In this document: in pieces, positions 1 to 64,000 of the stretch
Layout: each line of letters begins with the position of its first letter
Position numbering within the stretch: the first letter of the stretch is position 1
NCBI GenBank assembly: GCA_016188265.1
Contig: JACPID010000001.1
Location: 1,674-65,673 of the forward strand
Direction of reading: 5' to 3'
DNA from: Candidatus Woesearchaeota archaeon
GTDB lineage: Archaea > Nanobdellota > Nanobdellia > Woesearchaeales > ARS49
Length of the DNA stretch: 64,000 nt
Position numbers and translations under genes: made by a program
The notes under the pieces: model-generated
The model's input: only the letters and a program-made list of their open reading frames with translations
What the model was told of the DNA's origin: nothing
The model's database searches: none

Positions 1-900
1 ACTACTCTGCTGTTTGCTTTATTATCAATAATTTTAAAACCACCAGTTTGTGCTATTTTTTGTGCAAAGTTTTGTATTTCTTCATGTGTTGGCATTGCAT
101 CAATAGTTAATCTTTCTCTACTGTGCCCAATCCACATGTATCCTTTAAGTTCAACAAAAGTCATGTCAAGTTTGCTTAAGAATTTACCCCATAATTCAGG
201 TTCTACCATATTGTAGCCTTTTGTTAATGTTAAGCGCACAACACTTCTATTAAACTCTCCTAACTTGTTTAGTGTTGCTTGTAAATTATCCCATGCTTGC
301 TTTGGCAGAGGCATTGCTGTTTTTTCGTAAATCGCTTTTGCAGGACCGTACACGCTTACATAAATTTGTGTTGGTTGATGTTTTGTAAGTTTGTCAATCA
401 TTTCAGGAATAGTACCATTAGTAACAAGAAATGAACTTATTTTTTTTTCTTTAAGCACATCAATCATTTCAGGAAGTTTTGGATACATTGTTGGTTCTCC
501 TGTAAGAGAAATTGCAAAATGCAGGGGGTCTCTTGTTTGTTTAAAACGTTCTTGGTCTGTTCTCTCATTGCCTTTAAATCCATTAAGCAATCCTTGCCAC
601 GCTTTAATGCATCCTTCAACAATATCTTTAGGATTATCAACAGGGCCAATCCATTTAGGCCAAGAATATTTAGTATTGCGCCAGCAGAAAACGCAGCGGT
701 GATCACAAAGCCATGTTGGGCTCATTTCAACACAGCCCCAACTTTTAATGCCATAAAACTGGCATTTGTAACAAACATCTTCACTTTTCAAAGATTTTTT
801 AGTCCAGTGGCAGACTTTAACAACAGAATGATTGCCCACTACTCTGTATCCTTGATTTTCTAAATCTTTTTTTTCTAAATTACTTATTGTTGTTATTGCC
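1..900 (-). CDS. taw1: tRNA 4-demethylwyosine synthase Taw1/TYW1 (radical SAM), 3' end runs off the window
   Basis: Minus-strand ATG at 900..898. By-eye translation gives MAITTISNLEKK...CHWTK...CDHRCVFCWRN (radical-SAM CxxxCxxC) ...SLTGEPTMYP. Not in the ORF track because no stop lies within the window. Confidence 0.7.
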
Positions 901-947
901 ATTGTCTTAGTATCTTACCATTTGCTTTACCTGCAGACTACCAACTG

Positions 948-1502
948 TTGACCGACTATATAGTTGCCATAAATTATATAAAGCTTATATATTATTTCCA
1001 GCAAATGACATTACATTCTGCTCTTGAGAAAGTTCTTTCTTCAGAAATGTTTCGTTCATGGATATCTTTGCACTCTAAAGCTTTTCTTGCTCATGCTTTT
1101 TTAATGAGTGAAAATGCGTGGCAGTTTGGATGGTATAATCCTGATAATAACAAAATAACAACCTTTATTGTTGAAAAGGATATTAGTAAAATTGAAAATC
1201 AGGAAATTTTTTCCACAGGAGAGCCTGTTAAACCATTGCCAGTTGATAAAGTTAAAGTTACTGAAACAATTGCAATACAAAAAGCTAAAGAAGTTTTAGA
1301 AAAAAATTATAATAATGAACAAGTTTTGAAAATTTTTCTTCTGTTACAACTTTTAGGTGAACTGCCAATTTACACAATTACTTTTTTCACAAAATCACTT
1401 AATGCAATTACTGTCAAAATCTCAGCCATCGACGGAAAAACAGCGTCACACACTAAGAGTAGTTTCACAGACTTCTCAAGAGTAACAACACAACAACTGT
1501 AG
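948..1502 (+). CDS. hypothetical protein
   Basis: 184-aa ORF with no recognisable motifs. It lies in the otherwise non-coding span between taw1 and tmk. Confidence 0.2.
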   Translation: MTDYIVAINYIKLIYYFQQMTLHSALEKVLSSEMFRSWISLHSKAFLAHAFLMSENAWQFGWYNPDNNKITTFIVEKDISKIENQEIFSTGEPVKPLPVDKVKVTETIAIQKAKEVLEKNYNNEQVLKIFLLLQLLGELPIYTITFFTKSLNAITVKISAIDGKTASHTKSSFTDFSRVTTQQL

Positions 1503-1771
1503 TCTATATTTTTTTTGCTCTATTTTATTGTTCAACATTATTTATAAATAAGAAATTCTAAAATTTTGTTACATAGTAACACAAAAAGAGGTCAAGTCAA
1601 CACTGCCCTTGTTGACGCAGCGGGGATAAATCCTCGCTTGTTAAAAAAGAAAGAGAGGTGTAGCTCTATGCAAGCAGTAAACTGGAAACAAGTTCGTGAA
1701 AATAAAAATCTCAGCTCTTTTTTAGAAGAAGAAAGTGAAGAAAAAAGTAAAGAAGAATAGTTTAACAAAAA

Positions 1772-2413
1772 TCATTTCAACTCCTCCATAACATATTCTT
1801 TTAGTTCTTCATGAACTTCTTGAACAAGCCTATTTGCATCTATTATTAATATGTTTTCTTCAGGCAATTGTGATTGAAGTTTAAGATAATTTTCTCTCAG
1901 CTGTTTTTGAAATTCAATTTTTTCAAATACTTCTTTATATTCTCTTCCACTGTCTTTTGCAATTCTTTGTAATGCTATCTCAGCAGGAATATCAAGAATA
2001 AATACTATGTTTGGAACTATTAATCCTTTGTGCATATCAATAAGTTTTTGCAAAAAAATACCTTGTGTTTGCTGGTATGCAAGTGTTGAATATTTATAGC
2101 GATCGCTCACAATTATTCTTCCATGATGTAGCGCTGGCGCAATGAGGTTTGAGCAGTGTTCTTTTCTATCTTCAACAAATAGTTCTGCAAGTTGTTCTGC
2201 ATTTTCTTTAGGATCTTTGCTTTCTTTAAGAATACGCCTTATTTCGCGTGTATAGACAGTATTGTCTGGCTCTCTGGTCAAAATAATTGTAAAATATTTA
2301 TTATTATCAAACAGCCAATTTGCTAGTAACTTGATTTGAGTTCCTTTACCAGAGCCATCTAAGCCATCCAATACAATAAACAATCCATCATTAAGTACTT
2401 TTTCAAGAGTCAC
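1772..2413 (-). CDS. tmk: thymidylate kinase
   Basis: P-loop LDGLDGSGKGTQ and dTMP-kinase length and layout. Confidence 0.8.
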   Translation of the reverse strand: MTLEKVLNDGLFIVLDGLDGSGKGTQIKLLANWLFDNNKYFTIILTREPDNTVYTREIRRILKESKDPKENAEQLAELFVEDRKEHCSNLIAPALHHGRIIVSDRYKYSTLAYQQTQGIFLQKLIDMHKGLIVPNIVFILDIPAEIALQRIAKDSGREYKEVFEKIEFQKQLRENYLKLQSQLPEENILIIDANRLVQEVHEELKEYVMEELK

Positions 2414-2417
2414 TTTT

Positions 2418-2957
2418 TTAACGCCTCACGTATGTTGCAAATGAATAACCTGCATGATCTTCTCTTTTAATTTCTTTCCAGATTTCATCTATTTTTGGAA
2501 AAAATGCATCAGCATCATCAACCACTTGATCAACATGAGTTATTTCTAAACAATCTGTTAAAGGCATGGCTTTTTTGTAAACGTTTTCTCCACCTATAAT
2601 GTAAGCAGGTCTATGAATTAAAATCTCCATTGCAGCGGAGTATAGTAGTTCTGTAGAATGTATTGCTTCGTCTAATGAGTTAACAATAACAATACCTTCT
2701 TCAAAATAATCTTTTTGTCTTGTGAGAACAATGTTTAAACGATTTTTCAAAGGTCTGAAATTTTTAGGTATGCTTTCATAAGTTTTTCTACCCATGATTA
2801 TTGCATGATTTTTAGTTAATTGCTTAAATCTCTTCAAATCTTCAGGAATATGCCACGGAATTTTTCCATTTTTTCCAATAGGATATCCTTTAGTTTCAAC
2901 ATAGTTTTTTGCTACGGCTGCAATGATTGTTAATTTCATTTTAAACTGCAATTTCAA
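2418..2957 (-). CDS. folA: dihydrofolate reductase
   Basis: IIAAVAKN...IGKNGKIPWHIPEDLKRFKQLTKNHAIIMGRKTYESIP, the classic DHFR N-terminus. Overlaps thyA by 17 nt. Confidence 0.8.
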   Translation of the reverse strand: MKLQFKMKLTIIAAVAKNYVETKGYPIGKNGKIPWHIPEDLKRFKQLTKNHAIIMGRKTYESIPKNFRPLKNRLNIVLTRQKDYFEEGIVIVNSLDEAIHSTELLYSAAMEILIHRPAYIIGGENVYKKAMPLTDCLEITHVDQVVDDADAFFPKIDEIWKEIKREDHAGYSFATYVRR

Positions 2958-3807
2958 ATTTTATTGCTGGGTGGCTTTGATAATTAACAATCTTTGTATT
3001 ATTATGAGTCCAATTCCAGATTGATGTAAAGTTTTCAGTAATGATTTCAGGCAATTGCAATGGTTCTCTTTTTAATTGTTCTTCAGATCTTTCAATATGG
3101 TTTAAGTAAATATGTGTGTCTCCTAAAAATCCTGTTAATGTTCCTTCTTTTAAATTAGCCTCTTTTGCTAACAAGTGCAGCAGTGTTGCATAACTTGCAA
3201 TATTAAAAGGCAATCCCAACATTGTGTCTACGCTTCTTTGATACCATATTAAATCTAGTTTTCCACTCTGCACTATTGTTTGATATAATAAATGGCAGGG
3301 AGGTAATGCCATTTGATCTAACTGTTCAGGATTCCAAGAACTTACAATTATTCTTCTATCATTGGGCTTATTTTTCAATTTATCAATCATTTGTTCTAAT
3401 TGATCAACCCCTTTTCTAGTATAATCTGTTTGTTCACCAACATAATCTGCATTCCAGTGCCTCCATTGAAATCCATAAATTGGTCCTAAATCTTGTTCTT
3501 CTAACATTTTTTTTTTTGTTTCACCATCATGAGAATAAGGCACTTTCTTAGGATTGCACCATTCATCCCAAATATGACATCCATTTTCTTGATACCATTT
3601 CTTGTTAGTTATCCCTTTGATAAAGCCCTCTAATTCAACTTTCACACTTTTATAAGCCATTTTTTTTGTTGTTAATAAAGGAAATCCTTGACTCATATTG
3701 TGTTGAAATCTTTCTCCAGTTATACCTATTGTTCCAACACCAGTTCTATCTAGTTTTTCAACACCATTTTCCAAAATGTTTTGAACAATTCTTAAGTATT
3801 CTTTCAT
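2941..3807 (-). CDS. thyA: thymidylate synthase (folate-dependent ThyA)
   Basis: ThyA motifs: PLLTTKK, catalytic-Cys region LPPCHLLYQ, FNIASYATLLHLLA. Confidence 0.85.
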   Translation of the reverse strand: MKEYLRIVQNILENGVEKLDRTGVGTIGITGERFQHNMSQGFPLLTTKKMAYKSVKVELEGFIKGITNKKWYQENGCHIWDEWCNPKKVPYSHDGETKKKMLEEQDLGPIYGFQWRHWNADYVGEQTDYTRKGVDQLEQMIDKLKNKPNDRRIIVSSWNPEQLDQMALPPCHLLYQTIVQSGKLDLIWYQRSVDTMLGLPFNIASYATLLHLLAKEANLKEGTLTGFLGDTHIYLNHIERSEEQLKREPLQLPEIITENFTSIWNWTHNNTKIVNYQSHPAIKFEIAV

Positions 3808-3811
3808 GTTA

Positions 3812-4642
3812 TCATTTCTTTTTCAAATCTTTCGACAATCTTGGAAGCATTGCATAAGGCGTCCATGACGATTTTAATTCTTCAAGAGTTTTTCCCTGCT
3901 GATATTTTCCTTTTGAAGTATAATCATCACCTAATATTTCTTCTACTTCCATAAAAACAACTTGCCCGATTTTTGCTCCAACTGGAAGCACTATCTTTTT
4001 ATCAGAATTATTTGTTATTTCTAAAGTCCACCTGTTAAAATAAGGCACATCTCCCCATCCTGCGCATTTTGCTATTTCTATAAAATTGCGCCCCCATGAA
4101 GAGCGCGCTTTCATCATTGTTGTAACATTTCTTCCACTGCCACCAATATACTCTTGAGTGTGCGCAAGAATTGTTTCTTTTGGTTCAAGTAAAATGATTT
4201 GAGAATTAGGAGTTACTAAAGTGTTTTTTCCAAAAACATCTTCAAAAAAAAGTTTTGTCCATGCTTGATGTCTTGCGTATGTTTGTGATCTTAATTCTTC
4301 AAATAATTCCAGTGCAGTTTTAGCATATAAAGGTTCACCCCATACCTTGCTTACATGTTCATCATTATAAGGGTTATAAATATTAAATGGAAGCTCAACT
4401 TTCTGTTCTCTGAAATAATTTTCTCCAAGAGAAACATCATAGCTTGATGTGTTTAATTTTTTTTCATCAAATGGGTGTATTGTTATTGTTTTATTTTCTA
4501 AATGCCTTAAAATTGCAGTGTTTGAAAGCACAGATCGTGTTCCATATTTTTCAACAAGTGAATTAATAACTAGTTTTAATTTAGGTTCAATATCTAATTC
4601 TTTAATTAATTCTTCTAGATCTTTTTTAGTTAAATCTGCCAT
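3812..4642 (-). CDS. dcd: dCTP deaminase family protein (long form)
   Basis: C-terminal half aligns by eye with E. coli Dcd: ARSSWGR (GRSSLAR) and GWGDVPYFNRWTLEITNNSDKKIVLPVGAKIGQVVF. Carries an N-terminal extension of about 70 aa. Confidence 0.65.
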   Translation of the reverse strand: MADLTKKDLEELIKELDIEPKLKLVINSLVEKYGTRSVLSNTAILRHLENKTITIHPFDEKKLNTSSYDVSLGENYFREQKVELPFNIYNPYNDEHVSKVWGEPLYAKTALELFEELRSQTYARHQAWTKLFFEDVFGKNTLVTPNSQIILLEPKETILAHTQEYIGGSGRNVTTMMKARSSWGRNFIEIAKCAGWGDVPYFNRWTLEITNNSDKKIVLPVGAKIGQVVFMEVEEILGDDYTSKGKYQQGKTLEELKSSWTPYAMLPRLSKDLKKK

Positions 4643-4759
4643 AAAACCATCCTTTTATACAAAAATACTGACTATGCTTTTTAATGTTTTATAGTGTTAA
4701 ATTTGTAGGTTAAATACTTTATTTTAGAATCTCGCTTTTTATTTTCTTGTCTTGAAATT

Positions 4760-5071
4760 TCATGATTTAACACTCATTTCTAACAGTTTTGGGTTATGCG
4801 TCCATAATACCGAACCATCTTTATCAATAACTATTTTCCCAGAACTTTCCAAATAATTAAGAATTATTTTAAAAGTTTGATACATTATTTTTTTAGGTAA
4901 AGACTTCCATAACTGCATCTTATTAGGATACTCTCCTGATTTTTTAATTGCATTTTCTACCATTAAAATAGTATCCAAACGAGGATAATGTATAACTTCA
5001 ACTTTTTGTTTTTTCATTAATAATTGCATTTCAACCACCTTGCATAAACTTATATAATTATATAAACGCAT
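4760..5071 (-). CDS. small winged-helix-like protein, paralog of 15575..15859
   Basis: PRLDTILMVENAIKKSGEYPNKMQLWKSLPKKIMYQTFKIILNYLE matches PTLDTVLMVERIIEENSGEYNRTELWKNLPRKVMWQTFLVILDYLE at the second locus. Confidence 0.5.
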   Translation of the reverse strand: MRLYNYISLCKVVEMQLLMKKQKVEVIHYPRLDTILMVENAIKKSGEYPNKMQLWKSLPKKIMYQTFKIILNYLESSGKIVIDKDGSVLWTHNPKLLEMSVKS

Positions 5072-5193
5072 ATAATATATAAATCTTTTGTTTAAAAACC
5101 AGAAAAACTCACCATATCTTTAGCGAGTTGTAAATTTGCAAATCTCTTGTGTTTCTTTGAGTAAATAGCTTTTCTATAAATATTTAGAGAGAA

Positions 5194-5934
5194 TTATTCT
5201 TTTGCTGTTTGCCATAATATGTTGAAGTAGGATTTGAATGACGCGCTTATTTCTTTGCTTTGTATTAGTATTGCAAATGGTCTGTCTCCTGCTAACCATA
5301 AGAGTAGAACCGTTTTATTTCCATAAATATATATAGTCATAGGGCTTTCATGTGTTTTAGGAAGATATTTTACTTCTGTTAAAGAATAAGTCTTAAATTC
5401 TTCACCTAGTTTGACTCCTTCTCCTGTTTGGTTAATGAGTGTTTTAAGTTTTATTTTGTTTTTTATTCTTTCTTTATGAAATCTCTGAATAAAAAATAAT
5501 GGTAAGATCTGTCTACTTTTTCCTGTGGTTCCTATGGCAAACCAATCTTTTCTGGTTCTTAGAATATCATTAAGAATTGTTTTCATTCCTTCTTTATCTT
5601 CATAAACTTCAACAAATGGCTTTGAGAATGCTATTTGATGAAACGCTTTAAGATTAGGTAAAATGCTTAATATAGAATGTTCTTTTTCTTTTAAGTAATC
5701 TAAAATCTTTTCAGGAGGTGCTGCATGAAAAAATTTAATATTATTTTTGACAACATAAGAAACCAATCCGCGGCTTATGAGACTTCTTAATGTATCGTAT
5801 AGGTGTGTTCTGGATTCATTTGTTTTCTTTGCTATATCCGCTACAGTTGCTTCTTGGAGCTGTAATAGTGCTAAATATGCGTCGGCCTCTCTGTTTGATA
5901 GTCCAATTCTTATTAATTGATCTTTCTCGCTCAT
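5194..5934 (-). CDS. TrmB-family HTH transcriptional regulator (paralog 1)
   Basis: N-terminal TrmB wHTH: LSNREADAYLALLQLQEATVADIAKKTNESRTHLYDTLRSLISRGLV. Confidence 0.7.
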   Translation of the reverse strand: MSEKDQLIRIGLSNREADAYLALLQLQEATVADIAKKTNESRTHLYDTLRSLISRGLVSYVVKNNIKFFHAAPPEKILDYLKEKEHSILSILPNLKAFHQIAFSKPFVEVYEDKEGMKTILNDILRTRKDWFAIGTTGKSRQILPLFFIQRFHKERIKNKIKLKTLINQTGEGVKLGEEFKTYSLTEVKYLPKTHESPMTIYIYGNKTVLLLWLAGDRPFAILIQSKEISASFKSYFNILWQTAKE

Positions 5935-6033
5935 TTTAGCATCTTAATTGCTTTTTTTATTTAAATCTTTACTTTATTAGTCCATTAATGGACAAATATG
6001 TTTTTTATACTATGACTATTGTGTAGTGATTAA

Positions 6034-6786
6034 ATGATGCTTTTAAATAAGGTTGGGATTGTAACAGGATCTTCCCGAGGAATTGGAAGAGCAACAGCAA
6101 TAGAAGCAGCTAGAAAAGGTGCTAAGATAGTCATTAACTATAAAGAAGACGTTGAATCAGCCCAAAAAACATTAGAGCACGTTGAACAAGCAGGCAGTCA
6201 AGCAATTATTGTACGAGCTGACGTTTCTCAACAAGATCAAGTTGAAAAATTAGTAGATACAAGTTTTAAAAGATTTGGCAGAATTGATTTTTTAGTTAAT
6301 AATGCCGGAATTATAAGAGATTCTTTGATTGAAAACATGAGTTTTGAAGATTGGGATGCAGTGATTAGAACTAACTTGTATGGCCCTTTTTACATTATAA
6401 AATATGCAATACCTTACTTAAAACAAAGTAAAGGTGCCATTGTTAATGTATCTTCAAGTGCAGGTAAAAGAGGAACATTCGGTCAAGCTAATTATGCAGC
6501 AAGCAAGTCTGGTCTTGAAGCACTTACAAGAGTTGCAGCAAGAGAACTAGGAAGGCATGGTGTTAGAGTTAATGCAGTTTCTCCACCTTTTATCAAAACA
6601 GATTCTTTTTACAGACACAAGAAAAAAGAAGTTATTGAACAAAGAGCTGTGGGAGAAAGTGCTCTTGGAACTCACGGAGATCTTGAGGATTTTGCTAATT
6701 TTATTATTTATTTATTATCAGATAGAACCAAAAATGTTACTGGAAAAACATTTTGGTTTGATTCAAGAATGTACACACTAAAATGA
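6034..6786 (+). CDS. fabG: SDR oxidoreductase, 3-oxoacyl-ACP reductase FabG-like
   Basis: GIVTGSSRGIGRATA (TGxxxGIG) plus NNAG and the catalytic YAASKSG (YxxxK) motif. Confidence 0.75.
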   Translation: MMLLNKVGIVTGSSRGIGRATAIEAARKGAKIVINYKEDVESAQKTLEHVEQAGSQAIIVRADVSQQDQVEKLVDTSFKRFGRIDFLVNNAGIIRDSLIENMSFEDWDAVIRTNLYGPFYIIKYAIPYLKQSKGAIVNVSSSAGKRGTFGQANYAASKSGLEALTRVAARELGRHGVRVNAVSPPFIKTDSFYRHKKKEVIEQRAVGESALGTHGDLEDFANFIIYLLSDRTKNVTGKTFWFDSRMYTLK

Positions 6787-8012
6787 CCCGAAAAATAGTA
6801 GTTACTGGAATTGGAACAATATCCTCCACAGGAAAAGATAAAGAAGAGTTATGGACTAATTTACTTAATGGTAGGTCTGGAATTAAAACAATTACTCAGT
6901 TTGATGTTTCTAAGTTCCAAACAAGAATTGGTGGAGAAATTAACCCAACTATTGTTGAACTTTTTTTACAAAGAGAAAGAAGACCTTTAGATTTATGTGC
7001 TGGTTATGCTTTATACGCTGCAGATCAAGCAATTAAAGATTCAGGAATAGAATTATATAAGGTTGATGCCGAGAGAGTTGGAGTAGTTATTGGTTCTTCA
7101 AAAGGACCATTTGCAACAATATGCAGTGCAATAAGAAAAATAAGCGTAGAAATACCTATTGATTCTTATCATTTGTCTGATTGTTGTCATGGGAGTTTAT
7201 CAACGACTATTGCTATAAAATATGGCTTAAAGGGAGTAAATCATTTGATTTCCTCAACTTCTGCGTCTTCAGCTCACGCTATAGGTTTGGCTTTTGAAAA
7301 AATAAAGTATGGCAAACAAGATGTTGTAGTTTGTGGTGGTGCAGAAAATCCATTGCTTCCTGAGATTTTTGCTATGTATGAAGCAACGAGAATCATGTCC
7401 AGAAAAAATGAAAACCCGGAAAGAGCTTGCAAACCATTTGATAAAGAAAGGGATGGTATTGTTTTAGGGGACGGTGCAGGAATCCTTATTCTAGAAGAGT
7501 TAGAACATGCAAAAAGAAGAGGAGCTAATATTTATTGTGAACTTGCAGGTTATGGAGCGACTTCTGATGCTTATCATCCTGCAAGTATACCTCCTGATGC
7601 AAATGGAATGATTAGAGCAATGAAGTTAGCGTTACAAGAAGGAGAAATTAATCCTGAAGAAGTTGGATATATTAATCCTCATGGAACAGCAACAAGATTA
7701 AATGACAGAATGGAAACCTTAGCAATTAAAAGGCTGTTTGGTCAAAGATCTAGCCAAATACCTGTTAGCTCAACAAAATCTATTACTGGGCATTTATCAG
7801 GAGCTTCAGCAAGTTTAGAAGCAGTAATTTGCAGTTTAGTAATTTCTAGAGGAATTATTCCTCCAACAATTAACTATCAAAATCCTGATCCAGATTGCGA
7901 TTTGGATTATGTTCCAAATCAAGCAAGAGAGCAAAAAGTTGATGTTATTCTTAAAAACTCTCTTGGTTTCGGAGGAACAAATGCATCATTAGTATTCAAC
8001 AGGTACTATTAA
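6783..8012 (+). CDS. beta-ketoacyl synthase (FabF/FabB-like KAS) with Ser in place of the nucleophilic Cys
   Basis: KIVVTGIGTISSTG N-terminus, INPHGTATRLND and GHLSGASASLEA His motifs, GFGGTNASLVF C-terminus. The active-site block reads LISSTSASSAHAIG and contains no Cys. Confidence 0.75.
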   Translation: MTRKIVVTGIGTISSTGKDKEELWTNLLNGRSGIKTITQFDVSKFQTRIGGEINPTIVELFLQRERRPLDLCAGYALYAADQAIKDSGIELYKVDAERVGVVIGSSKGPFATICSAIRKISVEIPIDSYHLSDCCHGSLSTTIAIKYGLKGVNHLISSTSASSAHAIGLAFEKIKYGKQDVVVCGGAENPLLPEIFAMYEATRIMSRKNENPERACKPFDKERDGIVLGDGAGILILEELEHAKRRGANIYCELAGYGATSDAYHPASIPPDANGMIRAMKLALQEGEINPEEVGYINPHGTATRLNDRMETLAIKRLFGQRSSQIPVSSTKSITGHLSGASASLEAVICSLVISRGIIPPTINYQNPDPDCDLDYVPNQAREQKVDVILKNSLGFGGTNASLVFNRYY

Positions 8013-8013
8013 T

Positions 8014-8577
8014 ATGATTGAACAATTATCAAGATATCAAGCATTGTTGGAAAAACGAATAAATCAAGGACTAATTAAAAGAGAAGATGTTCCAGAAAAT
8101 CTAACTGATAAGATTGTTTTAGAGAAATTGTTAGGAGTTAGCGAAGAGTATGGACGGATTCCTTTATGTTTTGAAGAAATTAATGTTGGAGACTTATGCA
8201 GGTTACCAAAAGTAAGAATAACTCAGGAAATGCGTGATAGACACGTGCAGATTTATGGTGAAGATTGGCCAAACAAAAGGTTGGAAGAAGTAAGAAAACA
8301 AAAAATAATTCCTGCACCTATTGTTTTATCAACAATTGCCGGTCAAGGAGGAAGCGCGGGTTGGTTAAATGTATACTTAGCACACTCTTACACAGCAAGA
8401 TTTCTTAAACCTATTTTAGTCGGAGATACTATTGAAACTCTTTGTGAGATCATTGGAGTTTTACCTTGTAAAGACAAAAATCATGGTTTTGTAACAGTTC
8501 ACCAAGAAATATTTAATCAGCAGAGTGTTTTAACATATTTTAGAAACATAATTTATGCTGTACTCAAGAAATCCTAA
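8014..8577 (+). CDS. hypothetical protein, possible hotdog-fold partner of the KAS
   Basis: Abuts the KAS gene with a 1-nt gap. Weak MaoC-like resemblance around YGEDWPNKRL...IVLSTIAG. Confidence 0.3.
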   Translation: MIEQLSRYQALLEKRINQGLIKREDVPENLTDKIVLEKLLGVSEEYGRIPLCFEEINVGDLCRLPKVRITQEMRDRHVQIYGEDWPNKRLEEVRKQKIIPAPIVLSTIAGQGGSAGWLNVYLAHSYTARFLKPILVGDTIETLCEIIGVLPCKDKNHGFVTVHQEIFNQQSVLTYFRNIIYAVLKKS

Positions 8578-8868
8578 TCAAAAATTATTAGTGACATTAA
8601 GTGAGAGAAATCAACCCAAAAGACAGGTTTCTCTCCAATTTTTATTATTACTTAATCCCTCCATTATTTACATTCAAAATCTCTCTTAAAAAATAGTCCC
8701 TAAAACAGCATAGGATTATTTGAACTTACAGTTTAACCACTCACCACCAACCAAACTATGGGTTTATTTTAACATACAATCAAACCGACAATTTTTTAAT
8801 TTAAGGCAAAAAAATAATTGTTAAGCTAGTCTGGGAATGGCTGTTGTAATTAAAATCTAACTATTTTT

Positions 8869-9294
8869 TTAAGGTAAGTGCGTCAAAGAGTTATGCATTA
8901 GTTCTGCGCCTAATCCAAATAAACCCCAGAAGGGTGCGTAGCTTAGGCGAGTAAGTCCTGCGATTGTATCTGGTTTTCCTTTATAATGTTCTTCCCAAGG
9001 AGCTTCATTAAAAAATATTCTAAGTAAATAACCAGATATTAATTCACCAGTCATTATTAAACCAGCATACACTACTGCTCTTGAAAACACATTTATGTTA
9101 TTAATATTTAGTTCAGGTACAATATATTCAAACATTGGAGCCATTGCTGCATATATTGGAAACATAATAGGATAACTATAACCTGTTAAGTGCTTTTTTT
9201 TATTTGAAAAATAATCAAAAACAGAAGTGAACATAACTTCTGCAGTAACACCTAAAGAACCCATTATAATCATTTCAAGAGTAATATTTTTCAT
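8869..9294 (-). CDS. small integral membrane protein
   Basis: Several hydrophobic segments; no catalytic motifs recognised. Confidence 0.4.
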   Translation of the reverse strand: MKNITLEMIIMGSLGVTAEVMFTSVFDYFSNKKKHLTGYSYPIMFPIYAAMAPMFEYIVPELNINNINVFSRAVVYAGLIMTGELISGYLLRIFFNEAPWEEHYKGKPDTIAGLTRLSYAPFWGLFGLGAELMHNSLTHLP

Positions 9295-9395
9295 TAATTA
9301 AAAACTAATAAAAATTTATTTATAAGGCTTTTGAACAAGCAAACTATTCATTCTAGCAGATATAATTTTAAAAACTGTAAAAAAAAAAGATAATT

Positions 9396-9956
9396 ATGCT
9401 TATTGGTTTAACAAGTTTTATTGGGGCTGGAAAAGGAGTTGCTGCAGAGTATTTTGAAAAAAAAGGTTTTAAAAGAATACCTCTTAGTGATTTTTTGAGA
9501 GAAGAATGCATAAAAAGAGGATTAAGTGTTACTAGAAACATGCTTATTGAGATTGGCAATGAATTAAGATTAAATGAAGGCCCAGGTGTTTTAGCAAAGC
9601 TTGCTTTAAAATCTTTAAAAAATAATGAAAATGCAGTTATTGAATCCATTAGAAGTCCTGAAGAAATTAATGAATTAAGAAAAAGAAAAGATTTTATTTT
9701 AGTAAGCTTAATTTCAAGCCAGCAAATAAGATTTGAGCGTGTAAAATGCAGAGGAAGAGAAAATGATCCTCAAACATTTGAAGAATTTAAAAAACTAGAT
9801 GAGCGTGAAGCTAACAGAAAAGAAGCTCATGGCCAAAAAATTGCGCAGTGTATAGAACTTGCAGATGTTATGATTGTTAATGAAGGATTGTTTGAAGAAT
9901 TATATAAAAAACTTGATCAATTAGTTGAAAATGCTAAACACAAGCGATTATTGTAA
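9396..9956 (+). CDS. P-loop nucleotide kinase-like protein (dephospho-CoA kinase-like N-terminus, degenerate Walker A)
   Basis: MLIGLTSFIGAGKGVAAEYFEKKGF resembles the CoaE IGLTGGIGSGKS motif, but the Walker A is atypical. Confidence 0.35.
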   Translation: MLIGLTSFIGAGKGVAAEYFEKKGFKRIPLSDFLREECIKRGLSVTRNMLIEIGNELRLNEGPGVLAKLALKSLKNNENAVIESIRSPEEINELRKRKDFILVSLISSQQIRFERVKCRGRENDPQTFEEFKKLDEREANRKEAHGQKIAQCIELADVMIVNEGLFEELYKKLDQLVENAKHKRLL

Positions 9957-10671
9957 TCTTTTTCAAGATTCTGTAAAGAGGGGAGAGTCTGTTGTTATTG
10001 CGTGCAAGTGTAGGATTAGGTATTCTGGAAGAGCTGAAAGCTTTTTAGATACTGGCGATAGACTAATTATAGTTAAAAGCGATGGGACTTTATTAGTTCA
10101 CCAGCCAGCAGGCAATAGTCCTATTAATTATATGAAAACACAATCTGTGCATAGTTTAATCATGTATAATGATAAACTTGTTTTGAAATCGCAGAATTCT
10201 TTTCAAAAAGAAAATATTAACATAAATATTGATCGTATTTATTTTTTTAATTCATATAAACTTGAAGATGGCCAAACAATTTCAATAATGGGTACAGAAT
10301 TTGATATGTCAAAAATGATTTATGAAAATCCATCTATTGTTGAAGAAGGATTGAAGCCAGTGAGTCAGGAAGAGCAAACAAAATATGGTTTTATTGATGT
10401 ATTGTGTACTGATAAAAATGGTATTCTGGCAATAATTGAATGTAAAAGATATCAAGCAGATCTTAATTCAGTAACACAATTAAGAAGATATGTTGAAAAG
10501 CTAATGGAAAGCAAAGGAATAAATTCTGTTAGAGGTATATTAGCTGCTCCAAAAATAACACAAAATGCACTTAAAATGCTTCAAGATTGGGGATATAAAT
10601 TTGCAAAAGTTCAACCTCCAAAATTATATGAAGAATTTGACAAGAAACAGCAAAGGCTTGATTTTTTTTAA
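9925..10671 (+). CDS. nucS: endonuclease NucS/EndoMS
   Basis: C-terminal RecB-like nuclease motif IDVLCTDKNGILAIIECKR (D...ExK) with NucS domain organisation. The true start is probably an internal Met. Confidence 0.65.
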   Translation: MKMLNTSDYCNLFQDSVKRGESVVIACKCRIRYSGRAESFLDTGDRLIIVKSDGTLLVHQPAGNSPINYMKTQSVHSLIMYNDKLVLKSQNSFQKENININIDRIYFFNSYKLEDGQTISIMGTEFDMSKMIYENPSIVEEGLKPVSQEEQTKYGFIDVLCTDKNGILAIIECKRYQADLNSVTQLRRYVEKLMESKGINSVRGILAAPKITQNALKMLQDWGYKFAKVQPPKLYEEFDKKQQRLDFF

Positions 10672-11543
10672 CAACTCAAATTCAATCTCATATCTTGCTG
10701 TTATAGATTCAATACATCATCCTTCACAAACATCTCTACTGAAAAACAATCCTGAGCATTGATTATTTGTTTTTTATTTAAATCAAGTAAAATATATCCT
10801 CCGTCTAAGCTTGATTTTTTTGAGACTGATGAAAGTATTCTTTTAATATCATTTTTTAGCAAGGTTATTATTTTTGTGTAATGTGAATTAATAGTGTATA
10901 TGTAATTTTCATGAATTATTATAAGTGTTACATAACTCATAAAAGTAGTTTAAAATAATCATTTAATTGTGTTGTGGAAAATTTTTTGAAAAATAAACAA
11001 TTGATCTAAAATTATTCTAATATTTCCACAATTTTTACATTAGAAGTTAATCCTGACAGAATCTTTACTGATTTACCGGTGTATTTATGCAGGAATTTAA
11101 GCAGTTCTAAATTTGCTTTTTAGTTTCTGGCTGGTTTGATTTAACTTTAATTGTTATTCGCATATTAGTTATAGTACGCGCCATAATTTGTAGGACACTC
11201 TTTATGACGCGTACTATTTAGAAAACGAAACTATTGTCCTATTATTTATTTCGTTTTCTATTATTTTAAAGTAAAATATTCAACACCGCACCATTCCAAG
11301 CTATAATCATACTTATGCTCTTCAATTGAATGAATAAATTCTATTATTTCACCGGGTTCAAGAACTCGGTATGCAACAATATCCTCCAATTTACACTTTT
11401 CATGAGTTAATGCACGAGTTACTCCATAACCAATACACATTTCTATTGATTGTTTACTTTGATCTGGAATTTTTTGAAACCATTGCCCTAATGACTTATA
11501 ATCTGATGAGTAACATTTAGGTATTTCTTTTTCTTAGAAAATT

Positions 11544-11855
11544 TCATTTATACTCCCTCCAAGTATGCTTGCACTTTTCACACTTGTAAAAACGAGTTGG
11601 AGCTTCATCACTTGCCCTTGTTTGAACAATCCAATGATATGCTTTAGTGTGATGGCATTTTGGGCATTCAGCATCTATTAAAGGAAGTAATTCTTTTTCT
11701 TCAACAACTTCAATTTGTGCTGATTCTTTTGTTTGTTCTTTGATTTTTATTTCTTCAACATCTTTTTTTTTATAGCCACAACTGCATGAAAGCAGGTTTT
11801 TTCCTTTTTTATCTGGTTTTGGTACCAGTATTGAACCGCATTTTGGACAAAACAT
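11544..11855 (-). CDS. tfs: transcription factor S / RNA polymerase subunit M (TFIIS-type Zn ribbon)
   Basis: N-terminal CPKCGS...CSCG and C-terminal CPKCHHTKAYHWIVQTRASDEAPTRFYKCEKCKHTWRE. Confidence 0.8.
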   Translation of the reverse strand: MFCPKCGSILVPKPDKKGKNLLSCSCGYKKKDVEEIKIKEQTKESAQIEVVEEKELLPLIDAECPKCHHTKAYHWIVQTRASDEAPTRFYKCEKCKHTWREYK

Positions 11856-11859
11856 TTTA

Positions 11860-12498
11860 TCACCACTGATTTTTTAGTATTTCTAAGAGGGAAACAAATC
11901 CTAATTTAAGCCAGCCTAAGTAAGGAATTTTGAAGACTGCTTTTCCGAAAACATTTTCTTTAGGAATGTTTTCCTCAAAATCATGTATACCACAGTTTGC
12001 GTCACCTTTTGTTTTAAAAACTTTTCCATTTTCTTTTATTTTTATAACTCTGTGGATAACTGGATCAAATTTTTGATTGCCTTTAAATACTATAATATCG
12101 CCAACTTTTATGTTTGTTGGACGAGAAACAATCATTATATCACCTTTATTAAAGCCATTTTTAAAAGGGTATTTTTTAAAATCTTCAAGTGTTAATTGAA
12201 TTGGGAAGTATAATTCTGATTGAATTTTTTTAATAATGCAGGTATTTTCACAACATGTAAAACCATTCCACCAGTCATCAAGTGAGCTTTTATGTTCCAT
12301 ACTTCCAGAAATAACTGCAACTATGGGGTATGGCGAACCAAATATTAAGCCAAGAACTGGATAAAAAACGTATTTTATTAAAACAAAAGAAACAATTAAA
12401 CAAGTAAACCAACTTAAAGCACCTTCGCCATACCAAGTAAAATGCCAAAATTGCTTAAAGTATTCCCATGCTTTTTTTAACATAAATAACAAAAACAT
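11860..12498 (-). CDS. signal peptidase I (archaeal Sec11/S26B type)
   Basis: N-terminal TM followed by VISGSMEH (SGSMEP-like) and GDIIVFKG...HRVIKI. Confidence 0.65.
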   Translation of the reverse strand: MFLLFMLKKAWEYFKQFWHFTWYGEGALSWFTCLIVSFVLIKYVFYPVLGLIFGSPYPIVAVISGSMEHKSSLDDWWNGFTCCENTCIIKKIQSELYFPIQLTLEDFKKYPFKNGFNKGDIMIVSRPTNIKVGDIIVFKGNQKFDPVIHRVIKIKENGKVFKTKGDANCGIHDFEENIPKENVFGKAVFKIPYLGWLKLGFVSLLEILKNQW

Positions 12499-12696
12499 AA
12501 TTAAAGTTTAAAATAGTTTCCATCACTCTGGAATTATTTTAATCCATTCTTTTTCTGGAATCAATTTGACTTTTGTTGATGGCTTCAATTTATATTTGCT
12601 TGTTAATTCTTTAGGTAATCTAAAGCATCTAGCCTTATTTGAGCATCTATGGCGAGATCCACATTTATTTGTATAATTAGTTAATTATAAAAAGTA

Positions 12697-13158
12697 ATGC
12701 TTCTTTTTAGTATTATGAAACTGTTAAAACAAAGACATCCAAATTATTTTGAAGGAATCATTCAGTTAAGAAATCCTAGTGAAGAAATTGTAGATTATAC
12801 TAGAAAAACCGCGGTAAAAGATGCAAGGGCAGTAATTAGTAAAATTAAAAGAGTTAAAAACGGTTTAGACATGTATGTAAGTTCTCAAAAGTATGTTCAA
12901 ACAATTGGAAAAAAAATTAAAGAAAAATTTCCAGGCATATTAAAGGTTTCAGCTACTCTTCACACACAAAAAAAAGGAAAAGACTTATACAGAGTTACTG
13001 TTTTATTTAGATATGTTCCTATAAAAACTGATAAAATAATAAAGTTTAAAGGTGAAGATTACATTATTTTAAGTTGGGAGAAAAAAGTACGTTTGAAGCA
13101 TGCTAAGTCAGGTAAAAAAATAGAAGTTAGTTTTGATCAAATCAGTTTAACACAATAA
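12697..13158 (+). CDS. hypothetical protein, possibly NMD3-family-like
   Basis: NYFEGIIQLRNPSEE resembles the YFEAxxQLR block of archaeal NMD3-like proteins. Recalled from memory. Confidence 0.3.
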   Translation: MLLFSIMKLLKQRHPNYFEGIIQLRNPSEEIVDYTRKTAVKDARAVISKIKRVKNGLDMYVSSQKYVQTIGKKIKEKFPGILKVSATLHTQKKGKDLYRVTVLFRYVPIKTDKIIKFKGEDYIILSWEKKVRLKHAKSGKKIEVSFDQISLTQ

Positions 13159-13825
13159 TATTTCCTCTTCCTTTTTTTATTTTTTTAATTTTACCTTCAG
13201 ATTCTAATTGCGTTATAACTAATGATATTTTTGCTTCTGAATAAGGAATATTTTTTCTTAAATCTTTTTGAGATGTTCTTCCGCCTTCTTTTTTAATAAA
13301 TGAAATAATAATTTGTTCAAGTTTATCTGCTGGTGGTTTTATTTCTGTCAAAACTTGTGGCTGATAATTATCAGATTTTTGTTTAACTTCTTGTTTTCGC
13401 TTTTTTTTAATGAAGAATATAATTGAAAGTATGAATAAAACAAGTATTGTAAGCCACCAATAAGATATTTTTTGTTTTTCCTCTTTTTCTAAAGAAACTC
13501 CTGTTTCCTGTAGCAGATAAGTTTCTTCACTAATATCTGGAAGAAGTATAAGATCAATAGTATAATTTTCTTTTTGTTTGACTATTATTTGTTCTTCAAT
13601 TTTCAAATCTGGTTTTTTTGTGGCTTGAAGAATATAAGTTCCTTCATTAACTGTGAAAGAATAAATTCCATCTTGAGAAACATATACTTGTCGTTCAGGA
13701 AAAATTTCAACAACAACTCCTTCTTGAGGCGTTAATTCAATATCATAAATTCTACCTTGAACAATGGCGCTATAAGCTGAAGTTATGCAAGTTAATAATA
13801 GAATTGCAAAAATTATCCACCTCAT
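13142..13825 (-). CDS. membrane-anchored protein: secreted beta-domain, one TM, cytoplasmic winged helix
   Basis: Signal peptide, carboxypeptidase-regulatory-like N-domain, TM WWLTILVLFILSIIFFI, C-terminal wHTH ISLVITQLESEGKIKKIKKGRGNII. Confidence 0.45.
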   Translation of the reverse strand: MRWIIFAILLLTCITSAYSAIVQGRIYDIELTPQEGVVVEIFPERQVYVSQDGIYSFTVNEGTYILQATKKPDLKIEEQIIVKQKENYTIDLILLPDISEETYLLQETGVSLEKEEKQKISYWWLTILVLFILSIIFFIKKKRKQEVKQKSDNYQPQVLTEIKPPADKLEQIIISFIKKEGGRTSQKDLRKNIPYSEAKISLVITQLESEGKIKKIKKGRGNIIVLN

Positions 13826-14040
13826 AATTGCTTTAAAATATAATTAGTATATAAAACTTAAGACAGTAATGAATAAAAAATGGCTGAAAAATCCTTATTT
13901 TCGATAAAAAAACAATTTTAAAGTTTTATAAAGCTTCAAAAGGAGTAATAATTAATTAAAAATTTTTCAAAAATAAGTATATTTATAAAGAAAATGGTTA
14001 ATTTTAGAACTAAAGATTTGGCTATCTGAACTAAAAGTTG

Positions 14041-14079
14041 TTGTGTGAAGTAAAATGCTTCACACAATATTTTTTTTTT
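14041..14079 (+). promoter_or_regulatory. perfect 10-bp inverted repeat followed by T10, immediately upstream of the start of 14084..15163
   Basis: TTGTGTGAAG-TAAAATG-CTTCACACAA then TTTTTTTTTT. Confidence 0.3.
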
Positions 14080-14083
14080 AAAG

Positions 14084-15163
14084 ATGAAAAAAATAATAAC
14101 TGCATCATTAATTACCTTAATTATTATATTGCTTCTTCCAGCTGTATTTGCCGAGAAAGAAGATAAAAGAATGCAAAGAGCTGATATTGCTAAAGATAAA
14201 GCAGCAGATATTATAATAAGACCATATGTAGAAAAAAAGCAAGAATCTCAGAAAGAAATAAGCGAGTTAAGAGAAAAGTTAAAAGAAGCAAAAGATGAAG
14301 AAGTAAGATCAGAATTAAAAGAAGCTATTAAAGAAAGACAAAAAATAACAGAAACACAAGTAAAAGAATTAAGAGAACGTGTAAAAGAAAGAAGTGTTGA
14401 AAAAGAAAAAATAAAACAGTTTTCAGAAGAAACGCGCAAACAATATAAAACAATAAAGGAAAAAGCAAATGAAACAAAAGAAAGATTAAAGGATGTGCGA
14501 GAAAAATCAAAAGAATGTAAAGATAAAGCATCAGAAGAATGTAAAAAATTAAGTGAGAAAGTTAAAGAGAACGCAAATGATTTCTTATTAAGAACATCTG
14601 AACAAATTATTGGTTTATTAAGTAAAGCAAAAGAAAATGTAGAACGTTCTCCGCTTGATCAGGAACAAAAACAAGAAGCATTAGCCAGACTTGATTCTAG
14701 AATTGAAGAAGTTGCAAAATTAAAAGAAACTTTAGCAACAGATGAAAATGTAACAAAAAAAGAAGTAAAAGAAGCTTCAAGATTAATGAGAGAAGAATGG
14801 CAAAAAGCAAAACAAGATGTACGTAGTGCAGTAGGTTTAGTAGCAGCTTCAAAAATAGGCGGAGTGCTGAAAAGAAGTGAAAAATTAGAAGAAAAATTAA
14901 ATAAAATTGTTGAAAGAGCAAAAGAAACTGGAGAAAATACACAAACAATAGAATCATTATTAAAAGAATTTAAAGTATATGTTGAGAAAGCAAAAGCATT
15001 GCATAAAGAAGCGCAGGAATTATTTATAAAAGAAAAAACAAGTGAAACAATGCAAGAAGCAACAGAAAAATTAAAATTAGCACAGGAAGAACTTAAAAAT
15101 GCCCAAGAAGTGCTTAAAAAAATAACATTAGAACTTAGAAAAAAACAAGGAGATAAAAAATGA
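14084..15163 (+). CDS. secreted Lys/Glu-rich coiled-coil protein
   Basis: Signal peptide MKKIITASLITLIIILLLPAVFA followed by low-complexity KE-rich heptad-like sequence. Confidence 0.5.
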   Translation: MKKIITASLITLIIILLLPAVFAEKEDKRMQRADIAKDKAADIIIRPYVEKKQESQKEISELREKLKEAKDEEVRSELKEAIKERQKITETQVKELRERVKERSVEKEKIKQFSEETRKQYKTIKEKANETKERLKDVREKSKECKDKASEECKKLSEKVKENANDFLLRTSEQIIGLLSKAKENVERSPLDQEQKQEALARLDSRIEEVAKLKETLATDENVTKKEVKEASRLMREEWQKAKQDVRSAVGLVAASKIGGVLKRSEKLEEKLNKIVERAKETGENTQTIESLLKEFKVYVEKAKALHKEAQELFIKEKTSETMQEATEKLKLAQEELKNAQEVLKKITLELRKKQGDKK

Positions 15164-15384
15164 AAAATTTAGGATTGCTAATGATATTATTATTGCTTAT
15201 ATCTGCTTGCCAAAAACCTTTAGCTAAAGAATCTAAAGCTCCTGAGTTTAATAATGAAGTAAGTGAAGGAGCGCAAACAGTAGAAAAAGAATTAAATGAA
15301 GTATCTCAAGTAAATGAAGAACTTGAAATAAATGAATTAGATGATTTAGATCAAGAATTAAAATCTTTAGAAGAGTTGGAATAA
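15160..15384 (+). CDS. small acidic putative lipoprotein
   Basis: MKNLGLLMILLLLISAC lipobox-like start. ATGA overlap with the upstream gene. Confidence 0.4.
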   Translation: MKNLGLLMILLLLISACQKPLAKESKAPEFNNEVSEGAQTVEKELNEVSQVNEELEINELDDLDQELKSLEELE

Positions 15385-15574
15385 CAAAACATCACAACAT
15401 TTCCAACATTATTGGTTTTCTCTTTTTTCTTATTGCATTAAACCCTCGATTATTTGTTTCCCTTCACAAAACAAATATAGAGTGTAAAACTTTGAGAGTT
15501 TTATCGATTTGCTGCAAGTTCTAAAAATACTATTCTGTGAATGCAAAGATTTATATATCAATTGATATATTGTA

Positions 15575-15859
15575 TTGTGTATGAAAGCTGAACTTTTAGA
15601 GAATCCTTTTGTAAGATCTCCTACTTTAGATACTGTTTTGATGGTGGAAAGAATTATAGAAGAAAATAGTGGAGAATATAACAGAACTGAACTATGGAAA
15701 AACTTACCAAGAAAAGTAATGTGGCAGACTTTTCTCGTCATTTTGGATTATTTAGAAAACATTAACAAAATTGCTTTTGATAAAGAAGGAAAAATTGCCT
15801 ACATATGGAATCCTGATCTTGCAAAAAAGCTTAGACAAAGAAAGGAGATTAAAGTATGA
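15575..15859 (+). CDS. putative antitoxin, small winged-helix protein (paralog of 4760..5071)
   Basis: Paralogy with 4760..5071. 4-nt ATGA overlap with the downstream RelE-like gene. GGAG Shine-Dalgarno-like motif before the toxin start. Confidence 0.5.
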   Translation: MCMKAELLENPFVRSPTLDTVLMVERIIEENSGEYNRTELWKNLPRKVMWQTFLVILDYLENINKIAFDKEGKIAYIWNPDLAKKLRQRKEIKV

Positions 15860-16182
15860 TTAAGGCATCAAAAGTCGTATTTATCTCGCAAGAGTTAGAA
15901 GACGACTTCAACTCACTTAAACCAGATGATCCCATCAAGAAAGCAATGATTAGAGCCATTCAAGACTTAAAACAAAATGCGTTCTCAGGAATACAAGTAC
16001 CAAAAAGACTGTTTCCTAAGGAATATGTTCAAAAGTATGGAATAACCAACTTATGGAAATACGACCTACCTAGAGGCTGGAGACTTTTGTATACAATAAC
16101 TGCAGACAACGAAGTAGACTTAATCTCAGCAATTCTAGAATGGTTCAACCATAAAGATTACGAAAGAAAATTTAGATATTAG
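15856..16182 (+). CDS. RelE/ParE-superfamily toxin
   Basis: VVFISQELEDDFNSLKPDDPIKKAMIRAIQDLKQNAF...NLWKYDLPRGWRLLYTITADNEVDLISAILEWFNHKDYERKF fits the RelE/YoeB pattern. Confidence 0.6.
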   Translation: MIKASKVVFISQELEDDFNSLKPDDPIKKAMIRAIQDLKQNAFSGIQVPKRLFPKEYVQKYGITNLWKYDLPRGWRLLYTITADNEVDLISAILEWFNHKDYERKFRY

Positions 16183-16204
16183 TATAATTCACCCAATAAT
16201 TGAC

Positions 16205-16987
16205 TTAATTGTTGAGTGTGAACTGTTGAAGGATATTTGAGCATTTGGTTTGTTCTCTTGTTTTTCGAGTTGTATTTTTGTGTTTCCATATTTTATTGAA
16301 ATATTCTTGGTACATTTGGCTTATTTGTTTTGATCTTATTAAGTAGCCTATTGGTTTTTCTGACCAAGCTATTAATGCTACTTTGCTTTGGCATATACTT
16401 ATATCTGAAGGTATTGGAAAGTCTGCATATTTCATGTGTAGTATTTTTCTTCCAATAAATAATTCTTTGATATCTTTTTGGGCGATTCCTCTGACGTATA
16501 AACCTTTTTCAGCCCTTTTAATGTCAAATTTTCTGAAAAAGTCTTGTATTTCTTTATTTTTATCTTTTAAGTATGTTGCAAAAAAATAGTATTCATCGCC
16601 TTTTTTTGCATCTTCAATAAGTAAAGTAAGCATCACCATAATTCCTTTAATTCCTTCAAAAATCTCAGCTTCTTGTCTTTCAACACCTTTTCGTTTTATT
16701 TCAAGTTCTGGAAGAATGTTGGACAATCTTTTTTTCTTTTCTTCAATAAAATCGAGTAATTGCTTTGGAGGAACTGCTTGGTATTGCTTGATTTTTCCTT
16801 TTTTAATGTATGAAACCAGTCCTTTTTCGATTAATGTGTTTATTGAATTATGAACTGCTGAACTTGCCATTCCTGATTTCTCTATTATTGCGCCAACTTT
16901 TGTAGTTCCGAGTTCAAGAAGAGTTAGGTATGTTTTGATCTCTCCTTTACTAAGCCCTAAATCTTCAAGTATTAAAGTATCCATCAA
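16205..16987 (-). CDS. TrmB-family HTH transcriptional regulator (paralog 2)
   Basis: LSKGEIKTYLTLLELGTTKVGAIIEKSGMASSAVHNSINTLIEKGLVSY. A/C-ending codon usage. Confidence 0.7.
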   Translation of the reverse strand: MMDTLILEDLGLSKGEIKTYLTLLELGTTKVGAIIEKSGMASSAVHNSINTLIEKGLVSYIKKGKIKQYQAVPPKQLLDFIEEKKKRLSNILPELEIKRKGVERQEAEIFEGIKGIMVMLTLLIEDAKKGDEYYFFATYLKDKNKEIQDFFRKFDIKRAEKGLYVRGIAQKDIKELFIGRKILHMKYADFPIPSDISICQSKVALIAWSEKPIGYLIRSKQISQMYQEYFNKIWKHKNTTRKTREQTKCSNILQQFTLNN

Positions 16988-17085
16988 AACTTCATAGTTT
17001 AATCTTATTTATAAAATTTTCTATTTAACTCTCTATTTTTAGAGAGTTAATATTTATATACTCTAACATTAACTATTATAAAGTA

Positions 17086-17742
17086 ATGAATTGGAGGTGT
17101 TTCAAAATGAACCTTAAACAAAAAATACAAAACATATTACTTGCAACAACACTCACTTTTACAGGTTGTGCTGAAACAAAACCTTTTGGAAAAGTAGCAA
17201 GCTACTACGACACCAAAGGACAACCAACAGCAACAATAGCTGGAGGAGCTACAGACTTACCACTAGGAACTAAACTATTTGGATTTGCAGATGTTGAAAC
17301 AGAAAAAGAAAATCCAGATAACTTACAAAATCCTTACATAGAACTTCAACTTTCAAAAAAAGCAAGCAATGGTCTAGGAATAGCTACAGAATACAACAGA
17401 AATTTCTCACTTGAAAAAGGAATTACAAGAGCTGGATTTGTTTATGAACCAAATCTTGCAGAAATACTAAAAAATACAAGAATAGGATTAAAATTCTACC
17501 CAACAGCCACAGACAATCATGGAATGCAAGCAGGATTCTATGGAAGCAAAAGCTTCAACAAAGGAGACATAACTCTTGATACATTTCTTGACTACAATAT
17601 AGATGCAAAAAGAATTGTCAGTGACTTACAAGTTGGAAAAAAACTTGGAGAAAACTTCTACTTTGTATTAGAAGGAAGACACAACGGATTCAAGAAAAAA
17701 GACAAAGAAGGCTTAGGAATTGGATTTGAATGGAGATGGTGA
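17086..17742 (+). CDS. putative lipoprotein with beta-rich, OMP-like composition
   Basis: Lipobox LTFTGCAE, alternating beta-strand-like segments, aromatic C-terminus GFEWRW. The start is more likely the second Met, at 17107. A/C-ending codon usage unlike neighbouring genes. Confidence 0.5.
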   Translation: MNWRCFKMNLKQKIQNILLATTLTFTGCAETKPFGKVASYYDTKGQPTATIAGGATDLPLGTKLFGFADVETEKENPDNLQNPYIELQLSKKASNGLGIATEYNRNFSLEKGITRAGFVYEPNLAEILKNTRIGLKFYPTATDNHGMQAGFYGSKSFNKGDITLDTFLDYNIDAKRIVSDLQVGKKLGENFYFVLEGRHNGFKKKDKEGLGIGFEWRW

Positions 17743-17802
17743 TTTAAAATTATTAGTGATATTTTTGGGGAGAAACTGGCATTTTAAGCTGGTTTTCTCT
17801 TC

Positions 17803-18153
17803 TTATTTTCTAACATAAAGATCAACTCTGCAAGGCCCAAAACCAATCCTATCACAAGTTTGTCCTCTATCTTTTAGCATTTGATAACCTTCTTGAGAAA
17901 TTATTATCAAATACTTTGTTATTGCTTCAAAACAAGCACCTTTAGGCAGACTTTCCATTTCAACAAAAAGATTATTTTGTAATCTTCCAAGAAATAACTC
18001 AATTTCTCTCATCGGATTCAATTCTGCAGGTAATTCTCTAACTTTAGCTGTTCCTTTAAGAGTTTCATGCTCAAGCATAGACAATTCATCAACACACAAA
18101 TCAATACCAATCTCTAAACCAAGACTTATACTCGCTTTCATTTTAACAAGCAA
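17803..18153 (-). CDS. hypothetical protein
   Basis: 116-aa ORF with host-like codon usage. No motif recognised. Confidence 0.35.
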   Translation of the reverse strand: MLVKMKASISLGLEIGIDLCVDELSMLEHETLKGTAKVRELPAELNPMREIELFLGRLQNNLFVEMESLPKGACFEAITKYLIIISQEGYQMLKDRGQTCDRIGFGPCRVDLYVRK

Positions 18154-18244
18154 ATAACATTGTTAAATTTAAAATTATTGATTAAAAAAGAAAAATAAAG
18201 AGAAGACACCAACCAATTTAGTGATTGATACTCTCTTAATGTCA

Positions 18245-18805
18245 CTAAAAATAAACAGTAGTCTTTTTTAGACTGTTTAGATATTCTCTTGGGTTTTTAA
18301 AGCCTAATACTTCTAGTACTTCTATTGCTGCTTTGTTTACTTGAGAAGAACCAAAAAAGTCTCTTATATCATAATGTTTTGTTATATCCTTTAGCCCTTT
18401 AATAAATGCTTTTTTTAGTTTTTCTTGAGTTTGAGTTGAGCGTGGATGATATCTTATAGGTTTAGGTGTGTAATTGTAATCTCCCCAATAACTTCCTCCC
18501 CTAAATGTCCTCTGTTCAGGCTGGTAACTTCTAGTTCTATTAATTTGTTGAATTAAATCTTTTAAACAAGGAGCTTTTTCTCTTGACACATTTGAGGCAC
18601 TAATAATAATACCATAGTGAACTCTGCTTAGAAAAGGATTTTTAAAACTTTTATATTCATTAATTCTATGAGTTTTTACAAGTAATTCTAAAACTTTTAA
18701 TGGATCTTCTCTACAATACCAAATTTCTTTAGGTACTGAATAAATATATCCATCACTGTCTTCAAGAATTCCTTCTAAACTTATTTTGGTTGGCATTTTT
18801 TCCAT
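18245..18805 (-). CDS. hypothetical protein (downstream member of an overlapping pair)
   Basis: Overlaps the upstream ORF by 25 nt in a different frame. Confidence 0.4.
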   Translation of the reverse strand: MEKMPTKISLEGILEDSDGYIYSVPKEIWYCREDPLKVLELLVKTHRINEYKSFKNPFLSRVHYGIIISASNVSREKAPCLKDLIQQINRTRSYQPEQRTFRGGSYWGDYNYTPKPIRYHPRSTQTQEKLKKAFIKGLKDITKHYDIRDFFGSSQVNKAAIEVLEVLGFKNPREYLNSLKKTTVYF

Positions 18806-19428
18806 ACTCCCAAAAGTTTTTTAGGATGTGCAATCTCTAGTCTTGGTGATTCATTTGGTGAAGGAATTTCTAAATCCACAAAATGGCCACTCCAGCCACC
18901 GAAATCACTACTGTAATAAGATGTTACAGCTTTTATGCATTCATCATAACCAAAAAGAAGAGGCATAAATTGAGGTCTTGATTCATATCTGGTTAAGTTT
19001 AAAAATATTTCATCACTATACCAAAAATGATATCTATCTTTATTACCTCTATCTTTTTTTAGTAATGCTTCTAATTCTGAAGGATTAAGCATCTCTCTGC
19101 CTTTTTTAGTTTCTTGAAATGCTTTTGCATAATTAACCCCAAAATTATGAACTATTGCTAAAACTCTTGAATTTTCTGGTGGAGCTTTGTAAGATTCATC
19201 ATTAATGTATGTTGGACTTCCTTTAACAACCACATTTCGACCATTAATTTTTAGAACAATATCTGCCAAATCTTTATTTTGCTCTACTTTTCTTGAGCTT
19301 TCGTCAATTGCTTTGTGAGCTGAAGAAATCACACCTTCATACATTGAGTCTAACATTTGTGATAGAGTTTGCCCTCTTTGACTTGGTGAGTGATCACACA
19401 TTATTTTTCCACAAATTGAACAAGTCAT
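18781..19428 (-). CDS. hypothetical protein with N-terminal Cys cluster (upstream member of an overlapping pair)
   Basis: Begins MTCSICGKIMCDH. No further motif recognised. Confidence 0.4.
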   Translation of the reverse strand: MTCSICGKIMCDHSPSQRGQTLSQMLDSMYEGVISSAHKAIDESSRKVEQNKDLADIVLKINGRNVVVKGSPTYINDESYKAPPENSRVLAIVHNFGVNYAKAFQETKKGREMLNPSELEALLKKDRGNKDRYHFWYSDEIFLNLTRYESRPQFMPLLFGYDECIKAVTSYYSSDFGGWSGHFVDLEIPSPNESPRLEIAHPKKLLGVWKKCQPK

Positions 19429-19556
19429 TTTGAAACACCTCCAAAGTGTTAAATTTCACTACAATACTATCGTAACAACAGAATATTTAATACTTTGTTG
19501 TCCTAAAAGGTCGACAAATAGAAAGTTTTATAAACTTTGAAACACAAATACAACTC

Positions 19557-20291
19557 ATGATTGACAAATATAGTGAAGTTTTGAAAGAGTTTGGACTTTC
19601 AGAAAATGAAGTTAAAGTATACATAACTCTGTTAAAAACTGGAGAATCCGGTGTTCAAAATCTGGCTAAAAATGCAGGACTTCCAAGAACAACAACATAC
19701 CACCTCCTAGAAAGCTTATCACAAAAAGGTCTTGTAAGCCACATCGATAAAAATAAAATAAGATACTTCCAAGCAGCAAATCCTAAAATAATTCCAGAAA
19801 TTCTTGAAGAACAGAAAAAACACATCAAAGAAATAATTCCAGAACTCTTAACAATCGCAGAAACCTTTACAGAAAAGCCCAAAGTTGAAGTTTACGAAGG
19901 AATCAAAGGAATAAAAACAATTCTGGAAGACACACTAGAAACAAAAAAAGAAATACTTCATTATGGAGACATAATATCTTTACAAAACTCATTAAAATAC
20001 ATATTTCCTCAATTTATCAACAAAAGAGTAGAAAAGAAAATACCAATCAAAATACTCTGCAAAAAAGAAGCAGCACACAAAGAATTACTAGAAACAGCTA
20101 AAAAACAATACCGAGAATTCAAATTTATACCATCAAACTACACATTCAAATCAAGCATATTCATCTACAACAAAAAAGTAGCAATACTAAGCCTTCAACA
20201 AGAACCATACTACGGAATCATAATAGACAACGAGGATTTTCACCAAACACAAAAAAACATGTTCGAACTATTATGGCAAACAAAACACTAA
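19557..20291 (+). CDS. TrmB-family HTH transcriptional regulator (paralog 3)
   Basis: LSENEVKVYITLLKTGESGVQNLAKNAGLPRTTTYHLLESLSQKGLVSH. Strongly A/C-rich coding strand. Confidence 0.7.
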   Translation: MIDKYSEVLKEFGLSENEVKVYITLLKTGESGVQNLAKNAGLPRTTTYHLLESLSQKGLVSHIDKNKIRYFQAANPKIIPEILEEQKKHIKEIIPELLTIAETFTEKPKVEVYEGIKGIKTILEDTLETKKEILHYGDIISLQNSLKYIFPQFINKRVEKKIPIKILCKKEAAHKELLETAKKQYREFKFIPSNYTFKSSIFIYNKKVAILSLQQEPYYGIIIDNEDFHQTQKNMFELLWQTKH

Positions 20292-20358
20292 ATCCCCCCA
20301 ATTATTTTACCATTAAAAGTTTACTCAAAAAATACTGGTCTACAACAACACAGGATTA

Positions 20359-20486
20359 TGTCAAGAACCACTGGTCAATAGACCAGTGGCATGAAACTTA
20401 GGTTTCAGCATCCAGTGGTTCTTGAGCACACCAAGATTCCACTACTAAACCACTAGTGAAACACTAGTGGAATCTTAGTGTTTGAA
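20359..20486. repeat. structured intergenic repeat element, copy A (inverted-repeat termini plus a second composite hairpin)
   Basis: Inverted repeat TGTCAAGAAC...GTTCTTGAGCA closes an ~70-nt hairpin, followed by a second composite hairpin. Same termini and two-hairpin architecture as copies B and C. Confidence 0.6.
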
Positions 20487-20559
20487 ACATTATCTTCACC
20501 ACAAACCACCAACCATAAACCACAAACTAATTAAATATTACTTCTGGTTCTGCAAGTAA

Positions 20560-21645
20560 ATGCTGACAATAGATGGCTCTTATCTTGAAGGCGGCGGGCA
20601 GATTGTTCGTACTGCTGTTGGAATGTCTGCTTTGCTTGGAGAACCAGTTAAAATAATTAATATTAGAAGAAATAGGCCTAATCCAGGATTAAAAGCTCAG
20701 CATTTGCATGCAGTTAAAGCTTTGCAAGAACTTTGTGATGCTGATGTTGTTGGTTGTAAAGAAGGTTCTGATGAAATAATTTTTGCTCCAAAACAATTGA
20801 AAGCTAAAACATTAAATATTGATATTGGAACTGCTGGATCAATAGGTTTAGTGCTTCAGGCTATTCTTTTACCGTGTTGTTTTCTTGATAAATCAATTAC
20901 AATTCGTTTGAAGGGAGGTACTCATGGTAAATGGGCGATGCCTATTGAGTATATTCAAAATGTTTTAGTGCCTCATATTCAGAGATTTTGTGAAAAAATA
21001 AGCATTAATCAAGAAAAAAGAGGGTATTATCCTGCAGGAGGTGGAAAAGTTGAAGTTAAGATAAAGCCATTAATACATAGAGAAGAGTATAGTAAAGAAG
21101 ATTTCTTGAAAAAAATTGAAGAATTAAAACCAATACAATTGTTAAATCAGGGAAAGCTTTTATTTATTAAGGGAATTTCTCATGCATCAGCTTCTTTAGC
21201 AGAACGTGAAGTAGCTGAAAGACAGCTAAAATCAGCAAAAAATATTTTAAAAGAATTCAATGTTCCTGTTAATATAAGTGTTGAGTATAGTGATGCAATA
21301 TCAAAAGGTTCTGGAATTGCTTTATGGGCTGTTTTTGAAAATAAATATGGGGAAGTTGATCAGTTTAATCCTGTTATTCTTGGTTGTGATGCATTAGGTG
21401 AAAAAAATATTTCTGCTGAAAGTGTAGCAGGAATTGCTGCAAAAGAATTATACAAAGAAATAAAACAAAATGCTTGTGTTGATAGGCATTTAGCTGATAA
21501 TCTTATTCCTTGGATGGGCTTGCTTTCTGGAAGTGCATTTAAAACAAGTCTTATAACAGATCATACTAAAACAAATATTTTTAGTGTGGAAAATTTTTTT
21601 GGAAAAATGTTTAAAATTAATGAGAATGTAGTGAGAAGAATTTAA
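20560..21645 (+). CDS. rtcA: RNA 3'-terminal phosphate cyclase
   Basis: MLTIDGSYLEGGGQIVRTAVGMSALLGEPVKIINIRRNRPNPGL is the typical RtcA N-terminus; length 361 aa. Confidence 0.8.
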   Translation: MLTIDGSYLEGGGQIVRTAVGMSALLGEPVKIINIRRNRPNPGLKAQHLHAVKALQELCDADVVGCKEGSDEIIFAPKQLKAKTLNIDIGTAGSIGLVLQAILLPCCFLDKSITIRLKGGTHGKWAMPIEYIQNVLVPHIQRFCEKISINQEKRGYYPAGGGKVEVKIKPLIHREEYSKEDFLKKIEELKPIQLLNQGKLLFIKGISHASASLAEREVAERQLKSAKNILKEFNVPVNISVEYSDAISKGSGIALWAVFENKYGEVDQFNPVILGCDALGEKNISAESVAGIAAKELYKEIKQNACVDRHLADNLIPWMGLLSGSAFKTSLITDHTKTNIFSVENFFGKMFKINENVVRRI

Positions 21646-22505
21646 GCTAATCTTGCTATTTTCAGGTTTGTTTTTAATTCTTTTAATTCAAACTCGTACT
21701 CAGTTCTTTTATCTTGATTAGTTTCTTTTTTAACTATTTTTTCTGCGTTTTTGATTTCTTGTTCTGCTTTTGCAAGATCTCTAAAATCAAGTGCTTGTTG
21801 AGCAGATTTTATTAATTCATCTATGTTTGATTTTTCTTCAGAGTTTAGAAGAGCTTTTTTAGCATTTATAATAGGTTTTTTTAGAAAAGGCATTGCTTTT
21901 TCTTTTGATAATTTATTTTTTTTCATTATTTTTTTGACTTCAATCACTGCTTGTTGTTCTTTTTTGAAATGTTCTTCTTGCTTTTTTAAGGCTTCCTCTA
22001 AAATTTTTACTTTAGCTAATTGCTCTTTATTTTTAGTAATATCCTCTTTTTCTTTATTGATAGATTCAATATCGTGGCTTAATTTATGTTCTTTTTCGTA
22101 CAGTAAATGAAGATCTGATTCAATTAATTTTGAAACATGTTGTACTTCGCGAGATATATCTGCTTTAACCTGCATTAATCTTTCAAAGTGTTTATGCCAT
22201 ATTTCAGCAACATTATGAAATAATAGTTTTTTTTCGCGTGTTTGTTCAGTTAATTCTTCTTTTTCTTTTCTTAAATCATCAATAAGTTCATTGATTTGTT
22301 TTCTATGTTCAAGTGATTTTACTTCGTTTTGTACTGCTAATTTTTCTTTTTCTTGAGCTTCACTTATGCGTTTTTTAAGTTCTTTTTGTTTTTCATCAGA
22401 AAGCTTTTCTAATTCCAGCAGGTGTTCTTCTTTTTTTGTAAGTTGCTTAAGTGTAAATTCGTGCTCATTAATATCACTATTAGAATCATCGCTCTTTTTT
22501 AGCAT
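21642..22505 (-). CDS. Lys/Glu-rich coiled-coil protein
   Basis: Low-complexity heptad-like sequence; no enzymatic motif. Confidence 0.4.
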   Translation of the reverse strand: MLKKSDDSNSDINEHEFTLKQLTKKEEHLLELEKLSDEKQKELKKRISEAQEKEKLAVQNEVKSLEHRKQINELIDDLRKEKEELTEQTREKKLLFHNVAEIWHKHFERLMQVKADISREVQHVSKLIESDLHLLYEKEHKLSHDIESINKEKEDITKNKEQLAKVKILEEALKKQEEHFKKEQQAVIEVKKIMKKNKLSKEKAMPFLKKPIINAKKALLNSEEKSNIDELIKSAQQALDFRDLAKAEQEIKNAEKIVKKETNQDKRTEYEFELKELKTNLKIARLA

Positions 22506-22621
22506 AATCCAGTAGGATGTTTCTGGATTTATAAGTTTTTCCAGAATTAACAGTAAGCTTTTTAAACAAAATAGTGTTCAAAACATTAATGAAGCAGTGC
22601 ATGTCTTGCAGGAAGAGTATA

Positions 22622-22753
22622 ATGAATGATCGGGGAAGTGTATTTTTTAAATGCCCTAAGTGCTTAAAGGAAGATATTGTTCGTTGTTCTTCGTGCAGAA
22701 AAAATGCTGTGAAATTTACCTGTCCTCAATGTGAATTTACAGGCCCAAATTAA
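22622..22753 (+). CDS. small Zn-ribbon protein (43 aa), upstream of aEF-1beta
   Basis: MNDRGSVFFKCPKCLKEDIVRCSSCRKNAVKFTCPQCEFTGPN has four CxxC pairs. Below the ORF-track size cutoff. Confidence 0.5.
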   Translation: MNDRGSVFFKCPKCLKEDIVRCSSCRKNAVKFTCPQCEFTGPN

Positions 22754-22754
22754 A

Positions 22755-23042
22755 ATGTCTAGAGTTGTTGTAACTTTAAAAGTAATGCCTACAAGTCCAG
22801 ATGTAGATCTTGATAGCATAAGTGAAAAAGCAGTGAAAGAAGTTAAAGAATTTGCTGAAATTAAAGATGATGAATCTTTAAGAGTTGAGCAAAAACCTGT
22901 TGCTTTTGGATTAAAAGAAATTGTTATTATGTTTGCTATGAATGAAAGCAAGGGAGACACAGAAAAATTAGAAAAAAAAATAAGTTTATTAGAAGGAGTA
23001 AGTTCTGTTGAAGTTACTGATGTCAGAAGAGTTGTTGGTTAA
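22755..23042 (+). CDS. ef1b: translation elongation factor 1-beta
   Basis: MSRVVVTLKVMPTSPDVDLD...FGLKEIVIMFAMNESKGDTEKLE. Typical archaeal EF-1beta of about 95 aa. Start is at the MSRVV Met, not the upstream Met of the ORF track. Confidence 0.75.
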   Translation: MSRVVVTLKVMPTSPDVDLDSISEKAVKEVKEFAEIKDDESLRVEQKPVAFGLKEIVIMFAMNESKGDTEKLEKKISLLEGVSSVEVTDVRRVVG

Positions 23043-24130
23043 AATAATAATTTAAATTCATCAAGAGGCATTGTTGTTTTTATTGCTTCTGGAGTAAAAT
23101 GAGTTCCGCTGGCTAAATATTTTTTATTTTGAATTGTTTTTATGAGAACTTCTTTTTTTGGCGGTTGTTTTCTAAGAAGTTTGGCTATTTTATGTATGTG
23201 AAAAAATCCTACAACTGGAATTTTTGCTTCTTGCTGAATCAGCTCTAAAAATTGTTTGTGTTTTGTTGTTTGATCTATCATTAATGATAAGAGAGATTCG
23301 TCCCAAAGATTGCCTGTCCATAATGGTCCTGCACTTTGCATTGTTTTACTGCAACAACTTATTTTATTAGATTGAGAAATTTGTGTTTTATGGCAGGTCT
23401 TGCAAAAATTTAAAAAAAGGTGATTTTCTAGTATTTTATCAACATTGCTTTTGCCAGTTGCAACCTTTAAATAAGCTCTAAGATAATGATTTGTTGAATG
23501 AACAAAAATAGGAGAAAGCGCTTTATCATATTGGGCAGCAATAAGCTGTGCTTTTCTAATTAAAATTCTTACTCCAATCTCATGCATAATTTCATTTCTT
23601 AAAGGCAGAGCCCAATACTTGCGCAAACAAGCATTCTTATACGTTCCTGCAAGTGCTGCAACGTCGGTAGCAGTTATTGCTAAAATTCCATTCTTTGCTA
23701 TTTTTTTTATAGCATTATCTAAAAATGGGTTTGGGCTGCCAAATGGATCAATATCAATATAGTCATAAATTGAGCCTTCTAAAAGCGCTTTATTTGTATC
23801 TTTATTAAGAATTATTGCTTTTTTTGTAGGAATTTTGTTTTTTTCAAATAAGATTTTTATTAATTTAACTGCTTTGGGATTTCCATCATTTATTAGGATA
23901 GATGAAATTTTGTGTTCAGGAAGTTCTTTTAACATTCTTAAAGAACGAATTCCAGAACCTGCTAAAGGATCTGCAATGCATAAATCATTTTTTTCCCAGC
24001 ACTTAAGAATTAGCAATGCTAAATTTCTTTGAAATTCCATTACAGGATTATAGAATACAGGCATGCTTTTACTGATTTTTTCAGAATAAAATATAAAAAG
24101 AGATATATCTCCTTCAACATGAGATTTCAT
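23039..24130 (-). CDS. trm1: tRNA (guanine26-N2)-dimethyltransferase Trm1
   Basis: PVFYNPVMEFQRNLALL block near the N-terminus, SAM-MTase core, and a C-terminal Cys cluster (FCKTCHKTQ...CCS). Start chosen at MKSHVEG by comparison with Trm1 length. Confidence 0.7.
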   Translation of the reverse strand: MKSHVEGDISLFIFYSEKISKSMPVFYNPVMEFQRNLALLILKCWEKNDLCIADPLAGSGIRSLRMLKELPEHKISSILINDGNPKAVKLIKILFEKNKIPTKKAIILNKDTNKALLEGSIYDYIDIDPFGSPNPFLDNAIKKIAKNGILAITATDVAALAGTYKNACLRKYWALPLRNEIMHEIGVRILIRKAQLIAAQYDKALSPIFVHSTNHYLRAYLKVATGKSNVDKILENHLFLNFCKTCHKTQISQSNKISCCSKTMQSAGPLWTGNLWDESLLSLMIDQTTKHKQFLELIQQEAKIPVVGFFHIHKIAKLLRKQPPKKEVLIKTIQNKKYLASGTHFTPEAIKTTMPLDEFKLLF

Positions 24131-24510
24131 TGAGCGTGTTTTTTTTCGCCTTTGCGTGCACACTTATCAGAACAGTACCAGTGCAATTCTCCGTGAGTTT
24201 CTGTTTCAATAATTTCATCTTTATTTTGGCTTAAAACTTTTCCGCAAGAAGCACATTTAGTTAGTTCTCCTGTTTCTTCACTGCCTTCACTAAAACCTTG
24301 CTCCCAATCAGCAATATCATCATCTTCTAGAAGTTGTTCTCTGCCTTCTTCAGTGTAAACATCTTCATCTCTTTCTCCTGTTTCAATTTTTTGCTTAAAT
24401 TCTTCTTTTGACTCTTCATGCTCTTCAGGATCTAGAAACTCGTTTTTTTCAGGGCGCACTCCTGTTTTTCTAGGATCATCAGTTTTTAAAACACTTTTTT
24501 TATTGGGCAT
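24127..24510 (-). CDS. acidic protein with C-terminal Zn ribbon
   Basis: CASCGK...HWYCSDKCARKG at the C-terminus; Asp/Glu-rich middle. Confidence 0.4.
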   Translation of the reverse strand: MPNKKSVLKTDDPRKTGVRPEKNEFLDPEEHEESKEEFKQKIETGERDEDVYTEEGREQLLEDDDIADWEQGFSEGSEETGELTKCASCGKVLSQNKDEIIETETHGELHWYCSDKCARKGEKKHAQ

Positions 24511-24535
24511 AAATTACTGTATTAAGATCAAATAT

Positions 24536-26365
24536 TTAAGCGTTTTGGTTGACAAATTGCTGTATTTCTTTCATGTAATTTAAAGAAGATATAAGATTCC
24601 ATTCTCTTGGAAATAGTTTTTTGTATCTTGGCCAGTCATATCTTTCATCTAAAAATACCAACACTCCTTTATCTTTTTCATTTCTTATGCATCTCCCTGA
24701 ATTTTGAAGTGTTTTAGTTATAGCTGGAAGCGTGTATCCATAATCCCATCCTTTGCCAAATAATTCATCATAATATTGTATTAATTCTCTAGACCTAAGA
24801 TTAGGTTTATCTAAAGGGAGGCCAATAACTATTACACATTTGTTTATTCCAGGGAGATCTATCCCTTCGCCAAAAGAACCTGTTGCAGTACATAACATTA
24901 CTGCTCCTTTATAACTCGAATATTTTTTAAGTAATTCTTCTTTTTGTTTTTTTTGCAAGTTAGGCTGCTCAAAAAGAATTGTTTTGTTGCTATATTCTTG
25001 AAAGAAAAAAGCCACGTCATCACGAATTTTGTAGCTGGGAAAAAACAAAAGACTATTTCCATGAATTTCATTGGTTATTTGTGCACAAATTTCTGCAATA
25101 TTTTTATACTGCTCTGGTGATCTTAAAGTAAACTTTGTTGTTGTTTTAGGAATTATCAAAGTGAGCTTGTTTTTTTCAGGAAATGGAGAACTGTATTCTT
25201 GCTTAAAAGTTCCATCTTGAAAACCCAGCACATCCTGATACATTATTGTTGGAAGAAGTGTGCCTGACATAATAATCATAGAATGGCATTGATTAATTAC
25301 CGGCTTTGTAATAATTGAAGGATCTAAGCATTGCAGAAAAATTTTAACATTTTCTTTTTCTTTTTTCACATAGCGAATAAATCCTTTTTCACCTTCAGGC
25401 CATTTTTTAAGAAAGCTTGCAATTACTCCCAGAGAACTTTGCTTTTGTTCATTTCTCACTAAATCTGCACTTGTTTCTAGCTCTGCAATAAATTGCTGCA
25501 GAGGTTTTATTTTATCAATTTCATTTACTAAAAATTGTGATGATATTTTTTTTTCTTCGTCAACTAATTTACTCCCTATTTGTTGAATTAAATGAAGCAA
25601 TTCTATAAGTGGAAGAATAACTGGTTCTATATTGTACTTTTTTGCTTCTTTTATTGCACGCTGAATAATATTTGTACTTAATATAGAACTCATTAAATCT
25701 CTGACTCTTTCAGGAAGATTGTGTGCTTCATCAACTATAACTATGCAGTCTTCAAGATTCTTATTAATCTTGCTTAAAAAGTTCTTCCTTATTGATTCAT
25801 TAAAAATGTAAAAATAATCTGCAATAATTATTGTAGAATTACTTGCCAAGTGTAATGCGCTTTCATATGGGCAAATTTTGTGCTTCATTGATGTTGTTAC
25901 AATATTTTCAGTTGTTGGAATAATTTGTAATAGTTCATCATTACAAACTGAAACTTTTGTTTTAGATTTAGAATTCAAATAATATTCACATTTCTCGTCT
26001 TCACGTAAAGAACGGCAAAACTCAACAAAATCTTGTGTTGGCATTGTTGAAGCACCTTCTTGCGCACACATCCATTTTTTTCCAATAAAAGAAGCAACAT
26101 TGAAGTTTACACAATATTTTTGCTTAATATTTTGAACAGTTTCAAGAACAATTTTGTGTTGAGTGTGCCTTGATGTTAAAAATAATATTGTTAATTTTTT
26201 TTCAAGAGCAGCAGTTAGCGCAGGTGAAAGAGATGCTGCAGTTTTTCCCATTCCAGTGGGAGCGTGGATAATTGCATGTTTTTTTTGTTGAATAACTTGA
26301 AAGATCTCTTTCATAATCTGCTCCTGAGTAGGACGCAGTTTTTCATATGGGAAAAAAAAAACCAT
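24536..26365 (-). CDS. xpd: XPD/Rad3-family 5'-3' DNA helicase (FeS domain)
   Basis: Walker A HAPTGMGKT, DEAH, four-Cys FeS cluster (CAQE...FC...KCEY...VC), C-terminal VLVFLDERY block. Confidence 0.7.
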   Translation of the reverse strand: MVFFFPYEKLRPTQEQIMKEIFQVIQQKKHAIIHAPTGMGKTAASLSPALTAALEKKLTILFLTSRHTQHKIVLETVQNIKQKYCVNFNVASFIGKKWMCAQEGASTMPTQDFVEFCRSLREDEKCEYYLNSKSKTKVSVCNDELLQIIPTTENIVTTSMKHKICPYESALHLASNSTIIIADYFYIFNESIRKNFLSKINKNLEDCIVIVDEAHNLPERVRDLMSSILSTNIIQRAIKEAKKYNIEPVILPLIELLHLIQQIGSKLVDEEKKISSQFLVNEIDKIKPLQQFIAELETSADLVRNEQKQSSLGVIASFLKKWPEGEKGFIRYVKKEKENVKIFLQCLDPSIITKPVINQCHSMIIMSGTLLPTIMYQDVLGFQDGTFKQEYSSPFPEKNKLTLIIPKTTTKFTLRSPEQYKNIAEICAQITNEIHGNSLLFFPSYKIRDDVAFFFQEYSNKTILFEQPNLQKKQKEELLKKYSSYKGAVMLCTATGSFGEGIDLPGINKCVIVIGLPLDKPNLRSRELIQYYDELFGKGWDYGYTLPAITKTLQNSGRCIRNEKDKGVLVFLDERYDWPRYKKLFPREWNLISSLNYMKEIQQFVNQNA

Positions 26366-26478
26366 AGATCTTGCTCTTCACAAGCATTTATAATATTTTC
26401 TGGCTAATAAAATTTTAATTTCGAAACCTTTAAATATATGGTGCAGTATATTCATTACAATATTAAGATTAGGGGTGT

Positions 26479-26631
26479 GTCAAGAACTACCTATTAAATT
26501 AGGCAGCGTGTTTTCACACAGCTACTAAATCATCTGGTAGTTCTTGAGCATGATCAAAAATCACTTGTCATTTTTACTGATTAAAATCAGTAGTGTATGT
26601 TAAGGGTGATTTTTGACATGTCAAAAACATG
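26479..26631. repeat. structured intergenic repeat element, copy B
   Basis: TGTCAAGAACTACC...GGTAGTTCTTGAGCA hairpin followed by AAAATCACTTG...GGGTGATTTTT hairpin with inner TACTGATTAAAATCAGTAG stem. About 85% identical to copy C over the 5' half. Confidence 0.6.
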
Positions 26632-26947
26632 CCAAAAATTGCATGTTTTTATAAAAATATTAAGAAGGTGGTTTGCTTTGAAAAATAAAGAAATTTTTAA
26701 AACATTTTTTAGAGAGAAACCAGCTATGATGTTGGTTCACTTGCGTAATGCAAAGTCAGAAGTATATGCTTCTTCTTTAGCAAAACAAATTGATTGCACA
26801 TATTCTCATGTTGTAAAAGTTCTTCAAGAAATGCAGAATGAAGAATTAATTAATTTTGACAAGCAAGGCAGATTAAAGCTGCTTTCTTTAACAAAGAAAG
26901 GACAAGATGTTGCAAATAAAATTACAGATATAAGAAATTTGTTATAA
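26597..26947 (+). CDS. small winged-helix transcriptional regulator (start uncertain)
   Basis: YSHVVKVLQEMQNEELINFDKQGRLKLLSLTKKGQDVANKI wHTH. The N-terminal part of the ORF overlaps repeat copy B, so the true start may be the internal MM near 26726. Confidence 0.45.
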   Translation: MLRVIFDMSKTCQKLHVFIKILRRWFALKNKEIFKTFFREKPAMMLVHLRNAKSEVYASSLAKQIDCTYSHVVKVLQEMQNEELINFDKQGRLKLLSLTKKGQDVANKITDIRNLL

Positions 26948-27254
26948 ATTCAGTTTCTCTGCAACTTGACAAATTTAGCATTTTTATAAAAAAAATGCAA
27001 TTATTTGTTTTTTAATTTCTTCACTTCAAAAAATAGTAAATAGTATCTTGATAGGCGAGGATTGTTTTTTTTTACTGTGTTATTCTTTTGGAAAAATTTT
27101 TCAAATGGTACAAAAATAAATGAACAAATCTCGATAATAAACCAAACACCCAAAAATTTCCGAGAATTTAACACACCGTCCATAAAATACAACTATTGGT
27201 GCATTTTCAAAAACCAAAACATTTATATATTTTCTTACTTTTCTTACTTGTAAG

Positions 27255-27512
27255 GTGATAAATATGGCTTTACTTGAAATTAAAACAACCAAAATAACAG
27301 ATAAAGGACAGATATCCATCCCAAAGGATATTCGTGAAAAAAAAGGCTTTAAAGAAGGACAAAAGTTAGCAGTTATTGCTTTTGAGAACCGAATAGAATT
27401 AATTCCTCTAAAAGAATTTAATGAGAAAATGTTCACTGCATTTGCTAGCGAAAAATCTTTAGCAAAAGACTGGCTTAGTGAAGAGGACGAAAAAGCATGG
27501 AAGACCTTGTGA
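27255..27512 (+). CDS. mazE: MazE/AbrB-type antitoxin
   Basis: ITDKGQISIPKDIREKKGFKEGQKLAV swapped-hairpin motif. Overlaps the toxin gene. Confidence 0.6.
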   Translation: MINMALLEIKTTKITDKGQISIPKDIREKKGFKEGQKLAVIAFENRIELIPLKEFNEKMFTAFASEKSLAKDWLSEEDEKAWKTL

Positions 27513-27829
27513 AAGGAAATGTAGTTATTTTATTATTTCCCTTTTCAGATCTTAGCTCAGCAAAGAAAAGACCTGCAGTAATAGTCGCAAAACTTACTGG
27601 AAATGACTCAATACTTGCCCAAATAACAAGCGTAGAAAGGAAAGACGAATATGCAATAAATCTAACGAGTAAAGACTTCAAACAAGGAAGCTTACCTCAA
27701 GAAAGCATAATAAAACCAAATAAATTATTTACTGCAGATAAATCATTAATTTTTCACAAAGCAGGAACACTCAAAGAAAACAAAATAAAAGAAGTTGAAA
27801 ATGCATTGATGACAATTTTCAAACAATAA
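27497..27829 (+). CDS. mazF: MazF/PemK-family toxin
   Basis: GNVVILLFPFSDLSSAKKRPAVIVAK matches the MazF N-terminal pattern. A/C-ending codon usage. Confidence 0.6.
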   Translation: MEDLVKGNVVILLFPFSDLSSAKKRPAVIVAKLTGNDSILAQITSVERKDEYAINLTSKDFKQGSLPQESIIKPNKLFTADKSLIFHKAGTLKENKIKEVENALMTIFKQ

Positions 27830-27897
27830 ACCACCCAATAATTGCATTTCTTATTTTAGTTTGAATCTGAATTCAGTTGCCACAGAAAGTGATTTGA

Positions 27898-28356
27898 TTA
27901 TTGTGTTAGAAGTGTGCTTAATTCTTCTGGTTTGTACTTCCATTCTAAAGGTAATTTCTTTTTTCTTTTAAAGTAATTGGTAAGTCTTTGTATTTTTGAT
28001 TCAGTGAGTTGAAGCCCACGTTTTGCATGCATGTCATGCTTGTTTTTTTCCATGTGTTTTTTGATAAGCATCACTCTCTTCATTAGCAAAGTAATATCTT
28101 CAGGTATTTCTGGCGCTAAATTTTTTTCTTTTAATAATTGAGTTATTGTTTTGCCTGTAAGAAGTTTTACATCAGGAATTCCATAATTATCTCTTAAAGC
28201 AAGGCCTATTTGGCTTGTTGTTTTTCCTTCTTTTGCAAGTTTTGAAATTAATAGCTCTATTTCTTTTTGTTTGTACCTTACCCATGTTGTAGGTTTTGGT
28301 GTTAAGGGTTTATGGCTGCCACTTTTGCCACGAGCTCTGCTGTGCCTTTTTGCCAT
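27898..28356 (-). CDS. rps15: 30S ribosomal protein S15 (uS15, S13e type)
   Basis: MAKRHSRARGKSGSHKP N-terminus and typical length. Confidence 0.8.
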   Translation of the reverse strand: MAKRHSRARGKSGSHKPLTPKPTTWVRYKQKEIELLISKLAKEGKTTSQIGLALRDNYGIPDVKLLTGKTITQLLKEKNLAPEIPEDITLLMKRVMLIKKHMEKNKHDMHAKRGLQLTESKIQRLTNYFKRKKKLPLEWKYKPEELSTLLTQ

Positions 28357-28425
28357 AAACCTTTGAAATTTGATAATATTTATAAAGGTTTTCCTCTTAA
28401 ATAACTGTATAAGAGGTGATATTTT

Positions 28426-28665
28426 ATGAAAAACCAGAAAGTAAAATGTGTTTGTTCATGGACTAATCTTGTTTGGTATTTATTAGGAGTGCTTGTTATT
28501 GGTTTAGGGCTATGGGGAATGCTAAATGCAGTATTGCTACAAGTTTTAGGAGAAACATGGTATTATCCTTGGTTGTGGTATTCTGTAAGTGTATTATTGC
28601 TTTGCGTAGGCAAATGCATGAAATGCAAGCCTTCAGAAGCCTGTCAATTGCACAGGAATATGTAA
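28426..28665 (+). CDS. small membrane protein with Cys-rich termini
   Basis: KCVCSW at the N-terminus, one TM, CVGKCMKCKPSEAC at the C-terminus. Confidence 0.3.
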   Translation: MKNQKVKCVCSWTNLVWYLLGVLVIGLGLWGMLNAVLLQVLGETWYYPWLWYSVSVLLLCVGKCMKCKPSEACQLHRNM

Positions 28666-28685
28666 TAATATAGCAAAGGAATGCA

Positions 28686-29762
28686 TTATAAAACAAACTG
28701 TAATGCATGCCAATCTTCTTTGCCTTGTTTTATTTTAATTTCTTTTTTTAACTTAAATCCTAAGGCTAACTCTATAATTTGTTTTTTATTTTCATGAATA
28801 TATAAAACTATAATTCCTTTTGGAGACAATAATTTTTTAGACTGCTCAAAAAATTGTGAGTATAATTTTATCATTGTTTTGTCATTATTTTTTAGCCAAT
28901 TAGGAGGTTGAGTTATAATACAGTCTATGCTTTGGTCATTAAATTTTAAATCCAACCAGTAAAGGTCTTTTCTACTAAAATTTATAATTTTATTAACTCC
29001 AGCAAGATTTGCATTTTTTTTAGATGATGCTATGTTTTTAAATTGAGGATCAATTGCATAAATAAAAGGATTTGTTTCTTCTTCATTTCTGTCAATATTT
29101 TCTAAAACATTTTTCCAATTGTCATATAACTTTATTTTTGTAAATGCAAAATTATTTTTATTAAAAAAATGCGGTGATTTGTTTTTTGCAATCAGGGCTG
29201 CTTCTATTGGAATTATTCCTGTCCTGCAAAAAGGATCAATGATTTTTTTATTAGCGGAATATTCTGCAATTAAAAGCAGTGAAGCTGCAATATTGCCTCT
29301 TAAGCTATCTGGGCCTAAAAATAATCTATATGCTCTTTTGCCAAGATCAAATCCTGAGATATCTATGCCAAAATAAAATATATTATTTTCAACTATGAAA
29401 TAATAATGAATAATTCCTTGTTTAGGATTATAGCTGCCTTGTATTTTTTTAGCTAAAAGATTTGAAAGCTCAAAGCTTGTAAAAAAGTGCGTTCCTTCTC
29501 TTTGCCCGTTAATTTTAAAGGATTGTTCTGTTTTGAATGATTCAAATTTTTCTAATGGTGTTTTGTCAAAAGAAAATGACTGAATTAATACTATAACCCT
29601 ATTAATTGTTCTTAGCATATAACACAATTCTAAAACTTTTTCGTCAATAACATCACACAAAAGCTTTCCTTCAGAAAGTTCACAATTTAGATTAAACAAA
29701 ACTTTAATCTCCTGAGCACTAATTGCTTCCAGGCCCGGATTGGTTAGAATTAAGATTTTCAT
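28686..29762 (-). CDS. THUMP-domain RNA methyltransferase (tRNA m2G methyltransferase-like)
   Basis: N-terminal THUMP-like region. MTase core with FCRTGIIPIEAALIA and a substrate-binding block ITQPPNW (DPPY/NPPY-like). Confidence 0.55.
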   Translation of the reverse strand: MKILILTNPGLEAISAQEIKVLFNLNCELSEGKLLCDVIDEKVLELCYMLRTINRVIVLIQSFSFDKTPLEKFESFKTEQSFKINGQREGTHFFTSFELSNLLAKKIQGSYNPKQGIIHYYFIVENNIFYFGIDISGFDLGKRAYRLFLGPDSLRGNIAASLLLIAEYSANKKIIDPFCRTGIIPIEAALIAKNKSPHFFNKNNFAFTKIKLYDNWKNVLENIDRNEEETNPFIYAIDPQFKNIASSKKNANLAGVNKIINFSRKDLYWLDLKFNDQSIDCIITQPPNWLKNNDKTMIKLYSQFFEQSKKLLSPKGIIVLYIHENKKQIIELALGFKLKKEIKIKQGKEDWHALQFVL

Positions 29763-32700
29763 CAGGTTCTTCTTGAATAAGTGCTATACTTGTTACTTCA
29801 TCAGGTTCTTCAATTCGTATCACACGAACACCTTGCGTATTTCTTCCTACTGAACTTATGCCTTTAACAGCTGTTCTGATTGTAATTCCATTTTTTGTTA
29901 TTAACATGATCTCATCTCTATCTGAAACTTGTTTTATTCCTATTACTTTTCCATTTTTATCTATTATATTTATGTTGCGCACTCCACTTCCACCCCTATT
30001 TATTAATCTGTACTCAGTGATGGGGGTTCTTTTTCCATAACCCTTTTCTGTTATTGTTAACAATTGTTTAGTTTCATCTGTTGCAACTGCACCAACAACT
30101 TGATCATTTTCTTTAAGTTTTATTCCGATTACTCCTTTAGATGTTCTTCCAGTAGGCCTTATATCTTCTTCACTAAATCTATTTGCTACACCATTTGCTG
30201 TTGCTATCATTATTTGTTTTTGGCCGTCTGTTAGTATGACGCTGATTAATTCGTCATTTTCATCAATTGTTATTGCAGCAATGCCTCCTCTTCTTGGTCT
30301 AGAAAATTCTTCTAGTGATGTCTTTTTTACAGTGCCTAATTTTGTAGTCATGAATACAAATTTATCTGGATTAAACTCAGTTACATTAACATGAGCAGTT
30401 ACTCTTTCGCCAGGTTCAAGCGATAATAAATTTATTATTGCAGTTCCTTTTGCATATCTTCCTGCTTCTGGAATTTGGTAGACTTTAAGCAAATGAACCT
30501 TTCCTTTATTTGTAAAAAATAAAACAGTATCATGAGTGTTGGCAACAAAAATATCTTCAATAAAATCCTCTTCTTTTGTTTCAGCGCCAATAATTCCTTT
30601 TCCACCGCGACGCTGTTGTTTATACATATCAGCAGATAATCTTTTTACATAATTAGCATGAGATATTGTGACAGCCATATTTTCAGATTTTATGATTTGC
30701 TCCTCCTTAAAATCTGCAGTTTCATCAAGAATAATTTGTGTTCTGCGATTATCTCCGTATTTTTCTTTTAAATTATTAAGCTCATCTTTTATTATTCCTA
30801 AAATTCTTTGTTCACTTGCCAATATCTGTCTAAGTTCGTCTATAAGTTTGATCAGTTCTTTATGCTCATCCTTAATTTTTTCTTGTTCAAGGGCTGTTAA
30901 TCGTTGTAAACGCATTTCGAGAATTGATTTAGCTTGAATTTCTGTTAATTGATAATCTTGAACTAAGCCAGTTATTGCTTGCTGTACTTCTTTTGATGCT
31001 TTTATAAGAGAAATTACATCATCAATATTGTTAAGCGCTATTATAATCCCCTCAATAATGTGCGCTCTCTGTTCTGCCTGCCTACAGTCATACTCTGTTC
31101 TTTTACGAACTATGTTTTGTCTATGCTCAATAAATTTTTGAAGTATTTCTTTAAGCGTAAGTATTTTAGGTTGTTGATCATCAAGCGCTAAGAGAATTAT
31201 TCCAAAAGTTTCTTGAAGGCGTGTATAACGGTACAGCTGGTTTAAAACAATATCTTGATTTGCTCCGCTTTTAAGTTCAACAACTATTCTTATTCCTTCT
31301 CTATCACTTTCATCACGCAAATCACTAATGCCTTCAATTCTTTTTTCTTTGACAAGTTCAGCAATATTTTCTATAATCTGAGCTTTATTAACCATATAAG
31401 GAATTTCTGTAATTATTATGCGAAATTTATTTTTATTCTCTTCAATATGTGCTTTTGCTCTTACAGTGATTTTTCCTTTGCCAGTTTCATATGCCTGTTT
31501 TATTCCAGATGATCCGCAAATCAGTGCACCAGTGGGAAAATCAGGGCCTGGTACTTTTTGCATCAACTCATTAACATCTGCACTTGGATTATCAATAAGA
31601 TGAATAACTGCTGAGCATATTTCAACAATATTATGTGGTGGAATGTTTGTTGCCATTCCAACTGCAATGCCTGAACTGCCATTAATAAGTAAATTTGGCG
31701 CTGTGGAAGGCAAGACTGTTGGTTCTTTTCTTGTAGTGTCGTAATTATCAACAAAATTAACTGTTTCTTTTTCTATATCTTCAAGCATTTCTTCTGCTAA
31801 TTTACTAAGTCTTGCTTCGGTGTTATGATTAATAAAACCATTTGCAACAAAAGAATGGCATTTACTGTCTACTTTAATAGAAAATACTTCTTTGAGTTGT
31901 TCTGTTTTTTCAACTTGAATTATTTGGTCAAAATAAAACCTGTTTTTTAATAGCCAATCAATTAACTTCTTGTCTTCTTTATCGATGATTTTTATGAGTT
32001 TCAAATAATTTTTGCTTAATGAATTATATCTGTCTAAATTATTTTTTGACAAAAATTCTTTTGAATACTTGTTTCGTAAATAATCGTTCAAAAAAGGAAT
32101 GAAATCGTACTTGCTCATTCGAGAAGAATTCATGCTGAGTATATTGCTGAGCTTTTTTTTCTTTCTCTCTGAAAAAAATCCAAGTTCTTCATGAAACTTT
32201 TTCAGATTAGCGAATGAAGATACTATTAGTTTTTTGCAATCATTTCTTTTGTCTAAATGAGGAATGTTAGAGACAATTCCAAAATTTAGAAGCGCTATTT
32301 TTAATTGTTTAATTAATTTTTCACTTTTTGAATCATAACAAACCAATAAGTTTTCTCCGCCGTGTCTTTTGTCAAAATGGTGAAGAACTGAGCCGTCTCC
32401 TTCAAATAAAGAAACAAGAAAACTTTGTAAGTCTTCTTTTTTTGACTGCAATACTGAAAATGGGATTTCTTTGCCGTCTGCTTTTGATTCGTTGAAACCT
32501 ATATTCTTTAAGAATAAAACGACCTTTTGCTCGTAAATACTTAATTCAGTGCACTCTCCCTTAATTTTCCTTTCATAAAGTTTTATTCCTTTAAATTGCT
32601 GTTGAATTATTTTTTTAACTTTATTATAAAAGAGTTTATCTTTGTTATTGAATAAAATTTGTTTATTGTGAAAACTTCCTTCACTCACTAATGCGCCAAG

Positions 32701-33513
32701 CAAAAAGGCTAAATTTTTATTCATTATTTTTGGCAGACTAACATTGTTTTTGAACCCATCTTTTGGATAAAAATTTTCTAAATTCAAAGAATCTTCAGAA
32801 AACATGGCGTTTCTATTAATTGTTGCTATATCTCCTTCTTCTAAATTCTCTAAAAGCTTCCAAGAAATTTCCGGCTTAAAATTAAGTCCAACTCTCCAGG
32901 TCAGTATTGGATGATTGTAAGAACCTTCTAATTCGTAACCTGTTTTAGTTTTTATTTTTATTGTTTTGTGCTTGCCTGAATTGAAGAATTTAGAGGCTCT
33001 GTTTATATTTCCATCGTGCGACAATATTTTTAAATTAATTTTTTCTTCTTTTCTTTTTGAAATATCTTTTATTTCTATTAGTCCTTTGTCTGTTTGCAAA
33101 AGAGAATCTCCTGTGATGCAGTAACGATACGCAGCTGCAGAATCCCCGTCGACAGAACCAAAATTTCCTTGTCCTTCAACTAATAGATATCTTAAATTCC
33201 AGGGCTGCGCCATTCTAACAAGAGCGTCATAGACTGCTGTATCTCCATGAGGGTGGAATTTCTTCAAAACATCTCCTATAATACCTGCACATTTTGAGTA
33301 TCTTTTGTTTGAAAGCAGCCCTTCTTGAAACATTGAGTAAAGAATTCTTCTATGAACTGGTTTTAAGCCATCTTTGACATCAGGTAAAGCGCGACCTACG
33401 ATTACTGACATAGAATAAGCTAAATATGCTTTTTTTACCTCATTTTCAATGAGTTTTGGTATGATCTTTCCATCTACAGGCGTTGTAGGCTGCTGGCTTG
33501 TTTCAGTGTCCAT
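29719..33513 (-). CDS. gyrA: DNA gyrase subunit A containing an in-frame intein
   Basis: GyrA N-terminus and catalytic AAAYRY, then C-ITGDSLL...VANGFINHN before [12 protein letters not shown]. GyrA C-terminal beta-pinwheel repeats follow. Confidence 0.85.
31822..33120 (-). mobile_element. GyrA intein (433 aa) with LAGLIDADG homing endonuclease domain, inserted right after the catalytic Tyr
   Basis: Splice junctions Y/CITGD and [18 protein letters not shown] blocks [14 protein letters not shown] and [15 protein letters not shown]. Same insertion point as the known Mxe GyrA intein. Confidence 0.8.
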
Positions 33514-33532
33514 TTTCTCAAATTAAGAACAT

Positions 33533-33554
33533 CGATTTTCCGACGAGAAAATCG
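33533..33554. promoter_or_regulatory. perfect 8-bp palindrome 20-40 nt upstream of the gyrA start
   Basis: CGATTTTC-CGACGA-GAAAATCG. Confidence 0.25.
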
Positions 33555-33614
33555 TATTTTTAGAATAATTTTGGTATTTATAAGTATTGCGCTTGTAGAG
33601 TGTAATTTTTACAG

Positions 33615-33833
33615 TTATCTGTCATGTACTATGTTGTCTTTAATAGAATAATTTTTTCCGCAATAAACACATTTCTTATGCTTTTCTGAAAGAGCAAGGT
33701 CTTTTGATTGGTAAAGCATGGTGTTTTTACACCTAGGACATCTTAATTTAATGCGTATCATTTTGTTCATTATCTGTTTGTTCTTGAAAAATTTCTGCTT
33801 TAACTTCACTTTCTGAATTTTTTTCTTTAGCAT
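33615..33833 (-). CDS. small Zn-ribbon protein
   Basis: CPRCKN...CVYCGK. Real start probably the internal MIRIKL. Confidence 0.4.
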   Translation of the reverse strand: MLKKKIQKVKLKQKFFKNKQIMNKMIRIKLRCPRCKNTMLYQSKDLALSEKHKKCVYCGKNYSIKDNIVHDR

Positions 33834-34353
33834 CTTCTAAATGGTTAAGTTTTGAAAACTCCTGTTTTAGTTTTTCTTGATCAATATCAAAATAATCGTA
33901 AAACTTTTGAGTTAATTTTATGAGTTTTGTTCTGCCATATTTTTTTCTAGATACGTAACCTAATTTTTCTAGCTCATTTAAATGATCATATCCTTTATTA
34001 GTACGAATCTTAATTACTTCACTTTGTTTAACAGGTGCTTTGTAAGCAATAACTGCAAGTGTTTCTAAGATGGATTTTGGCAGTTCTGTTTTTGTCACGA
34101 TTTTACGAACAAACTGCAAGTATTCATCTTTAACAGTCAATTGCCAATTATCACTGTCTTGGAAAAGCATTAAAGAACTTCCTTTTTCTTCTAATTCTTT
34201 TTTTAAACCAAGAAGTGTTTGCTTTACTAAATCAATATCTCTAGTATGAGCTAATTTTGCTAATTCTTTAATATCCATTTTTTTGCCAGTAGAAAAAAGC
34301 AGCGATTCAAGCGTGTTTTTCAATTCCTTGGAGGACATATTTTCCGTTTTCAA
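33748..34353 (-). CDS. scpB: segregation and condensation protein B
   Basis: LESLLFSTGKKMDIKELAKL...LETLAVIAYKAPVKQSEVIKIR tandem wHTH typical of ScpB. Confidence 0.7.
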   Translation of the reverse strand: MKTENMSSKELKNTLESLLFSTGKKMDIKELAKLAHTRDIDLVKQTLLGLKKELEEKGSSLMLFQDSDNWQLTVKDEYLQFVRKIVTKTELPKSILETLAVIAYKAPVKQSEVIKIRTNKGYDHLNELEKLGYVSRKKYGRTKLIKLTQKFYDYFDIDQEKLKQEFSKLNHLEDAKEKNSESEVKAEIFQEQTDNEQNDTH

Positions 34354-34882
34354 CGTTCACCCTTTTTTTTTCTTCTAATTTTTTAACAAATGGCAATAAT
34401 TCTGCAGGGGTTAAACCTACTGGTTGGGATAATTCTTCCAGTGTTTTTGGGCCTTGTTTAAGTAAATATACTATGAAGTTATTAAATATTGCTTGAGTAT
34501 TTTGATCCAAAATGTTATTTTGAGCTTTAAAATTTTTAACTATTAAATCTGCTTGATGTACTCTTGCTTGTAGGTCGTTAAGAAAATCATTTAAGTTTAC
34601 TGCATTAAACATCAAATGCTCTGGTGATAATATCTCAATAGAAGAAGGCATTGCATCAAAGCAAAAATTTAGCAGTTCATTTGGTTTTTGAAAAAGTATT
34701 TCAACTTCTGCAAAAGTGCTGAATAGCTTTTGTTGTGGAATAGCTTCATGATAAACTTCTGAGAGCAAATTAGTGCCTTCTTTTTTGAGTTTTTCAATGT
34801 AATTTTTAAGAGTATTTTCAATATACTCTTTTGGCGCTCCAAGTATCTCAATAATAGCTCGAATATGAATAGGTCTATCCAT
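34307..34882 (-). CDS. hypothetical protein with C-terminal wHTH, directly upstream of scpB
   Basis: KTLEELSQPVGLTPAELLPFVKKLEEKKRV wHTH-like. No ScpA GPLDLL motif seen. Confidence 0.35.
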   Translation of the reverse strand: MDRPIHIRAIIEILGAPKEYIENTLKNYIEKLKKEGTNLLSEVYHEAIPQQKLFSTFAEVEILFQKPNELLNFCFDAMPSSIEILSPEHLMFNAVNLNDFLNDLQARVHQADLIVKNFKAQNNILDQNTQAIFNNFIVYLLKQGPKTLEELSQPVGLTPAELLPFVKKLEEKKRVNVENGKYVLQGIEKHA

Positions 34883-35013
34883 TTATGAAAAGGAGTTTTA
34901 AACAATTTATAAAGGTTTTCACAATGCAAATAATTTAATCACTATTCTCTAATGGTGATAAAAGTTTATAAGTTAGGAAATAGTAATTAAAAATAAAGGG
35001 GTGTATAAAGGGC

Positions 35014-35457
35014 ATGCCATTTGATTTTTTAAAGAAGAAAAAAGAGTCTGAACTACCTCCACCGCCGCCACCTCCAGCAGATATTAGCGAATCTGGAGGG
35101 CTTGAATTTCCTGTTATGCCCGATATTCCTCCAATTCATGCAGAAGAAGGGGAATCAGAAGAATTTCACCCATCAGTACGTGAACACCATCCTTTAGAGC
35201 AACTGCCAAAAGTCAAAGCATTAAGAAAACCAACAGAGCCTATTTTTGTTTCTCTTGATGATTTTAAAAAAGTCAATGATCACTTGAATAAAATTCGTTC
35301 AAGAGTAGAAGAAGCAAATACGTTTATTAAAGAACTTGAAAAGTTGCATGATGAAGAAGAAAAAATTGTTGAATCTTGGATAGAGTATGTTCAAGAAGTT
35401 GAGAAAAAATTAACATTAGCAGATGAAATTATTGAAAGTCATGAAAAGAGGCAATAA
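35014..35457 (+). CDS. hypothetical coiled-coil protein with poly-Pro N-terminus (tandem paralog 1)
   Basis: PPPPPPPAD. C-terminal half resembles the next gene (IFVSLDDFKKVN...ESWIEYVQEVE vs VFVKIAEYEKLD...EEWSKEITEVD). Confidence 0.4.
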   Translation: MPFDFLKKKKESELPPPPPPPADISESGGLEFPVMPDIPPIHAEEGESEEFHPSVREHHPLEQLPKVKALRKPTEPIFVSLDDFKKVNDHLNKIRSRVEEANTFIKELEKLHDEEEKIVESWIEYVQEVEKKLTLADEIIESHEKRQ

Positions 35458-35673
35458 ATGGCAGTTTTTGTAAAAATTGCAGAGTATGAAAAATTAGATA
35501 AATTACTTGAAGAAACTAAAGAAAAAATTACAGAAATAAAAGAAACTCTTAGCAATATTGAAGATATAAGGCAAAAGGAAAATGACCAAGTTGAAGAATG
35601 GTCAAAAGAGATAACTGAAGTTGATGAATTAATGAATGAGGTTGATGAATTATTGCTAAGCAACAAAGAGTAA
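35458..35673 (+). CDS. hypothetical coiled-coil protein (tandem paralog 2)
   Basis: Starts 1 nt after the previous stop; similarity to 35014..35457. Confidence 0.4.
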   Translation: MAVFVKIAEYEKLDKLLEETKEKITEIKETLSNIEDIRQKENDQVEEWSKEITEVDELMNEVDELLLSNKE

Positions 35674-35687
35674 ATGAAGAAGAACAT

Positions 35688-36038
35688 TTGTATGTTAATA
35701 TAGAAGATCCAGCTGAATTAAGAAGAAAATTCTTGCTAAGTATTAAAAAAATAGTTCAGAACCAAAAAAAGCATCATGAATTTAAAAAATTAAGAGAACA
35801 AAAATTCAGTCTTTTTAAAAAACTAAATTATCAATTGCTTGAGCTTCGTGATTATACTGTAAAAATAGATAAAACATTTCCAAGCAGTGCATTAAGAAAA
35901 ATAAATGAGATAACACCTGATATTTCTTTAAGAAAAGAGAAAATCAGTGTTAAAAAGCCAGTTGAATCTAAAAGAATTGAGGATATTTTAAGTGAAAAAT
36001 TATATGAAATAGAAAAAAGATTAAATGCTCTTCGTTAA
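35688..36038 (+). CDS. hypothetical basic coiled-coil protein
   Basis: ORF sits in a tightly packed same-strand series. Confidence 0.35.
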   Translation: MYVNIEDPAELRRKFLLSIKKIVQNQKKHHEFKKLREQKFSLFKKLNYQLLELRDYTVKIDKTFPSSALRKINEITPDISLRKEKISVKKPVESKRIEDILSEKLYEIEKRLNALR

Positions 36039-36090
36039 CTATTACTAAAGAACAATAAATAATTTAAATATTTAATTCTAAAAATAATGT

Positions 36091-36711
36091 ATGGGAGATT
36101 TGGAAGAAAGAGTTGAAGAATTATCTTATTTATTAGGTTTTAAAAAAAATCAGGAAAATGCAAAAAGAGTTTGTTTAAAAGATAGATTCAAGTATAAATC
36201 TGAAGTAGGAGGTATTTTATTAAAGCATGATTCAGATTTGTATTTTCATATTGTAAGATCTTATTATGACCGGCTTATTGATTTTTCCCACAAATTTGTC
36301 AAAACAGGCAATAGATGGTATGCAAATAGATTGATTGCTTTGATAAAACAAGATATTAAGATACGTGATTCAGAAGATTATGGCATAATTCAAGATAAAG
36401 AAGCTATTGAATTATTAAGAAATGTAGATGCAAGATACAGGTTTCCTGAAAAAAAATTAATCAAAATGTGTGAAGATATTGCCAGTCGAATTTATCTTCA
36501 AGAAGGCCCAATCAGCATTCCGGAAGATAAAGGCGAAAAATACATGGAATTTCACGTACATACAGGACAACCTCCTTCAAATGCAGATTTAACAAATAAT
36601 AACGAATTAGTCCTATCATACAAACTATTCAACAACTCCAAAGAATTTCATTTTATTACAGCATACTTCATCAACAATGGAGAGTACAAAAAGGCGATAA
36701 CATTCAGATAA
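36091..36711 (+). CDS. hypothetical protein
   Basis: 206-aa ORF. The 3' third has A/C-ending codon usage. Confidence 0.4.
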   Translation: MGDLEERVEELSYLLGFKKNQENAKRVCLKDRFKYKSEVGGILLKHDSDLYFHIVRSYYDRLIDFSHKFVKTGNRWYANRLIALIKQDIKIRDSEDYGIIQDKEAIELLRNVDARYRFPEKKLIKMCEDIASRIYLQEGPISIPEDKGEKYMEFHVHTGQPPSNADLTNNNELVLSYKLFNNSKEFHFITAYFINNGEYKKAITFR

Positions 36712-36754
36712 ATGAAAGTAATACTTAAATACTAGTATTACTTTAATACTTAAT

Positions 36755-36997
36755 ATGACTTTGAAGACTATTAAAAACGTTGATGAAGAAACTTGGTATA
36801 GATTTAAAACTTTGGCAGTAAAGAATAAGCTTGTTATGGGAAAATTATTAGAAAAAATGATAATATCATATGAATCAGAATCAAATAAATTTTGGAAAGA
36901 AGTTCTAGAAGGTGATAAAATACTAAGCGATAAAGAAGCTAAAGATTTGTCAGAGGACCTAGAAAAGTTAAGAAAAGAACATGGGTTTAGATTATGA
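36755..36997 (+). CDS. vapB: VapB-type antitoxin (RHH/CopG-like)
   Basis: Small protein 4-nt-overlapped with the PIN gene; N-terminal beta-strand and helix pattern. Confidence 0.5.
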   Translation: MTLKTIKNVDEETWYRFKTLAVKNKLVMGKLLEKMIISYESESNKFWKEVLEGDKILSDKEAKDLSEDLEKLRKEHGFRL

Positions 36998-37386
36998 TTC
37001 TAGTTCTTGATACTTCAATACTCATAGAATTAGAAAGAAAAAATATATCAGTTATTGAGAAGCTAAGAAAATATGTTGAACTATATCCATCTCCTGCACA
37101 AATAACATTTATGAATTATTTTGAATTTTATCATGGTTTGCAGAATAAAAATATTAAGAATAAGGAAAAGGTTCTCTCTTTTATTAATAAATTTAACATA
37201 CTAAAATTAACTAAAGAAACCGCAAAGTTTCTAAGTGATTTAAAGACCAAATATGATAATCAGGGTATTTCTATTTCATTGGCAGATCTAATAATAGCAA
37301 GTCAAGTTATAGAGAATAATCTTATATTAATAACATTAGATAAAGATTTCGAAAAAATAAAAGAATTAAAAAAGATAATTTTGTGA
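36994..37386 (+). CDS. vapC: PIN-domain ribonuclease VapC toxin
   Basis: MILVLDTSILIE with conserved acidic positions. Ends 1 nt before tRNA-Leu. Confidence 0.65.
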   Translation: MILVLDTSILIELERKNISVIEKLRKYVELYPSPAQITFMNYFEFYHGLQNKNIKNKEKVLSFINKFNILKLTKETAKFLSDLKTKYDNQGISISLADLIIASQVIENNLILITLDKDFEKIKELKKIIL

Positions 37387-37470
37387 TGCAGGAGGCAGGA
37401 TTCGAACCTGCGAAGGCACTAAGCCAACAGCTCTTGAGGCTGCCACGTTTGACCACTTCGCTACTCCTGC
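37387..37470 (-). tRNA. tRNA-Leu (anticodon CAA), no encoded CCA
   Basis: Reverse complement folds as GCAGGAG acceptor, D arm, anticodon stem GCAGC / loop CTCAAGA / stem GCTGT, long variable arm, T arm GCAGG-TTCGAAT-CCTGC, discriminator A. Confidence 0.85.
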
Positions 37471-37548
37471 ATAAAACAAGTAAAAGATCAATAAAATATA
37501 AATGTTTACTTAAAAACCTTTAAATAATTAGAAAAATCTAGTACGTTA

Positions 37549-38886
37549 ATGGAAGTTTGTGCTGTTGGTGGTTTTGGCGAAGTTGGTAAAAATATGAGCG
37601 CAGTGAAGATCGGCGAAGATGTTATAATTTTTGATATGGGTTTACACTTGCCAAATTACATAAAACTTACTGAAGAAGAAGAAGCTGAATTATTATTGCT
37701 TAAGAGAAAAGATCTTATTAAAGCTCAAGCAGTGCCTAATGATGAAGTTATATCTGATTGGAAAAATAATGTTCGTGCAATAATTCCTTCACATGCTCAC
37801 CTTGACCATATTGGAGCAATTCCTTATCTTGCTTCAATTTATGATGCTCCAATTATTTGCACTCCATTTACAGCTGCAGTGCTGAAAGCTATTTTAAAAG
37901 ATCAAAAAGCAAGTATTCCTAATAAAATAATTTGTGTGCCAATTAATAGTTCTTATAAAATAAATAAGAATTTGAAAGTTGAATTTGTTAATATGACTCA
38001 TTCAACTCCTGAGACTGCAATGGTTGCACTACACACACCTGAAGGTATAGTAATTTATGGAACTGATTTTAAACTTGATAATACTCCTACTTTAGGGAAA
38101 AAACCAAATTATTCTGCTCTTGAAAAATTAAGTAAAAAAGGAATTAAACTGGCAATTATTGATTCATTATACTCGCATGCAGCTATGAAAACCCCAAGTG
38201 AGTGTGTTGCAAAAGAAATGCTTAGTGATGTTTTATTGGGTGTAGATAATAAAGGAAAGGCAATTATTGTAACAACATTTTCATCTCATATTGCAAGATT
38301 AAAAAGCATAATTGAATTTGGAAAGAAATTAAATAGAAAAATTGTTTTTTTAGGGCGCTCATTAGCAAAATATTGCTTTGCTGCAGAAGATACTCAAATA
38401 AGCTTTTTTTCAAAAGAAGTTGAAATAGTACAGTACTCAAGCAAAGTTGCTAAAAAATTAAAGCAAATAATGAAAGAGGGTAAAGAAAAATATTTACTAG
38501 TTGTTACAGGACATCAGGGTGAACCAAAAGCTATACTCTCTAAAATCGCCAAAGGAGAATTGCCATTTAAATTTGATCCTGAAGACAATATTATTTTCAG
38601 CTGCAATGTTATTCCAACACTAATTAATCAACAGCATAGAAAATTGTTGGAAGAACAATTACATTCTTTTCATGTTAGAATATTTAAAGGGGTTCACGTT
38701 AGTGGCCATGGAAGCAGAGAGGATATTCATGAACTTATTCACGTATTAAAACCTAAACATCTTATTCCAGCACATAGTGAAAAACATGTTATTGATAAGT
38801 TTCAAGAAATTGCTTGTGATCTAAAGTATGAACAAGGAAAAAACACTCACACTCTACTTAATGGCTTGAGAGTTAGAATTGAATGA
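37549..38886 (+). CDS. rnj: RNase J-like beta-CASP metallo-beta-lactamase ribonuclease
   Basis: HAHLDHIGAIPYL (HxHxDH) plus beta-CASP C-terminal half ending with His motifs. Confidence 0.7.
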   Translation: MEVCAVGGFGEVGKNMSAVKIGEDVIIFDMGLHLPNYIKLTEEEEAELLLLKRKDLIKAQAVPNDEVISDWKNNVRAIIPSHAHLDHIGAIPYLASIYDAPIICTPFTAAVLKAILKDQKASIPNKIICVPINSSYKINKNLKVEFVNMTHSTPETAMVALHTPEGIVIYGTDFKLDNTPTLGKKPNYSALEKLSKKGIKLAIIDSLYSHAAMKTPSECVAKEMLSDVLLGVDNKGKAIIVTTFSSHIARLKSIIEFGKKLNRKIVFLGRSLAKYCFAAEDTQISFFSKEVEIVQYSSKVAKKLKQIMKEGKEKYLLVVTGHQGEPKAILSKIAKGELPFKFDPEDNIIFSCNVIPTLINQQHRKLLEEQLHSFHVRIFKGVHVSGHGSREDIHELIHVLKPKHLIPAHSEKHVIDKFQEIACDLKYEQGKNTHTLLNGLRVRIE

Positions 38887-38944
38887 TTTATTACAATAAT
38901 CCTTTTATACTAGTACTTTGTCATCAAAACGAGGGGGTTTGATA

Positions 38945-39688
38945 ATGAAACTAGTATTGCAAGATCCAACTTATTTAAAAGATAGTATTACAGTTATTTC
39001 TGAACTTGTTAATGAAGCGAGATTTACTGTTAACAAAGAAGGCTTGGAGCTTGTTGCAATGGATCCTGCAAATGTTGCAATGGTTGTGTTTAAATTATTA
39101 TCAAGTAATTTTTCAGAATTTCAAGTTGATGATAAAAAAGAACTTGCATTAAATCTTGCTAATTTAAAACAAGTGCTTAAACGATCTTCTGCTTCAGATG
39201 TTGTAAGTCTTGAAGTTGAAGATAATAAGTTAAAAGTTCAATTACGTTCTAATTCCACAAGAACATTTCATCTGCCATTGCTTGATCTTGAAGAAAGAGA
39301 ACAGAAAATACCAAACTTAAAATTTCCAGTGCAAGCAGAAATGCCGAGTGATGTGTTAAATCAAGCAGTTGAAGATTCTACAGTTGTTTCAGAAAGTGTA
39401 ACCCTGGAAATTGAACCGCAAAAATTCAGTGTGCTTGCAGAAGGAGATTTAAGTAAAGCTCATGTAGAAATTCCAGCAGATGAAACAGTAAAAATAACAA
39501 GTGAAACAAGTGCAAATGTAAGAGCAAAATATTCTGTTGAGTACTTAAAAAAAATGATGCAGGGAAGTAAATTAGCTGATAAAGTTACTGTTTTCTTAAA
39601 TCAGAATTATCCGTTAAAATTAGAATATAAAGTTGTTGATAAGTTATTACTTAACTTTATTCTAGCTCCCAGAGTAGAAAATAATTGA
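38945..39688 (+). CDS. pcn: DNA polymerase sliding clamp PCNA
   Basis: MKLVLQDPTYLKDSITVISELVNEARFTVNKEGLELVAMDPANVAMV and two-domain PCNA layout. Start at the internal Met. Confidence 0.75.
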   Translation: MKLVLQDPTYLKDSITVISELVNEARFTVNKEGLELVAMDPANVAMVVFKLLSSNFSEFQVDDKKELALNLANLKQVLKRSSASDVVSLEVEDNKLKVQLRSNSTRTFHLPLLDLEEREQKIPNLKFPVQAEMPSDVLNQAVEDSTVVSESVTLEIEPQKFSVLAEGDLSKAHVEIPADETVKITSETSANVRAKYSVEYLKKMMQGSKLADKVTVFLNQNYPLKLEYKVVDKLLLNFILAPRVENN

Positions 39689-39707
39689 ATACTTTGTTAT
39701 ATCTTAG

Positions 39708-40103
39708 CTAAAAATACCCTTTCCACAACCCAGATATTACACCAATATACTCAATTATCACATACAACCAGATAACGTAAAGAATCATTGCAGTTATTAC
39801 TAAAATAAGGAATAAGTTTATTATTTTATTTCTCTGTTTCTTTGCTTGATCTAAAGTGCAAATGCCTTTTTTTCTCAAATAAAAAATAAATGCAACTAAT
39901 AAAAAGAAAATTCCTGCAAATCTAAAAAACCATTTATATTGCCCATAGAACACGTCCGCTAAACTTGATGCAAAAGATGCTGTACTTAATCCGAGTAGGA
40001 ATAAAATCAATGGTGCAAAACAGCAGAGAGAGGCGACAAAAGCGCTAATGCTACTTAAGAAAAATATTTCTCTTTTATCAGGCTTTAAAATATCGTTAAC
40101 CAT
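39708..40103 (-). CDS. integral membrane protein
   Basis: Three or four hydrophobic helices. Confidence 0.4.
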   Translation of the reverse strand: MVNDILKPDKREIFFLSSISAFVASLCCFAPLILFLLGLSTASFASSLADVFYGQYKWFFRFAGIFFLLVAFIFYLRKKGICTLDQAKKQRNKIINLFLILVITAMILYVIWLYVIIEYIGVISGLWKGYF

Positions 40104-40133
40104 GCTTTTCCAATTTTTAGTGTTTTAAAATAT

Positions 40134-40472
40134 TTAATTTTTTTCTTTAATCGCCCACTTCATTAAAGGGATGGTTGCTTTTCTTAAGCTAACTCCTTTC
40201 TTTGTTAAAGAATATTCAACTCTTAGGGGTGTTTCTGCATAAACTGTTCTTTTGATTAAATTCATTTTTTCAAGTTCTTTAAGCCTGTCTGTTAATGTTT
40301 TTGGATTTATCTTTATTTTTGAAAGTAAATTATTAAATCTTAATTTCTTAAAATTTCCTATAGTTACAAGTATAGATAAAGTCCACTTCCGGCTTAACAC
40401 CTCTGCAGCGCCTTCTAAAGGACACGGACAATAACCTTCACCAACCATCTCACAGCTTTCATTACTTACCAT
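40134..40472 (-). CDS. HxlR-family wHTH transcriptional regulator
   Basis: CPLEGAAEVLSRKWTLSILVTIGN...LTDRLKELEKMNLIKRTVYAETPLRVEYSLTKKG. Confidence 0.75.
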   Translation of the reverse strand: MVSNESCEMVGEGYCPCPLEGAAEVLSRKWTLSILVTIGNFKKLRFNNLLSKIKINPKTLTDRLKELEKMNLIKRTVYAETPLRVEYSLTKKGVSLRKATIPLMKWAIKEKN

Positions 40473-40556
40473 TTTACCACTTACACATTTATATACCAGT
40501 ATTACTTTACTTCAGAAAGTAACTATACTATTTAAATCTATCGAGGTGAAAATAAA

Positions 40557-40679
40557 ATGGTTGAAAAGAAAGAAAATTGTTGTGCTGGAGGAATTTGTCC
40601 TTGCTGCTCGTGTTGTATTTGTGTATGTACAAAAACATTAAAACCAGAAGCTCGAAAATTATTAAAAGAACTATTGTAA
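40557..40679 (+). CDS. Cys-rich 40-aa peptide
   Basis: MVEKKENCCAGGICPCCSCCICVCTKTLKPEARKLLKELL has 10 Cys in 17 residues (positions 8-24). Below the ORF-track cutoff. Confidence 0.4.
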   Translation: MVEKKENCCAGGICPCCSCCICVCTKTLKPEARKLLKELL

Positions 40680-40700
40680 TTAGAATGTGGCGGATGGGTA

Positions 40701-41189
40701 ATGAAAAGAGTATTTGGTGCAATAAAACTAACATTAACTTCTAAGAAGCATTTAGCAATAGTCATGCTTTCTTCACTTATTATAATTTCTTTAGCTGTTT
40801 TTATTCCTGTATTTACTATTCCCGGCAATAGTTTAAGTTTTCAGCTTTCGTTATTGACTTGGGATAGTCTCGCGTTAACTATTTTATTTTCATTACTTTT
40901 TGGACTTTCAATTGCAATGCACATTTATGCTTCTTCATTAAACAAAAAAGTTGCGATAGGAAAAAAAGCAGGCACTAGTTTTGTTGGTTTTATTGCAACA
41001 TTATTTTCAGCAAAGCTGTGTCCTGTTTGTCTAATAACTCTCTTTAGTATACTTGGTATTGGAGGTTCTATACCCTTATTTTTATTCTCACACAGAACTA
41101 CAATATTAATTACAAGTTTAATTTTACTTTTAGCCTCTATATCTTTAGCTAGTAGAAGTATTTTTGTGTGTAAGCAGTGTGTTAGGTGA
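40701..41189 (+). CDS. membrane protein with intramembrane CPVC motif
   Basis: Several TM helices; LFSAKLCPVCLITLF; C-terminal CKQCVR. Confidence 0.45.
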   Translation: MKRVFGAIKLTLTSKKHLAIVMLSSLIIISLAVFIPVFTIPGNSLSFQLSLLTWDSLALTILFSLLFGLSIAMHIYASSLNKKVAIGKKAGTSFVGFIATLFSAKLCPVCLITLFSILGIGGSIPLFLFSHRTTILITSLILLLASISLASRSIFVCKQCVR

Positions 41190-41374
41190 TAAAAATAGAA
41201 AGCACTCTAACCTGTCCTGAATGTGGGGGTAAACAGAAAAAGAAAATTCCTGTAAATATATGCGTGCAAGTCTACAGGTGCAGTAATTGTAATAAACTGG
41301 TTTCAAGAAAAAAAGGATGCTGCGTATTTTGTGATTATGGAGACAAAAAGTGCCCTTCAGCTAAACAACATTAA
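41186..41374 (+). CDS. Cys-rich Zn-ribbon protein
   Basis: CPECGG...CSNCN...CCVFCDYGDKKC. ATGA overlap with the upstream gene. Confidence 0.45.
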   Translation: MIKIESTLTCPECGGKQKKKIPVNICVQVYRCSNCNKLVSRKKGCCVFCDYGDKKCPSAKQH

Positions 41375-41674
41375 ATTCAATTGTTCATCTCCTTCTTTAA
41401 AGGATATTATTAATTTCTGTTTTCCTAATTCTTTTACAAATACTTTTTGGTATGAATGAAGTATTTTTCTCCTTTAATTAAATAAGTTTCATAATCTTTT
41501 TTACTTAATGTTTCTTTATGCTCTCTCCTATTTCCAGATATTTTTCATCTTTGTTTTGGTGGTTGATGAATATTTTGTTTGGTCATATGAACTCCAATCA
41601 GGTTATTTAAAAAAGACTTAATCTGTTCAGGAACACCTAAAAAATTTTCTATTCAAAAACATAAAAAAACAAAA

Positions 41675-41832
41675 CTAGCTCACCGACGAAAAGTGCAAAA
41701 GTCTAGGTACAGTAATGGCCGTAATCCTTAGAGATAGGCATAATGTATTCAAGAGTGTAGGAGAAGGTATCTTCGGACTTACTTCTTTCAAGGAGGCTGG
41801 TGAGCCTTCCAGCATTTAGCTACTTTCCTGGA
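41675..41832. ncRNA. candidate structured RNA (GC-richer than the surrounding intergenic DNA)
   Basis: Long-range pairing GCTCACCG...GCTGGTGAGCC, inner stems TTCCAG/CTGGAA and GAAGG...CTTCGG. Lies in a roughly 600-nt ORF-free span. Confidence 0.3.
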
Positions 41833-41886
41833 ACAATAAGGAGGATGATTTATAGAGGCGTTTAAACTTGGTAAATACTTCCAGTT

Positions 41887-41974
41887 ACTTCTAATTACTA
41901 CTAATTTACTTCTAATCTTTGAAAATCAGATGAAAAATAGAAATACTTTTAAAATACTTCTAATTTACTTCTAA
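41887..41974 (+). promoter_or_regulatory. four ACTTCTAA direct repeats abutting the start codon of 41979..43382
   Basis: TTTACTTCTAA-like units at 41887, 41908, 41956 and 41967. Confidence 0.3.
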
Positions 41975-41978
41975 CAGA

Positions 41979-43382
41979 ATGGATGCTATACAACTTAAAG
42001 AAATAATAAGTCATGAGGAAAATCAAGAAGTTGAATTTAAGCAGTCTTTTCACAGTGCTCAAGATGTAAGCAAAATTCTATGTGGACTTGCCAATACATT
42101 GGGAGGCATTTTGATACTTGGCGTTGATGATGCTGGTCAGATTATTGGTTTGCATGAGAATTTGGACAAGCTTCAACAGAACATTTCTGCAGCAAATCAA
42201 TCAATTTCTCCTGTGCCGTTGATTAATGTAGAAATGCACAAGGTAGAAGAAAAAGACCTTGTTGCTGTTATTGTACAGAAAGCACCAGACAACTCATATC
42301 ATACATTCCAAGGGGCAATTTATGTAAGAATCGGAAGCACAACAAAGAGAATTGAAGGCAACACGCATTTAGAGTTTCTTAGAAATCGGCAAATCCTCTC
42401 ATTTGATGAATCATACGAGCTTTCCTGTAAAGTTGAAGACTTGGATATAGAAAAAATCAAGAGATACCTCAAAATAAGAAAGCAAGAGAATTATCTTGAT
42501 GAACATTCAGTTGAGGATTTTCTCATAAGTTCAAAAATAGCAACTCAGAATGGCCAGTTTAAGATAAAGAATCCAGCTGTACTTCTATTTGCTAAGGATC
42601 CTATAAAATTCCATCCTCAAATTGAACTAAAACTTGTTCAGTTCTCGGGCATTGAACCCGTCAATATTGTTGCACATAAACTTGTCCAGGAAGATTTGAT
42701 GGATGCTATTGAACAGGCAATTTCTTTTGTCGAAAAATATTTGAGTAAAGGAATCGAGATAAAATCCAAAGCTCGACGAGACGAAATTTATGAATATCCG
42801 CTAAATGTTATAAGAGAAGCAATTGTCAATGCAGTTGCCCACAGAGATTACTTCAGTAAAGATGCCATTCAGATTTATTTATTCGATGACAGAATAGAGA
42901 TCACCAATCCAGGATCGCTTCCGCACAATCTTCCAAGAGAACTCTTCGGGACAATATCTGTACAAAGAAATCCCATCACATATCGTTTTCTCAGAGACTT
43001 AGGTTATGTTGAAGGCTTGGGAACAGGCATTCCAAGAATGAAAAATGCTATGCGACAGGCTGGTTTGAATGATCCAGATTTCAAATTTACAGAGAGCTTT
43101 TTCAGAGTTGTTTTGTTTAATGCTAAAGGCAAGAAAAAGCCAATTGACAGTATTAAAGATTTGAATGACAGACAAAAAAAGGCACTGGAGTATTTGAAGA
43201 AACATAAATCGCTCAAGACTCAAACTTATTCAGAAATCAATAATGTTTCTCGTGCAACTGCAGTCAATGAGATTAATGAGATGATCCAGTACAAATACAT
43301 CAAAAAAGTAGGTGCTTTCAGAGGAGCGTATTACGTTCTTGAAGATGGAACTGCAGAACAATTGGAACAGGAGAAAAAATGA
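41979..43382 (+). CDS. AlbA_2 (Schlafen-like) plus HATPase_c_4 domain protein, putative ATP-dependent transcriptional regulator
   Basis: N-terminal AlbA_2-like block NQEVEFKQSF...LCGLANTLGGILILGVDD. C-terminal EAIVNAVAHRDY...IEITNPGSLP is an HATPase-like motif, followed by a wHTH. Noticeably higher GC and different codon usage than neighbours. Confidence 0.55.
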   Translation: MDAIQLKEIISHEENQEVEFKQSFHSAQDVSKILCGLANTLGGILILGVDDAGQIIGLHENLDKLQQNISAANQSISPVPLINVEMHKVEEKDLVAVIVQKAPDNSYHTFQGAIYVRIGSTTKRIEGNTHLEFLRNRQILSFDESYELSCKVEDLDIEKIKRYLKIRKQENYLDEHSVEDFLISSKIATQNGQFKIKNPAVLLFAKDPIKFHPQIELKLVQFSGIEPVNIVAHKLVQEDLMDAIEQAISFVEKYLSKGIEIKSKARRDEIYEYPLNVIREAIVNAVAHRDYFSKDAIQIYLFDDRIEITNPGSLPHNLPRELFGTISVQRNPITYRFLRDLGYVEGLGTGIPRMKNAMRQAGLNDPDFKFTESFFRVVLFNAKGKKKPIDSIKDLNDRQKKALEYLKKHKSLKTQTYSEINNVSRATAVNEINEMIQYKYIKKVGAFRGAYYVLEDGTAEQLEQEKK

Positions 43383-43459
43383 TTCAGACTCAAATATGAA
43401 AAATGTGCTGTACAAAATACTCTCATCCAATACGCTGCGAAGTTGGAAGGTGAATTGTC

Positions 43460-44254
43460 TTGAATATAACTAAAATGATGTCTCTTGAGGAAAAAATTAA
43501 TCTTGTTAAAGATGTGAAGAGATTTAGTGTTGAAGATTTAGGAATTGCTTCTAATTCTTCTTTTGAGAGAGTGAGTGATTCAGAAGTTCTTTATTTTTTG
43601 TATGCTTCTAGAAAAAATAAAATTGAAAGTGTAATTAACAAAGGATCTTATGAGTTTAAATTTTTTAAAAAAGAGGAAGAATGTGATAATGCTAAAAAAG
43701 AATTAGAAGAACAAGATTATGATACTTTTAAATTTGTTAGTGAACTTTATGGAAGTGAGGATTGCCAAATAAGTAAGCAATTATTAGAAAGATCAATAAC
43801 AAAAATAGCATTTAATGTTCTTCATGAAAATTTTCACATTCATTGTAGAAAAAATGGCATTTATTTAAATTATCCTATTGAAGAGGCTACAGCAAATTAT
43901 TTAGGATATCAGGGATCAATAATGTATTTCAGCAATAAAGATAAAAGTATAATGCCTTTTGTTGAGAAAGATTTGCATGAATGGATAAGATTTGTTAATT
44001 TTGTTAATAAATATAAAAGGCGTTTAAGTAAAGCTTATGAGAAAAATAAAATAAAACATATAAATAAATTATTTAAAAAAGCAATAAAAAGAGCTAGAAT
44101 TATGGGAATAAGATGTGAGTTAAATAATGCTTTTTTTATAAGATACAGTCATTATACAGCTAATCATCATTATGTTTTTAATGCTCTTAAAGAAATAAAT
44201 CCTAGAGTTTGGTTAGAGAAAGAAGAATTGTATGAGATATTAAATAAAGTATAG
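43460..44254 (+). CDS. hypothetical protein with HExxH motif (possible Zn-metallopeptidase, ImmA/IrrE- or SprT-like)
   Basis: AFNVLHENFHIHCRKNG contains an HExxH motif. Confidence 0.35.
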   Translation: MNITKMMSLEEKINLVKDVKRFSVEDLGIASNSSFERVSDSEVLYFLYASRKNKIESVINKGSYEFKFFKKEEECDNAKKELEEQDYDTFKFVSELYGSEDCQISKQLLERSITKIAFNVLHENFHIHCRKNGIYLNYPIEEATANYLGYQGSIMYFSNKDKSIMPFVEKDLHEWIRFVNFVNKYKRRLSKAYEKNKIKHINKLFKKAIKRARIMGIRCELNNAFFIRYSHYTANHHYVFNALKEINPRVWLEKEELYEILNKV

Positions 44255-44276
44255 GTAGGCTGCAAAATAATGACAA

Positions 44277-44795
44277 TTAATTATTTCTCACATACCTGAA
44301 TAATTCTATTGTTTTTATTACTATATCTTGTAATTGTTTTTCTCTTTCTATTTTTAGTTTTTTAAGTGCTTTTTTGTCCAATGTTTTTTGAGTTTGAATA
44401 TGGTGTTGATTAAATACTGGTGTTACTGGCACTGTGAATTTTTGCAGTTCTGGAATAACTTTTTCAATACATAAAGGGTGTAGTTCTGCATAGCTTAAGT
44501 TTCCAAAACGTTTTTTCCATTCTTTTACAGGTATGGTTGTGATTTGTGAGAGTGTTATTATTTCTTTGCCTGGTTGTATAATATCTGTATTCCAGTTATA
44601 CCCGTATCCTGCGTATGGATCAAGGTAAAGTAATAAGTAAATAGGTTTTATATCTTGTTTAGGTTGGTGTGCATCAGAAACATATATTACAAAATTAGTT
44701 AATTGTTGCAAGTTTGGCAGTTCTAGGTCTTTAATTAATTCTAAATATGTTTCTATACTGGAGTCAAATATGTCAACAAATCTTTTTATTACCAT
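44277..44795 (-). CDS. hypothetical protein
   Basis: 172-aa ORF, no motif recognised. Confidence 0.35.
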   Translation of the reverse strand: MVIKRFVDIFDSSIETYLELIKDLELPNLQQLTNFVIYVSDAHQPKQDIKPIYLLLYLDPYAGYGYNWNTDIIQPGKEIITLSQITTIPVKEWKKRFGNLSYAELHPLCIEKVIPELQKFTVPVTPVFNQHHIQTQKTLDKKALKKLKIEREKQLQDIVIKTIELFRYVRNN

Positions 44796-44838
44796 AAAAA
44801 AATATTTATGATAAAATAATTATTTAAATTTATCTACT

Positions 44839-45882
44839 TTACCAGTATTTATATTTCCAAACTATTGCTTTTTCTATTATTTTCTTTAGTGCTGCCCCGA
44901 GAAGTCCTCCCCATGCAAATTCATTATATGTTATAATGCTGTACCAGTCTCCTAAGCTAATTACCATTAATCGATTGCCTGGTTTATATGTTAATAATTT
45001 TTTTTTATTTGCCAAGTTTAAAATATTTTTTGCAATAATTTGTCCATGGTATTCTGCATTTTGAGCGCTTTTTTCTTCTGGCAAATCAGTTAAATCACCG
45101 CCAACAAATATGTTAGGATTGTTTTTTAAGTTTAATGTTAATGTTGTTTTAATATAACCTTTCTTTGTTAGGTGTGAAGAAAATCCTTTAAGAAATTGCG
45201 TGTTGGGCTTTATTCCAGTGCACCATATTACGCAATCAGAGTAGAGCATTTCTCCCCCTGAAGTATGTAAATGCTTTCCTTGAAAATGTTCAGCTTTTTG
45301 ATTGAAATATATTTTAACTCCTTTTTTTGTAAGATACTCAAAAGCTAATAAGGAGGCTCCTTCATATTGTCTTTCTAATAATCTTGAAGTATATTGAATA
45401 ATTACAATGTGTTTATCTGTTTTTGTTGAAAGCTCTCCTGCAACTTCTGTGCCTGTATAACCTCCTCCAACTATTACTGCATTATTTGTTTTTTCAAGAA
45501 TTTTTCTAATATTATGCGCATCTTCAATTGTTTTTAATACATGCACTCCATTCATAATTGGTTTTGCTGTATGAGCGCCTGATGCTAGAACAAGATAGTC
45601 AAAAGAATATTTTTTGTTTTTTGTTTTAATTGTTTTTTTTGTTATACTTATGACTTCTTCTTGGATGATATTTGTATTTTTGAGAAAGTGTGAATAAGGT
45701 ATTTTTATTTTTGATTCATAGTATTTATTTGTTAGAATTTTATGAATTGAAGGGGTGTACTGAAAATAATCTTTTTTATCAAAAAGCAAAATTTTGTAGT
45801 TTGTAATAGGAATTTTTTTATCTAAAATTTTTGCGCATTGTGCTCCGCAAAAACCTCCCCCTATAATTGCAATTACTTTCAT
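44839..45882 (-). CDS. FAD/NAD(P)-dependent oxidoreductase (type II NADH dehydrogenase / SQR-like)
   Basis: MKVIAIIGGGFCGAQCA (GxGxxG) at the N-terminus and a second dinucleotide motif VIVGGGYTGTEVAGEL. Confidence 0.6.
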   Translation of the reverse strand: MKVIAIIGGGFCGAQCAKILDKKIPITNYKILLFDKKDYFQYTPSIHKILTNKYYESKIKIPYSHFLKNTNIIQEEVISITKKTIKTKNKKYSFDYLVLASGAHTAKPIMNGVHVLKTIEDAHNIRKILEKTNNAVIVGGGYTGTEVAGELSTKTDKHIVIIQYTSRLLERQYEGASLLAFEYLTKKGVKIYFNQKAEHFQGKHLHTSGGEMLYSDCVIWCTGIKPNTQFLKGFSSHLTKKGYIKTTLTLNLKNNPNIFVGGDLTDLPEEKSAQNAEYHGQIIAKNILNLANKKKLLTYKPGNRLMVISLGDWYSIITYNEFAWGGLLGAALKKIIEKAIVWKYKYW

Positions 45883-45977
45883 GGTAATAATATATATTTC
45901 AGTATAAAACAAAAAATAATGAAATAAAGATATAAAATTTTGCTAAAAATCAATGTAAAAAATTGTTAGTTTGGTTT

Positions 45978-46433
45978 TTATGTACATTTTTTGCTTTCAC
46001 TAAAAACCAAAGAGACTAATGCACCAAAGTAAGCAAAATTAACTGCAGTATTTCCACCGCCAGTGTTCATTACCATAATCTCTCGTAAAGTGCCTATTAT
46101 GTTGGTAGATGGTCCTAGTTTAAATGTTGAAATAAAAGCTATTAAAATTAAAAATGCAAGAAGTCCTGCTGCATATCTTGTATTATATCCTAAAAGAAGC
46201 GATATTCCTGCACTAAGTTCAATTAATATTGCAATAACTAAGATAATTTCTCCTAAATTAGCAAAAATGTTTTCAAACATTTCTTTAGCCATTCCAAAAG
46301 ATAATATTTTGTCAAGACCTGCCACTATAAATGCAACTCCAAAAAATGATCTTAATACTAAGTTTCCGGACTCGCTATAGCAGTTAGCTAGTTTACATTC
46401 ATCTAATTTCATTAAAACCACCTTAACAAACAA
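45978..46433 (-). CDS. DoxX-family membrane protein
   Basis: Four TM helices and size typical of DoxX. Confidence 0.5.
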   Translation of the reverse strand: MFVKVVLMKLDECKLANCYSESGNLVLRSFFGVAFIVAGLDKILSFGMAKEMFENIFANLGEIILVIAILIELSAGISLLLGYNTRYAAGLLAFLILIAFISTFKLGPSTNIIGTLREIMVMNTGGGNTAVNFAYFGALVSLVFSESKKCT

Positions 46434-46482
46434 AAAAAAGAATTTATTTATTAATTTAATGTTTAATTGTTAAAACTTAGTT

Positions 46483-47130
46483 TTAATTTTGTTGTGTGAT
46501 TATTCCTTTGATGATAAGTTTGCCTAGCGTTGAAAGTTGTACTGAAATTCTGCCTTTTTTTTCATTAGTTTCAATAATCCCTAGAGAAATAAGTCCTTCT
46601 GATTTATAATTGCCATTAATATGATATGAAATTAATGGAAGACTCATTTTTGTTTTTTTTGCTAAATCTTCTAAAGAAGCACAACAATTCTTGTCTTTCC
46701 ATAACAATTCAAGAATTTTTAATTTTCTATCTGTTAATAGTTTATAATATGAAAATTTCATTACTGGCAATAGCATTACTTGGTTATTCATAATAGAGAA
46801 TGCTTTTATTCCGTGAACAAATGCCGCGCTTGTTACTGCACAAGTTGTTATTTTATCTCCTGTTGCAGTATTGATAAGAATGTCTTTTTCAATATATCTT
46901 TTTTTTATTTTTCCAATATTTTCAAATGAGTTTTCCCAAATGTCTCCTTGAATATTTATCACTTCATAAGATATATTAAATCTAGCAAGATCTTTTTTTA
47001 ATTGCTCAGTTTCTTTTTTTTTGTAGTTTGGAGCAAGAAGAACTACATGCTCTGTTGGAAACTCTTTTATTCCTACAAATAATAAATTAGGTTCATCTCC
47101 AACTGGAGCAATAATTACATATTTTTTCAT
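46483..47130 (-). CDS. Csa3-like CARF-domain plus wHTH transcriptional regulator (orphan)
   Basis: N-terminal Rossmann-like MKKYVIIAPVGDEP...ILINTATGDKITTCAVTSAAFVHG (CARF core pattern). C-terminal wHTH KILELLWKDKNCCASLEDLAKKTKMS. Start placed at the internal Met to avoid a 74-nt overlap. Confidence 0.45.
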   Translation of the reverse strand: MKKYVIIAPVGDEPNLLFVGIKEFPTEHVVLLAPNYKKKETEQLKKDLARFNISYEVINIQGDIWENSFENIGKIKKRYIEKDILINTATGDKITTCAVTSAAFVHGIKAFSIMNNQVMLLPVMKFSYYKLLTDRKLKILELLWKDKNCCASLEDLAKKTKMSLPLISYHINGNYKSEGLISLGIIETNEKKGRISVQLSTLGKLIIKGIITQQN

Positions 47131-47134
47131 TAAA

Positions 47135-47584
47135 TTATTTTTTACTTTGAAGGTTGTCAAGGCTCCAAGGGCCAGATCCTGATAATAAAAGGCTGGCTGT
47201 TGCGCCAAGTAATCCTAGATCTTTAAGCAAGTTCATTGGATCTTTCCAAGTTACTGTTGATATTGCAACAATAAGAACAATTGTTAAAGGCAGTGATGCC
47301 CATCTTGTCAAGAGTCCTAAAAGAACTAATAGTCCTCCAACAAGTTCTGTTAGCGCTAAAAGCCATGCCCAAAGCATTACTGGTGAAAATCCTAAGCCTG
47401 AAAGAAGCCCTATGACAAAAGACTGGCTTCCATCTTGTAATAAGCTAGTTGTTTTCATCCATCCAAATAATAAAAACATTACACCAATGCCTAATCTAAC
47501 AAGCAATGGTGCATAATTAAGTTTTTGCACTGTAGCTTGTAATAGTTTTTCTGTTGTTTTTTTCTTTTTTGCCATAATTATCAC
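47135..47584 (-). CDS. DoxX-family membrane protein
   Basis: LLVRLGIGVMFLLFGWMK...LVGGLLVLLGLLTRWASL is a typical DoxX fold. Confidence 0.55.
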   Translation of the reverse strand: MIIMAKKKKTTEKLLQATVQKLNYAPLLVRLGIGVMFLLFGWMKTTSLLQDGSQSFVIGLLSGLGFSPVMLWAWLLALTELVGGLLVLLGLLTRWASLPLTIVLIVAISTVTWKDPMNLLKDLGLLGATASLLLSGSGPWSLDNLQSKK

Positions 47585-47640
47585 CCAATAAAGAATTAAA
47601 TTGGTTTTTTTTATAAATATTATGTTATACTAGAGCAGCA

Positions 47641-48564
47641 TTATATAATTCCATCTCTTTTTAATTGATTAATTGTATCTTGAAGTAGTTCTTTAACATG
47701 TTTTGAATGTATGGTGAATCCTACGCCTTCAAATTCTTTTAGTTTCATTGTATTGATGCCAATTACTTTTCCAAGTTTATTAATTAATGGTCCTCCGCTA
47801 TTTCCGGGATTAATTGGAACATCTGTTTGTATATAAGTTCTTCCGTTAAGTTTTCTTTCAGATGCGCTAACAATTCCTTGGGTTACAGTAAAGTCAAGAC
47901 CTCCTGGATTGCCAAAAGCCATAACTGATTCTCCTGTTTTAACTTCAGTGTCAATTGCTAATGAAGGAAATTTATCTTCTTCACTTACTATACGTAATAT
48001 TGCAAGATCATTTTCTGGTCTTACTTTAATAACTTGAACAGGATAAATTTTAGTATTGTATAATAGTGCAGAACCAATATTTGCATTTTTAACAACATGG
48101 TAATTTGTTACAATAAGGCCTTTTTGGTGAACAATAACTCCGCTTCCAATTCCTGTATCTGTTCTTATGCTTACAACTGATGGTAGGACTATTTTTACTA
48201 TTCCTGACAGGTCTTCTCCTCCAGGTGCAGTATATTTTAGTTGTTCTTCAAATTTTGATAGTTCAACTAAGTTTTCTTTTTTAACTTCAGAAATTTTTTC
48301 TGTTAATATTGCAAAATTTTTTTGAATTTGTTCATTTAATGTGTTTAAATAATTTTCAAGTGTTTGAGCTTCTTTTATATTCTCCCTTATAATAATGCTG
48401 TTTTGTAAGTCAATATAATCTCTTAAGCCAATTTGAGACTGCATTAAGTGATTTATTTCACGTTCTTGCATGTATAACTGCACTTGTTGAAGTATTATAA
48501 GAACAATAAATGCTGTAATTGCAACTCTTAAAAAAATTTTATATTTAGTATGCACCTCTTTCAT
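47641..48564 (-). CDS. HtrA/DegP-family trypsin-like serine protease with N-terminal TM and coiled coil
   Basis: Catalytic-triad blocks TNYHVV, D-containing region, GNSGGPLIN. Confidence 0.7.
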   Translation of the reverse strand: MKEVHTKYKIFLRVAITAFIVLIILQQVQLYMQEREINHLMQSQIGLRDYIDLQNSIIIRENIKEAQTLENYLNTLNEQIQKNFAILTEKISEVKKENLVELSKFEEQLKYTAPGGEDLSGIVKIVLPSVVSIRTDTGIGSGVIVHQKGLIVTNYHVVKNANIGSALLYNTKIYPVQVIKVRPENDLAILRIVSEEDKFPSLAIDTEVKTGESVMAFGNPGGLDFTVTQGIVSASERKLNGRTYIQTDVPINPGNSGGPLINKLGKVIGINTMKLKEFEGVGFTIHSKHVKELLQDTINQLKRDGII

Positions 48565-48649
48565 TAATGTATTTTAAGTAATTGAGATTTAAAAGATTTA
48601 TGTTTAATTGATAAAAACATATTGTTTTAGAAGTAACTTAATAATTAAA

Positions 48650-49102
48650 TCATTTTTTCCCAAAATAAAAGAATTTTTCTATGCTTACTTCTTCTAATTT
48701 TACTGTATTTTGTGGTGGCAGAGGTATAGGCTCTTTTTGTGGCGGTGTTGAGTTTTGCTGCTTTTGTTGCTGGCTTGTTTGTTGTTGAGGGCTTTGCTCT
48801 GTTTTTTGAGAATATTGTAGTTTTGCAACATTTTGTTGAAGCATACTTACTTGGTCTTGAAGCAAAGAAATTTTTTCACTTAGTTGAGAAAATTCATTTT
48901 TAAACTGTTTTGTACTCATATCTAGTAAAACCTGCATTTTTTTTTCTAAAAAGGCTGTATTTGATTGTGTTTCTTGATGTACATTTGTATTTTGTTCTCT
49001 TTCAACTATTGTTTGTTTGGCAACATTAAGAGCTGGATTTTCTCTCATTCTTTTTGTCAGCTCATTTAATTCTTTTATTTTATTTAAATCCATTTCACAC
49101 AC
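48650..49102 (-). CDS. Gln-rich coiled-coil protein
   Basis: Q-rich low complexity plus heptads. Confidence 0.35.
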   Translation of the reverse strand: MCEMDLNKIKELNELTKRMRENPALNVAKQTIVEREQNTNVHQETQSNTAFLEKKMQVLLDMSTKQFKNEFSQLSEKISLLQDQVSMLQQNVAKLQYSQKTEQSPQQQTSQQQKQQNSTPPQKEPIPLPPQNTVKLEEVSIEKFFYFGKK

Positions 49103-49238
49103 CTAGAGATTTTACACACTTATCACAATAGTATTTTTTTCCTTGTTGTTTAGCTATGCAAAGTTGGCATAACATTTTGCCGCACCACATACAGCTTCCA
49201 ATACTTTCTTTTTTGTGATCTATACAGGGGGATGTCAT
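49095..49238 (-). CDS. small double Zn-ribbon protein (47 aa)
   Basis: By-eye translation MTSPCIDHKKESIGSCMWCGKMLCQLCIAKQQGKKYYCDKCVKSLGV. Below the ORF-track cutoff. Confidence 0.4.
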   Translation of the reverse strand: MTSPCIDHKKESIGSCMWCGKMLCQLCIAKQQGKKYYCDKCVKSLGV

Positions 49239-49966
49239 CTTAGATTTGATTTAAAGTTTTCTTTCATAAATGCAACCATTGCTTGATTTTGTGCAAGTTG
49301 ATATGCGCGTAGAGCAAGTGTTAAAAGGCCTTCTTTTAAACACTGGTCTCCCAGAGTGTTTAACTTATCAAGATCTCCTGCAAGTTCATATGATTGAAAG
49401 GCATATGCAAGTTGTCTTTCATTCATGCATTGATCCCCAACTTTTGATAGTTTAGTATTATCTCCTAGTGCTTTAAAAACTTCAATTGCATATTCCCATT
49501 TTCCTCTTGAAAGACACTCTTCTCCTACAACTCCGAGCATTTCTGTATGATTCAGCGCTTTAAATGAAGTCATAGCATCTTTAAACTTACCTTCTTCAAG
49601 GCAGCGTTTTCCTAAAGAGTATAATTTATTTCTTTCTTGGGCTAGTTCATAGCATTCAATTGCATTGCCTAATTGTCCAATACGGTCATAATCATCTCCG
49701 ATTTTAACAAGTTTAGCCTGGTTTCCAGCGAGAACATATGATTTGACTGCTTCATGAAGGCGTCCTTTTCTTAAATATTCATCACCTAATACATTAAGAA
49801 TTTGAGATTTTATTTCTTCAGAAAACATAGATAAATTGATATTGTCTATGCCTTTTTCAATAAGTGTTGGAACTAAACTTTTAAACTGGTTTGAGCTGTC
49901 TTGTTTTTTCACAAGTTCATTATTATTAAGAATTTCATCCATCAATGAATCAAATTCGTCACCCAT
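49235..49966 (-). CDS. internal-repeat protein (about six repeats of ~38 aa, alpha-solenoid-like)
   Basis: Recurrent [LV]G[DEK]xC[LM]xxG[KR]...A[IL]xx[FY]x[LA][LA] units, for example LGDEYLRKGRLHEAVKSYVLAGN / IGDDYDRIGQLGNAIECYELAQE / LGKRCLEEGKFKDAMTSFKALNH. Confidence 0.45.
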   Translation of the reverse strand: MGDEFDSLMDEILNNNELVKKQDSSNQFKSLVPTLIEKGIDNINLSMFSEEIKSQILNVLGDEYLRKGRLHEAVKSYVLAGNQAKLVKIGDDYDRIGQLGNAIECYELAQERNKLYSLGKRCLEEGKFKDAMTSFKALNHTEMLGVVGEECLSRGKWEYAIEVFKALGDNTKLSKVGDQCMNERQLAYAFQSYELAGDLDKLNTLGDQCLKEGLLTLALRAYQLAQNQAMVAFMKENFKSNLR

Positions 49967-50077
49967 TTTAAATTAAAAAGTAGTGAATTGATTTATAATA
50001 ATTTCGTTGGTTGAATAGTTGTTCTAAGGCATATAAGATAGAAAAAATATTAAAACTCTATTTATTTTACTTAGTTT

Positions 50078-50503
50078 ATGCCTTTATATCTTAAAAAGTG
50101 GATTGTTGATTATTTAAAGTATCGTGATAGTATAGCCCTAGATATTCTAGAATTTCAAGAAAATAAGGATGGTTATGATTATGTTGTTAAGCGTAAGCGT
50201 GGAGAACAGTTTATAATAGTTCAAAATGATTTTAAATGGAAGGATATTGAAAATAAAATAAAAAATGATACTGTTATTGTTGTTGAAGATACAACAAAAA
50301 ATATTGATGAGCTTGTTAAAAATTGGGATAAAATAATAAATCATAAAATTCTAACAATAGTTTTTGTGCATTCTGCTGGAACAAAGTGGGTTTTAAACCC
50401 TTATACTCATGCTTTAATTTCTAATAAAGCAAATCTAAAACAAGGGTTATTATCTATAGCTTCAACATCAAGAGGTGAAGAAATACTCTTAAAAAGCGTT
50501 TAG
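50078..50503 (+). CDS. hypothetical protein
   Basis: 141-aa ORF, no motif recognised. Confidence 0.35.
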   Translation: MPLYLKKWIVDYLKYRDSIALDILEFQENKDGYDYVVKRKRGEQFIIVQNDFKWKDIENKIKNDTVIVVEDTTKNIDELVKNWDKIINHKILTIVFVHSAGTKWVLNPYTHALISNKANLKQGLLSIASTSRGEEILLKSV

Positions 50504-50514
50504 TAAGTTATTAA

Positions 50515-50856
50515 TCAATATTCTTCAGTAGTTGTTGCTAATGGTGCAGCTGTTTTTTCTTCTGTTTCTTCATCTGCGCTTGGAACTGCTGCTTTGCTGA
50601 TTATGAATATGTCTCCTACTGCTTTTACGAACTGGTGAGGCACAATTACTCCTTTTGCAGTGCCTAAAACTCTGCTTAAAAAAGAGTTTTTAGTTGATTT
50701 AACTCTCCAGCCATAAACTTTGTTCATAGAAAGAATTGTTTCTTCAATATCTCCAAAATAGTCTCCTTGATCTGTAAATACTTTCATATCATATGTTTCT
50801 GAGATTTTTTTAACGCGAAGCATGGATGTACAAGAATATTTTATATATTTAAACAT
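50515..50856 (-). CDS. PRC-barrel domain protein
   Basis: Roughly 80-aa PRC-barrel-like core followed by an acidic tail. Confidence 0.4.
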   Translation of the reverse strand: MFKYIKYSCTSMLRVKKISETYDMKVFTDQGDYFGDIEETILSMNKVYGWRVKSTKNSFLSRVLGTAKGVIVPHQFVKAVGDIFIISKAAVPSADEETEEKTAAPLATTTEEY

Positions 50857-50870
50857 TTTGATACTCGAGT

Positions 50871-51563
50871 ATGCGTTTTAAAAATATTATGTTAATAGGC
50901 ACATCACATATTGCAAAACAAAGTGTTCAAGAGGTTAAAAGAGCAATTGAGGAAGAGCGTCCTGAAATTGTTGCATTAGAGCTTGATCCTAAAAGGCTTC
51001 AAGCATTGTTTAGTAATAAAAAAGGAAGTAGATTAACTTGGAAAGATATTAAAAAAATAGGAGTAAAAGGCTGGCTGTTTTCTATAATTGGTTCATGGAT
51101 CGAGCATAAATTAGGCCAAAAAGTTGGAGTTGCTCCTGGTACTGAAATGTTAAATGCATTTAAGATTGCAAAAAAACAAGGTGCAGAAGTTGCATTAATT
51201 GATCAAGATATAGAAATTACTTTGCGTAAGTTTAGTAAAGCATTATCTTGGAAAGAAAAATGGTATTTTATTGTTGATATTGTTAAAGGTTTGTTTGGAA
51301 GAACAGAGATAACTTTTGATATATCAAAAGTTCCAGATGAAAAACTTATTCACGAACTGCTTAAAAAAGTCAAAAAAAGATATCCTAATTTGTATAGAGT
51401 TTTAGTTTTAGAACGCAATAAAGTTATGGCGCGCAGGCTTGCAACACTTTCTGCAAAATTCCCAGAAAAGAATATTGTAGCTGTTGTTGGTGCAGGCCAT
51501 GAAAGTGATATTATTGAATTACTCAAAAAGTATTTAAACAAAAGAACAGACATTATTATATGA
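50871..51563 (+). CDS. TraB/PrgY/GumN-family protein
   Basis: IMLIGTSHIAKQSVQEVKRAIEEERPEIVALELD and a GAGHE block near the C-terminus. Confidence 0.55.
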   Translation: MRFKNIMLIGTSHIAKQSVQEVKRAIEEERPEIVALELDPKRLQALFSNKKGSRLTWKDIKKIGVKGWLFSIIGSWIEHKLGQKVGVAPGTEMLNAFKIAKKQGAEVALIDQDIEITLRKFSKALSWKEKWYFIVDIVKGLFGRTEITFDISKVPDEKLIHELLKKVKKRYPNLYRVLVLERNKVMARRLATLSAKFPEKNIVAVVGAGHESDIIELLKKYLNKRTDIII

Positions 51564-51564
51564 A

Positions 51565-52374
51565 ATGTATAAAGATCAGTTTGTAAATTATTGGTTTTCT
51601 AAACTTTTGCATTTTTTTATTAAAATTAGGCAAAAGTTTAGAACCTACACTTTTGCCAAAATCAAATATAAAATGCAAAAGTGTAGATTTTCTAAAAATG
51701 AGTGGAAAATTTTCATAATAACTGTTTTTTTATTTGCGTTTATGTTTTCTTTTAATGAATGGGGTGTTGAAAAATTTGATTTAATAATTGGGTTAGAAAA
51801 TTATTTGCTTGCGTTATTTATTGTAGGATTATCAGTTTTTGTTCATCATTCTACTCAACGCATTACTGCGATCTTGCTTGAGTATAAGCCAGAGCATAAA
51901 ATATGGTGGCGTGGTTTAATAATAGGATTAATTATAACTATTATCACAAATGGAAAATTTTGGTTTTTTGCTGCAAGTTCGTTTTGGATTTTAATTCCTG
52001 AAAAAGGCAGGTTTAGGCGTCCTTCTGGGCCAAATATGAAAGATTTTGCAATAGCTTCTTTAAGAGGGCCTTTGTCTAATGTTGCTTTAGCAGCTTCAGT
52101 TAAAACACTTTCTTGGATTATTCCTATTAATGAATTATTTGTTCAAAAATTATTTGTATTTAATTTATTGTATGCTTTTTTTCAATTGCTTCCAATTCCG
52201 CCTCTTGATGGTAGCCGAGTTTTTTTTGCTTCAAGGCAATGGTATGTTCTTTTAGTTGGTTTTTTTCTATCTTATATTTTTCTTTTTGCAGTGTTTAGTA
52301 TATTTTCATTTATATGGGCATTTTTAATTGCTTTTATAATTTGGTTCTTATATTACACTTTTGTGGAATTATAG
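51565..52374 (+). CDS. polytopic membrane protein
   Basis: Multiple TM helices; no HExxH motif. Confidence 0.4.
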   Translation: MYKDQFVNYWFSKLLHFFIKIRQKFRTYTFAKIKYKMQKCRFSKNEWKIFIITVFLFAFMFSFNEWGVEKFDLIIGLENYLLALFIVGLSVFVHHSTQRITAILLEYKPEHKIWWRGLIIGLIITIITNGKFWFFAASSFWILIPEKGRFRRPSGPNMKDFAIASLRGPLSNVALAASVKTLSWIIPINELFVQKLFVFNLLYAFFQLLPIPPLDGSRVFFASRQWYVLLVGFFLSYIFLFAVFSIFSFIWAFLIAFIIWFLYYTFVEL

Positions 52375-52412
52375 CAAAGTTTTACGAAAAAGTATATAAA
52401 CAGAAAAAATGA

Positions 52413-52694
52413 ATGTTTTCTAAAATGGGTGATAAGTTAGTTATGTTTTATGGAGAAGAGTGTGATGTTTGCCATGATATGTTTCCATTACTTGATAAGC
52501 TTGAAAAAGAGTTAAATGTTAAAATAGCTCGTTTAGAAGTATGGCATAATTCTAAAAATGATGAGCTTCGTCAGGAATATGATAAGCATTTTTCTTGTGA
52601 AGGTGTGCCTTTTTTCTTTAATACGCAGACAAAAAAGGGATTGTGTGGCAGGCAGGATTATAAAAAATTAAAAGAGTTTTTTGGAGGAAAATGA
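52413..52694 (+). CDS. thioredoxin/glutaredoxin-fold protein (CDVC)
   Basis: FYGEECDVCHDMFP (CxxC) in a 93-aa protein. Confidence 0.45.
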   Translation: MFSKMGDKLVMFYGEECDVCHDMFPLLDKLEKELNVKIARLEVWHNSKNDELRQEYDKHFSCEGVPFFFNTQTKKGLCGRQDYKKLKEFFGGK

Positions 52695-53743
52695 AAAAGA
52701 TTTTGGCTGAGTTTAAAGTAAACTATATTCAAGTACTTGATGAAAGAGGTGAAGTGGACAAAAAATTAATGCCAAAATTTTCAAAAAATCAAATTAAAAA
52801 TATGTATTAATTAATGCTTTTAACTCGTGCTTTTGATGAAAAGGCTCTTTTACTTCAAAGGCAAGGGCGTTTGGGAACTTATGCTGTTTCAAGAGGCCAA
52901 GAAGCTGCGCAAATTGGTTCTGCTTTAGCTTTGAAAAATGATGACTGGGTTGTGCCAAGTTTTCGTGAGCAGGGTGTTTTTATTGCATTGGGATATCCTT
53001 TGCACCAGTTATACCAGTATTGGGGTTGGGATGAGAGAGGTATGAATATTCCTAAAAAATTTAGTATTCTTCCAATTACTATTCCTGTTAGCGCTCAAAT
53101 TCCTCATGCTGTTGGAATTGCATATGCATTAAAGTTAAGAAATGAAAAAAAAGTAGTTGCATGCTATTTTGGTGATGGGGGAACAAGCAAAGGAGATTTT
53201 CATGAAGGCCTAAATATGGCAGGTGTGTGGGCTCTTCCTGTTGTTTTTATTTGCCAAAATAATCAGTGGGCAATAAGTGTTTCTAGAAAAAAACAAAGTG
53301 CTTCAAAAACATTGGCGCAAAAAGCTATTTCTTATGGATTTGAAGGTATTCAGGTTGATGGCAATGATGTTTTTGGTATTTACAAGGTTGTTTCTGAAGC
53401 TGTAAAAAAAGCAAGAAGCGGAAAAGGGCCTAGTTTAATTGAGTGTTTTACTTACAGAATCGGAGATCACACAACTTCTGATGATGCTTCACGTTATCGT
53501 TCAAAAAAAGAAGTTGAAAGCTGGATTAAAAAAGATCCTATTGAACGCTTAAGAAAGTATATGAAAAAAAAAGAAATGTGGACAAAGATGTATGAAAAAC
53601 AATTGAAAAAAAAAATAGGCAAACAAGTAAAAGAAGCTGTTGAAAGATTTGAAAAAATCCCTAAACAAAATCCAGAGGAAATGTTTAGATATGTTTATGC
53701 TGAAATGCCTTGGTTTTTAAAAGAAGAGATGAGAGATATATGA
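52691..53743 (+). pseudogene. pdhA: 2-oxoacid dehydrogenase E1 alpha subunit interrupted by an in-frame TAA at 52808..52810
   Basis: The upstream 39 codons (MKKILAEFKVNYIQVLDERGEVDKKLMPKF...) and the listed ORF LMLLTRAFDEKALLLQRQGRLG are in one frame. Together they reconstitute the conserved E1alpha N-terminus. The TPP motif YFGDGGTSKGDFHEGLNMA is intact. Confidence 0.6.
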
Positions 53744-54489
53744 GTATTTTGCAAGTTATGAATTTAGGATTGAAAAGATATTATGAAGTGTTAAAATTAC
53801 AAGAAGAACTTGTTAAAAAAAGATTGGAAAATAAAATTCCTGATACTCTTATTATAACAGAACACCCGCCTGTTATTACTTTTGGCTTTAATAAAAAGTG
53901 GAATAAAATGCATGTATCTATTGATGAACTTGCAAAAAGAGGTGTTGAATTTTATTATTCATCAAGAGGTGGAGGTGCTACTTGTCTGGCTCCTGGAACT
54001 ATTGTTTGTTATACAATTATTGATTTAAATGAAAGAAAAATAAGTATTGGCAATTATATGAATCTTATTGAAAAAGTTATGCTTAATGTTTTTAGTTCAT
54101 ATAATCTTAAGGCATATATTCGTACAGGTTTTAATCCAACAACACAAAGGCCTTATAAGGGTGTGTGGTATTTTTATAATGAAAAAGAAAATAAGTTAGG
54201 TGCAAAAGGAGTGTTTATTAAAAAGTGCAATGGAAGAGATGTAACAATGTATGGATTTTCAATGTATTTTAAAAAAGAAGGTTTGCAATATTTTGATTTA
54301 ATTGATCATTGCGGGTTTAAAAGAGAACAAGTAGGTGTGATTTCAATGGAAGATATACTAGGTTATACTCCTAATAAAGAAGATGTTGTTAAAAAAATTG
54401 TTGAGAGTTTCAAAAAAGAGTTAAATTATGATTTTGTCAAGAACTACATACTAAAGGAGGTAGCGTGTTTACACACAGCTACAAAATGA
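53740..54489 (+). CDS. lipoate-protein ligase / octanoyltransferase family protein
   Basis: BPL/LPL catalytic-domain layout with SRGGGATCLAPGTI. The last ~18 codons lie inside repeat copy C. Confidence 0.55.
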   Translation: MSILQVMNLGLKRYYEVLKLQEELVKKRLENKIPDTLIITEHPPVITFGFNKKWNKMHVSIDELAKRGVEFYYSSRGGGATCLAPGTIVCYTIIDLNERKISIGNYMNLIEKVMLNVFSSYNLKAYIRTGFNPTTQRPYKGVWYFYNEKENKLGAKGVFIKKCNGRDVTMYGFSMYFKKEGLQYFDLIDHCGFKREQVGVISMEDILGYTPNKEDVVKKIVESFKKELNYDFVKNYILKEVACLHTATK

Positions 54490-54575
54490 TCAAGTAGTTC
54501 TTGATCACTGTTGAAAACTGCTTGTCGTTTCTACTGACTTAAGTCGGTAGTGTACCTCAAGAGCAGTTTTCAATG
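54435..54575. repeat. structured repeat element, copy C, overlapping the 3' end of the lipoate-ligase gene
   Basis: TGTCAAGAACTAC...GTAGTTCTTGATCA hairpin; block GGTAGCGTGTTTACACACAGCTACAAAATGATC matches copy B (GGCAGCGTGTTTTCACACAGCTACTAAATCATC). Second hairpin TTGAAAACTGCTTG...CAAGAGCAGTTTTCAA with inner CTACTGACTTAAGTCGGTAG. Confidence 0.6.
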
Positions 54576-54593
54576 TATTAAAGGTGAAATTGT

Positions 54594-55562
54594 ATGCCAG
54601 TTATGAATATGGTTAATGCATTGAATCTTGCATTAAGGCAAGAAATGAAAAAAGACAATAGTGTTGTTGTTTTAGGTGAAGATGTTGGCATTAATGGCGG
54701 AGTTTTCAGAGTTACAGATGGCTTATTGAAATTATATGGTAAAAAAAGAGTTATTGATACCCCTCTTGCAGAGTCTGGAATTATTGGCGCTTCAATAGGC
54801 ATGGCTATTAATGGTTTAAGGCCTGTTGCAGAAATCCAGTTTAGTGGTTTTATGTATTCTACTTTTGATCAAATTATATCTCATGCATCTAGAATAAGAA
54901 ATCGTTCAAGAGGAAGATATTCTTGCCCTGTTGTTATTAGAACTCCTTATTCTGGAGGAATAAAGGCTTTAGAGCATCATTCAGAAAGCATGGAAGCATT
55001 ATATACACATATTCCGGGAATTAAGGTTGTTATTCCTTCAACACCGGCTGATGCAAAAGGTTTATTGATTAGTGCTATTCGTGATCCTGATCCAGTTATT
55101 TTTTTAGAACCAAAGAGAATATACAGGGCTGTTAAAGAATATGTTCAAGAAAATGAATACATAATTCCTATTGGAAAAGCTAGGCTTGTTCGTGAAGGAA
55201 ATCAAGTTAGTATTATTTGTTGGGGTGCTATGGTCCGTGAGTGTGAACGTGCTGTATTGCAGTCAGGAATTGATGCTGAAATTATTGATTTAAGATCATT
55301 AAAACCTTTTGATGTTGATTTAATAATTGAAAGTGTTAAAAAAACTCGCAGAGTAGTTGTTGTTCATGAGGCTCCGAAAACAAATGGTTTTGGTGCAGAA
55401 ATTATTGCAACCATAAATGAAAATGCATTATTATATTTGGATGCTCCGCCAATAAGAGTAACTGGTTTTGATAGTGTAATTCCTCTTGGAAAACTTGAAG
55501 ATGTTTATTTGCCTAATGTTGAAAGAATTAATAAAGCATTGCAAAAAGTGGTGAGTTTTTAA
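54594..55562 (+). CDS. pdhB: 2-oxoacid dehydrogenase E1 beta subunit
   Basis: VVVLGEDVGINGGVFRVTDGLLKLYGKKRVIDTPLAESGIIGASIGMA is the typical E1beta N-terminus. AGGTGA Shine-Dalgarno-like motif upstream. Confidence 0.8.
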   Translation: MPVMNMVNALNLALRQEMKKDNSVVVLGEDVGINGGVFRVTDGLLKLYGKKRVIDTPLAESGIIGASIGMAINGLRPVAEIQFSGFMYSTFDQIISHASRIRNRSRGRYSCPVVIRTPYSGGIKALEHHSESMEALYTHIPGIKVVIPSTPADAKGLLISAIRDPDPVIFLEPKRIYRAVKEYVQENEYIIPIGKARLVREGNQVSIICWGAMVRECERAVLQSGIDAEIIDLRSLKPFDVDLIIESVKKTRRVVVVHEAPKTNGFGAEIIATINENALLYLDAPPIRVTGFDSVIPLGKLEDVYLPNVERINKALQKVVSF

Positions 55563-56761
55563 TGATTTTTCAATTTAAACTGCCAGATATTGGTGAAGGA
55601 ATTACAGAAGCTGAAATTGTAGAATGGCTTGTTAAAGAAAAAGAGAATGTTAAAGAAGACCAGCCTATTATTAAAATAGAAACAGATAAAGCTGTTGTTG
55701 AATTGCCATCGCCTCATAAAGGAAAAATAGTTAAATTATACTGCAGAAAAGGCGATGTAATAAAAGTTGGTTCTGTTATTGCAGGTATTGAAGTTAAAGA
55801 AAAAAGAAAAAAAACAGGTGCAGAAAAAGCCGGAGGAGTTGTTGGATTTTTAGAAGAAGCTTCTTCTGTAGTTGTGGTGCGTGCAAAAAAAGTTAATAGT
55901 GTTTCAAAATTATCTCCGAAAATTTTAGCTTTGCCTTCTGTTCGTGAATTATCAAAAGAAAAAAATATTGATATTTCAAGTATTAAAGGCAGCGGTCTTG
56001 GTGGCAGAATAACTAAAGAAGATATTTTGAAAGCAGTTGAAGCAAAACCTATTATTAAAAAGAAATATGACCTTTATGGCCATATTAATAGAATTGCTTT
56101 GAAAGGTGCAAGAAAAACCATTGCTAAGAAGATGTTAGAAAGTAGTAAAAAAGCTGCTAGTGTTACACACATTGATGAAATTGATGTAACTGATCTGGCT
56201 AAATTGAAAGAAGTTGAACATAAAAGAGGAATTAAAATAACATATCTTCCTTATATTATAAAAGCAGTTGTTCTTGCATTAAAAAAATATCCTGTAATTA
56301 ATAGCTCTCTTGAAGGCGATGAAATAATAATTAAAAAATACTACAATATAGGCATAGCTGTTGATACTAAAGATGGCTTAATAGTTCCTGTTCTAAAGGG
56401 TGCTGATAAAAAAGATTTATACAAAATAGCTAAAGAAATTGCAGAGTTAGCTGATAAGGCTAGAAATAGAACTATTGATTTAGCTGATTTGAAAGGAAGT
56501 AGTTTTACAATCACTAATATAGGGTCTATTGGTGGGTTATATTCTACTCCTATTATTAATCCTCCTGAAGCTGCAATATTAGCACTGGGACGAATTATGG
56601 AAAAACCTATTGTAATGAATGATAAAGTTATTATTAGAAAAATACTTCCAGCATCACTCACATTTGATCATCAGATTCTTGATGGAGCAGAAGCAGCAAG
56701 ATTTATTAATAAAGTTAAAAGTTTACTTCAGAATACTAAAGAGGTGTTTAATAAAAAATGA
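55562..56761 (+). CDS. pdhC: dihydrolipoamide acyltransferase E2
   Basis: Lipoyl domain with IETDKAVVELPSP, E3-binding region, catalytic domain with DHQILDGA. Confidence 0.8.
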   Translation: MIFQFKLPDIGEGITEAEIVEWLVKEKENVKEDQPIIKIETDKAVVELPSPHKGKIVKLYCRKGDVIKVGSVIAGIEVKEKRKKTGAEKAGGVVGFLEEASSVVVVRAKKVNSVSKLSPKILALPSVRELSKEKNIDISSIKGSGLGGRITKEDILKAVEAKPIIKKKYDLYGHINRIALKGARKTIAKKMLESSKKAASVTHIDEIDVTDLAKLKEVEHKRGIKITYLPYIIKAVVLALKKYPVINSSLEGDEIIIKKYYNIGIAVDTKDGLIVPVLKGADKKDLYKIAKEIAELADKARNRTIDLADLKGSSFTITNIGSIGGLYSTPIINPPEAAILALGRIMEKPIVMNDKVIIRKILPASLTFDHQILDGAEAARFINKVKSLLQNTKEVFNKK

Positions 56762-57573
56762 AAATAATTGATGCACATATACATACAAATTTTGAGATTG
56801 CTGATAGTAAAGCCTTTGCTAAAAAATATAATATTGATTTTTCCTGGAAAGGTTTACAAAATCAATTAAATAAAAATAATGTTATTGCTGCCATAACAAT
56901 ATCATCATCTGAAAAGTCACAAACACCTGGAGAAAGTAAAGAATTATGCCAGCAGGCATTAAAAGAGAAAAGATTATTGCCGGTTTGCAGTGTTCATCCT
57001 AATTATGTTAGTAAAAAATACTTAAATGCAACTAAGAAACTGTTTGATGAACATTTAATTTATGGAATTAAAATATTTGCAGGATACCATCCAGTATATC
57101 CTAGTAATAAAAAATATTTTCCATTTTATAAATTAGCTGCCAAATATGATGTTCCTGTTGTTATTCATACTGGGGATACTTTTGGATCTCAATATTTAAT
57201 AAAGTATGCTCACCCTCTTGATGTTGATGAAATTGCAGTTCGTTTTCCTAAAACAAAATTCATAATAGCGCATTCTGGCAATCCTTGGGTTAGAGATACT
57301 GCTGAGGTTGTTTACAAAAATGAAAATGTTTATGCTGATGTTTCTGCTTTCTGCATTGGGCACTTTAATAAAGTTTCAAAAAACACTTTGCATGATATTC
57401 GTTTTGCATTGGAGTATAGCCATAAGCCAGATAGATTTCTGTATGGAAGCGACTGGCCGCTTGTCTTGATGAATCAGTATATAAAATTAATTAAATTAGC
57501 AATTCCTGAAAAACATCATAAGAAAGTTTTTTTTGAAAATGCAAATAGAATTTTTAAACTTGGATTAAATTAA
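56758..57573 (+). CDS. amidohydrolase-family metal-dependent hydrolase (TIM barrel)
   Basis: MKIIDAHIHTNFE start with later His/Asp positions. ATGA overlap with E2. Confidence 0.5.
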   Translation: MKIIDAHIHTNFEIADSKAFAKKYNIDFSWKGLQNQLNKNNVIAAITISSSEKSQTPGESKELCQQALKEKRLLPVCSVHPNYVSKKYLNATKKLFDEHLIYGIKIFAGYHPVYPSNKKYFPFYKLAAKYDVPVVIHTGDTFGSQYLIKYAHPLDVDEIAVRFPKTKFIIAHSGNPWVRDTAEVVYKNENVYADVSAFCIGHFNKVSKNTLHDIRFALEYSHKPDRFLYGSDWPLVLMNQYIKLIKLAIPEKHHKKVFFENANRIFKLGLN

Positions 57574-57971
57574 TTTCCTAAGAGTTCATCAAGAGTTTTT
57601 TTATAACTTTTTTTCCATTCTTTTTCTCTATTTTTTTCAAGTTCAATTAGTATTTTAAAGTATTCTTCAAAATATTCTTTGTTCTTTTTAATAAATTTTA
57701 ATCCAGCATAACGAGCTGCCTCTCCTAAAACAATAAAAGGAAGTAAAGAATAAATGTTTTTAAATGAAAGAAATAGTCCTGTTGCTTCTAATATTGCCGG
57801 AAATACTGCTCTAACAAAGTAGAATTTGTACATGTCTTTCTTTAACTCAACGTCAAGCACAACAAACAAATCAGGATAAGCATAAAATTCGCGATATTTT
57901 GCTTCAGTGTATTTACATAAATTTTCAACATCTTTGCAGAAGTAATAATCAATAATACTTTTAAGATTCAT
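57570..57971 (-). CDS. hypothetical protein
   Basis: 133-aa ORF, no motif recognised. Confidence 0.3.
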   Translation of the reverse strand: MNLKSIIDYYFCKDVENLCKYTEAKYREFYAYPDLFVVLDVELKKDMYKFYFVRAVFPAILEATGLFLSFKNIYSLLPFIVLGEAARYAGLKFIKKNKEYFEEYFKILIELEKNREKEWKKSYKKTLDELLGN

Positions 57972-58093
57972 CTGTATATTTTCAGAATATCTTACTTATA
58001 TATTTATTGACAAGATATATCCTCACTGGCCACTGGACATTTATACACGTAGGTTTTTTAAACACTAAGAATTCCACCAATCAAATCAATAAA

Positions 58094-60292
58094 ATGTTAA
58101 AAGAATTTATTCCGCGGTTATATCAAGAAACTATTTTTGATACTTGCACTAAAAAAAACACCCTCGTAGTGCTTCCAACTGGTATGGGAAAAACTGGTGT
58201 TGCTTTAATGCTTTCAGCGCATCGTTTAAAATTGTTTCCACAATCAAAAGTTCTTGTTTTAGCTCCTACAAAACCTTTGGTTCAGCAGCATTTTGAGACT
58301 TTTAAAAGACATTTAGATTTTCCTAATGAAAAATTTGTTTTATTTACTGGAAATGTTAGCCCTGAAAAAAGGGCTGAGATGTGGAAAAATTCTCAAATAA
58401 TTATGAGCACACCTCAAGGCCTTGAGAATGATAGTTTAAGTAGCAAGATCTATTTAAAAGACGTTTCATTGCTTGTTTTTGATGAGTCTCATCGGGCTGT
58501 TGGGGATTATTCTTATGTTTTTATTGCAAAGCAGTATGTTAAACAAGCTGATTTTCCAAAAATACTTGCATTAACTGCCTCGCCAGGTGATGATTTAGAA
58601 AAAATAACTGAAATATGTAAAAACCTGCATATTGAAGAAGTTGAGATAAGAACTGAGGACGATCCTGATGTTGTTCCTTATGTTCAAGAAATGAATACTA
58701 AGTTTGTAAAGGTTGATTTTCCTGTTGAGTTAAAGGATGTTAGAAAATTTTTGAGCAATTGTTATAAAAGCAAGCTTGAAGAAATTCAAAAATATGGTTA
58801 TCTTAGTTCTATTTCTATAAATAAAACTGAACTTATTCATTTGCAAGGGCAATTATTTGGCCAAATGAGTAATGGAGATCATTCTATTGAGCTTATGAAA
58901 AGTATTTCTTTGCTTGCAGAGGCTCTTAAGATTGAGCATGGTTTGGCTCTTCTTGAAACTCAGGGAATTCAGCAGCTTAAACAGTATTTGGAAAAACTTG
59001 ATAATGAAGCTTTGATAAGCAAAACAAAAGCTGTTAAGAATCTTGTTAGAGATTTAAATTTTAGAAGCGCTTTAATTAAGTCAAAAGCCATTGCTGAAAC
59101 AGGCTTGGTCCATCCAAAACTTTTAAGAGCAGTTGAGTGCGTAAAAGAAGAGCTGGGAAAAAATCAAAAATCAAAAATTATATTATTTACTCAGTTTAGA
59201 GATACTGCTGTTTTGATGAAAAATTCTTTTGAAAAAGAAAATATTTTATCAGAGATTTTTGTTGGTCAAACAAAAAAAAAAAAAACTGGATTAAGCCAAA
59301 AAGAACAAATTGCAATAATTGGCCAGTTTAGGGATGGATTTTTTAATGTTTTAATTTCAACTTCTGTTGGTGAAGAAGGGTTGGATATTCCTGCTGTTGA
59401 CCTTGTTGTTTTTTACGAGCCAGTTCCAAGCGCAATAAGATACATTCAAAGGCGAGGAAGAACTGGAAGGCAGGAAAAAGGTCGTGCAGTTGTGCTTATA
59501 ACAAAAGGAACACGTGATGAAGCTTATCAATGGAGCGCTGATCATAAAGAAAAGAGAATGAAGACTATTCTTCAGAATATGAAAACAAAAATAAATTTGG
59601 GGAATATAAAACAAACAAGCATTTCACAATATTCTTCTTTAAGCAGTGTTAGGATTATTGCAGATTATCGTGAAAAGGGCAGTGGAGTTCTGAAAGCGCT
59701 TGTTGATATGAATGTAAAGATTGAATTGGAACAATTGCGTGAAGCTGACTATGTTTTAAGTTCAAGGGTTGGTGTTGAGTTTAAGACTGTTGATGATTTT
59801 GTTAATAGCATTATTGATGGAAGATTATTAGAGCAAGTTAAGTATTTACGCAGACAATTTGAAAGGCCAGTTATACTGATAGAAGGAGAACAAGATTTGT
59901 ATAGTGTCAGGAAGATTCATCCGAATGCAATAAGAGGCATGCTTGCAACAATAATTGTAAGCTTTGGAATTCCAATAATCCAAACAAAGAATTTTAAGGA
60001 AACTGCTGAATTGATTTATTTGATTGCTAAAAAAGAGCAAGAAAAAGATGGAGATTTGTTCCATCTGCATTCTGAAAAAAGATTGAGTTCATTAAAAGAA
60101 CAGCAGGAATATATTGCTTCTTCATTTCCAAATATAGGGCCTTATCTAGGAAAAGCATTGCTTAAGAATTTCAAGACAATTAAGAACATAGCCAATGCCT
60201 CTGAAGAAGATTTGAAAAAAGTTGAAGGTATTGGAGAAAAATTAGCTAAAGGAATTAAAGATGTTAGTGAAAAAGAGTGGAATGACTTATAA
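58094..60292 (+). CDS. hef: Hef-like helicase-nuclease (DEAH helicase + ERCC4 nuclease + HhH2)
   Basis: Walker A PTGMGKTG, DESH, helicase motif VI QRRGRTGR, ERCC4 block IIADYREKGSGV...ADYVLSSRVGVEFKTVDD, C-terminal HhH IGPYLGKAL...VEGIGEKLAKGI. Start placed at MLKEF. Confidence 0.75.
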   Translation: MLKEFIPRLYQETIFDTCTKKNTLVVLPTGMGKTGVALMLSAHRLKLFPQSKVLVLAPTKPLVQQHFETFKRHLDFPNEKFVLFTGNVSPEKRAEMWKNSQIIMSTPQGLENDSLSSKIYLKDVSLLVFDESHRAVGDYSYVFIAKQYVKQADFPKILALTASPGDDLEKITEICKNLHIEEVEIRTEDDPDVVPYVQEMNTKFVKVDFPVELKDVRKFLSNCYKSKLEEIQKYGYLSSISINKTELIHLQGQLFGQMSNGDHSIELMKSISLLAEALKIEHGLALLETQGIQQLKQYLEKLDNEALISKTKAVKNLVRDLNFRSALIKSKAIAETGLVHPKLLRAVECVKEELGKNQKSKIILFTQFRDTAVLMKNSFEKENILSEIFVGQTKKKKTGLSQKEQIAIIGQFRDGFFNVLISTSVGEEGLDIPAVDLVVFYEPVPSAIRYIQRRGRTGRQEKGRAVVLITKGTRDEAYQWSADHKEKRMKTILQNMKTKINLGNIKQTSISQYSSLSSVRIIADYREKGSGVLKALVDMNVKIELEQLREADYVLSSRVGVEFKTVDDFVNSIIDGRLLEQVKYLRRQFERPVILIEGEQDLYSVRKIHPNAIRGMLATIIVSFGIPIIQTKNFKETAELIYLIAKKEQEKDGDLFHLHSEKRLSSLKEQQEYIASSFPNIGPYLGKALLKNFKTIKNIANASEEDLKKVEGIGEKLAKGIKDVSEKEWNDL

Positions 60293-60319
60293 GAACTAAT
60301 ATATTAATCGTTCTATGCT

Positions 60320-61171
60320 TTATAACTTGACTTCTTTCAATCGCTTTATTCTGTCAGCAGTACTGGGATGTGTGCTGAATAAATTAACAAGTCCTTGATT
60401 CTTGAAAGGATTGCTGATAAATAAGTGTGCTGTTGATTCTGTAATTCCAGATGGTTTAAGTGGATAGTTATGAACGCTTGCTTCTATTTTTTGTAATGCA
60501 GTTATTAATCCATTTGAGTTTCTCAGTGTTCTTGCTGCTGATTCATCTGCTAAATATTCTCTGCTTCTTGAAATAGCAAGTTGAATTATCGTAGCTAGTA
60601 TAGGCGTTAAAACCACTAGAACTAATAATCCAACAATATTATTTTCTCGTTCACCATTTCTTCCGCCAAATATTGCAGACCACTGAGCCATATAAGCAAT
60701 ATAAGATATTACTCCTGCAATTGTTGCAGCAATAGTGGATATTAGTGTATCTCTATTTTTTATGTGAGATAATTCATGTGCTAATACTCCTTTTAGTTCT
60801 TCTTTATCAAGTAATTGCAGTATTCCTTGAGTGCACGCTACTGTTGCTCTTTTTGGGTTTGGTCCTGTTGCAAAAGCATTTGCTTGGTGTGTTGGAATAA
60901 TATAGAGTTTTGGTTTTGGTATTTTTGCTTTACGAGCTATATCTTCTATGATTAAATGAAGTTCTTGATGGCTTGTCTTTGTAGCTTCTTTTGCTTTGTA
61001 CATTGCAAGAACAATTTTATCACTCCACCAATATGCTCCAAAATTCATTAAAATAGAAAATAATAGCATAAATGTTAATCCTGAATTTCCCCCAACTAAT
61101 TGGCCAACCCATAATAATAGTCCTGTAAGCAATCCTAACAATAGCGCTGTTTTAAGCTGGTTTTTAATCAT
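60320..61171 (-). CDS. htpX: HtpX-like M48 zinc metalloprotease
   Basis: HELSHIKNRD (HExxH) in a protein with four TM helices. Confidence 0.75.
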   Translation of the reverse strand: MIKNQLKTALLLGLLTGLLLWVGQLVGGNSGLTFMLLFSILMNFGAYWWSDKIVLAMYKAKEATKTSHQELHLIIEDIARKAKIPKPKLYIIPTHQANAFATGPNPKRATVACTQGILQLLDKEELKGVLAHELSHIKNRDTLISTIAATIAGVISYIAYMAQWSAIFGGRNGERENNIVGLLVLVVLTPILATIIQLAISRSREYLADESAARTLRNSNGLITALQKIEASVHNYPLKPSGITESTAHLFISNPFKNQGLVNLFSTHPSTADRIKRLKEVKL

Positions 61172-61326
61172 TTCTAAACCTTCAAAGTATTGATTATTTC
61201 AGTGTTTAAATAATTTACTGATGTTTTTTTATTTTTAATAATGCCTCTGTCAAAAAGAAAAAATAATTTAAGAAATTTTTTAGAATTATAGAAATATTTA
61301 AATATTAGATTACCTTTAAAGGTAAT

Positions 61327-62199
61327 ATGAACCTATATTTATTAAAAAAAATATTGTCGAAAGAGAGCATGTTTATTCCCCTCATCTTTACTAGAAAGCA
61401 ATTCTTTGTTCTGAAAAAATATAATAATAAGAAAAAGTTGTCAAATGCTGAAAAGAAAGCATTGTATACTTCAATTAAAAAAAAGTTAAATGCATTAAAT
61501 TATTTGCATAGAGAAAGCAGTGAAAAAGAGTACTTTTTTCAAGGAAAAGAAAACATGATTACTAAAAGGATAGAAGAAGCCAAAAGAATGATTGAAGAGT
61601 ACAGAAAAGATTATGAAAAAATATTTGTAAGCGGATCATTCCTTTTTTCAGGAAAATATCATGATATCGATATATTTATAATAACAAAAAAAGGATATAT
61701 CGAAAAGTTTGAAGGGAAAAAACATTTAATATTTTTAACTGAAAAAAAACTAGCACAACCAATTTTCCAATCAGCAGCATTAATATCAGTCTCAAATTTT
61801 TCAATACACACTGCATTAGTTAAAAAAAAAATGAAATTAATTGAACTTATCTCTACATACCATGAAGCAATAATTGAATTAATGATGTATGAAGAAAAAC
61901 CTGAAGCTGCAAGAAGGCTAATTTTTGATTATGAACTATACTGCAAGAATAATTTGTTAAATCCAAAACAATTACAAGAAAAAACTAAAAAGACAAATAC
62001 CAAAATATTAAGTGAAAATATTAAAGAACTGTTAAAGCACTTTTTCTCAAAAAATTATATATATGTCGAATTACATAAATATATTAAAACACTCACAGAA
62101 TCAATCAAAAAGATAACTCCTAATTTTCATTTAAAACTTTTCAAAAGAACTTACGAGGAACTAATCTATGGAGCCGCAAAGAAGTTAAGCATAGATTAA
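61327..62199 (+). CDS. nucleotidyltransferase-domain protein
   Basis: Minimal NTase motif FVSGSFLFSGKYHDIDIFII (G[GS]...DhD). Confidence 0.45.
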   Translation: MNLYLLKKILSKESMFIPLIFTRKQFFVLKKYNNKKKLSNAEKKALYTSIKKKLNALNYLHRESSEKEYFFQGKENMITKRIEEAKRMIEEYRKDYEKIFVSGSFLFSGKYHDIDIFIITKKGYIEKFEGKKHLIFLTEKKLAQPIFQSAALISVSNFSIHTALVKKKMKLIELISTYHEAIIELMMYEEKPEAARRLIFDYELYCKNNLLNPKQLQEKTKKTNTKILSENIKELLKHFFSKNYIYVELHKYIKTLTESIKKITPNFHLKLFKRTYEELIYGAAKKLSID

Positions 62200-62213
62200 T
62201 TGAAATTTTCGGT

Positions 62214-62516
62214 GTGCAAATTAAATTTAATAAGAGTTTTGATGGCCATATTGCTACATTGAAAAAAGGAATGGTTGTTAGTTTTATAGAATGGTGTCAA
62301 AGATGTAAAGACAACAAAGAACTGGGTTCAGTTCCTTCTAGAAAAGAATATAAGCACTTATATATTTTCTTTAGAAAAATAGCTTCTGATGTAAGAGCGG
62401 TATTAATAAAAGAGCAAAACAACAATTTTATTGAAATAATTCTGGATAACCACAAATGCTATGACGATACTAGAATAAAGTATGGCTATAAAAAGAGCTC
62501 TTATTACGGAAGCTAA
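62214..62516 (+). CDS. hypothetical protein
   Basis: 100-aa ORF; may be the substrate-binding partner of the upstream NTase. Confidence 0.3.
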   Translation: MQIKFNKSFDGHIATLKKGMVVSFIEWCQRCKDNKELGSVPSRKEYKHLYIFFRKIASDVRAVLIKEQNNNFIEIILDNHKCYDDTRIKYGYKKSSYYGS

Positions 62517-62587
62517 TGATATTTTTTATGCTCTCAAAATGTTTCTTCAATAAAATTAGTTCTCAGTTTTAATGCTTTCGCTGTGAT

Positions 62588-63898
62588 TTAATTGCCAGTT
62601 CCAATTCCAATATGTTTTATACCTAGTTCTTTTAGATGTTTAGAATCGTATATGTTTCTTCCATCAAAAATAATTGGATTTTTTAATAATTTTTTTATTA
62701 TATTGAAATCAGGAGCTTTGAACTCGTCCCATTCTGTGCATAAAATAATTCCATCGCTGTCTATTAGCGCTTCTTCTTTGGTTTTTGTATAAACTAGCTT
62801 ATCTTCAAATATTTTTTTAACATTATTAATAGATTTAGGATCGTAAACCTTGATTTTACAATTATTTTTAAGCAACTCATTGATTATGCTTAATGAAGGC
62901 GCTTCTCTTATATCATCAGTTTCAGGTTTAAATGATAAGCCCCAAACAGTAAATGTTTTTTCAGATAGTTCGCCAAAATATGATTTTATTTTTTTAACTA
63001 AAATTAATTTTTGTTTTTCATTAATTTCATTTACAGTTTCAAAAATTGTAAGTGGAGACTGATTTTCTCTGGCAATATAGTTAAAACCTTTAACATCTTT
63101 TGGAAAACAACTTCCACCATAGCCCATTCCTGCATATAAAAATAAATTTCCAATTCTTTTATCAGAACCCACTCCAAGAGCAACTTTTTTGTAATCAGCT
63201 CCTAATATTGAACATAGATTTGCAATTTCATTTGAAATAGAAATACGTGTTGCAAGATGTGCATTAGCAGAATACTTAACCAGCTCTGCTTCTAAAGGGC
63301 TCATTACATAAATTGGATTATTATTAAGTACAAATGGTTTATAAAATTCTTTAAGAATTTTTTCAGATTTTTCAGATTCAATGCCAATAACAATTCTGTC
63401 TGGCCTTTCTGTATCATCTACTGCTTTTCCTTCTCTTAAAAATTCAGGATTCATTGCAATGTCAAAAGGTATTTTTATTTTATTCTTGATTTTTTTCTTT
63501 ACTTGCTCTGTAGTTCCTGGAGGCACTGTGCTTTTAACAACAACCAGCTTATAAGAATTAATATGATCTGCAATTTTATCTGCAACATTGTAAACATAAT
63601 TAAGATTAACAGAACCGTTTTCATTTGAAGGAGTGCCTACTGTTATAAAGATTAATTCAGAATTTGTAACTGCTTCTTCAAGTACGTCGGTAATAAAAAG
63701 TTTTTCTGAAGAAATTGTTTCTTCAATTATTTCCTTTAATTTAGGTTCATAAATGTGTATTTTGCCTTTCTTAAGCAATTCTTGGATTTCTTTTACTTTT
63801 TCTGGCAGGTCAACACAATAAACTTTGTGGCCTTTTTTAGCAGTTATAGCTCCGCTTACAGTGCCAACATAACCTGTTCCAATATAAGTTATAATCAT
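62588..63898 (-). CDS. UDP-glucose / nucleotide-sugar 6-dehydrogenase family protein
   Basis: N-terminal GTGYVGTV Rossmann, catalytic GGSCFPKD, C-terminal UDP-binding domain. Confidence 0.75.
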   Translation of the reverse strand: MIITYIGTGYVGTVSGAITAKKGHKVYCVDLPEKVKEIQELLKKGKIHIYEPKLKEIIEETISSEKLFITDVLEEAVTNSELIFITVGTPSNENGSVNLNYVYNVADKIADHINSYKLVVVKSTVPPGTTEQVKKKIKNKIKIPFDIAMNPEFLREGKAVDDTERPDRIVIGIESEKSEKILKEFYKPFVLNNNPIYVMSPLEAELVKYSANAHLATRISISNEIANLCSILGADYKKVALGVGSDKRIGNLFLYAGMGYGGSCFPKDVKGFNYIARENQSPLTIFETVNEINEKQKLILVKKIKSYFGELSEKTFTVWGLSFKPETDDIREAPSLSIINELLKNNCKIKVYDPKSINNVKKIFEDKLVYTKTKEEALIDSDGIILCTEWDEFKAPDFNIIKKLLKNPIIFDGRNIYDSKHLKELGIKHIGIGTGN

Positions 63899-64000
63899 AG
63901 TTGTAAAAAGAAATATTTTATTTAAAAATATTTAGAACATATAATCTTTTATATCTTGATTTCTTTCTATAAATTATGGCTATTGAATTAAGTACTCTGC

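What the first reader, a model, noticed from the sequence alone, without database searches (positions are those of the whole stretch)
7260..7262. FabF-like ketosynthase with Ser replacing the active-site Cys, in a FabG / KAS / hotdog-like cluster of an archaeon
The KAS has all hallmarks (VVTGIGTISSTG, both catalytic His motifs, GFGGTNASLVF). The block that aligns gap-free over 30 residues with E. coli FabF [30 protein letters not shown] reads GLKGVNHLISSTSASSAHAIGLAFEKIKYG. The nucleophile position is Ser160 (codon TCT) and there is no Cys anywhere in the block. A Cys-less KAS cannot form the acyl-thioester intermediate in the usual way. It could be a decarboxylase-only or chain-length-factor-like subunit, an ester-forming variant, or a single-base (TGT to TCT) error. 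It sits between an intact FabG-type SDR (6034..6786) and a possible hotdog protein (8014..8577), 100 nt downstream of a divergent TrmB regulator. Bacterial-type FAS components are unusual in archaea.
Basis: partly seen in the sequence, partly recalled or inferred. Interest (0 to 1): 0.6.

Follow-up and report, generated by a model that had tools for sequence, protein, structure and literature searches.

The report
FabF-like ketosynthase with serine nucleophile
A tiny archaeon and a tiny bacterium share a rare two-gene module whose fatty-acid-type condensing enzyme has serine where every relative has the essential cysteine; the change is real and conserved, so the enzyme probably does altered chemistry rather than being broken or mis-sequenced.

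Summary
Codon 160 of the 409-aa KS ORF (6783..8012) is TCT (Ser) and aligns with the FabF nucleophile Cys163. It is not an error: five independent run assemblies carry identical DNA. The only close homologue, at 59% identity in a Patescibacteria (CPR) MAG, also has Ser, encoded TCA.

Profile and motif searches of about 5.8 billion protein clusters, 185,579 genomes and 241 million metagenome records found only these two members. Both keep the decarboxylation machinery (His303, His340, Lys335, Asp311, Phe400, GFGG). Both share a remodelled acyl pocket (A162T, G107S, I108K, F133H, F202Y, F229I/V, L342S/A).

In both organisms the gene follows a FabG-like SDR (54% identical, catalytic tetrad intact). 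The archaeon adds a divergent MaoC-like hot-dog protein. No ACP, FabD, FabH, FabZ or AcpS gene lies within about 82 kb in the archaeon or 12 kb in the CPR contig.

Best reading: a selected FabF derivative that keeps malonyl-thioester decarboxylation, cannot form a thioester acyl-enzyme, and works with the reductase on short or polar substrates. Whether it condenses or only decarboxylates is unresolved.

It is a new stand-alone variant of a known kind; KS^S domains of polyene PKSs arose independently.

The parts
6783..8012 (+). FabF-derived ketosynthase homologue, 409 aa (MBI2564369.1), with Ser160 replacing the nucleophile Cys
   Evidence: Pfam ketoacyl-synt N and C domains. NCBIfam FabF subfamily 476.8 bits, above the 387 cut-off; TIGR03150 476.1 bits, below 493.75. 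47% identical to bacterial FabFs.
7260..7262 (+). TCT codon for Ser160, at the position of FabF Cys163
   Evidence: Identical in five independent assemblies. The CPR orthologue has TCA at the same position.
7098..7283 (+). Remodelled acyl-pocket and nucleophile region, residues 106-167 (SKGPFATIC...IDSYHL.DC.HGS.STTIAI...LISSTSAS..HAI). Includes G107S, I108K, F133H and A162T in E. coli FabF numbering.
   Evidence: This region is 67-80% identical between the two clade members, against 59% for the whole protein.
6034..6786 (+). FabG-like SDR (250 aa) with intact TGxxxGIG motif and N-S-Y-K tetrad. Its stop codon overlaps the KS start (ATGA).
   Evidence: It is 54% identical to the SDR upstream of the CPR KS(Ser).
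8014..8577 (+). Divergent MaoC-like hot-dog protein (187 aa, MBI2564370.1). It starts 1 nt after the KS stop codon. It is specific to the archaeal locus.
   Evidence: Pfam MaoC E=0.038, below threshold. PDB 1q6w E=0.001. AF2 model pLDDT 66. Foldseek to MaoC, HadA and PhaJ structures, E=2e-9 to 1e-6. Unrelated to the CPR third gene.
5194..5934 (-). Divergently transcribed TrmB-family regulator, one of three paralogues in the window
   Evidence: Pfam TrmB E=7.5e-16; paralogues seen.
5980..5993 (.). Perfect 14-bp palindrome GTCCATTAATGGAC between the two divergent TATA-like elements; a candidate operator (inferred)
   Evidence: Unique in the window; 9 of 100 shuffles give at least one match at up to 2 mismatches. 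Sequence read.

Best explanation
The gene encodes a functional FabF derivative kept by selection, not a damaged or mis-sequenced FabF.

Shown:
- Ser replaces the nucleophile Cys in both known members of a two-member clade, one in a DPANN archaeon and one in a CPR bacterium.
- All residues of the malonyl-binding and decarboxylation half-site are retained.
- The acyl-binding side is rebuilt with polar residues, including the I108-F202 'back gate', which becomes Lys-Tyr.
- The gene is translationally coupled to a FabG-like ketoreductase in both organisms.

Inferred mechanism:
- The enzyme still binds a malonyl thioester and decarboxylates it to an enolate, using His-His-Lys and the Phe400 gate.
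- The thioester is probably CoA-linked, because no ACP is nearby and the ACP-docking patch is partly eroded.
- It cannot use the canonical acyl-S-Cys ping-pong intermediate.
- Its closed, polar pocket admits only a short (up to about C6-C8) or polar acyl group.
- My preferred net reaction is decarboxylative formation of a short 3-oxoacyl thioester, either through an acyl-O-Ser ester or by direct attack on a bound acyl thioester.
- The co-transcribed SDR then reduces this product to a 3-hydroxyacyl thioester. In the archaeon the MaoC-like protein may dehydrate it or otherwise process it.
- Pure decarboxylation, as proposed for KS^S and KS^Q domains, is nearly as likely.
For: - Real and old: identical DNA in five run assemblies. 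The Ser is kept at 59% identity, with a different synonymous codon, TCT versus TCA.
- Long-resident: GC3 of the module matches its host in both genomes, and only 46% of identical residues share a codon.
- Rare: the two-member profile scores 874 and 866 bits for the two members, then 474 bits for the best ordinary FabF. Motif scans found no further member.
- Under selection: 101 of 146 FabF-conserved columns are kept in both members. H303, H340, K335, D311, T307, D265, F400 and GFGG are all retained.
- Coordinated shift: 29 columns are changed in both members, clustered at 107-144, 162-163, 201-207, 229, 270-272, 302 and 337-342. Of the 27 of these that are ungapped in both members, 17 carry the same new residue in both.
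- Documented roles: I108-F202 gate the acyl pocket at about C7-C8, and I108F limits FabF to C8 products. R206A lowers kcat. Source: PMC9006962.
- ACP patch eroded: K69 becomes P or D, K128 is deleted in the window protein, and R206 is Gly in the CPR protein.
- Module: the SDR-KS order is conserved and the SDRs are 54% identical with intact tetrads. Stop and start codons overlap or abut.
- No ACP, FabD, FabH, FabZ or AcpS in the window, its extensions or the CPR contig; the FabG positive control worked.
Against: - Cys-to-Ser or Cys-to-Gln replacements in Cys-His-His ketosynthases are generally described as abolishing condensation while keeping or raising decarboxylase activity (PMC4540446 citing Witkowski 1999 and Bisang 1999; my recollection of the mutant literature). 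A condensing Ser-KS of this type therefore has no precedent.
- The only natural Ser-nucleophile precedent, DpsC, has a different Ser-His-Asp triad and a KAS III scaffold (PMC12664062).
- No substrate, carrier or enoyl reductase was identified.
- The rest of both genomes could not be searched.
- No 3D model of the KS was made, so the pocket inferences rest on alignment to E. coli FabF residue roles.
- With only two sequences, 'conserved in a clade' has little statistical depth.
Confidence: 0.38

Rival explanations
1. Decarboxylase only. Like KS^Q, CLF and the proposed role of polyene KS^S domains, the enzyme just converts a malonyl (or another beta-carboxy) thioester to the acetyl or acyl thioester. 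The Ser hydroxyl occupies the site of the missing acyl-thioester, and the acyl pocket has been filled in.
For: The His-His-Lys-Phe400 set is intact, while the nucleophile is lost and the back gate is closed by Lys-Tyr. [quoted passage not shown]
Against: The only conserved partner is a beta-ketoacyl-reductase-type SDR, which has no obvious substrate after simple decarboxylation. There is no partner KS or ACP to prime. The new pocket residues are conserved rather than drifting. Mutagenesis of NysA suggested that the Ser at the Cys position is not the residue important for decarboxylation (PMC4540446).
Confidence: 0.3
2. Acyltransferase or ester-forming enzyme. Ser160 is acylated, as in DpsC or AT-type Ser enzymes, and the acyl group is passed to a thiol, hydroxyl or amine acceptor without C-C bond formation.
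For: [quoted passage not shown] The polar pocket (Lys, His, Tyr, Thr, Ser) could provide a base or bind a polar acceptor.
Against: Strict retention of the full decarboxylation set (K335, D311, F400, both His) is not needed for simple acyl transfer. The scaffold is FabF-type with His-His, not the Ser-His-Asp of DpsC. No acceptor-related gene is conserved nearby.
Confidence: 0.12
3. Catalytically dead relic or purely structural subunit. A horizontally acquired FabF lost its nucleophile in reduced genomes that no longer make fatty acids, and persists as a scaffold for the SDR or on its way to loss.
For: CPR and DPANN organisms generally lack fatty-acid synthesis (general knowledge). No ACP or other FAS genes are nearby. 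The clade is extremely rare.
Against: Both ORFs are intact. 101 of 146 FabF-invariant columns, including every non-Cys catalytic residue, are retained across 41% sequence divergence and across two domains of life. The changed residues are themselves conserved. Codon usage is fully ameliorated.
Confidence: 0.12
4. Sequencing or assembly error (TGT read as TCT).
For: TGT and TCT differ by a single base.
Against: Five independent assemblies carry TCT with no differences across the gene. The 59%-identical orthologue has Ser encoded by TCA, plus the accompanying A162T change.
Confidence: 0.01

Closest known systems
Bacterial FabF (beta-ketoacyl-ACP synthase II, KAS II)
   Same: Same fold and length, 46-49% identity. 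Passes the NCBIfam FabF subfamily model. His303, His340, Lys335, Asp311, Phe400 and the GFGG gating loop are present. It is preceded by a FabG-like reductase, as in fab operons.
   Different: Cys163 is Ser and Ala162 is Thr. The back gate I108/F202 is Lys/Tyr, and most acyl-pocket residues are replaced by polar ones. The ACP-docking basic residues are partly lost. It misses the TIGR03150 equivalog cut-off. No ACP, FabD, FabH or FabZ is nearby. The hosts are a DPANN archaeon and a CPR bacterium.
KS^S domains of polyene macrolide type I PKS loading modules (NysA, RimA, AmphA, PimS0)
   Same: A natural Ser at the KS nucleophile position, with both His residues retained. These domains are thought not to condense but to select or decarboxylate a starter unit (PMC4540446).
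   Different: Those are domains inside CoL-ACP-KS^S-AT-ACP megasynthases with the motif A-S-S. This protein is a stand-alone FabF-type enzyme with T-S-A, and is only about 24% identical to type I KS^S domains, so the origin is independent.
KS^Q domains and chain-length (chain-initiation) factor (CLF) of PKSs
   Same: A KS-fold protein lacking the Cys nucleophile that retains malonyl decarboxylation.
   Different: Those have Gln, not Ser. CLF works as a heterodimer with an adjacent KS-alpha gene, and no second KS gene is present here. CLFs usually also lose the His residues, whereas both are kept here.
DpsC-like priming ketosynthases (Ser-His-Asp)
   Same: Thiolase-superfamily enzymes that use a natural Ser nucleophile, form an acyl-O-Ser intermediate and can still catalyse acyl transfer or condensation (PMC12664062).
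   Different: DpsC is KAS III (FabH)-type with an AT-like Ser-His-Asp triad. This protein is KAS II-type with Ser-His-His.
Archaeal ACP-independent fatty acid synthase (ketothiolase/DUF35 + SDR reductase + MaoC dehydratase + enoyl-CoA reductase; bioRxiv 10.1101/2024.07.05.601840), and mitochondrial FAS (FabF-like KS, SDR KR, MaoC-type HTD2)
   Same: The gene set of a condensing enzyme, an SDR ketoreductase and a MaoC-type hot-dog protein, in an archaeon with no ACP nearby.
   Different: The condensing enzyme here is a bacterial-type decarboxylating KS with Ser, not a thiolase/DUF35 pair. No enoyl reductase was found. The hot-dog protein is highly divergent and is absent from the CPR locus.

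Membership tests
FabF / KAS II | Ketoacyl-synt N- and C-terminal domains, and a score above the curated family cut-off | tested here: inconclusive
   Both Pfam domains are strong. NF005589 FabF subfamily scores 476.8, above 387 (pass). TIGR03150 fabF equivalog scores 476.1, below 493.75 (fail).
FabF / KAS II | Cys-His-His catalytic triad (Cys163, His303, His340) | tested here: not met
   Ser160 is at the Cys position; both His residues are present.
FabF / KAS II | Lys335, Asp311, the Phe400 gatekeeper and the GFGG loop | tested here: met
   All are conserved in both clade members.
FabF / KAS II | Hydrophobic acyl pocket with the I108-F202 back gate | tested here: not met
   I108K, F202Y, G107S, F133H, F229I/V and L342S/A occur in both members. 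Residue roles are taken from PMC9006962.
FabF / KAS II | Works with ACP, FabD and the other type II FAS enzymes | not testable with these tools
   None was found within about 82 kb (archaeon) or 12 kb (CPR contig). The complete genomes could not be searched.
Polyene type I PKS KS^S domain | Ser at the nucleophile position with the His residues retained | tested here: met
   Type I examples with the A-S-S/A motif were seen.
Polyene type I PKS KS^S domain | Embedded in a multidomain loading module, and related in sequence to type I KS domains | tested here: not met
   It is a stand-alone 409-aa protein, 23-25% identical to type I KS^S domains.
KS^Q / chain-length factor | Gln at the nucleophile position and an adjacent partner KS-alpha gene | tested here: not met
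   It has Ser, not Gln. There is no second KS gene in either locus.
DpsC-like Ser-His-Asp priming KS | KAS III scaffold with a Ser-His-Asp triad | tested here: not met
   The best matches are KAS II. There is no FabH or KAS III family hit. The triad is Ser-His-His.
FabG (3-oxoacyl-ACP reductase), for ORF 6034..6786 | SDR fold, N-S-Y-K tetrad, and a score above the equivalog cut-off | tested here: inconclusive
   adh_short_C2 E=1e-63 and the tetrad is present. TIGR01830 scores 227.7, below 297.75, and all FabG models are below their cut-offs.
MaoC-like (R)-hydratase/dehydratase, for ORF 8014..8577 | Hot-dog fold of the MaoC type | tested here: met
   AF2 model pLDDT 66, pTM 0.61. Foldseek to 1q6w, E=2.4e-9, TM 0.55/0.65, then HadA, PhaJ, MeaC and PaaZ. 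The model is of moderate quality.
MaoC-like (R)-hydratase/dehydratase, for ORF 8014..8577 | Pfam PF01575 gathering score and the hydratase-2 motif (Asp...His) | tested here: inconclusive
   Pfam scores 14 bits, below 27. The canonical GDxNPxH motif is absent. The invariant block TQEMRDRHV aligns E72 and H77 with PhaJ D31 and H36, but the PhaJ sequence came from memory.

The most novel reading that the evidence does not exclude
The SDR / KS(Ser) / MaoC-like operon may be a minimal, ACP-independent builder of short acyl chains that runs on an oxygen-ester acyl-enzyme or on a non-covalent acyl substrate. Its Lys-Tyr back gate would cap products at about C6-C8. In the archaeon it would supply the octanoyl thioester needed by the LipB-like octanoyltransferase, which is encoded inside the pyruvate-dehydrogenase operon 45 kb away (52814..56761). 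That would answer where lipoate's carbon chain comes from in an archaeon without a fatty acid synthase. A variant of this reading is that the nucleophile has moved to the clade-invariant Cys134 in the new D-C-x-H motif.
Probability: 0.08. Interest if true: 0.85.

Novelty: new variant of a known kind. Interest (0 to 1): 0.55.

Why it matters
The active-site Cys of elongating ketosynthases is treated as invariant, and the Cys-to-Ser mutant is the textbook way to kill condensation. This is a natural, selected, stand-alone FabF with Ser, a rebuilt polar acyl pocket and an intact decarboxylation site. It offers a ready-made test of whether a Cys-His-His ketosynthase can work through an oxyester or without a covalent intermediate, or whether nature has made a free-standing malonyl-thioester decarboxylase from FabF.

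It also matters for the biology of ultra-small symbionts. CPR bacteria and DPANN archaea are thought not to make fatty acids, yet one of each carries the same rare SDR+KS module. This points to gene sharing between, or into, these two groups, and to an unrecognised small-acyl metabolism, possibly cofactor-related. In practical terms, current annotation ('beta-ketoacyl-ACP synthase family protein') would lead metabolic reconstructions to credit these organisms with a FabF they do not have.

Tried and rejected
1. Sequencing error: rejected.
2. A Cys placed at the nucleophile position by a better alignment: rejected. phmmer against PDB and MAFFT agree without gaps.
3. Exhaustive representative search with the two-member profile: uninformative for this clade. 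Clustering at 50% hides it behind a normal FabF representative, and the list was dominated by multi-KS megasynthases. It did show KS^S domains in type I PKSs.
4. Motif DNA scans of genome contigs and metagenome contigs: these returned only the known CPR contig, two Zixibacteria KSs with T-C-A, and chance matches.
5. Single-sequence AF2 of the third gene failed, with pLDDT 36. The two-sequence alignment rescued it to pLDDT 66.
6. Homology between the archaeal and CPR third genes: none. The CPR gene is an unrelated protein with an N-terminal hydrophobic segment, so the hot-dog gene is not part of the conserved module.
7. ACP, FabD, FabH, FabZ, AcpS and PhaJ screens of the window, its extensions and the CPR contig: negative, with a working FabG positive control.
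8. Defence-system role: no PADLOC hits for the SDR, KS or hot-dog proteins.
9. Recent HGT island: rejected, because GC3 matches the host in both genomes.
10. Literature searches for a described Ser-FabF in DPANN or CPR organisms found nothing.
11. An exact-sequence look-up of my ORF call for the LipB-like protein failed because the database uses a different start codon.
Full report
**1. The observation**

The ORF at 6783..8012 (+) encodes a 409-aa protein. Counting from the ATG, codon 160 occupies 7260-7262 and reads TCT, in the peptide LISSTSASSAHAIG.

Pfam finds both ketoacyl-synthase domains (E=4e-46 and 3e-33). NCBIfam's FabF subfamily model is passed (476.8 bits, cut-off 387). The stricter TIGR03150 equivalog is narrowly missed (476.1 against 493.75).

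phmmer against the PDB aligns the protein end to end with Bacillus, Listeria, Pseudomonas and E. coli FabF structures (E=1e-108 to 1e-101). A MAFFT alignment with E. coli FabF and the 119 best database homologues puts Ser160 in the Cys163 column without gaps. That column is Cys in all 119 others.

**2. It is not an error**

The exact protein is public (MBI2564369.1, 'Candidatus Woesearchaeota archaeon'). It was assembled independently from five sequencing runs. All five contigs carry a KS gene with no nucleotide differences from the window, including TCT.

The only close homologue is P0002 (MFZ5559453.1, 59% identity), from a Patescibacteria MAG. It has the same T-S-A-S motif with Ser encoded by TCA. 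Only 46% of identical residues use the same codon, and GC3 of the module matches the host genes in both genomes. The two genes are therefore anciently diverged, long-resident and under purifying selection.

**3. How big is the clade?**

A search of about 5.8 billion protein clusters with the window protein found P0002 at 562 bits, then a plateau of ordinary Cys-FabFs at 415 bits or less. A profile of the two members scored them at 874 and 866 bits, with the next hit at 474 bits.

I ran a degenerate DNA motif for G-x-N-x4-[ST]-T-[S/C]-A-[ST]-x2-H-[AS]-I-G.
- Over 185,579 species-representative genomes it returned only the CPR contig, two Zixibacteria KSs with T-C-A, and chance hits.
- Over the JGI metagenome collection it returned no clade member.

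The exhaustive representative search was uninformative for this clade because of its 50% clustering. It did show that the other Ser-bearing KS domains are parts of giant type I PKSs. Those domains are only 23-25% identical to this protein, so the origin is independent. The clade is thus real but tiny: one DPANN archaeon and one CPR bacterium.

Host identities are secure.
- The window carries TFS, NMD3, Trm1, XPD and NucS, and is followed by an archaeal ribosomal-protein operon with S4e, SUI1 and RNase P p29.
- The CPR contig carries bacterial L33, L10, L7/L12 and YceG.

**4. What else changed**

Of 146 alignment columns that are at least 90% conserved among the 119 Cys-FabFs, 101 are kept in both Ser proteins and 29 are changed in both.

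Kept:
- His303, His340, Lys335, Asp311, Thr307 and Asp265
- the Phe400 gatekeeper and the GFGG loop

Together these make up the complete malonyl-binding and decarboxylation half-site.

Changed in both members (E. coli FabF numbering):
- A162T and C163S
- G107S, I108K, F133H, V134L and I138C/S
- F202Y, F229I/V and T270A
- A302P, M337I and L342S/A

These changes cluster in a few blocks, including 107-144 and 162-163. Of the 27 changed columns that are ungapped in both members, 17 carry the same new residue in both. Residues 106-167 are the best-conserved part of the pair, at 67-80% identity against 59% overall.

[quoted passage not shown] It notes that I108F restricts FabF to C8 products. Here that gate is Lys-Tyr. 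The PDB alignment independently fixes the column, because 4ls6 and 4ls5 differ by F versus I exactly opposite Lys107.

The ACP-docking residues are partly eroded. K69 becomes P or D in both members, K128 is deleted in the window protein, and R206 is Gly in the CPR protein. R206A is reported to lower kcat.

This pattern points to a coordinated functional shift on the acyl side, with the malonyl side preserved. It does not look like decay.

**5. Genomic context**

- **SDR.** In the window, the SDR stop codon overlaps the KS start (ATGA at 6783-6786). The same SDR-then-KS order, with a 6-nt gap, occurs on the CPR contig, and the two SDRs are 54% identical. Both SDRs keep the N-S-Y-K tetrad, and the full-length window SDR has the TGxxxGIG motif (the CPR copy is cut at the contig start). 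They share a lysine-rich insertion in the substrate loop and a DSR[ML]Y C-terminus where FabG has NGGMY. The window SDR scores below every FabG equivalog cut-off.
- **Third gene.** The next ORF starts 1 nt after the KS stop, but this gene is not conserved between the two loci. The CPR gene is an unrelated protein with an N-terminal hydrophobic segment.
- **Hot-dog protein.** The archaeal 187-aa protein (named 'MaoC family dehydratase' by NCBI) has only sub-threshold sequence similarity: Pfam E=0.038 and PDB 1q6w E=0.001. It has a single homologue in the database. A two-sequence AF2 model (pLDDT 66) matches MaoC-like hot dogs by Foldseek: 1q6w at E=2e-9, then HadA, PhaJ, MeaC and PaaZ. The canonical hydratase motif is absent. 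An invariant TQEMRDRHV block may supply an acid/His pair at the canonical spacing, but that alignment used a PhaJ sequence from my memory, so it is only a lead.
- **Regulation.** A TrmB-family regulator is divergently transcribed 99 nt upstream. A perfect 14-bp palindrome (5980-5993), unique in the window, lies between two TATA-like elements. This is a plausible operator, by inference only.
- **Missing partners.** No ACP, FabD, FabH, FabZ, AcpS or enoyl reductase was found in the 64-kb window, about 8 kb to its left, 10 kb to its right, or the 12 kb read from the CPR contig. The FabG positive control worked.
- **Not a defence system.** There are no PADLOC matches for the SDR, KS or hot-dog proteins.

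**6. Mechanism**

Shown:
- The canonical acyl-S-Cys intermediate is impossible.
- The decarboxylation residues are intact.
- The acyl pocket is polar, and by homology it is closed at the back gate.
- A ketoreductase-type SDR is the only conserved partner.

Inferred:
- The enzyme binds a malonyl thioester, probably CoA-linked, and decarboxylates it.

From there the two leading options are close.

(a) My preferred option (0.38) is that the enolate is captured by a short acyl group. That group would be held either as an acyl-O-Ser ester or as a bound thioester. The product is a short 3-oxoacyl thioester that the coupled SDR reduces. This explains the conserved SDR and the conserved new pocket residues. 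It lacks precedent for a Ser-His-His ketosynthase.

(b) The enzyme is a decarboxylase only (0.30). This is proposed for polyene KS^S domains and established for Cys-to-Gln variants (PMC4540446, PMC7327777). It fits the precedent but leaves the SDR unexplained.

Other options are acyl transfer of the DpsC type (PMC12664062) at 0.12, and a dead or structural protein at 0.12.

**7. Comparison with known systems**

The protein descends from FabF but fails two defining features of that family: the Cys nucleophile and the hydrophobic gated pocket.

It resembles PKS KS^S, KS^Q and CLF in lacking the Cys. However, it is stand-alone, unrelated in sequence to type I KS^S domains, has Ser rather than Gln, and has no partner KS.

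It shares a Ser nucleophile with DpsC but not the scaffold or the triad.

The gene set (condensing enzyme, SDR, MaoC-type hot dog, no ACP) echoes the archaeal ACP-independent FAS (bioRxiv 10.1101/2024.07.05.601840). From general knowledge it also echoes mitochondrial FAS. In the archaeal FAS, however, the condensing enzyme is a thiolase/DUF35 pair.

I found no description of a stand-alone Ser-FabF in the literature held here.

**8. A lead worth recording**

Forty-five kilobases downstream, the window encodes a pyruvate-dehydrogenase-type operon:
- E1-alpha, which passes TIGR03181 (460 bits, cut-off 411)
- E1-beta
- E2 with a lipoyl domain
- a LipB-like octanoyltransferase embedded in the operon (best NCBIfam hits are all LipB, 89 bits, below the cut-off)

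LipB-type enzymes take octanoyl from a thioester donor made by fatty-acid synthesis. The presence of such transferases in archaea has been used to argue for an archaeal fatty-acid source (PMC3904984).

A KS whose back gate should stop chains at about C6-C8 is a tempting supplier. However, there is no enoyl reductase, no carrier and no co-localisation, and the CPR genome could not be checked. I give this reading about 8%.

**9. Verdict**

The finding is real, is not an artefact, and is not ordinary FabF. It is a new, very rare, stand-alone variant of the known theme of a ketosynthase without its Cys. It has a conserved reductase partner and an unusual cross-domain distribution in ultra-small symbionts. 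Its chemistry is unresolved but directly testable. Interest is 0.55.

Noticed in passing
window 52814..57573 (+): A pyruvate-dehydrogenase-type 2-oxoacid dehydrogenase operon in a DPANN archaeon: E1-alpha, a LipB-like octanoyl/lipoyl transferase inserted between E1-alpha and E1-beta, E1-beta, E2 with a lipoyl domain, then an amidohydrolase. No E3 or LipA is adjacent. A LipB-type enzyme implies an octanoyl-thioester source.
   Followed up: partly
window 29719..33513 (-): The DNA gyrase subunit A gene (1264 aa) is interrupted by an intein with a LAGLIDADG homing-endonuclease domain (Intein_splicing plus LAGLIDADG_3, residues about 146-564).
   Followed up: no
window 5980..5993: A perfect 14-bp palindrome, GTCCATTAATGGAC, lies between the divergent TrmB gene and the SDR-KS operon and is flanked by TATA-like elements about 26-30 nt upstream of each ATG (probably leaderless transcripts). 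It is a candidate TrmB operator and is unique in the window.
   Followed up: partly
window 5194..5934 (-), 16205..16987 (-), 19557..20291 (+): Three TrmB-family regulator paralogues occur within 15 kb, which is unusual density for a small genome.
   Followed up: no
window 1772..4642 (-): A compact dTMP-synthesis cluster: dCTP deaminase-like, ThyA, DHFR and thymidylate kinase. ThyA with DHFR is the bacterial-type route rather than ThyX.
   Followed up: no
window 41979..43382 (+): A 467-aa Schlafen AlbA_2 / HATPase_c_4 protein with a C-terminal wHTH domain. Function unknown.
   Followed up: no
L001 2130..2597 (CPR contig JBMORO010000028.1): The gene after the CPR KS(Ser) is an unrelated 155-aa protein with an N-terminal hydrophobic segment, no Pfam family and no similarity to the archaeal hot-dog protein. 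It is followed directly by ribosomal protein L33 and MazG.
   Followed up: partly
P0128, P0162, P0182, P0218, P0263 (representative-library hits): Several giant type I PKS proteins carry KS domains with Ser at the nucleophile position (motif A-S-S/A). Some are N-terminal, consistent with polyene-type KS^S loading domains. Other KS-like second domains in ~800-aa fused two-KS-domain proteins carry G, Q, A, I, R, H and other residues at that position.
   Followed up: no
window 58007..60292 (+) and 24536..26365 (-): A Hef-like helicase/ERCC4 nuclease fusion and an XPD-type helicase, together with NucS (9925..10671) and PCNA (38918..39688). This is a fairly rich DNA-repair complement for a DPANN genome fragment.
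   Followed up: no

What the first reader, a model, noticed from the sequence alone, without database searches (positions are those of the whole stretch)
15575..16987. RelE-like toxin module embedded in a recurring small-wH-protein plus TrmB-regulator neighbourhood
15856..16182 is a RelE/ParE-type toxin, ATGA-overlapped with the upstream small gene 15575..15859. That small gene has a clear paralog at 4760..5071 which lacks a toxin but again sits directly beside a TrmB-family regulator (5194..5934). The second locus ends with TrmB paralog 2 (16205..16987, convergent), and a third TrmB paralog lies at 19557..20291. The repeated pairing of the small PxLDTxLMVE protein with TrmB paralogs, once with a RelE toxin attached, suggests an uncharacterised regulatory cassette in which an antitoxin-like wH protein has been co-opted, or a toxin lost.
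Basis: partly seen in the sequence, partly recalled or inferred. Interest (0 to 1): 0.6.

Follow-up and report, generated by a model that had tools for sequence, protein, structure and literature searches.

The report
Archaeal toxin-antitoxin pair plus orphan antitoxin
This is a toxin-antitoxin gene pair of a family not yet catalogued, found in tiny symbiotic archaea, plus a second copy that kept its antitoxin and only a stub of its toxin; the neighbouring TrmB regulators appear to be there by coincidence.

Summary
The window comes from a Woesearchaeota (DPANN) genome.

- **The pair.** Gene 15581..15859 encodes a predicted winged-helix protein with no Pfam family. It overlaps by ATGA a YoeB/RelE-like gene at 15856..16182. 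In front sits a 16-bp perfect palindrome, TATATCAATTGATATA, overlapping the TATA box. The palindrome is exact or within one mismatch in all 80 orthologous loci.
- **The paralog.** The gene at 4760..5029 is an orphan antitoxin. It has its own promoter and is followed by a 14-codon stub of a toxin gene. Its relatives elsewhere usually carry a full toxin.
- **Toxin decay.** About a third of 137 informative related loci have a broken or missing toxin beside an intact antitoxin. This is the expected decay pattern of toxin-antitoxin modules.
- **TrmB.** TrmB adjacency is not conserved: 5 of 160 loci, and none in the closest relatives. The "TrmB cassette" idea fails and "toxin lost" holds.
- **Unexplained.** The main clade is 63-93% identical between species whose other shared genes are about 41% identical, yet it never sits in the same place.
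- **Side observation.** In a minority of other genomes the module is bracketed by inverted-repeat ends.

Interest is moderate to low.

The parts
15543..15557 (+). BRE-like purine stretch (GCAAAGA) followed by the TATA box TTTATATA: the archaeal promoter of the module
   Evidence: Read directly from the sequence. The same (G/C)AAA(G/C)NTTTATATA layout lies upstream in the 80 orthologous loci. Nucleotide homology to other genomes begins at about 15545.
15554..15569 (.). Perfect 16-bp palindrome TATATCAATTGATATA overlapping the TATA box, 11 nt before the ATG: predicted operator for the winged-helix antitoxin
   Evidence: Exact or within one mismatch in all 80 orthologous loci. It is the only exact copy in the window. 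Binding by the protein is inferred, not shown.
15581..15859 (+). Antitoxin candidate: a 92-aa winged-helix protein with a low-confidence basic C-terminal tail; no Pfam or NCBIfam family
   Evidence: The AF2 model is H-H-H plus a beta-hairpin wing, with pLDDT above 90 over residues 20-70. Foldseek gives only generic winged-helix matches. No Pfam or NCBIfam family matches. There are 1337 close homologs and 872 clusters at 50% identity.
15856..16182 (+). Toxin candidate: a 108-aa YoeB/RelE-like protein, predicted to be a ribosome-dependent mRNA endonuclease
   Evidence: It overlaps the small gene by ATGA. ParE_toxin matches 20 of 29 family members and YoeB_toxin 16 of 29, and no other family matches. 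The family profile's top four PDB hits are all YoeB-family toxin chains (one deposited under an antitoxin name). hhalign against E. coli YoeB gives 86% probability, E = 5e-6. The Foldseek top hits are HigB2. R76, H99, Y102 and Y108 are invariant.
4760..5029 (-). Orphan antitoxin paralog (89 aa from ATG 5029; NCBI aa from 5017)
   Evidence: It is 52% identical to the 15581 protein, E = 3e-25. Its family is followed by an intact toxin homolog in 38 of 64 informative loci. The core is under purifying selection, with pN 0.08-0.27 and synonymous sites saturated.
5041..5092 (-). The paralog's own promoter (AAAAGATTTATATA) plus operator-like repeats TTATATGCGTTTATATAA and TTATATAAGTTTATGCAA
   Evidence: Read from the sequence. 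L081 and other family loci have the same layout. The paralog is therefore not in an operon with TrmB1.
4719..4763 (-). Toxin gene stub: a 14-codon ORF MKFQDKKIKSEILK* overlapping the paralog's stop by ATGA
   Evidence: At the same position L081 has MKFQYKKKEVRFVDESLK... continuing as a toxin-homolog ORF up to the contig end. Window/L081 nucleotide homology (78% over 132 nt) runs 33 nt past the antitoxin stop and then ends.
16205..16984 (-). TrmB-like regulator 2, convergent with the toxin across a 22-bp gap: a neighbour, not part of the module
   Evidence: PF01978, E = 1e-13. The adjacency is not conserved.
5194..5934 (-). TrmB-like regulator 1, upstream of the orphan antitoxin on the same strand: a neighbour, not part of the module
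   Evidence: PF01978, E = 7.5e-16. A 165-bp spacer containing the paralog's own promoter separates the two genes.
19557..20291 (+). TrmB-like regulator 3, with no small gene beside it
   Evidence: PF01978, E = 5e-19.

Best explanation
Region 15543..16182 is a self-contained, autoregulated type II toxin-antitoxin module of a DPANN-specific family.

**How it most likely works**
- The downstream 108-aa protein is a YoeB/RelE-fold toxin. It is inferred to cleave mRNA on the ribosome.
- The upstream 92-aa winged-helix protein is its antitoxin. It is inferred to bind and neutralise the toxin.
- As a dimer, the antitoxin is inferred to bind the 16-bp palindrome that overlaps the TATA box. This would block assembly of TBP/TFB and RNA polymerase on a probably leaderless transcript, so the operon represses itself.
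- When the labile antitoxin falls, the toxin is freed and translation stops.

**The second locus**
- The gene at 4760..5029 belongs to a sister clade of the same family. It has lost its toxin by deletion, leaving a 14-codon stub.
- It keeps its own promoter and operator-like repeats. It probably persists as an autoregulated orphan antitoxin, possibly giving immunity against related toxins.

**TrmB**
- The three TrmB-like regulators are unrelated neighbours.

**Shown versus inferred**
- Shown: gene layout, homology, predicted folds, operator conservation, toxin decay, and non-conservation of the TrmB adjacency.
- Inferred: toxicity, neutralisation, DNA binding and mRNA cleavage.
For: **Toxin identity**
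- ParE_toxin and YoeB_toxin are the only Pfam families hit by family members, in 20 and 16 of 29.
- The family profile's top four PDB hits are all YoeB-family toxin chains, one of them deposited under an antitoxin name.
- hhalign against E. coli YoeB gives 86% probability, E = 5e-6, and aligns the catalytic R65 with the invariant R76.
- The Foldseek top hits are HigB2.
- H99, Y102 and Y108 are invariant near the C-terminus, where YoeB has H83 and Y84.

**Antitoxin identity**
- The model is a winged helix.
- The gene lies upstream. In 43 of 48 intact orthologous loci the overlap is the same 4-bp ATGA.
- Relatives of the domain are fused to MNT-type nucleotidyltransferases, a known antitoxin class.

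**Operator**
- The palindrome is exact or within one mismatch in all 80 loci, at a fixed distance from the TATA box and the ATG. It is better conserved than the coding sequence.

**Toxin liability**
- In the main clade, 14 of 73 informative loci have a disrupted toxin and 11 have none.
- The lesions are independent: nonsense codons at K28, R51, W67 and W75, plus frameshifts and truncations. The antitoxin stays intact.
- The paralog clade shows the same pattern.

**Mobility**
- Nucleotide homology is confined to 15545..16181.
- L023 and L034 share 90% identity over 663 bp with unrelated flanks.
- Neighbours differ in every locus examined.
- Some loci and MAGs carry several copies, for example L008, L017, and L019 with L040.
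Against: - No experiment has been done.
- The window toxin alone is below the Pfam and NCBIfam cutoffs.
- The structural matches are weak: Foldseek E = 0.035 and TM about 0.45-0.49, from a model with pLDDT 79.
- The YoeB general-base position E46 is a lysine here (K50), and there is a 7-residue insertion. The catalytic mechanism may therefore differ, or activity may be lost.
- The antitoxin's toxin-binding segment is not identified. Its tail is short, especially in the paralog clade.
- The main clade is far more conserved than typical mobile toxin-antitoxin modules. The toxin's GC3 tracks host GC. No copies were found on viral contigs or plasmids. These points fit long residence under strong selection better than a simple selfish element.
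Confidence: 0.8

Rival explanations
1. The pair is a domesticated, lineage-wide regulator-nuclease pair. The main clade would be a long-standing, strongly selected component of Woesearchaeota physiology, for example a translation or growth brake suited to a host-dependent lifestyle, rather than a selfish addiction module.
For: - The toxin is 63-93% identical between species, against a median of 41% for 19 ordinary flank homologs in the same locus pairs. Other window proteins are 27-52% identical to their homologs in these loci.
- Synonymous sites are saturated (pS 0.82) while pN is 0.145.
- Toxin GC3 tracks host GC, Spearman 0.63.
- 386 species-level genomes carry the small gene.
- No viral or plasmid copies were found.
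- Makarova et al. 2019 (PMC6393860) noted similarly unusual conservation of an MNT-HEPN toxin-antitoxin-like gene in DPANN.
Against: - Genomic position is not conserved in any comparison made.
- About one third of informative loci lack an intact toxin.
- Several copies occur per locus or per MAG.
- One clear case shows the module alone shared between unrelated contexts.
- Toxin identity does not correlate with flank identity: Spearman 0.21, p = 0.39, n = 19.
Confidence: 0.2
2. One reading: the small winged-helix protein and the TrmB regulators form a recurring regulatory cassette, in which an antitoxin-like protein has been co-opted to work with TrmB.
For: - In this window both small genes lie beside a TrmB paralog. 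My rough estimate of the chance under random gene order is about 0.004.
- A few other loci have a TrmB-like neighbour: L004, L007, L071, L085 and L138.
Against: - Only 5 of 160 loci have an adjacent TrmB-like gene, and 8 of 160 have one anywhere within the fetched flanks (5-6 kb requested per side).
- The closest relatives have no TrmB neighbour.
- Orientation and spacing differ between the two window loci, and the paralog has its own promoter.
- The third TrmB gene has no small gene beside it.
- The operator palindrome occurs nowhere else in the window.
Confidence: 0.03
3. The 108-aa protein keeps the RelE fold but is not an active toxin. It could be a ribosome-binding or RNA-binding factor, with the small protein as its transcriptional regulator only.
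For: - The position of YoeB E46 is a lysine.
- There is a 7-aa insertion relative to YoeB.
- Sequence and structure scores against known toxins are marginal.
- Conservation is unusually high.
Against: - Independent nonsense, frameshift and deletion lesions hit the toxin gene specifically while the antitoxin survives. This argues that the product is harmful when unchecked.
- The residues matching YoeB R65, and candidates for H83 and Y84, are invariant.
- From my own knowledge, E. coli RelE uses lysines rather than Glu/His at the equivalent positions.
Confidence: 0.1

Closest known systems
YefM-YoeB / Axe-Txe type II toxin-antitoxin systems (RelE/ParE superfamily; Pfam PF06769 and PF05016)
   Same: - Antitoxin-then-toxin operon of two small genes, here overlapping by 4 bp.
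- The toxin profile aligns to YoeB, with the conserved Arg of the (H/W)RL(V/L)Y strand and a C-terminal His/Tyr.
- A palindromic operator lies in the promoter, suggesting autoregulation.
   Different: - The antitoxin is a winged-helix protein with no similarity to Phd/YefM.
- Relative to YoeB the toxin has a 7-residue insertion, a 20-residue longer C-terminus, and Lys in place of Glu46.
- The window protein scores below the Pfam cutoffs.
- The promoter is archaeal (BRE/TATA), and the operator overlaps the TATA box.
Archaeal aRelE-aRelB (Pyrococcus horikoshii, Methanocaldococcus jannaschii)
   Same: An archaeal toxin of the RelE superfamily with an upstream antitoxin gene.
   Different: - From my own knowledge, aRelB wraps around the toxin and has no winged helix.
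- Neither the toxin alone nor the family profile found any PDB aRelE at E up to 10.
- One distant relative of the winged-helix protein (P0358) carries a marginal RelB-like match, 27.8 bits against a cutoff of 27.
HigB2-HigA2 (Vibrio cholerae superintegron cassette)
   Same: - It is the best structural match for the toxin model.
- It is a RelE-family toxin carried on a mobile gene cassette.
   Different: - The match is weak (E = 0.035).
- From my own knowledge, the HigBA gene order is toxin first and HigA is an XRE-type HTH.
- No integron integrase or canonical attC site was seen here.
Conserved MNT-HEPN toxin-antitoxin-like gene of DPANN (cls.004259; Makarova et al. 2019, PMC6393860)
   Same: A toxin-antitoxin-type module that is unusually well conserved across DPANN genomes.
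   Different: - The protein families are different.
- That gene is a fusion lying in housekeeping context.
- This pair has no fixed context.

Membership tests
Type II toxin-antitoxin system | Two small adjacent co-directional genes forming an operon, usually overlapping or closely spaced | tested here: met
   The genes overlap by ATGA at 15856..15859. The same 4-bp overlap is present in 43 of 48 intact orthologous loci.
Type II toxin-antitoxin system | Protein toxin belonging to a known toxin superfamily | tested here: met
   The assignment holds at family level. ParE_toxin and YoeB_toxin are the only Pfam families hit. YoeB-family toxin chains are the top PDB profile hits. hhalign gives 86% probability. 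The window protein alone is below threshold.
Type II toxin-antitoxin system | Antitoxin with a DNA-binding domain that autoregulates through an operator in its own promoter | tested here: inconclusive
   The fold is a predicted winged helix. The palindrome overlapping the TATA box is exact or within one mismatch in all 80 loci. Binding and repression were not tested.
Type II toxin-antitoxin system | Toxin arrests growth and the cognate antitoxin neutralises it by direct binding | not testable with these tools
   Only indirect support is available: recurrent independent inactivation of the toxin while the antitoxin is retained.
YoeB/RelE toxin family (PF06769, PF05016, TIGR02116) | Score above the curated family cutoff | tested here: not met
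   The window protein scores 18.8 bits against 23 for ParE_toxin, 18 against 27 for YoeB_toxin, and 16 against 51.8 for TIGR02116. Two close homologs, P0148 and P0153, carry a precomputed PF06769 hit.
YoeB/RelE toxin family (PF06769, PF05016, TIGR02116) | RelE fold: beta, alpha, alpha, then a three-stranded antiparallel sheet | tested here: inconclusive
   The AF2 model has E6-9, H12-20, H26-40, E46-48, H55-61, E66-70, E76-81, E86-90 and H99-105. The best Foldseek hits are HigB2, but only at E = 0.035 and TM 0.45-0.49.
YoeB/RelE toxin family (PF06769, PF05016, TIGR02116) | YoeB catalytic residues Glu46, Arg65, His83 and Tyr84 | tested here: inconclusive
   Arg65 aligns with the invariant R76, and Glu46 aligns with K50. 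H99, Y102 and Y108 are invariant, but they lie beyond the aligned region.
Phd/YefM, RelB, RHH, XRE or AbrB antitoxin families | Sequence match of the small protein to one of these families | tested here: not met
   Pfam, NCBIfam and PADLOC give no family for the small protein or its paralog. None of 35 diverse relatives matches one in the winged-helix core.
TrmB family transcription regulators (for the three neighbours) | N-terminal TrmB winged-helix-turn-helix domain (PF01978) | tested here: met
   E from 1e-13 to 5e-19 for all three proteins.
TrmB family transcription regulators (for the three neighbours) | Equivalence to the characterised sugar-sensing TrmB / TrmBL1 / TrmBL2 | tested here: not met
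   NCBIfam equivalog scores are 16-49 bits against cutoffs of 500-650, and only the N-terminal part aligns. The proteins are 244-260 aa, against 338-349 for the models.
Integron gene cassette (for the inverted-repeat-bracketed copies in other genomes) | An attC site with R'' (RYYYAAC) at its 5' end and R' (GTTRRRY) at its 3' end, downstream of the cassette ORF, with or without an IntI integrase | tested here: not met
   GTTAAAC lies to the left of the cargo and GTTTAAC to the right, which is the reverse of the order within a single attC. No tyrosine recombinase was noticed in these loci. An attC covariance model was not available.

The most novel reading that the evidence does not exclude
The main-clade module (promoter, operator and two genes, about 640 bp) may be an order-wide, long-resident but positionally mobile cassette.

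In a minority of Woesearchaeota genomes it is still bracketed by its vehicle, an undescribed inverted-repeat element:
- The left end is about 125 nt: GTTAAACTC ... AAATTTGAAGTCC ... GGGCAGTTTTCC.
- The right end is about 50 nt and is the mirror image of the left.
- The element also carries other small cargo genes.

This would be a new archaeal gene-cassette or MITE-like transport system. It could explain how toxin-antitoxin modules remain the most conserved yet least syntenic genes in these reduced genomes.
Probability: 0.2. Interest if true: 0.65.

Novelty: new variant of a known kind. Interest (0 to 1): 0.38.

Why it matters
- **A name for a hypothetical family.** The small winged-helix protein is labelled "hypothetical" in every source name listed. 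It forms at least 872 clusters at 50% identity and occurs in at least 386 species-level genomes. This work gives it a concrete, testable role as the antitoxin and autorepressor of a YoeB-like toxin.
- **An archaeal operator to test.** The palindrome sits on the TATA box, which offers a clean case for studying repression in archaea.
- **An annotation caution.** The TrmB adjacency should not be propagated as functional context.
- **The open question.** It is unclear why toxin-antitoxin modules are far better conserved than housekeeping genes in DPANN genomes while never keeping their position. If the inverted-repeat flanks turn out to be a cassette vehicle, that would be a new archaeal mobile-element type.

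Tried and rejected
- **PDB by sequence.** Single-sequence searches found nothing for the toxin and only noise for the small protein. A profile of close toxin homologs was also uninformative. Only a profile including divergent members reached YoeB.
- **Foldseek on the small protein.** It gave only generic winged-helix matches, with no E at or below 0.001.
- **PADLOC.** No defence-system match apart from a weak CARF_RelE hit for the toxin, E = 0.0056.
- **Viral and plasmid vectors.**
  - Exact scans of IMG/VR for the operator and for the repeat motif each returned four contigs. None of them encodes the proteins, and I judge the matches to be chance.
  - A toxin-profile scan of the viral contigs found no relative.
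  - PLSDB plasmids gave no match.
- **Left-end repeat as a structured RNA.** There was no Rfam hit and no consensus fold, at -0.6 kcal/mol. One hairpin had weak covariation, with 13-16 of 500 shuffles as good. The window has no copy of this element.
- **Integron attC reading.** Rejected because the core-site order is wrong.
- **Recent sweep as the cause of high identity.** Rejected because synonymous sites are saturated and GC3 has adjusted to the host.
Full report
**1. Observation**

The window is AT-rich (30.5% GC). It comes from a Candidatus Woesearchaeota MAG: the toxin-like protein is 100% identical to NCBI HYV79_00130 and the paralog to HYV79_00045, both on a contig of 91,644 bp.

Three starts need small corrections:
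- The small gene starts at ATG 15581, giving 92 aa, because homologs begin there.
- TrmB2 starts at ATG 16984.
- The paralog starts at ATG 5029 or 5017. The ATG at 5071 lies inside its own promoter.

The ATGA overlap at 15856 is real. The two small proteins are 52% identical over 71 aa, E = 3e-25. The three TrmB N-terminal domains are solid, at E from 1e-13 to 5e-19. They are the only three in the window.

**2. The 108-aa protein**

Taken alone, the protein is below every curated cutoff: ParE_toxin 18.8 bits against 23, YoeB_toxin 18 against 27, and TIGR02116 16 against 51.8. Taken as a family, the assignment is consistent:
- Of 29 members spanning 40-85% identity, 20 hit ParE_toxin and 16 hit YoeB_toxin. 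No other Pfam family appears.
- A profile of these members finds YoeB-family toxin chains as the top four PDB hits, one of them deposited under an antitoxin name.
- hhalign against E. coli YoeB gives 86% probability, E = 5e-6.
- The AF2 model (pLDDT 79) has the beta-alpha-alpha-beta-beta-beta order of the RelE fold.
- Its best Foldseek matches are the RelE-family toxin HigB2, though only weakly, at E = 0.035.

The YoeB catalytic Arg65 aligns with the invariant R76 in the strand GWRLLYT. YoeB Glu46 aligns with K50. There is a 7-residue insertion, FPKEYVQ. H99, Y102 and Y108 are invariant in the C-terminal HK-Y-ERRF-Y motif. They are plausible counterparts of YoeB His83 and Tyr84, but this was not established by alignment.

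**3. The 92-aa protein**

AF2 gives a confident three-helix bundle with a beta-hairpin wing, pLDDT above 90 for residues 20-70. The N-terminus and the basic C-terminal tail have low confidence. Foldseek returns only generic winged-helix DNA binders such as Zur, MarR, PadR, IclR and F93, none with E at or below 0.001. Pfam, NCBIfam and PADLOC have no family for it.

A full HMMER search with a profile of both paralog clades finds 872 clusters (at 50% identity) with E at or below 1e-3. Most are stand-alone proteins of 80-130 aa. Longer members include tandem duplications (P0307, P0310) and fusions to MNT-type nucleotidyltransferases (P0439, P0423), which are a known antitoxin class.

**4. A conserved operator**

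Aligning the upstream regions of 80 orthologous loci from different GTDB species shows the same motif throughout: (G/C)AAA(G/C)N-TTTATATATCAATTGATATA. This is a BRE-like stretch, a TATA box and a perfect 16-bp palindrome TATATCAATTGATATA overlapping the TATA box. The ATG follows 8-13 nt later. All 80 loci match the palindrome within one mismatch. In the window the palindrome is at 15554..15569 and is unique there. It is better conserved than the coding sequence. A dimeric winged-helix protein binding here would occlude the TATA box, which would be classic toxin-antitoxin autoregulation transposed to an archaeal promoter. The binding itself is inferred.

**5. Neighbourhood survey**

A scan of one genome per GTDB species found 386 genomes encoding a relative, and the best 80 loci were kept. 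Of the 73 loci with enough downstream sequence:

| Toxin state | Loci |
|---|---|
| Intact toxin directly downstream | 48 (43 with the same 4-bp overlap) |
| Disrupted toxin | 14 |
| No toxin | 11 |

The disruptions are independent events:
- Nonsense codons at K28 (L027), R51 (L056), W67 (L063) and W75 (L049), in otherwise conserved ORFs.
- Frameshifts in L009 and L020.
- Truncations in L065 and L046.

Some could be MAG errors. The pattern of toxin damaged and antitoxin intact is still what is expected when the toxin is harmful.

None of the window's flanking genes recurs beside the module in any locus. Nucleotide homology to the window runs only from about 15545 to 16181. L023 and L034 share 90% identity over 663 bp that covers just the module, with unrelated flanks. 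In the closest relatives with longer contigs, the pair sits between rpiB and rpe (L169, antitoxin 90% identical) or next to an ArsR-type HTH gene (L171, toxin 92% identical).

**6. The paralog**

Its family is smaller and more diverse, with 66 close hits. In 80 metagenome loci a toxin homolog, 37-63% identical to the window toxin, follows directly. Of the 64 informative loci, 38 have an intact toxin, 12 a disrupted one and 14 none.

The window paralog has its own BRE/TATA and operator-like repeats, at 5041..5092 on the minus strand, as does its closest relative L081. Its stop codon is overlapped by ATGA with a 14-codon ORF, MKFQDKKIKSEILK*. At the same place L081 has MKFQYKKKEVRF... continuing as a toxin-homolog ORF up to the contig end. 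Window/L081 nucleotide homology extends 33 nt past the antitoxin stop and then ends.

Among the five closest relatives of the paralog, L082 has an internal toxin deletion, L083 a truncation and L084 a frameshift. L085 is intact, and L081 is open up to the contig end. The orphan is intact, and its core shows low non-synonymous divergence.

**7. TrmB**

A TrmB HMM built from the three window proteins finds 8 TrmB-like genes in the 1.14 Mb of the 160 related loci. Five are immediate neighbours of a small gene or module: L004, L007, L071, L085 and L138. That is 3% of loci, with varied orientation, and none occurs in the closest relatives. In the window the two arrangements differ: TrmB1 is upstream and co-directional with a separate promoter between the genes, and TrmB2 is convergent. 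The three TrmB paralogs are only 28-35% identical to one another. I conclude that the adjacency is a local coincidence in a TrmB-rich 20-kb stretch.

**8. What remains odd**

The main clade is extraordinarily conserved:
- Toxins are 63-93% identical between locus pairs whose other shared genes have a median identity of 41%, over 19 non-toxin-antitoxin comparisons.
- Other window proteins are 27-52% identical to their homologs in these loci. ThyA, for example, is 42% where the toxin is 71%.

This is not a recent sweep. Synonymous sites are saturated, with median pS 0.82 and pN 0.145. Toxin GC3 tracks the GC of the host flanks across a range of 23-42%, Spearman 0.63, p = 5e-6. Toxin identity does not correlate with flank identity, Spearman 0.21, n = 19.

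I found no copies on IMG/VR viral contigs or PLSDB plasmids. A second toxin-antitoxin-type pair behaves the same way: a wHTH-nucleotidyltransferase gene plus a 146-aa partner is 81-85% identical between L003 and L006. Makarova et al. (PMC6393860) remarked on the same kind of oddity for an MNT-HEPN gene in DPANN. A plain selfish-element model does not fully explain this. I keep a domesticated-function rival at about 0.2.

**9. Side observation outside the window**

In roughly 10-15% of related loci the module is bracketed by an inverted-repeat element, sometimes enclosing extra cargo.
- The left end is about 125 nt: GTTAAACTC, a short hairpin, AAATTTGAAGTCC, a block of about 46 nt, then GGGCAGTTTTCC about 20 nt before the BRE.
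- The right end follows directly after the toxin stop: GGAAAACTGCCC, N12, GGACTTCAAATTT, then GAGTTTAAC.
- Similarity between loci stops at GTTAAAC.

Cargo varies between loci:
- The toxin-antitoxin pair alone in L005 and L018.
- The pair plus a further gene in L003 and L145.
- The antitoxin plus a 429-aa unknown protein that replaces the toxin in L061.
- An unrelated 267-aa gene in L008.

In L018 the same 28-nt hairpin-containing sequence flanks the unit on both sides in direct orientation. The element has no Rfam match and no supported RNA fold. Its core-site order does not fit a single integron attC (attC background from PMC9668308). The window has no copy. It may be a MITE-like or cassette vehicle. 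I could not settle this.

**10. Verdict**

The locus is a real toxin-antitoxin module of an uncatalogued, DPANN-restricted family, combining a divergent YoeB/RelE-like toxin with a new winged-helix antitoxin family and a TATA-overlapping operator. A decayed sister module has been reduced to an orphan antitoxin. The TrmB link is coincidental. It is a new variant of a known kind. Interest is moderate to low for the locus itself, with a more interesting unexplained conservation pattern and a possible cassette vehicle in related genomes.

Noticed in passing
L005:5919-6650, L018:5826-6650, L058:3718-4670, L061:4473-6410, L145:3921-5430, L003:2970-4630, L023:5821-6650, L008:3257-4250: An inverted-repeat element brackets the toxin-antitoxin module or other cargo. 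The left end is about 125 nt (GTTAAACTC ... AAATTTGAAGTCC ... GGGCAGTTTTCC) and the right end about 50 nt (GGAAAACTGCCC ... GGACTTCAAATTT ... GAGTTTAAC). Similarity between loci stops at GTTAAAC. It has no Rfam hit and is absent from the window. It may be a MITE-like or cassette vehicle.
   Followed up: partly
L018:5787-5816 and L018:6722-6749: The same hairpin-containing sequence, GGAGAAGTCTGCAAGACTTCGGAA, lies on both sides of the inverted-repeat-bounded unit in direct orientation. This suggests a repeated junction in an array of cassettes.
   Followed up: no
L027:3555-3880, L049:6258-6584, L056:6276-6602, L063:6252-6578: These toxin ORFs carry single in-frame stop codons, at K28, W75 (plus a second stop), R51 and W67, within otherwise fully conserved sequence. 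They could be recent natural knock-outs or assembly errors.
   Followed up: partly
L008:4585-7292: Three members of the winged-helix antitoxin family lie within 3 kb. One is a main-clade orphan and two are divergent pairs with intact toxins. A methyltransferase-like gene lies among them and GNAT-like genes flank the cluster, forming a small toxin-antitoxin island.
   Followed up: partly
L003:511-1529 and L006:7931-8949: A second toxin-antitoxin-type pair is 81-85% identical between two species, in different positions and orientations. It consists of a 193-aa wHTH plus nucleotidyltransferase protein and a 146-aa partner with no Pfam hit. It shows the same over-conservation as the YoeB-like pair.
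   Followed up: partly
P0316 (2213 aa), P0307, P0310, P0439, P0423: Relatives of the winged-helix domain occur as tandem duplications and as fusions to MNT-type nucleotidyltransferases. One 2213-aa protein matches the profile in 17 short stretches and was not examined.
   Followed up: partly
window 15430..15741 (- strand): This 103-aa ORF lies antisense to the small gene. Its apparent homologs in other loci simply mirror the conservation of the small gene, so it is not a real gene.
   Followed up: yes
window 17803..19428 (- strand) and 17086..17742 (+): Four genes lie between TrmB2 and TrmB3 with no Pfam family: 218 aa with a signal-peptide-like N-terminus, then 116, 186 and 215 aa. The 215-aa protein starts with a CxxC...C motif. 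They are unstudied.
   Followed up: no
window 5194..5934, 16205..16984, 19557..20291: The three TrmB-like proteins are 244-260 aa. Only their N-terminal 70-170 residues match TrmB models, and the C-terminal domain has no family. They are 28-35% identical to one another, which points to an expanded short TrmB-like family in this genome.
   Followed up: partly
L121, L122, L150, L156: In a few loci of the paralog family the toxin homolog lies on the opposite strand from the small gene, which is an inverted arrangement.
   Followed up: no
window 37385..37471 (- strand): tRNA-Leu(CAA) is the only tRNA gene in the window. It has no relation to the toxin-antitoxin loci.
   Followed up: no

Follow-up and report, generated by a model that had tools for sequence, protein, structure and literature searches.

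In a 64,000-nucleotide stretch of the genome of a Candidatus Woesearchaeota archaeon (contig JACPID010000001.1; hereafter the window), a set of genes scattered among T-ending neighbours uses codons ending in A or C. This bias is real, restricted to synonymous sites and different between codon boxes; it has persisted in diverged orthologs and is now being regenerated. The genes that carry it are, at roughly even odds, resident Woesearchaeota genes whose synonymous sites are held off the T-rich equilibrium by codon-level selection. Codon adaptation that is maintained by selection and linked to translation is the best, and an as yet unproven, reading of the data.

The shift was scored as C/(C+T) at two-fold pyrimidine boxes and Ile, and as A/(A+T) at four-fold boxes (A4); paired values are given in this order. 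Per-gene p-values are relative to the backbone of the same strand and were multiplied by 152 tests, and the 76 open reading frames (ORFs) of the window were ranked using a leave-one-out log-likelihood codon score (LLR). The five genes that the first-pass annotation had named first as A/C-ending are the top five ORFs on this score (Table 1), and per-gene synonymous statistics support their contrast with T-ending neighbours; below them, the scores form a continuous tail. Pooled over the five genes, C/(C+T) at pyrimidine-ending codons is 0.53 vs 0.19-0.20 in the backbone, and A4 is 0.68 vs 0.48. G-ending codons are also scarce in the outliers (G3 0.06), and GC content is nearly equal (0.322 vs 0.309 in the backbone). 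Codon positions 1 and 2 are the same as in the backbone, even in the fast-evolving lipoprotein gene, the shift being limited to position 3. An assembly artefact does not explain the mosaic, because positions 11827-20136 of the window match three independent Logan assemblies at 99.95-99.98% identity. The T-ending usage attributed earlier to the backbone was also recovered, with a C/(C+T) of 0.19 in KAS, 0.26 in gyrA and 0.04-0.18 in the genes at 17803-19428, as was the A/C-ending 3' part of ORF 36091-36711 (last third vs first two thirds, p = 8e-5 and 0.02). In ORF 61327-62199, which had been described as partly A/C-ending, a shift is present and is weak.

Table 1. Features of the window and their codon usage (corrected p-values in the order C/(C+T), A4)
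Feature	Positions	Strand	C/(C+T)	A4	Remarks
3'-terminal patch of ORF 948-1502	1338..1502	+			A/C-ending; 40-codon LLR peak 10.2, codons 129-183
3'-terminal patch of TrmB paralog 1 (5194-5934)	5194..5340	-	9/19 (last third)	18/26 (last third)	A/C-ending; 40-codon LLR peak 10.9, codons 197-245
Upstream partner ORF, 92 aa, antitoxin-like	15581..15859	+	5/25	8/22	Unbiased; 4 nt overlap with the toxin-like gene
RelE/ParE/YoeB-fold gene, 108 aa (first annotated as RelE-like toxin)	15856..16182	+	18/34	18/24	Top five; A/C-ending; p 7e-5 and 0.17
TrmB-family regulator paralog 2 (TrmB-2)	16205..16987	-	29/67	41/67	Top five; A/C-ending; PF01978 at 1.2e-13; p 0.044 and n.s.
Putative lipoprotein	17086..17742	+	33/63	55/79	Top five; A/C-ending; lipobox-like FTGC, C-terminus GFEWRW; p 1.8e-9 and 1e-4
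Backbone gene	17803..18153	-	0.04		T-ending
Backbone gene	18245..18805	-	0.16		T-ending
Backbone gene	18781..19428	-	0.18		T-ending
TrmB-family regulator paralog 3 (TrmB-3)	19557..20291	+	44/66	47/67	Top five; strongest outlier; p 1.6e-18 and 5e-4
MazF/PemK-family gene	27497..27829	+	12/28	23/33	Top five; PF02452 at 1.5e-12; A/C-ending, marginal after correction (p 0.075 and 0.2); LLR per codon third highest
Ribosomal protein S15 (rpS15)	27898..28356	-	12/27 (0.44)	24/43	PF00312 and PF08069; intermediate usage, partly shifted; T3 0.22; LLR about 0; sole ribosomal-protein gene found in the window
3'-terminal patch of ORF 36091-36711	36520..36711	+	15/28 (last third)	14/16 (last third)	A/C-ending; first two thirds 5/48 and 12/25
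Hypothetical gene	44277..44795	-	18/47	30/44	Weaker A/C-ending shift; LLR +0.046 per codon, rank 6/76
3'-terminal patch of PRC-barrel gene 50515-50856	50515..50676	-			A/C-ending; maximum 40-codon LLR 7.3, codons 59-112

In the outliers, C/(C+T) falls from 0.53 in two-fold to 0.26 in four-fold boxes, where A dominates (Fisher p = 1e-6), and the contrast is also observed when the second base is T (0.41 vs 0.21, p = 0.012). The same contrast is small in the backbone (0.20 vs 0.15). Since a context-free mutational skew predicts equal ratios in all boxes, this dependence counts for selection. The C-ending share for Phe, Tyr, Ile and Asn rises from 16% in the backbone to 48% in the five genes, with a Sharp-type statistic of S = 1.6. 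Backbone genes across the window also show a 5' to 3' rise in A4 (0.42 to 0.53, p = 2e-5), which is stronger in the outliers. A shift in the same direction is seen in the ribosomal-protein genes of the relative L069 (0.35/0.61 vs 0.24/0.51) and, in part, in the window's rpS15. If selection acts on translation, the preferred codons would be NNC in two-fold pyrimidine boxes and NNA in four-fold and purine boxes; if the tRNA set is the one usual in archaea, these would pair Watson-Crick with G34 and U34 anticodons, and the disfavoured NNU and NNG would need wobble reading. The intensity of the bias varies sharply from gene to gene and grows along each ORF. The selective agent would probably be the efficiency, accuracy or processivity with which abundant or critical proteins are translated, and translation of the outlier genes may be exceptionally high or critical in this lineage.

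Orthologs of TrmB-3 occur throughout Woesearchaeota. Within this gene, C/(C+T) climbs by thirds from 5' to 3' (0.45, 0.61, 0.88) and T3 drops from 0.30 to 0.06. Bias and gradient are common to the orthologs of three relatives, L003, L015 and L017 (at least 71% amino acid identity); over the four genomes, C/(C+T) is 0.50-0.67 and A4 is 0.70-0.79, although dS between the two pairs that they form is 1.0-1.2. In more than 20 more distant orthologs, the bias is absent and codon usage tracks that of their own genomes. When substitutions were counted at sites polarised by strict parsimony only, 12 of 28 T-ending sites had changed (10 of them to C) vs 3 of 67 C-ending sites (p = 1.4e-5), and T>C made up 10 of 13 T/C changes, where the host equilibrium expects 9% (p = 7e-9). 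The bias of TrmB-3 is stationary or growing, not decaying. The divergently transcribed neighbour at 18245-18805, whose homologs adjoin TrmB-3 in L003 and L004/L006, serves as a synteny anchor. On the same strand, adjacent genes can lie at opposite extremes, with a C/(C+T) of 0.67 in TrmB-3 and 0.04 in RtcA.

Repeated small foreign acquisitions had been proposed for these genes on the basis of their codon usage. Piecemeal acquisition from an A/C-ending virus, plasmid or other archaeon, or the circulation of small cassettes among Woesearchaeota, would agree with an atypical composition that deviates gene by gene, and with gene classes known as mobile cargo, namely toxin-antitoxin genes, regulators and an orphan lipoprotein with 2 homologs among 5.8 billion proteins. 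For TrmB-3, the proposal is contradicted by the retained neighbour, the lineage-wide orthologs and a bias without amelioration; the distant orthologs, which simply follow their own genomes, also argue against it. The RelE-like protein has Pfam ParE and YoeB matches under the gathering score, and its AF2 model (pLDDT 80) matches YoeB, HigB and ParE toxins. Its homologs number more than 700 Woesearchaeota proteins, nearly all of 108 aa and 77-93% identical, and the protein is near-universal in the group; with seven T>C and no C>T changes in the window lineage, a foreign origin is contradicted for this gene too. Its same-operon partner, strongly conserved in alignment with the L069 ortholog and without a match in Pfam and NCBIfam searches, is unbiased (Fisher p = 7e-4 between the two genes), which likewise speaks against import. 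In favour of transfer, the 91+108+112-aa cassette of L069, L070 and L071 lies at an abrupt identity breakpoint beside a tRNA gene. The divergent TrmB-2/lipoprotein pairing is kept in L018 (48% GC; TrmB-2 68% identical in amino acids), which counts for resident genes; there, however, the pair's deviation from the surrounding genes has the reverse sign, a pattern that a circulating cassette could produce. The codon usage of some higher-GC Woesearchaeota is a slightly better fit to TrmB-3 and the toxin-like gene than that of their own backbone, but a higher-GC donor does not fit because G3 is depleted and GC is close to that of the backbone. Also against import, IMG/VR, INPHARED and PLSDB yielded no close relatives (best plasmid match 30% identical), and the Pfam-annotated genes of 13-22 kb showed neither an integrase nor a repeat signature. 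Foreign origin is quite improbable overall, and the genes were probably inherited vertically within Woesearchaeota rather than recently imported, although the lipoprotein and MazF genes may be foreign.

Strand-asymmetric mutation specific to certain genes could shift codon usage without selection, through an excess of C>T and A>G on the template strand. For example, antisense or convergent read-through transcription would leave the template single-stranded and drive the coding strand towards A and C, most of all at 3' ends. Although rather unlikely, this explanation agrees with several patterns: A and C rise and G and T fall along the window's strand-asymmetry axis (rho 0.60); the bias is greatest at 3' ends, with nothing but a 3' patch in several genes; a convergent 3' neighbour is present in 8 of 12 affected genes vs 22 of 64 others (p = 0.053); MazF exceeds MazE and the toxin-like gene exceeds its partner, as expected from read-through from the convergent rpS15 and TrmB-2; and a 268 nt non-coding stretch 3' of TrmB-3 is also A+C-rich. 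On the other hand, the T/C ratio differs by box at the same second base, contrary to context-free mutation, and positions 1 and 2 are unshifted even where the protein evolves fast, as in the lipoprotein. TrmB-3, the gene with the strongest shift, lacks a convergent neighbour both in the window and in L003, and its bias and gradient are kept in four genomes despite differing downstream neighbours. Many convergent gene pairs of the window are unaffected, and the asymmetry associated with sense transcription in bacteria has the opposite direction.

A further explanation, replication-strand asymmetry combined with recent inversions, would have long-term lagging-strand residents become A/C-rich and then be flipped beside leading-strand genes. 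The backbone is indeed clearly asymmetric (0.155/0.42 in plus strand genes, 0.236/0.53 in minus strand genes), and L068 is even more so; plus strand outliers are fitted better by the minus strand codon model than by the plus strand model, and the minus strand genes 17803-18153 and 4760-5071 resemble plus strand-type genes. Nevertheless, the explanation is highly improbable and largely refuted by the size of the shift, which places the outliers far above every ordinary minus strand gene; by the same coding-strand skew on both strands (TrmB-2 and rpS15 on the minus strand, the rest on the plus strand); by the contrast between TrmB-3 and RtcA; and by the arrangement of TrmB-3 and its neighbour, which is the same as in L003, yet T>C substitution went on in the window lineage.

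Translation-linked selection, the preferred reading, also faces contrary observations. Genes that are typically highly expressed show far less bias than the outliers: the window's aEF-1beta is unshifted (0.14/0.33), S6e of L003 is at 0.11/0.48 though L003 shares the TrmB-3 bias, and the AT-rich relative L028 has values of 0.19-0.32 for EF-1alpha, EF-2, S7 and S12, vs 0.17. Toxins and regulators are unexpected as a high-expression class. The bias of the toxin-like gene next to an unbiased co-transcribed partner, and the A+C-rich non-coding sequence after TrmB-3, count against this reading as well. The codon shift correlates with the window's minus-versus-plus strand axis at rho 0.60, vs 0.17-0.32 with the ribosomal-protein axes of relatives or with Nanoarchaeum equitans. 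An underpowered Akashi-type test showed no enrichment at conserved residues (OR 1.1-1.2, p = 0.75). Strong translational selection is not expected in a reduced-genome DPANN archaeon (PMC1574309). The alternative offered in the first-pass annotation, a highly expressed gene class, is borne out in part: the shift is position-3-only, box-dependent and N. equitans-like in direction (PMC1574309), but rpS15 is intermediate and aEF-1beta unshifted. With these two genes, a match to ribosomal-protein genes, which had been taken as a sign against foreign origin, is neither clearly present nor clearly absent.

Several known systems resemble the one described here. The 'alien' genes of Lawrence and Ochman are reportedly compositionally atypical and undergo amelioration after horizontal transfer. 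The window genes are similar in their gene-by-gene codon deviation and in belonging to classes frequent on mobile elements, but they show no decay to host usage, have conserved synteny and lineage-wide orthologs, equal the host in GC and include a gene whose partner within the same operon is unbiased. Highly expressed genes reportedly share a universal preference for C- over U-ending Phe, Tyr, Ile and Asn codons; the S statistic of Sharp et al. 2005 takes the translation genes of a whole genome as its reference set. The same four amino acids shift to C-ending codons here, and T>C exceeds C>T, but S was computed on five self-selected outliers and measures the size of the effect, not its cause. 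Nonsense-error cost models are another account of intragenic 3'-ward codon trends. Such trends have been described by Zahdeh and Carmel 2019 (PMC6892556), and, similarly, the A-ending codons of the window backbone rise toward the gene end; in contrast, C-ending codons of the window rise too, and the gradient spans the whole ORF rather than only the region near the stop.

TrmBL2 is presented in the cited account as an abundant, chromatin-like TrmB-family protein of Thermococcales (PMC11841832). TrmB-3 is of similar size (244 vs 264 aa), has the TrmB N-terminal winged helix, is highly conserved and, like TrmBL2, shows no detectable counterpart of TrmB's sugar-binding domain. However, it aligns at the N-terminal region alone, to about residue 130 (E about 8e-6), and scores 23 bits against the NCBIfam TrmBL2 equivalog, for which the cut-off is 530. 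The likeness is an analogy, not membership; by this analogy, TrmB-3 may be a DNA-binding protein present in large amounts.

Genes of N. equitans with putatively high expression are enriched in codons ending in A or C and depleted in those ending in G or U, against the mutational bias, and the preference for C-ending codons was ascribed by the authors to translational selection (Das et al. 2006, PMC1574309). The effect there is weak and carried by ribosomal-protein genes (PMC1574309), whereas the window shows a strong effect (S about 1.6) whose carriers are TrmB-like regulators, two toxin-family genes and a lipoprotein, with rpS15 intermediate and aEF-1beta unshifted. Codon by codon, the window shift correlates modestly with that of N. 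equitans (rho about 0.3). Both organisms are AT-rich DPANN archaea with reduced genomes, and 13 of the 16 optimal codons of N. equitans rise in the outlier genes of the window.

The window, from a metagenome-assembled genome of Candidatus Woesearchaeota (DPANN), has a GC content of about 30%, and Pfam annotation places in it archaeal housekeeping genes of ordinary kinds for an intein-containing GyrA, XPD, Hef, Trm1, PCNA, RtcA, ThyA/DHFR, FabG/FabF, pyruvate dehydrogenase E1, rpS15 and aEF-1beta, together with three paralogs of the TrmB family and several toxin-antitoxin pairs. Codon statistics for 76 ORFs were obtained with two measures that are independent of amino-acid composition, namely C/(C+T) at two-fold pyrimidine boxes and Ile, and A/(A+T) at four-fold boxes (A4). 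The backbone, the T-ending rest of the genes, gives 0.155 and 0.42 on the + strand and 0.236 and 0.53 on the - strand, indicating that the window has a background strand asymmetry. The distinct A/C-ending usage that the first-pass annotation had described for the genes of the RelE-like protein, TrmB-2, TrmB-3, the lipoprotein and MazF is confirmed, as these five outliers take ranks 1-5 of 76 in a leave-one-out likelihood ranking, followed by one further gene (44277-44795) and rpS15, with a continuous distribution below. With correction for 152 tests, the pyrimidine measure remains significant for the first four and is marginal for MazF. The A/C-ending 3' part described for gene 36091-36711 was also recovered, with C/(C+T) of 15/28 there vs 5/48 elsewhere (p = 8e-5). 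An assembly chimera is ruled out as the cause of the mosaic: three independent Logan assemblies match 11.8-20.1 kb at 99.95-99.98% identity and reproduce it, and the mosaic is therefore not chimeric; SRR12113420, SRR12113422 and SRR12113424 sample this same population.

Features of the window, with codon measures where these were determined
Feature	Position	Strand	C/(C+T)	A4	Remarks
TrmB-3	19557-20291		0.67	0.70	
Lipoprotein	17086-17742	+	0.52	0.70	
RelE-like gene	15856-16182		0.53	0.75	108 aa
TrmB-2	16205-16987		0.43	0.61	
MazF	27497-27829		0.43	0.70	
TrmB-1	5194-5934				
Partner ORF	15581-15859				92 aa
3'-terminal patch	1338-1502				discrete, A/C-ending, in an otherwise ordinary gene
3'-terminal patch	5194-5340				as above
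3'-terminal patch	36520-36711				as above
3'-terminal patch	50515-50676				as above
Divergent neighbour of TrmB-3	18245-18805				
Intergenic element	20292-20559				268 nt, TrmB-3 stop codon to RtcA start codon
Perfect 14-nt stem	20361-20374/20412-20425				within the intergenic element
17-nt stem	20428-20444/20465-20481				within the intergenic element; 94% complementarity
GyrA gene	29719-33513	-			intein with LAGLIDADG homing-endonuclease domain; 1264-aa product
Lys/Glu-rich protein	14084-15163	+			359 aa; signal peptide; coiled-coil-like
Schlafen/AlbA_2 + HATPase_c_4 gene	41979-43382	+			GC3 0.31, highest in the window
Gene-free stretch	41190-41978				789 nt
G/T-ending gene	4760-5071	-	0.08		C3 0.02
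G/T-ending gene	17803-18153	-	0.04		C3 0.01
tRNA-Leu(CAA)	37385-37471	-			sole tRNA gene in the window
Small ORF + PIN-domain toxin-antitoxin pair	36755-37386	+			abutted by tRNA-Leu(CAA)

The bias is a shift at synonymous sites only. At codon position 3, the outliers have A.54, C.18, G.06 and T.22 vs roughly.43,.08,.10 and.38 in the backbone, and codon positions 1 and 2 have the same composition in both. G-ending codons are scarce in the outliers, like T-ending ones, and the overall GC of 0.322 vs 0.309 in the backbone is taken as the same. The bias also depends on the codon box: C/(C+T) in the outliers is 0.53 in two-fold vs 0.26 in four-fold boxes (p = 1e-6), T giving way to C in the former and mainly to A in the latter, and when only boxes with T as second base are compared the values are 0.41 vs 0.21 (p = 0.012). 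The preferred codons fit decoding rules (NNC over NNU, with a box-dependent choice) and not a uniform base shift. Avoidance of oligo-T terminator-like runs was rejected as a cause, with T-run counts equal to the expectation from synonymous shuffling.

Polarity along the gene is a further property of the bias. By thirds from 5' to 3', C/(C+T) of TrmB-3 is 0.45, 0.61 and 0.88, with a drop in T3 from 0.30 to 0.06; A- and C-ending codons climb in this direction inside genes window-wide, the rise being weak in the backbone (A4 0.42 to 0.53, p = 2e-5; C/(C+T) 0.19 to 0.23). With the axis that separates - from + strand genes of the window, the outlier shift has a correlation of rho 0.60, higher than with the codon shift in Nanoarchaeum equitans. 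The main rival to the explanation preferred below, gene-specific strand-asymmetric mutation, for example through antisense or convergent read-through transcription, would account for this polarity, the similarity to the strand axis and the depletion of G, and a convergent 3' neighbour is present in 8/12 affected genes (p = 0.053, borderline). We nevertheless consider it rather unlikely, as it leaves the box dependence unexplained and the strongest gene, TrmB-3, is without a convergent neighbour both in the window and in the related locus L003. Replication-strand asymmetry combined with inversion was rejected on orientation and magnitude and is very improbable: outliers on the + and - strands have the same coding-strand skew, they lie beyond all ordinary - strand genes, and the same-strand neighbours TrmB-3 and RtcA are found at opposite extremes.

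The history of the bias can be followed in TrmB-3, for which 111 homologs were found, essentially all in Woesearchaeota or Nanoarchaeota. Homologs of its divergent neighbour lie next to the TrmB-3 ortholog both in L003 (88% amino-acid identity) and in L004/L006, which belong to Nanoarchaeota archaeon SCGC AAA011-D5 (69%). More than 20 orthologs at 55-69% identity have codon usage that follows their own genome, from 27 to 62% GC. Within the clade of at least 71% identity (the window, L003, L015 and L017), the bias and the 5'-to-3' gradient are present in 4/4 and the neighbouring genes are ordinary; orthologs from alignment-based genome and metagenome scans with TrmB-3 were all of 69% identity or less. 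The two pairs that make up this clade are separated by a dS of 1.0-1.2, and codon identity between them at conserved residues, 0.61-0.65, is not far above the 0.53-0.56 expected for randomised synonymous sites, indicating that the bias has outlived most of the synonymous information. When changes on the terminal branches of TrmB-3 were polarised by strict parsimony, 12/28 T-ending opportunities had changed, ten of them to C, vs 3/67 C-ending ones (p = 1.4e-5). T>C made up 10/13 of the T/C changes, where about 9% is expected at host equilibrium (p = 7e-9). Parsimony is known to overestimate common-to-rare changes, and the polarised result is therefore conservative. The bias is persistent and is currently being regenerated. 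TrmB-like paralogs also cluster near the TrmB-3 ortholog elsewhere in Woesearchaeota, with three within 5 kb in L010 (252-5249) and a further cluster in L008 (10001-13636), indicating that the three in the window belong to an old, clustered family.

Regeneration was also observed in the RelE-like gene, for which the window lineage (L068 as sister, L069 as outgroup) has seven T>C and no C>T changes. More than 700 proteins across Woesearchaeota, nearly all of 108 aa, are 77-93% identical to its product; this conservation and fixed length are unusual for an addiction module and far above those of a typical one. Assignment of this putative toxin to the RelE/ParE/YoeB superfamily, in line with its earlier designation as RelE-like, is backed by the predicted structure and by an upstream partner but not by sequence families: PF05016 (18.8 bits, cut-off 23) and PF06769 (18 bits, cut-off 27) both remain below threshold, and an NCBIfam search gave no match. 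The AF2 model (pLDDT 79.7, pTM 0.71) has its best Foldseek matches in YoeB (7v5y_E, prob 1.00, TMt 0.70), PfiT, HigB-type and ParE toxins, and a RelE/ParE fold is thus predicted. The partner ORF overlaps the gene by 4 nt, the pair is kept in L069 and L071, and the 92-aa product is highly conserved relative to an AR20-like genome; no antitoxin domain was recognised in it by Pfam or NCBIfam. Together, the two genes constitute a near-universal module of Woesearchaeota. The codon bias is present in the toxin-like gene and absent in the co-transcribed partner (p = 7e-4). A 91+108+112-aa cassette in L069, L070 and L071 starts at a sharp identity breakpoint at about position 9580 (99.7% vs 70-80%) and adjoins a tRNA-like stretch.

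These observations bear on one of the two suggestions of the first-pass annotation, that the A/C-ending genes were acquired from a foreign donor; the other was a highly expressed gene class. The outliers do have codon usage atypical of their neighbours, as expected after horizontal transfer, but, apart from that of the rare lipoprotein, their distribution is not patchy: TrmB-3 orthologs are lineage-wide, the 108-aa gene has its more than 700 homologs, and the TrmB-2/lipoprotein pair recurs in the relative L018. Amelioration is also not observed, with 14 P>U vs 11 U>P changes even though state P is found at 78% of sites, and with T>C exceeding C>T. Acquisition is consequently unsupported for the two genes that have usable relatives, TrmB-3, whose neighbour is conserved, and the RelE-like gene; with lineage-wide orthologs and a regenerated bias, both appear from sequence comparison not to be foreign DNA. 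A higher-GC donor is ruled out by the depleted G3 and by a GC equal to that of the backbone. Among mobile elements, of which those of DPANN archaea are poorly sampled in these collections, no relatives were found in IMG/VR, nor any of the toxin-like gene in PLSDB, and TrmB-3 had nothing above 30% identity in plasmid and phage collections (best plasmid match 30% identical, sole phage match partial). Pfam annotation of the neighbours showed no integrase. Likeness to a donor was assessed by per-codon likelihood under codon models taken from ten other loci of Woesearchaeota; the outcome was equivocal, 3/5 outliers fitting the - strand model of the window best. Foreign origin of the A/C-ending genes is improbable overall, although the lipoprotein gene and MazF may be of foreign origin. 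The Schlafen/AlbA_2 gene, in which C- and G-ending codons are both increased and which is preceded by the gene-free stretch, is, judged by composition, a stronger foreign-gene candidate than the A/C-ending genes.

Other compositional extremes were observed in the window. The gene for the Lys/Glu-rich protein is an outlier of another kind, driven by A-rich codons (A3 0.69), with C-ending codons almost absent (3/49). The usage of the two G/T-ending genes is typical of + strand genes, and these may represent local inversions. The intergenic element, rich in A+C (A.37, C.24, G.13, T.26), contains nested hairpins with an RNA fold z-score of -3.7; it matched no Rfam family and lacks conservation in L003, and it is a candidate ncRNA adjoining an RNA-repair gene.

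The three TrmB paralogs all have the PF01978 winged helix (58.2, 51.2 and 68.3 bits for TrmB-1, TrmB-2 and TrmB-3; cut-off 25.6). Membership of the characterised TrmB, TrmBL1 and TrmBL2 subfamilies was not found, the NCBIfam equivalogs scoring 16-49 bits vs cut-offs of 500-650, and PDB profile matches reach only about residues 4-132; the paralogs thus appear to lie outside all characterised subfamilies. The divergent pair of TrmB-2 and the lipoprotein gene is also found in L018, a Woesearchaeon of 48% GC, at 68% and 54% identity. The lipoprotein is rare, with two homologs in all among 5.8 billion proteins, and its gene is always divergent to the TrmB-2 ortholog. It has a signal sequence followed by a lipobox-like FTGC and ends in GFEWRW, which recalls bacterial beta-barrel outer-membrane proteins.

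The outliers may best be explained as resident genes in which selection acting through translation would keep synonymous sites on Watson-Crick-decoded codons (NNC, NNA), an explanation to which we give an even chance. Translation would then be the agent, and the outlier genes would be unusually highly or critically translated. Comparison with highly expressed genes gives a mixed picture. The sole ribosomal-protein gene in the window, rpS15, is intermediate (12/27 and 24/43 for the two measures, T3 0.22, log-likelihood score about 0), and aEF-1beta is unshifted (3/22, 11/33). Seven ribosomal-protein genes in L069 (36% GC) are shifted in the same direction (0.35/0.61 vs 0.24/0.51), the elongation-factor and ribosomal-protein genes are shifted in C only in L004 and scarcely in the AT-rich L028 (0.21 vs 0.15), and S6e of L003 is not shifted. 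Weak points of the translational reading are that the bias is weaker in canonical highly expressed genes than in the outliers, that regulators, toxin-family genes and a lipoprotein form an odd class, and that the toxin-like gene is biased and its co-transcribed partner is not. An Akashi-type accuracy test of low power gave no signal, and a literature search for expression of the outlier proteins, covering Woesearchaeota and other DPANN archaea, found nothing.

A further and very unlikely reading is that the set is a selection-maintained 'codon regulon', a stress programme encoded by codon choice rather than by expression level. Its members would be the near-universal YoeB/RelE-fold (ribosome-dependent nuclease-like) protein, MazF, the three TrmB-like regulators and the lipoprotein. 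Their mRNAs would be made almost wholly of Watson-Crick-decoded codons and would thereby stay translatable, or escape A-site or sequence-specific cleavage, where bulk T/G-ending messages fail, for example when a host-dependent cell undergoes toxin activation or runs short of tRNAs or of tRNA modification.

If translational selection is the cause, its coefficient on a few genes of a reduced-genome DPANN archaeon would be similar to that in fast-growing bacteria, contrary to the weak selection usually expected of such organisms, and TrmB-3 and the 108-aa RelE-fold protein would be unusually important or abundant proteins of Woesearchaeota. Compositional outliers are routinely taken as horizontally acquired, and these conserved residents with a regenerated bias show how that practice can fail. 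The practical use is mainly as a warning when islands are called in MAGs, and the case also directs attention to candidate high-abundance proteins of an uncultured lineage.

That selection can shape codon usage is already known, and the present case would be a lineage-specific example in a DPANN archaeon, unusually strong and restricted to particular genes. As TrmBL2 of Thermococcales shows, abundant chromatin proteins can be found in the TrmB family (PMC11841832); for the TrmB paralogs of the window this is an analogy only. The AT-rich DPANN archaeon N. equitans has putatively highly expressed genes that are increased in A- and C-ending and decreased in G- and U-ending codons, and its preference for C-ending codons was attributed by the authors to weak translational selection (PMC1574309). 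Thirteen of the 16 optimal codons of N. equitans rise in the window outliers, with a modest overall correlation (rho ~0.3).
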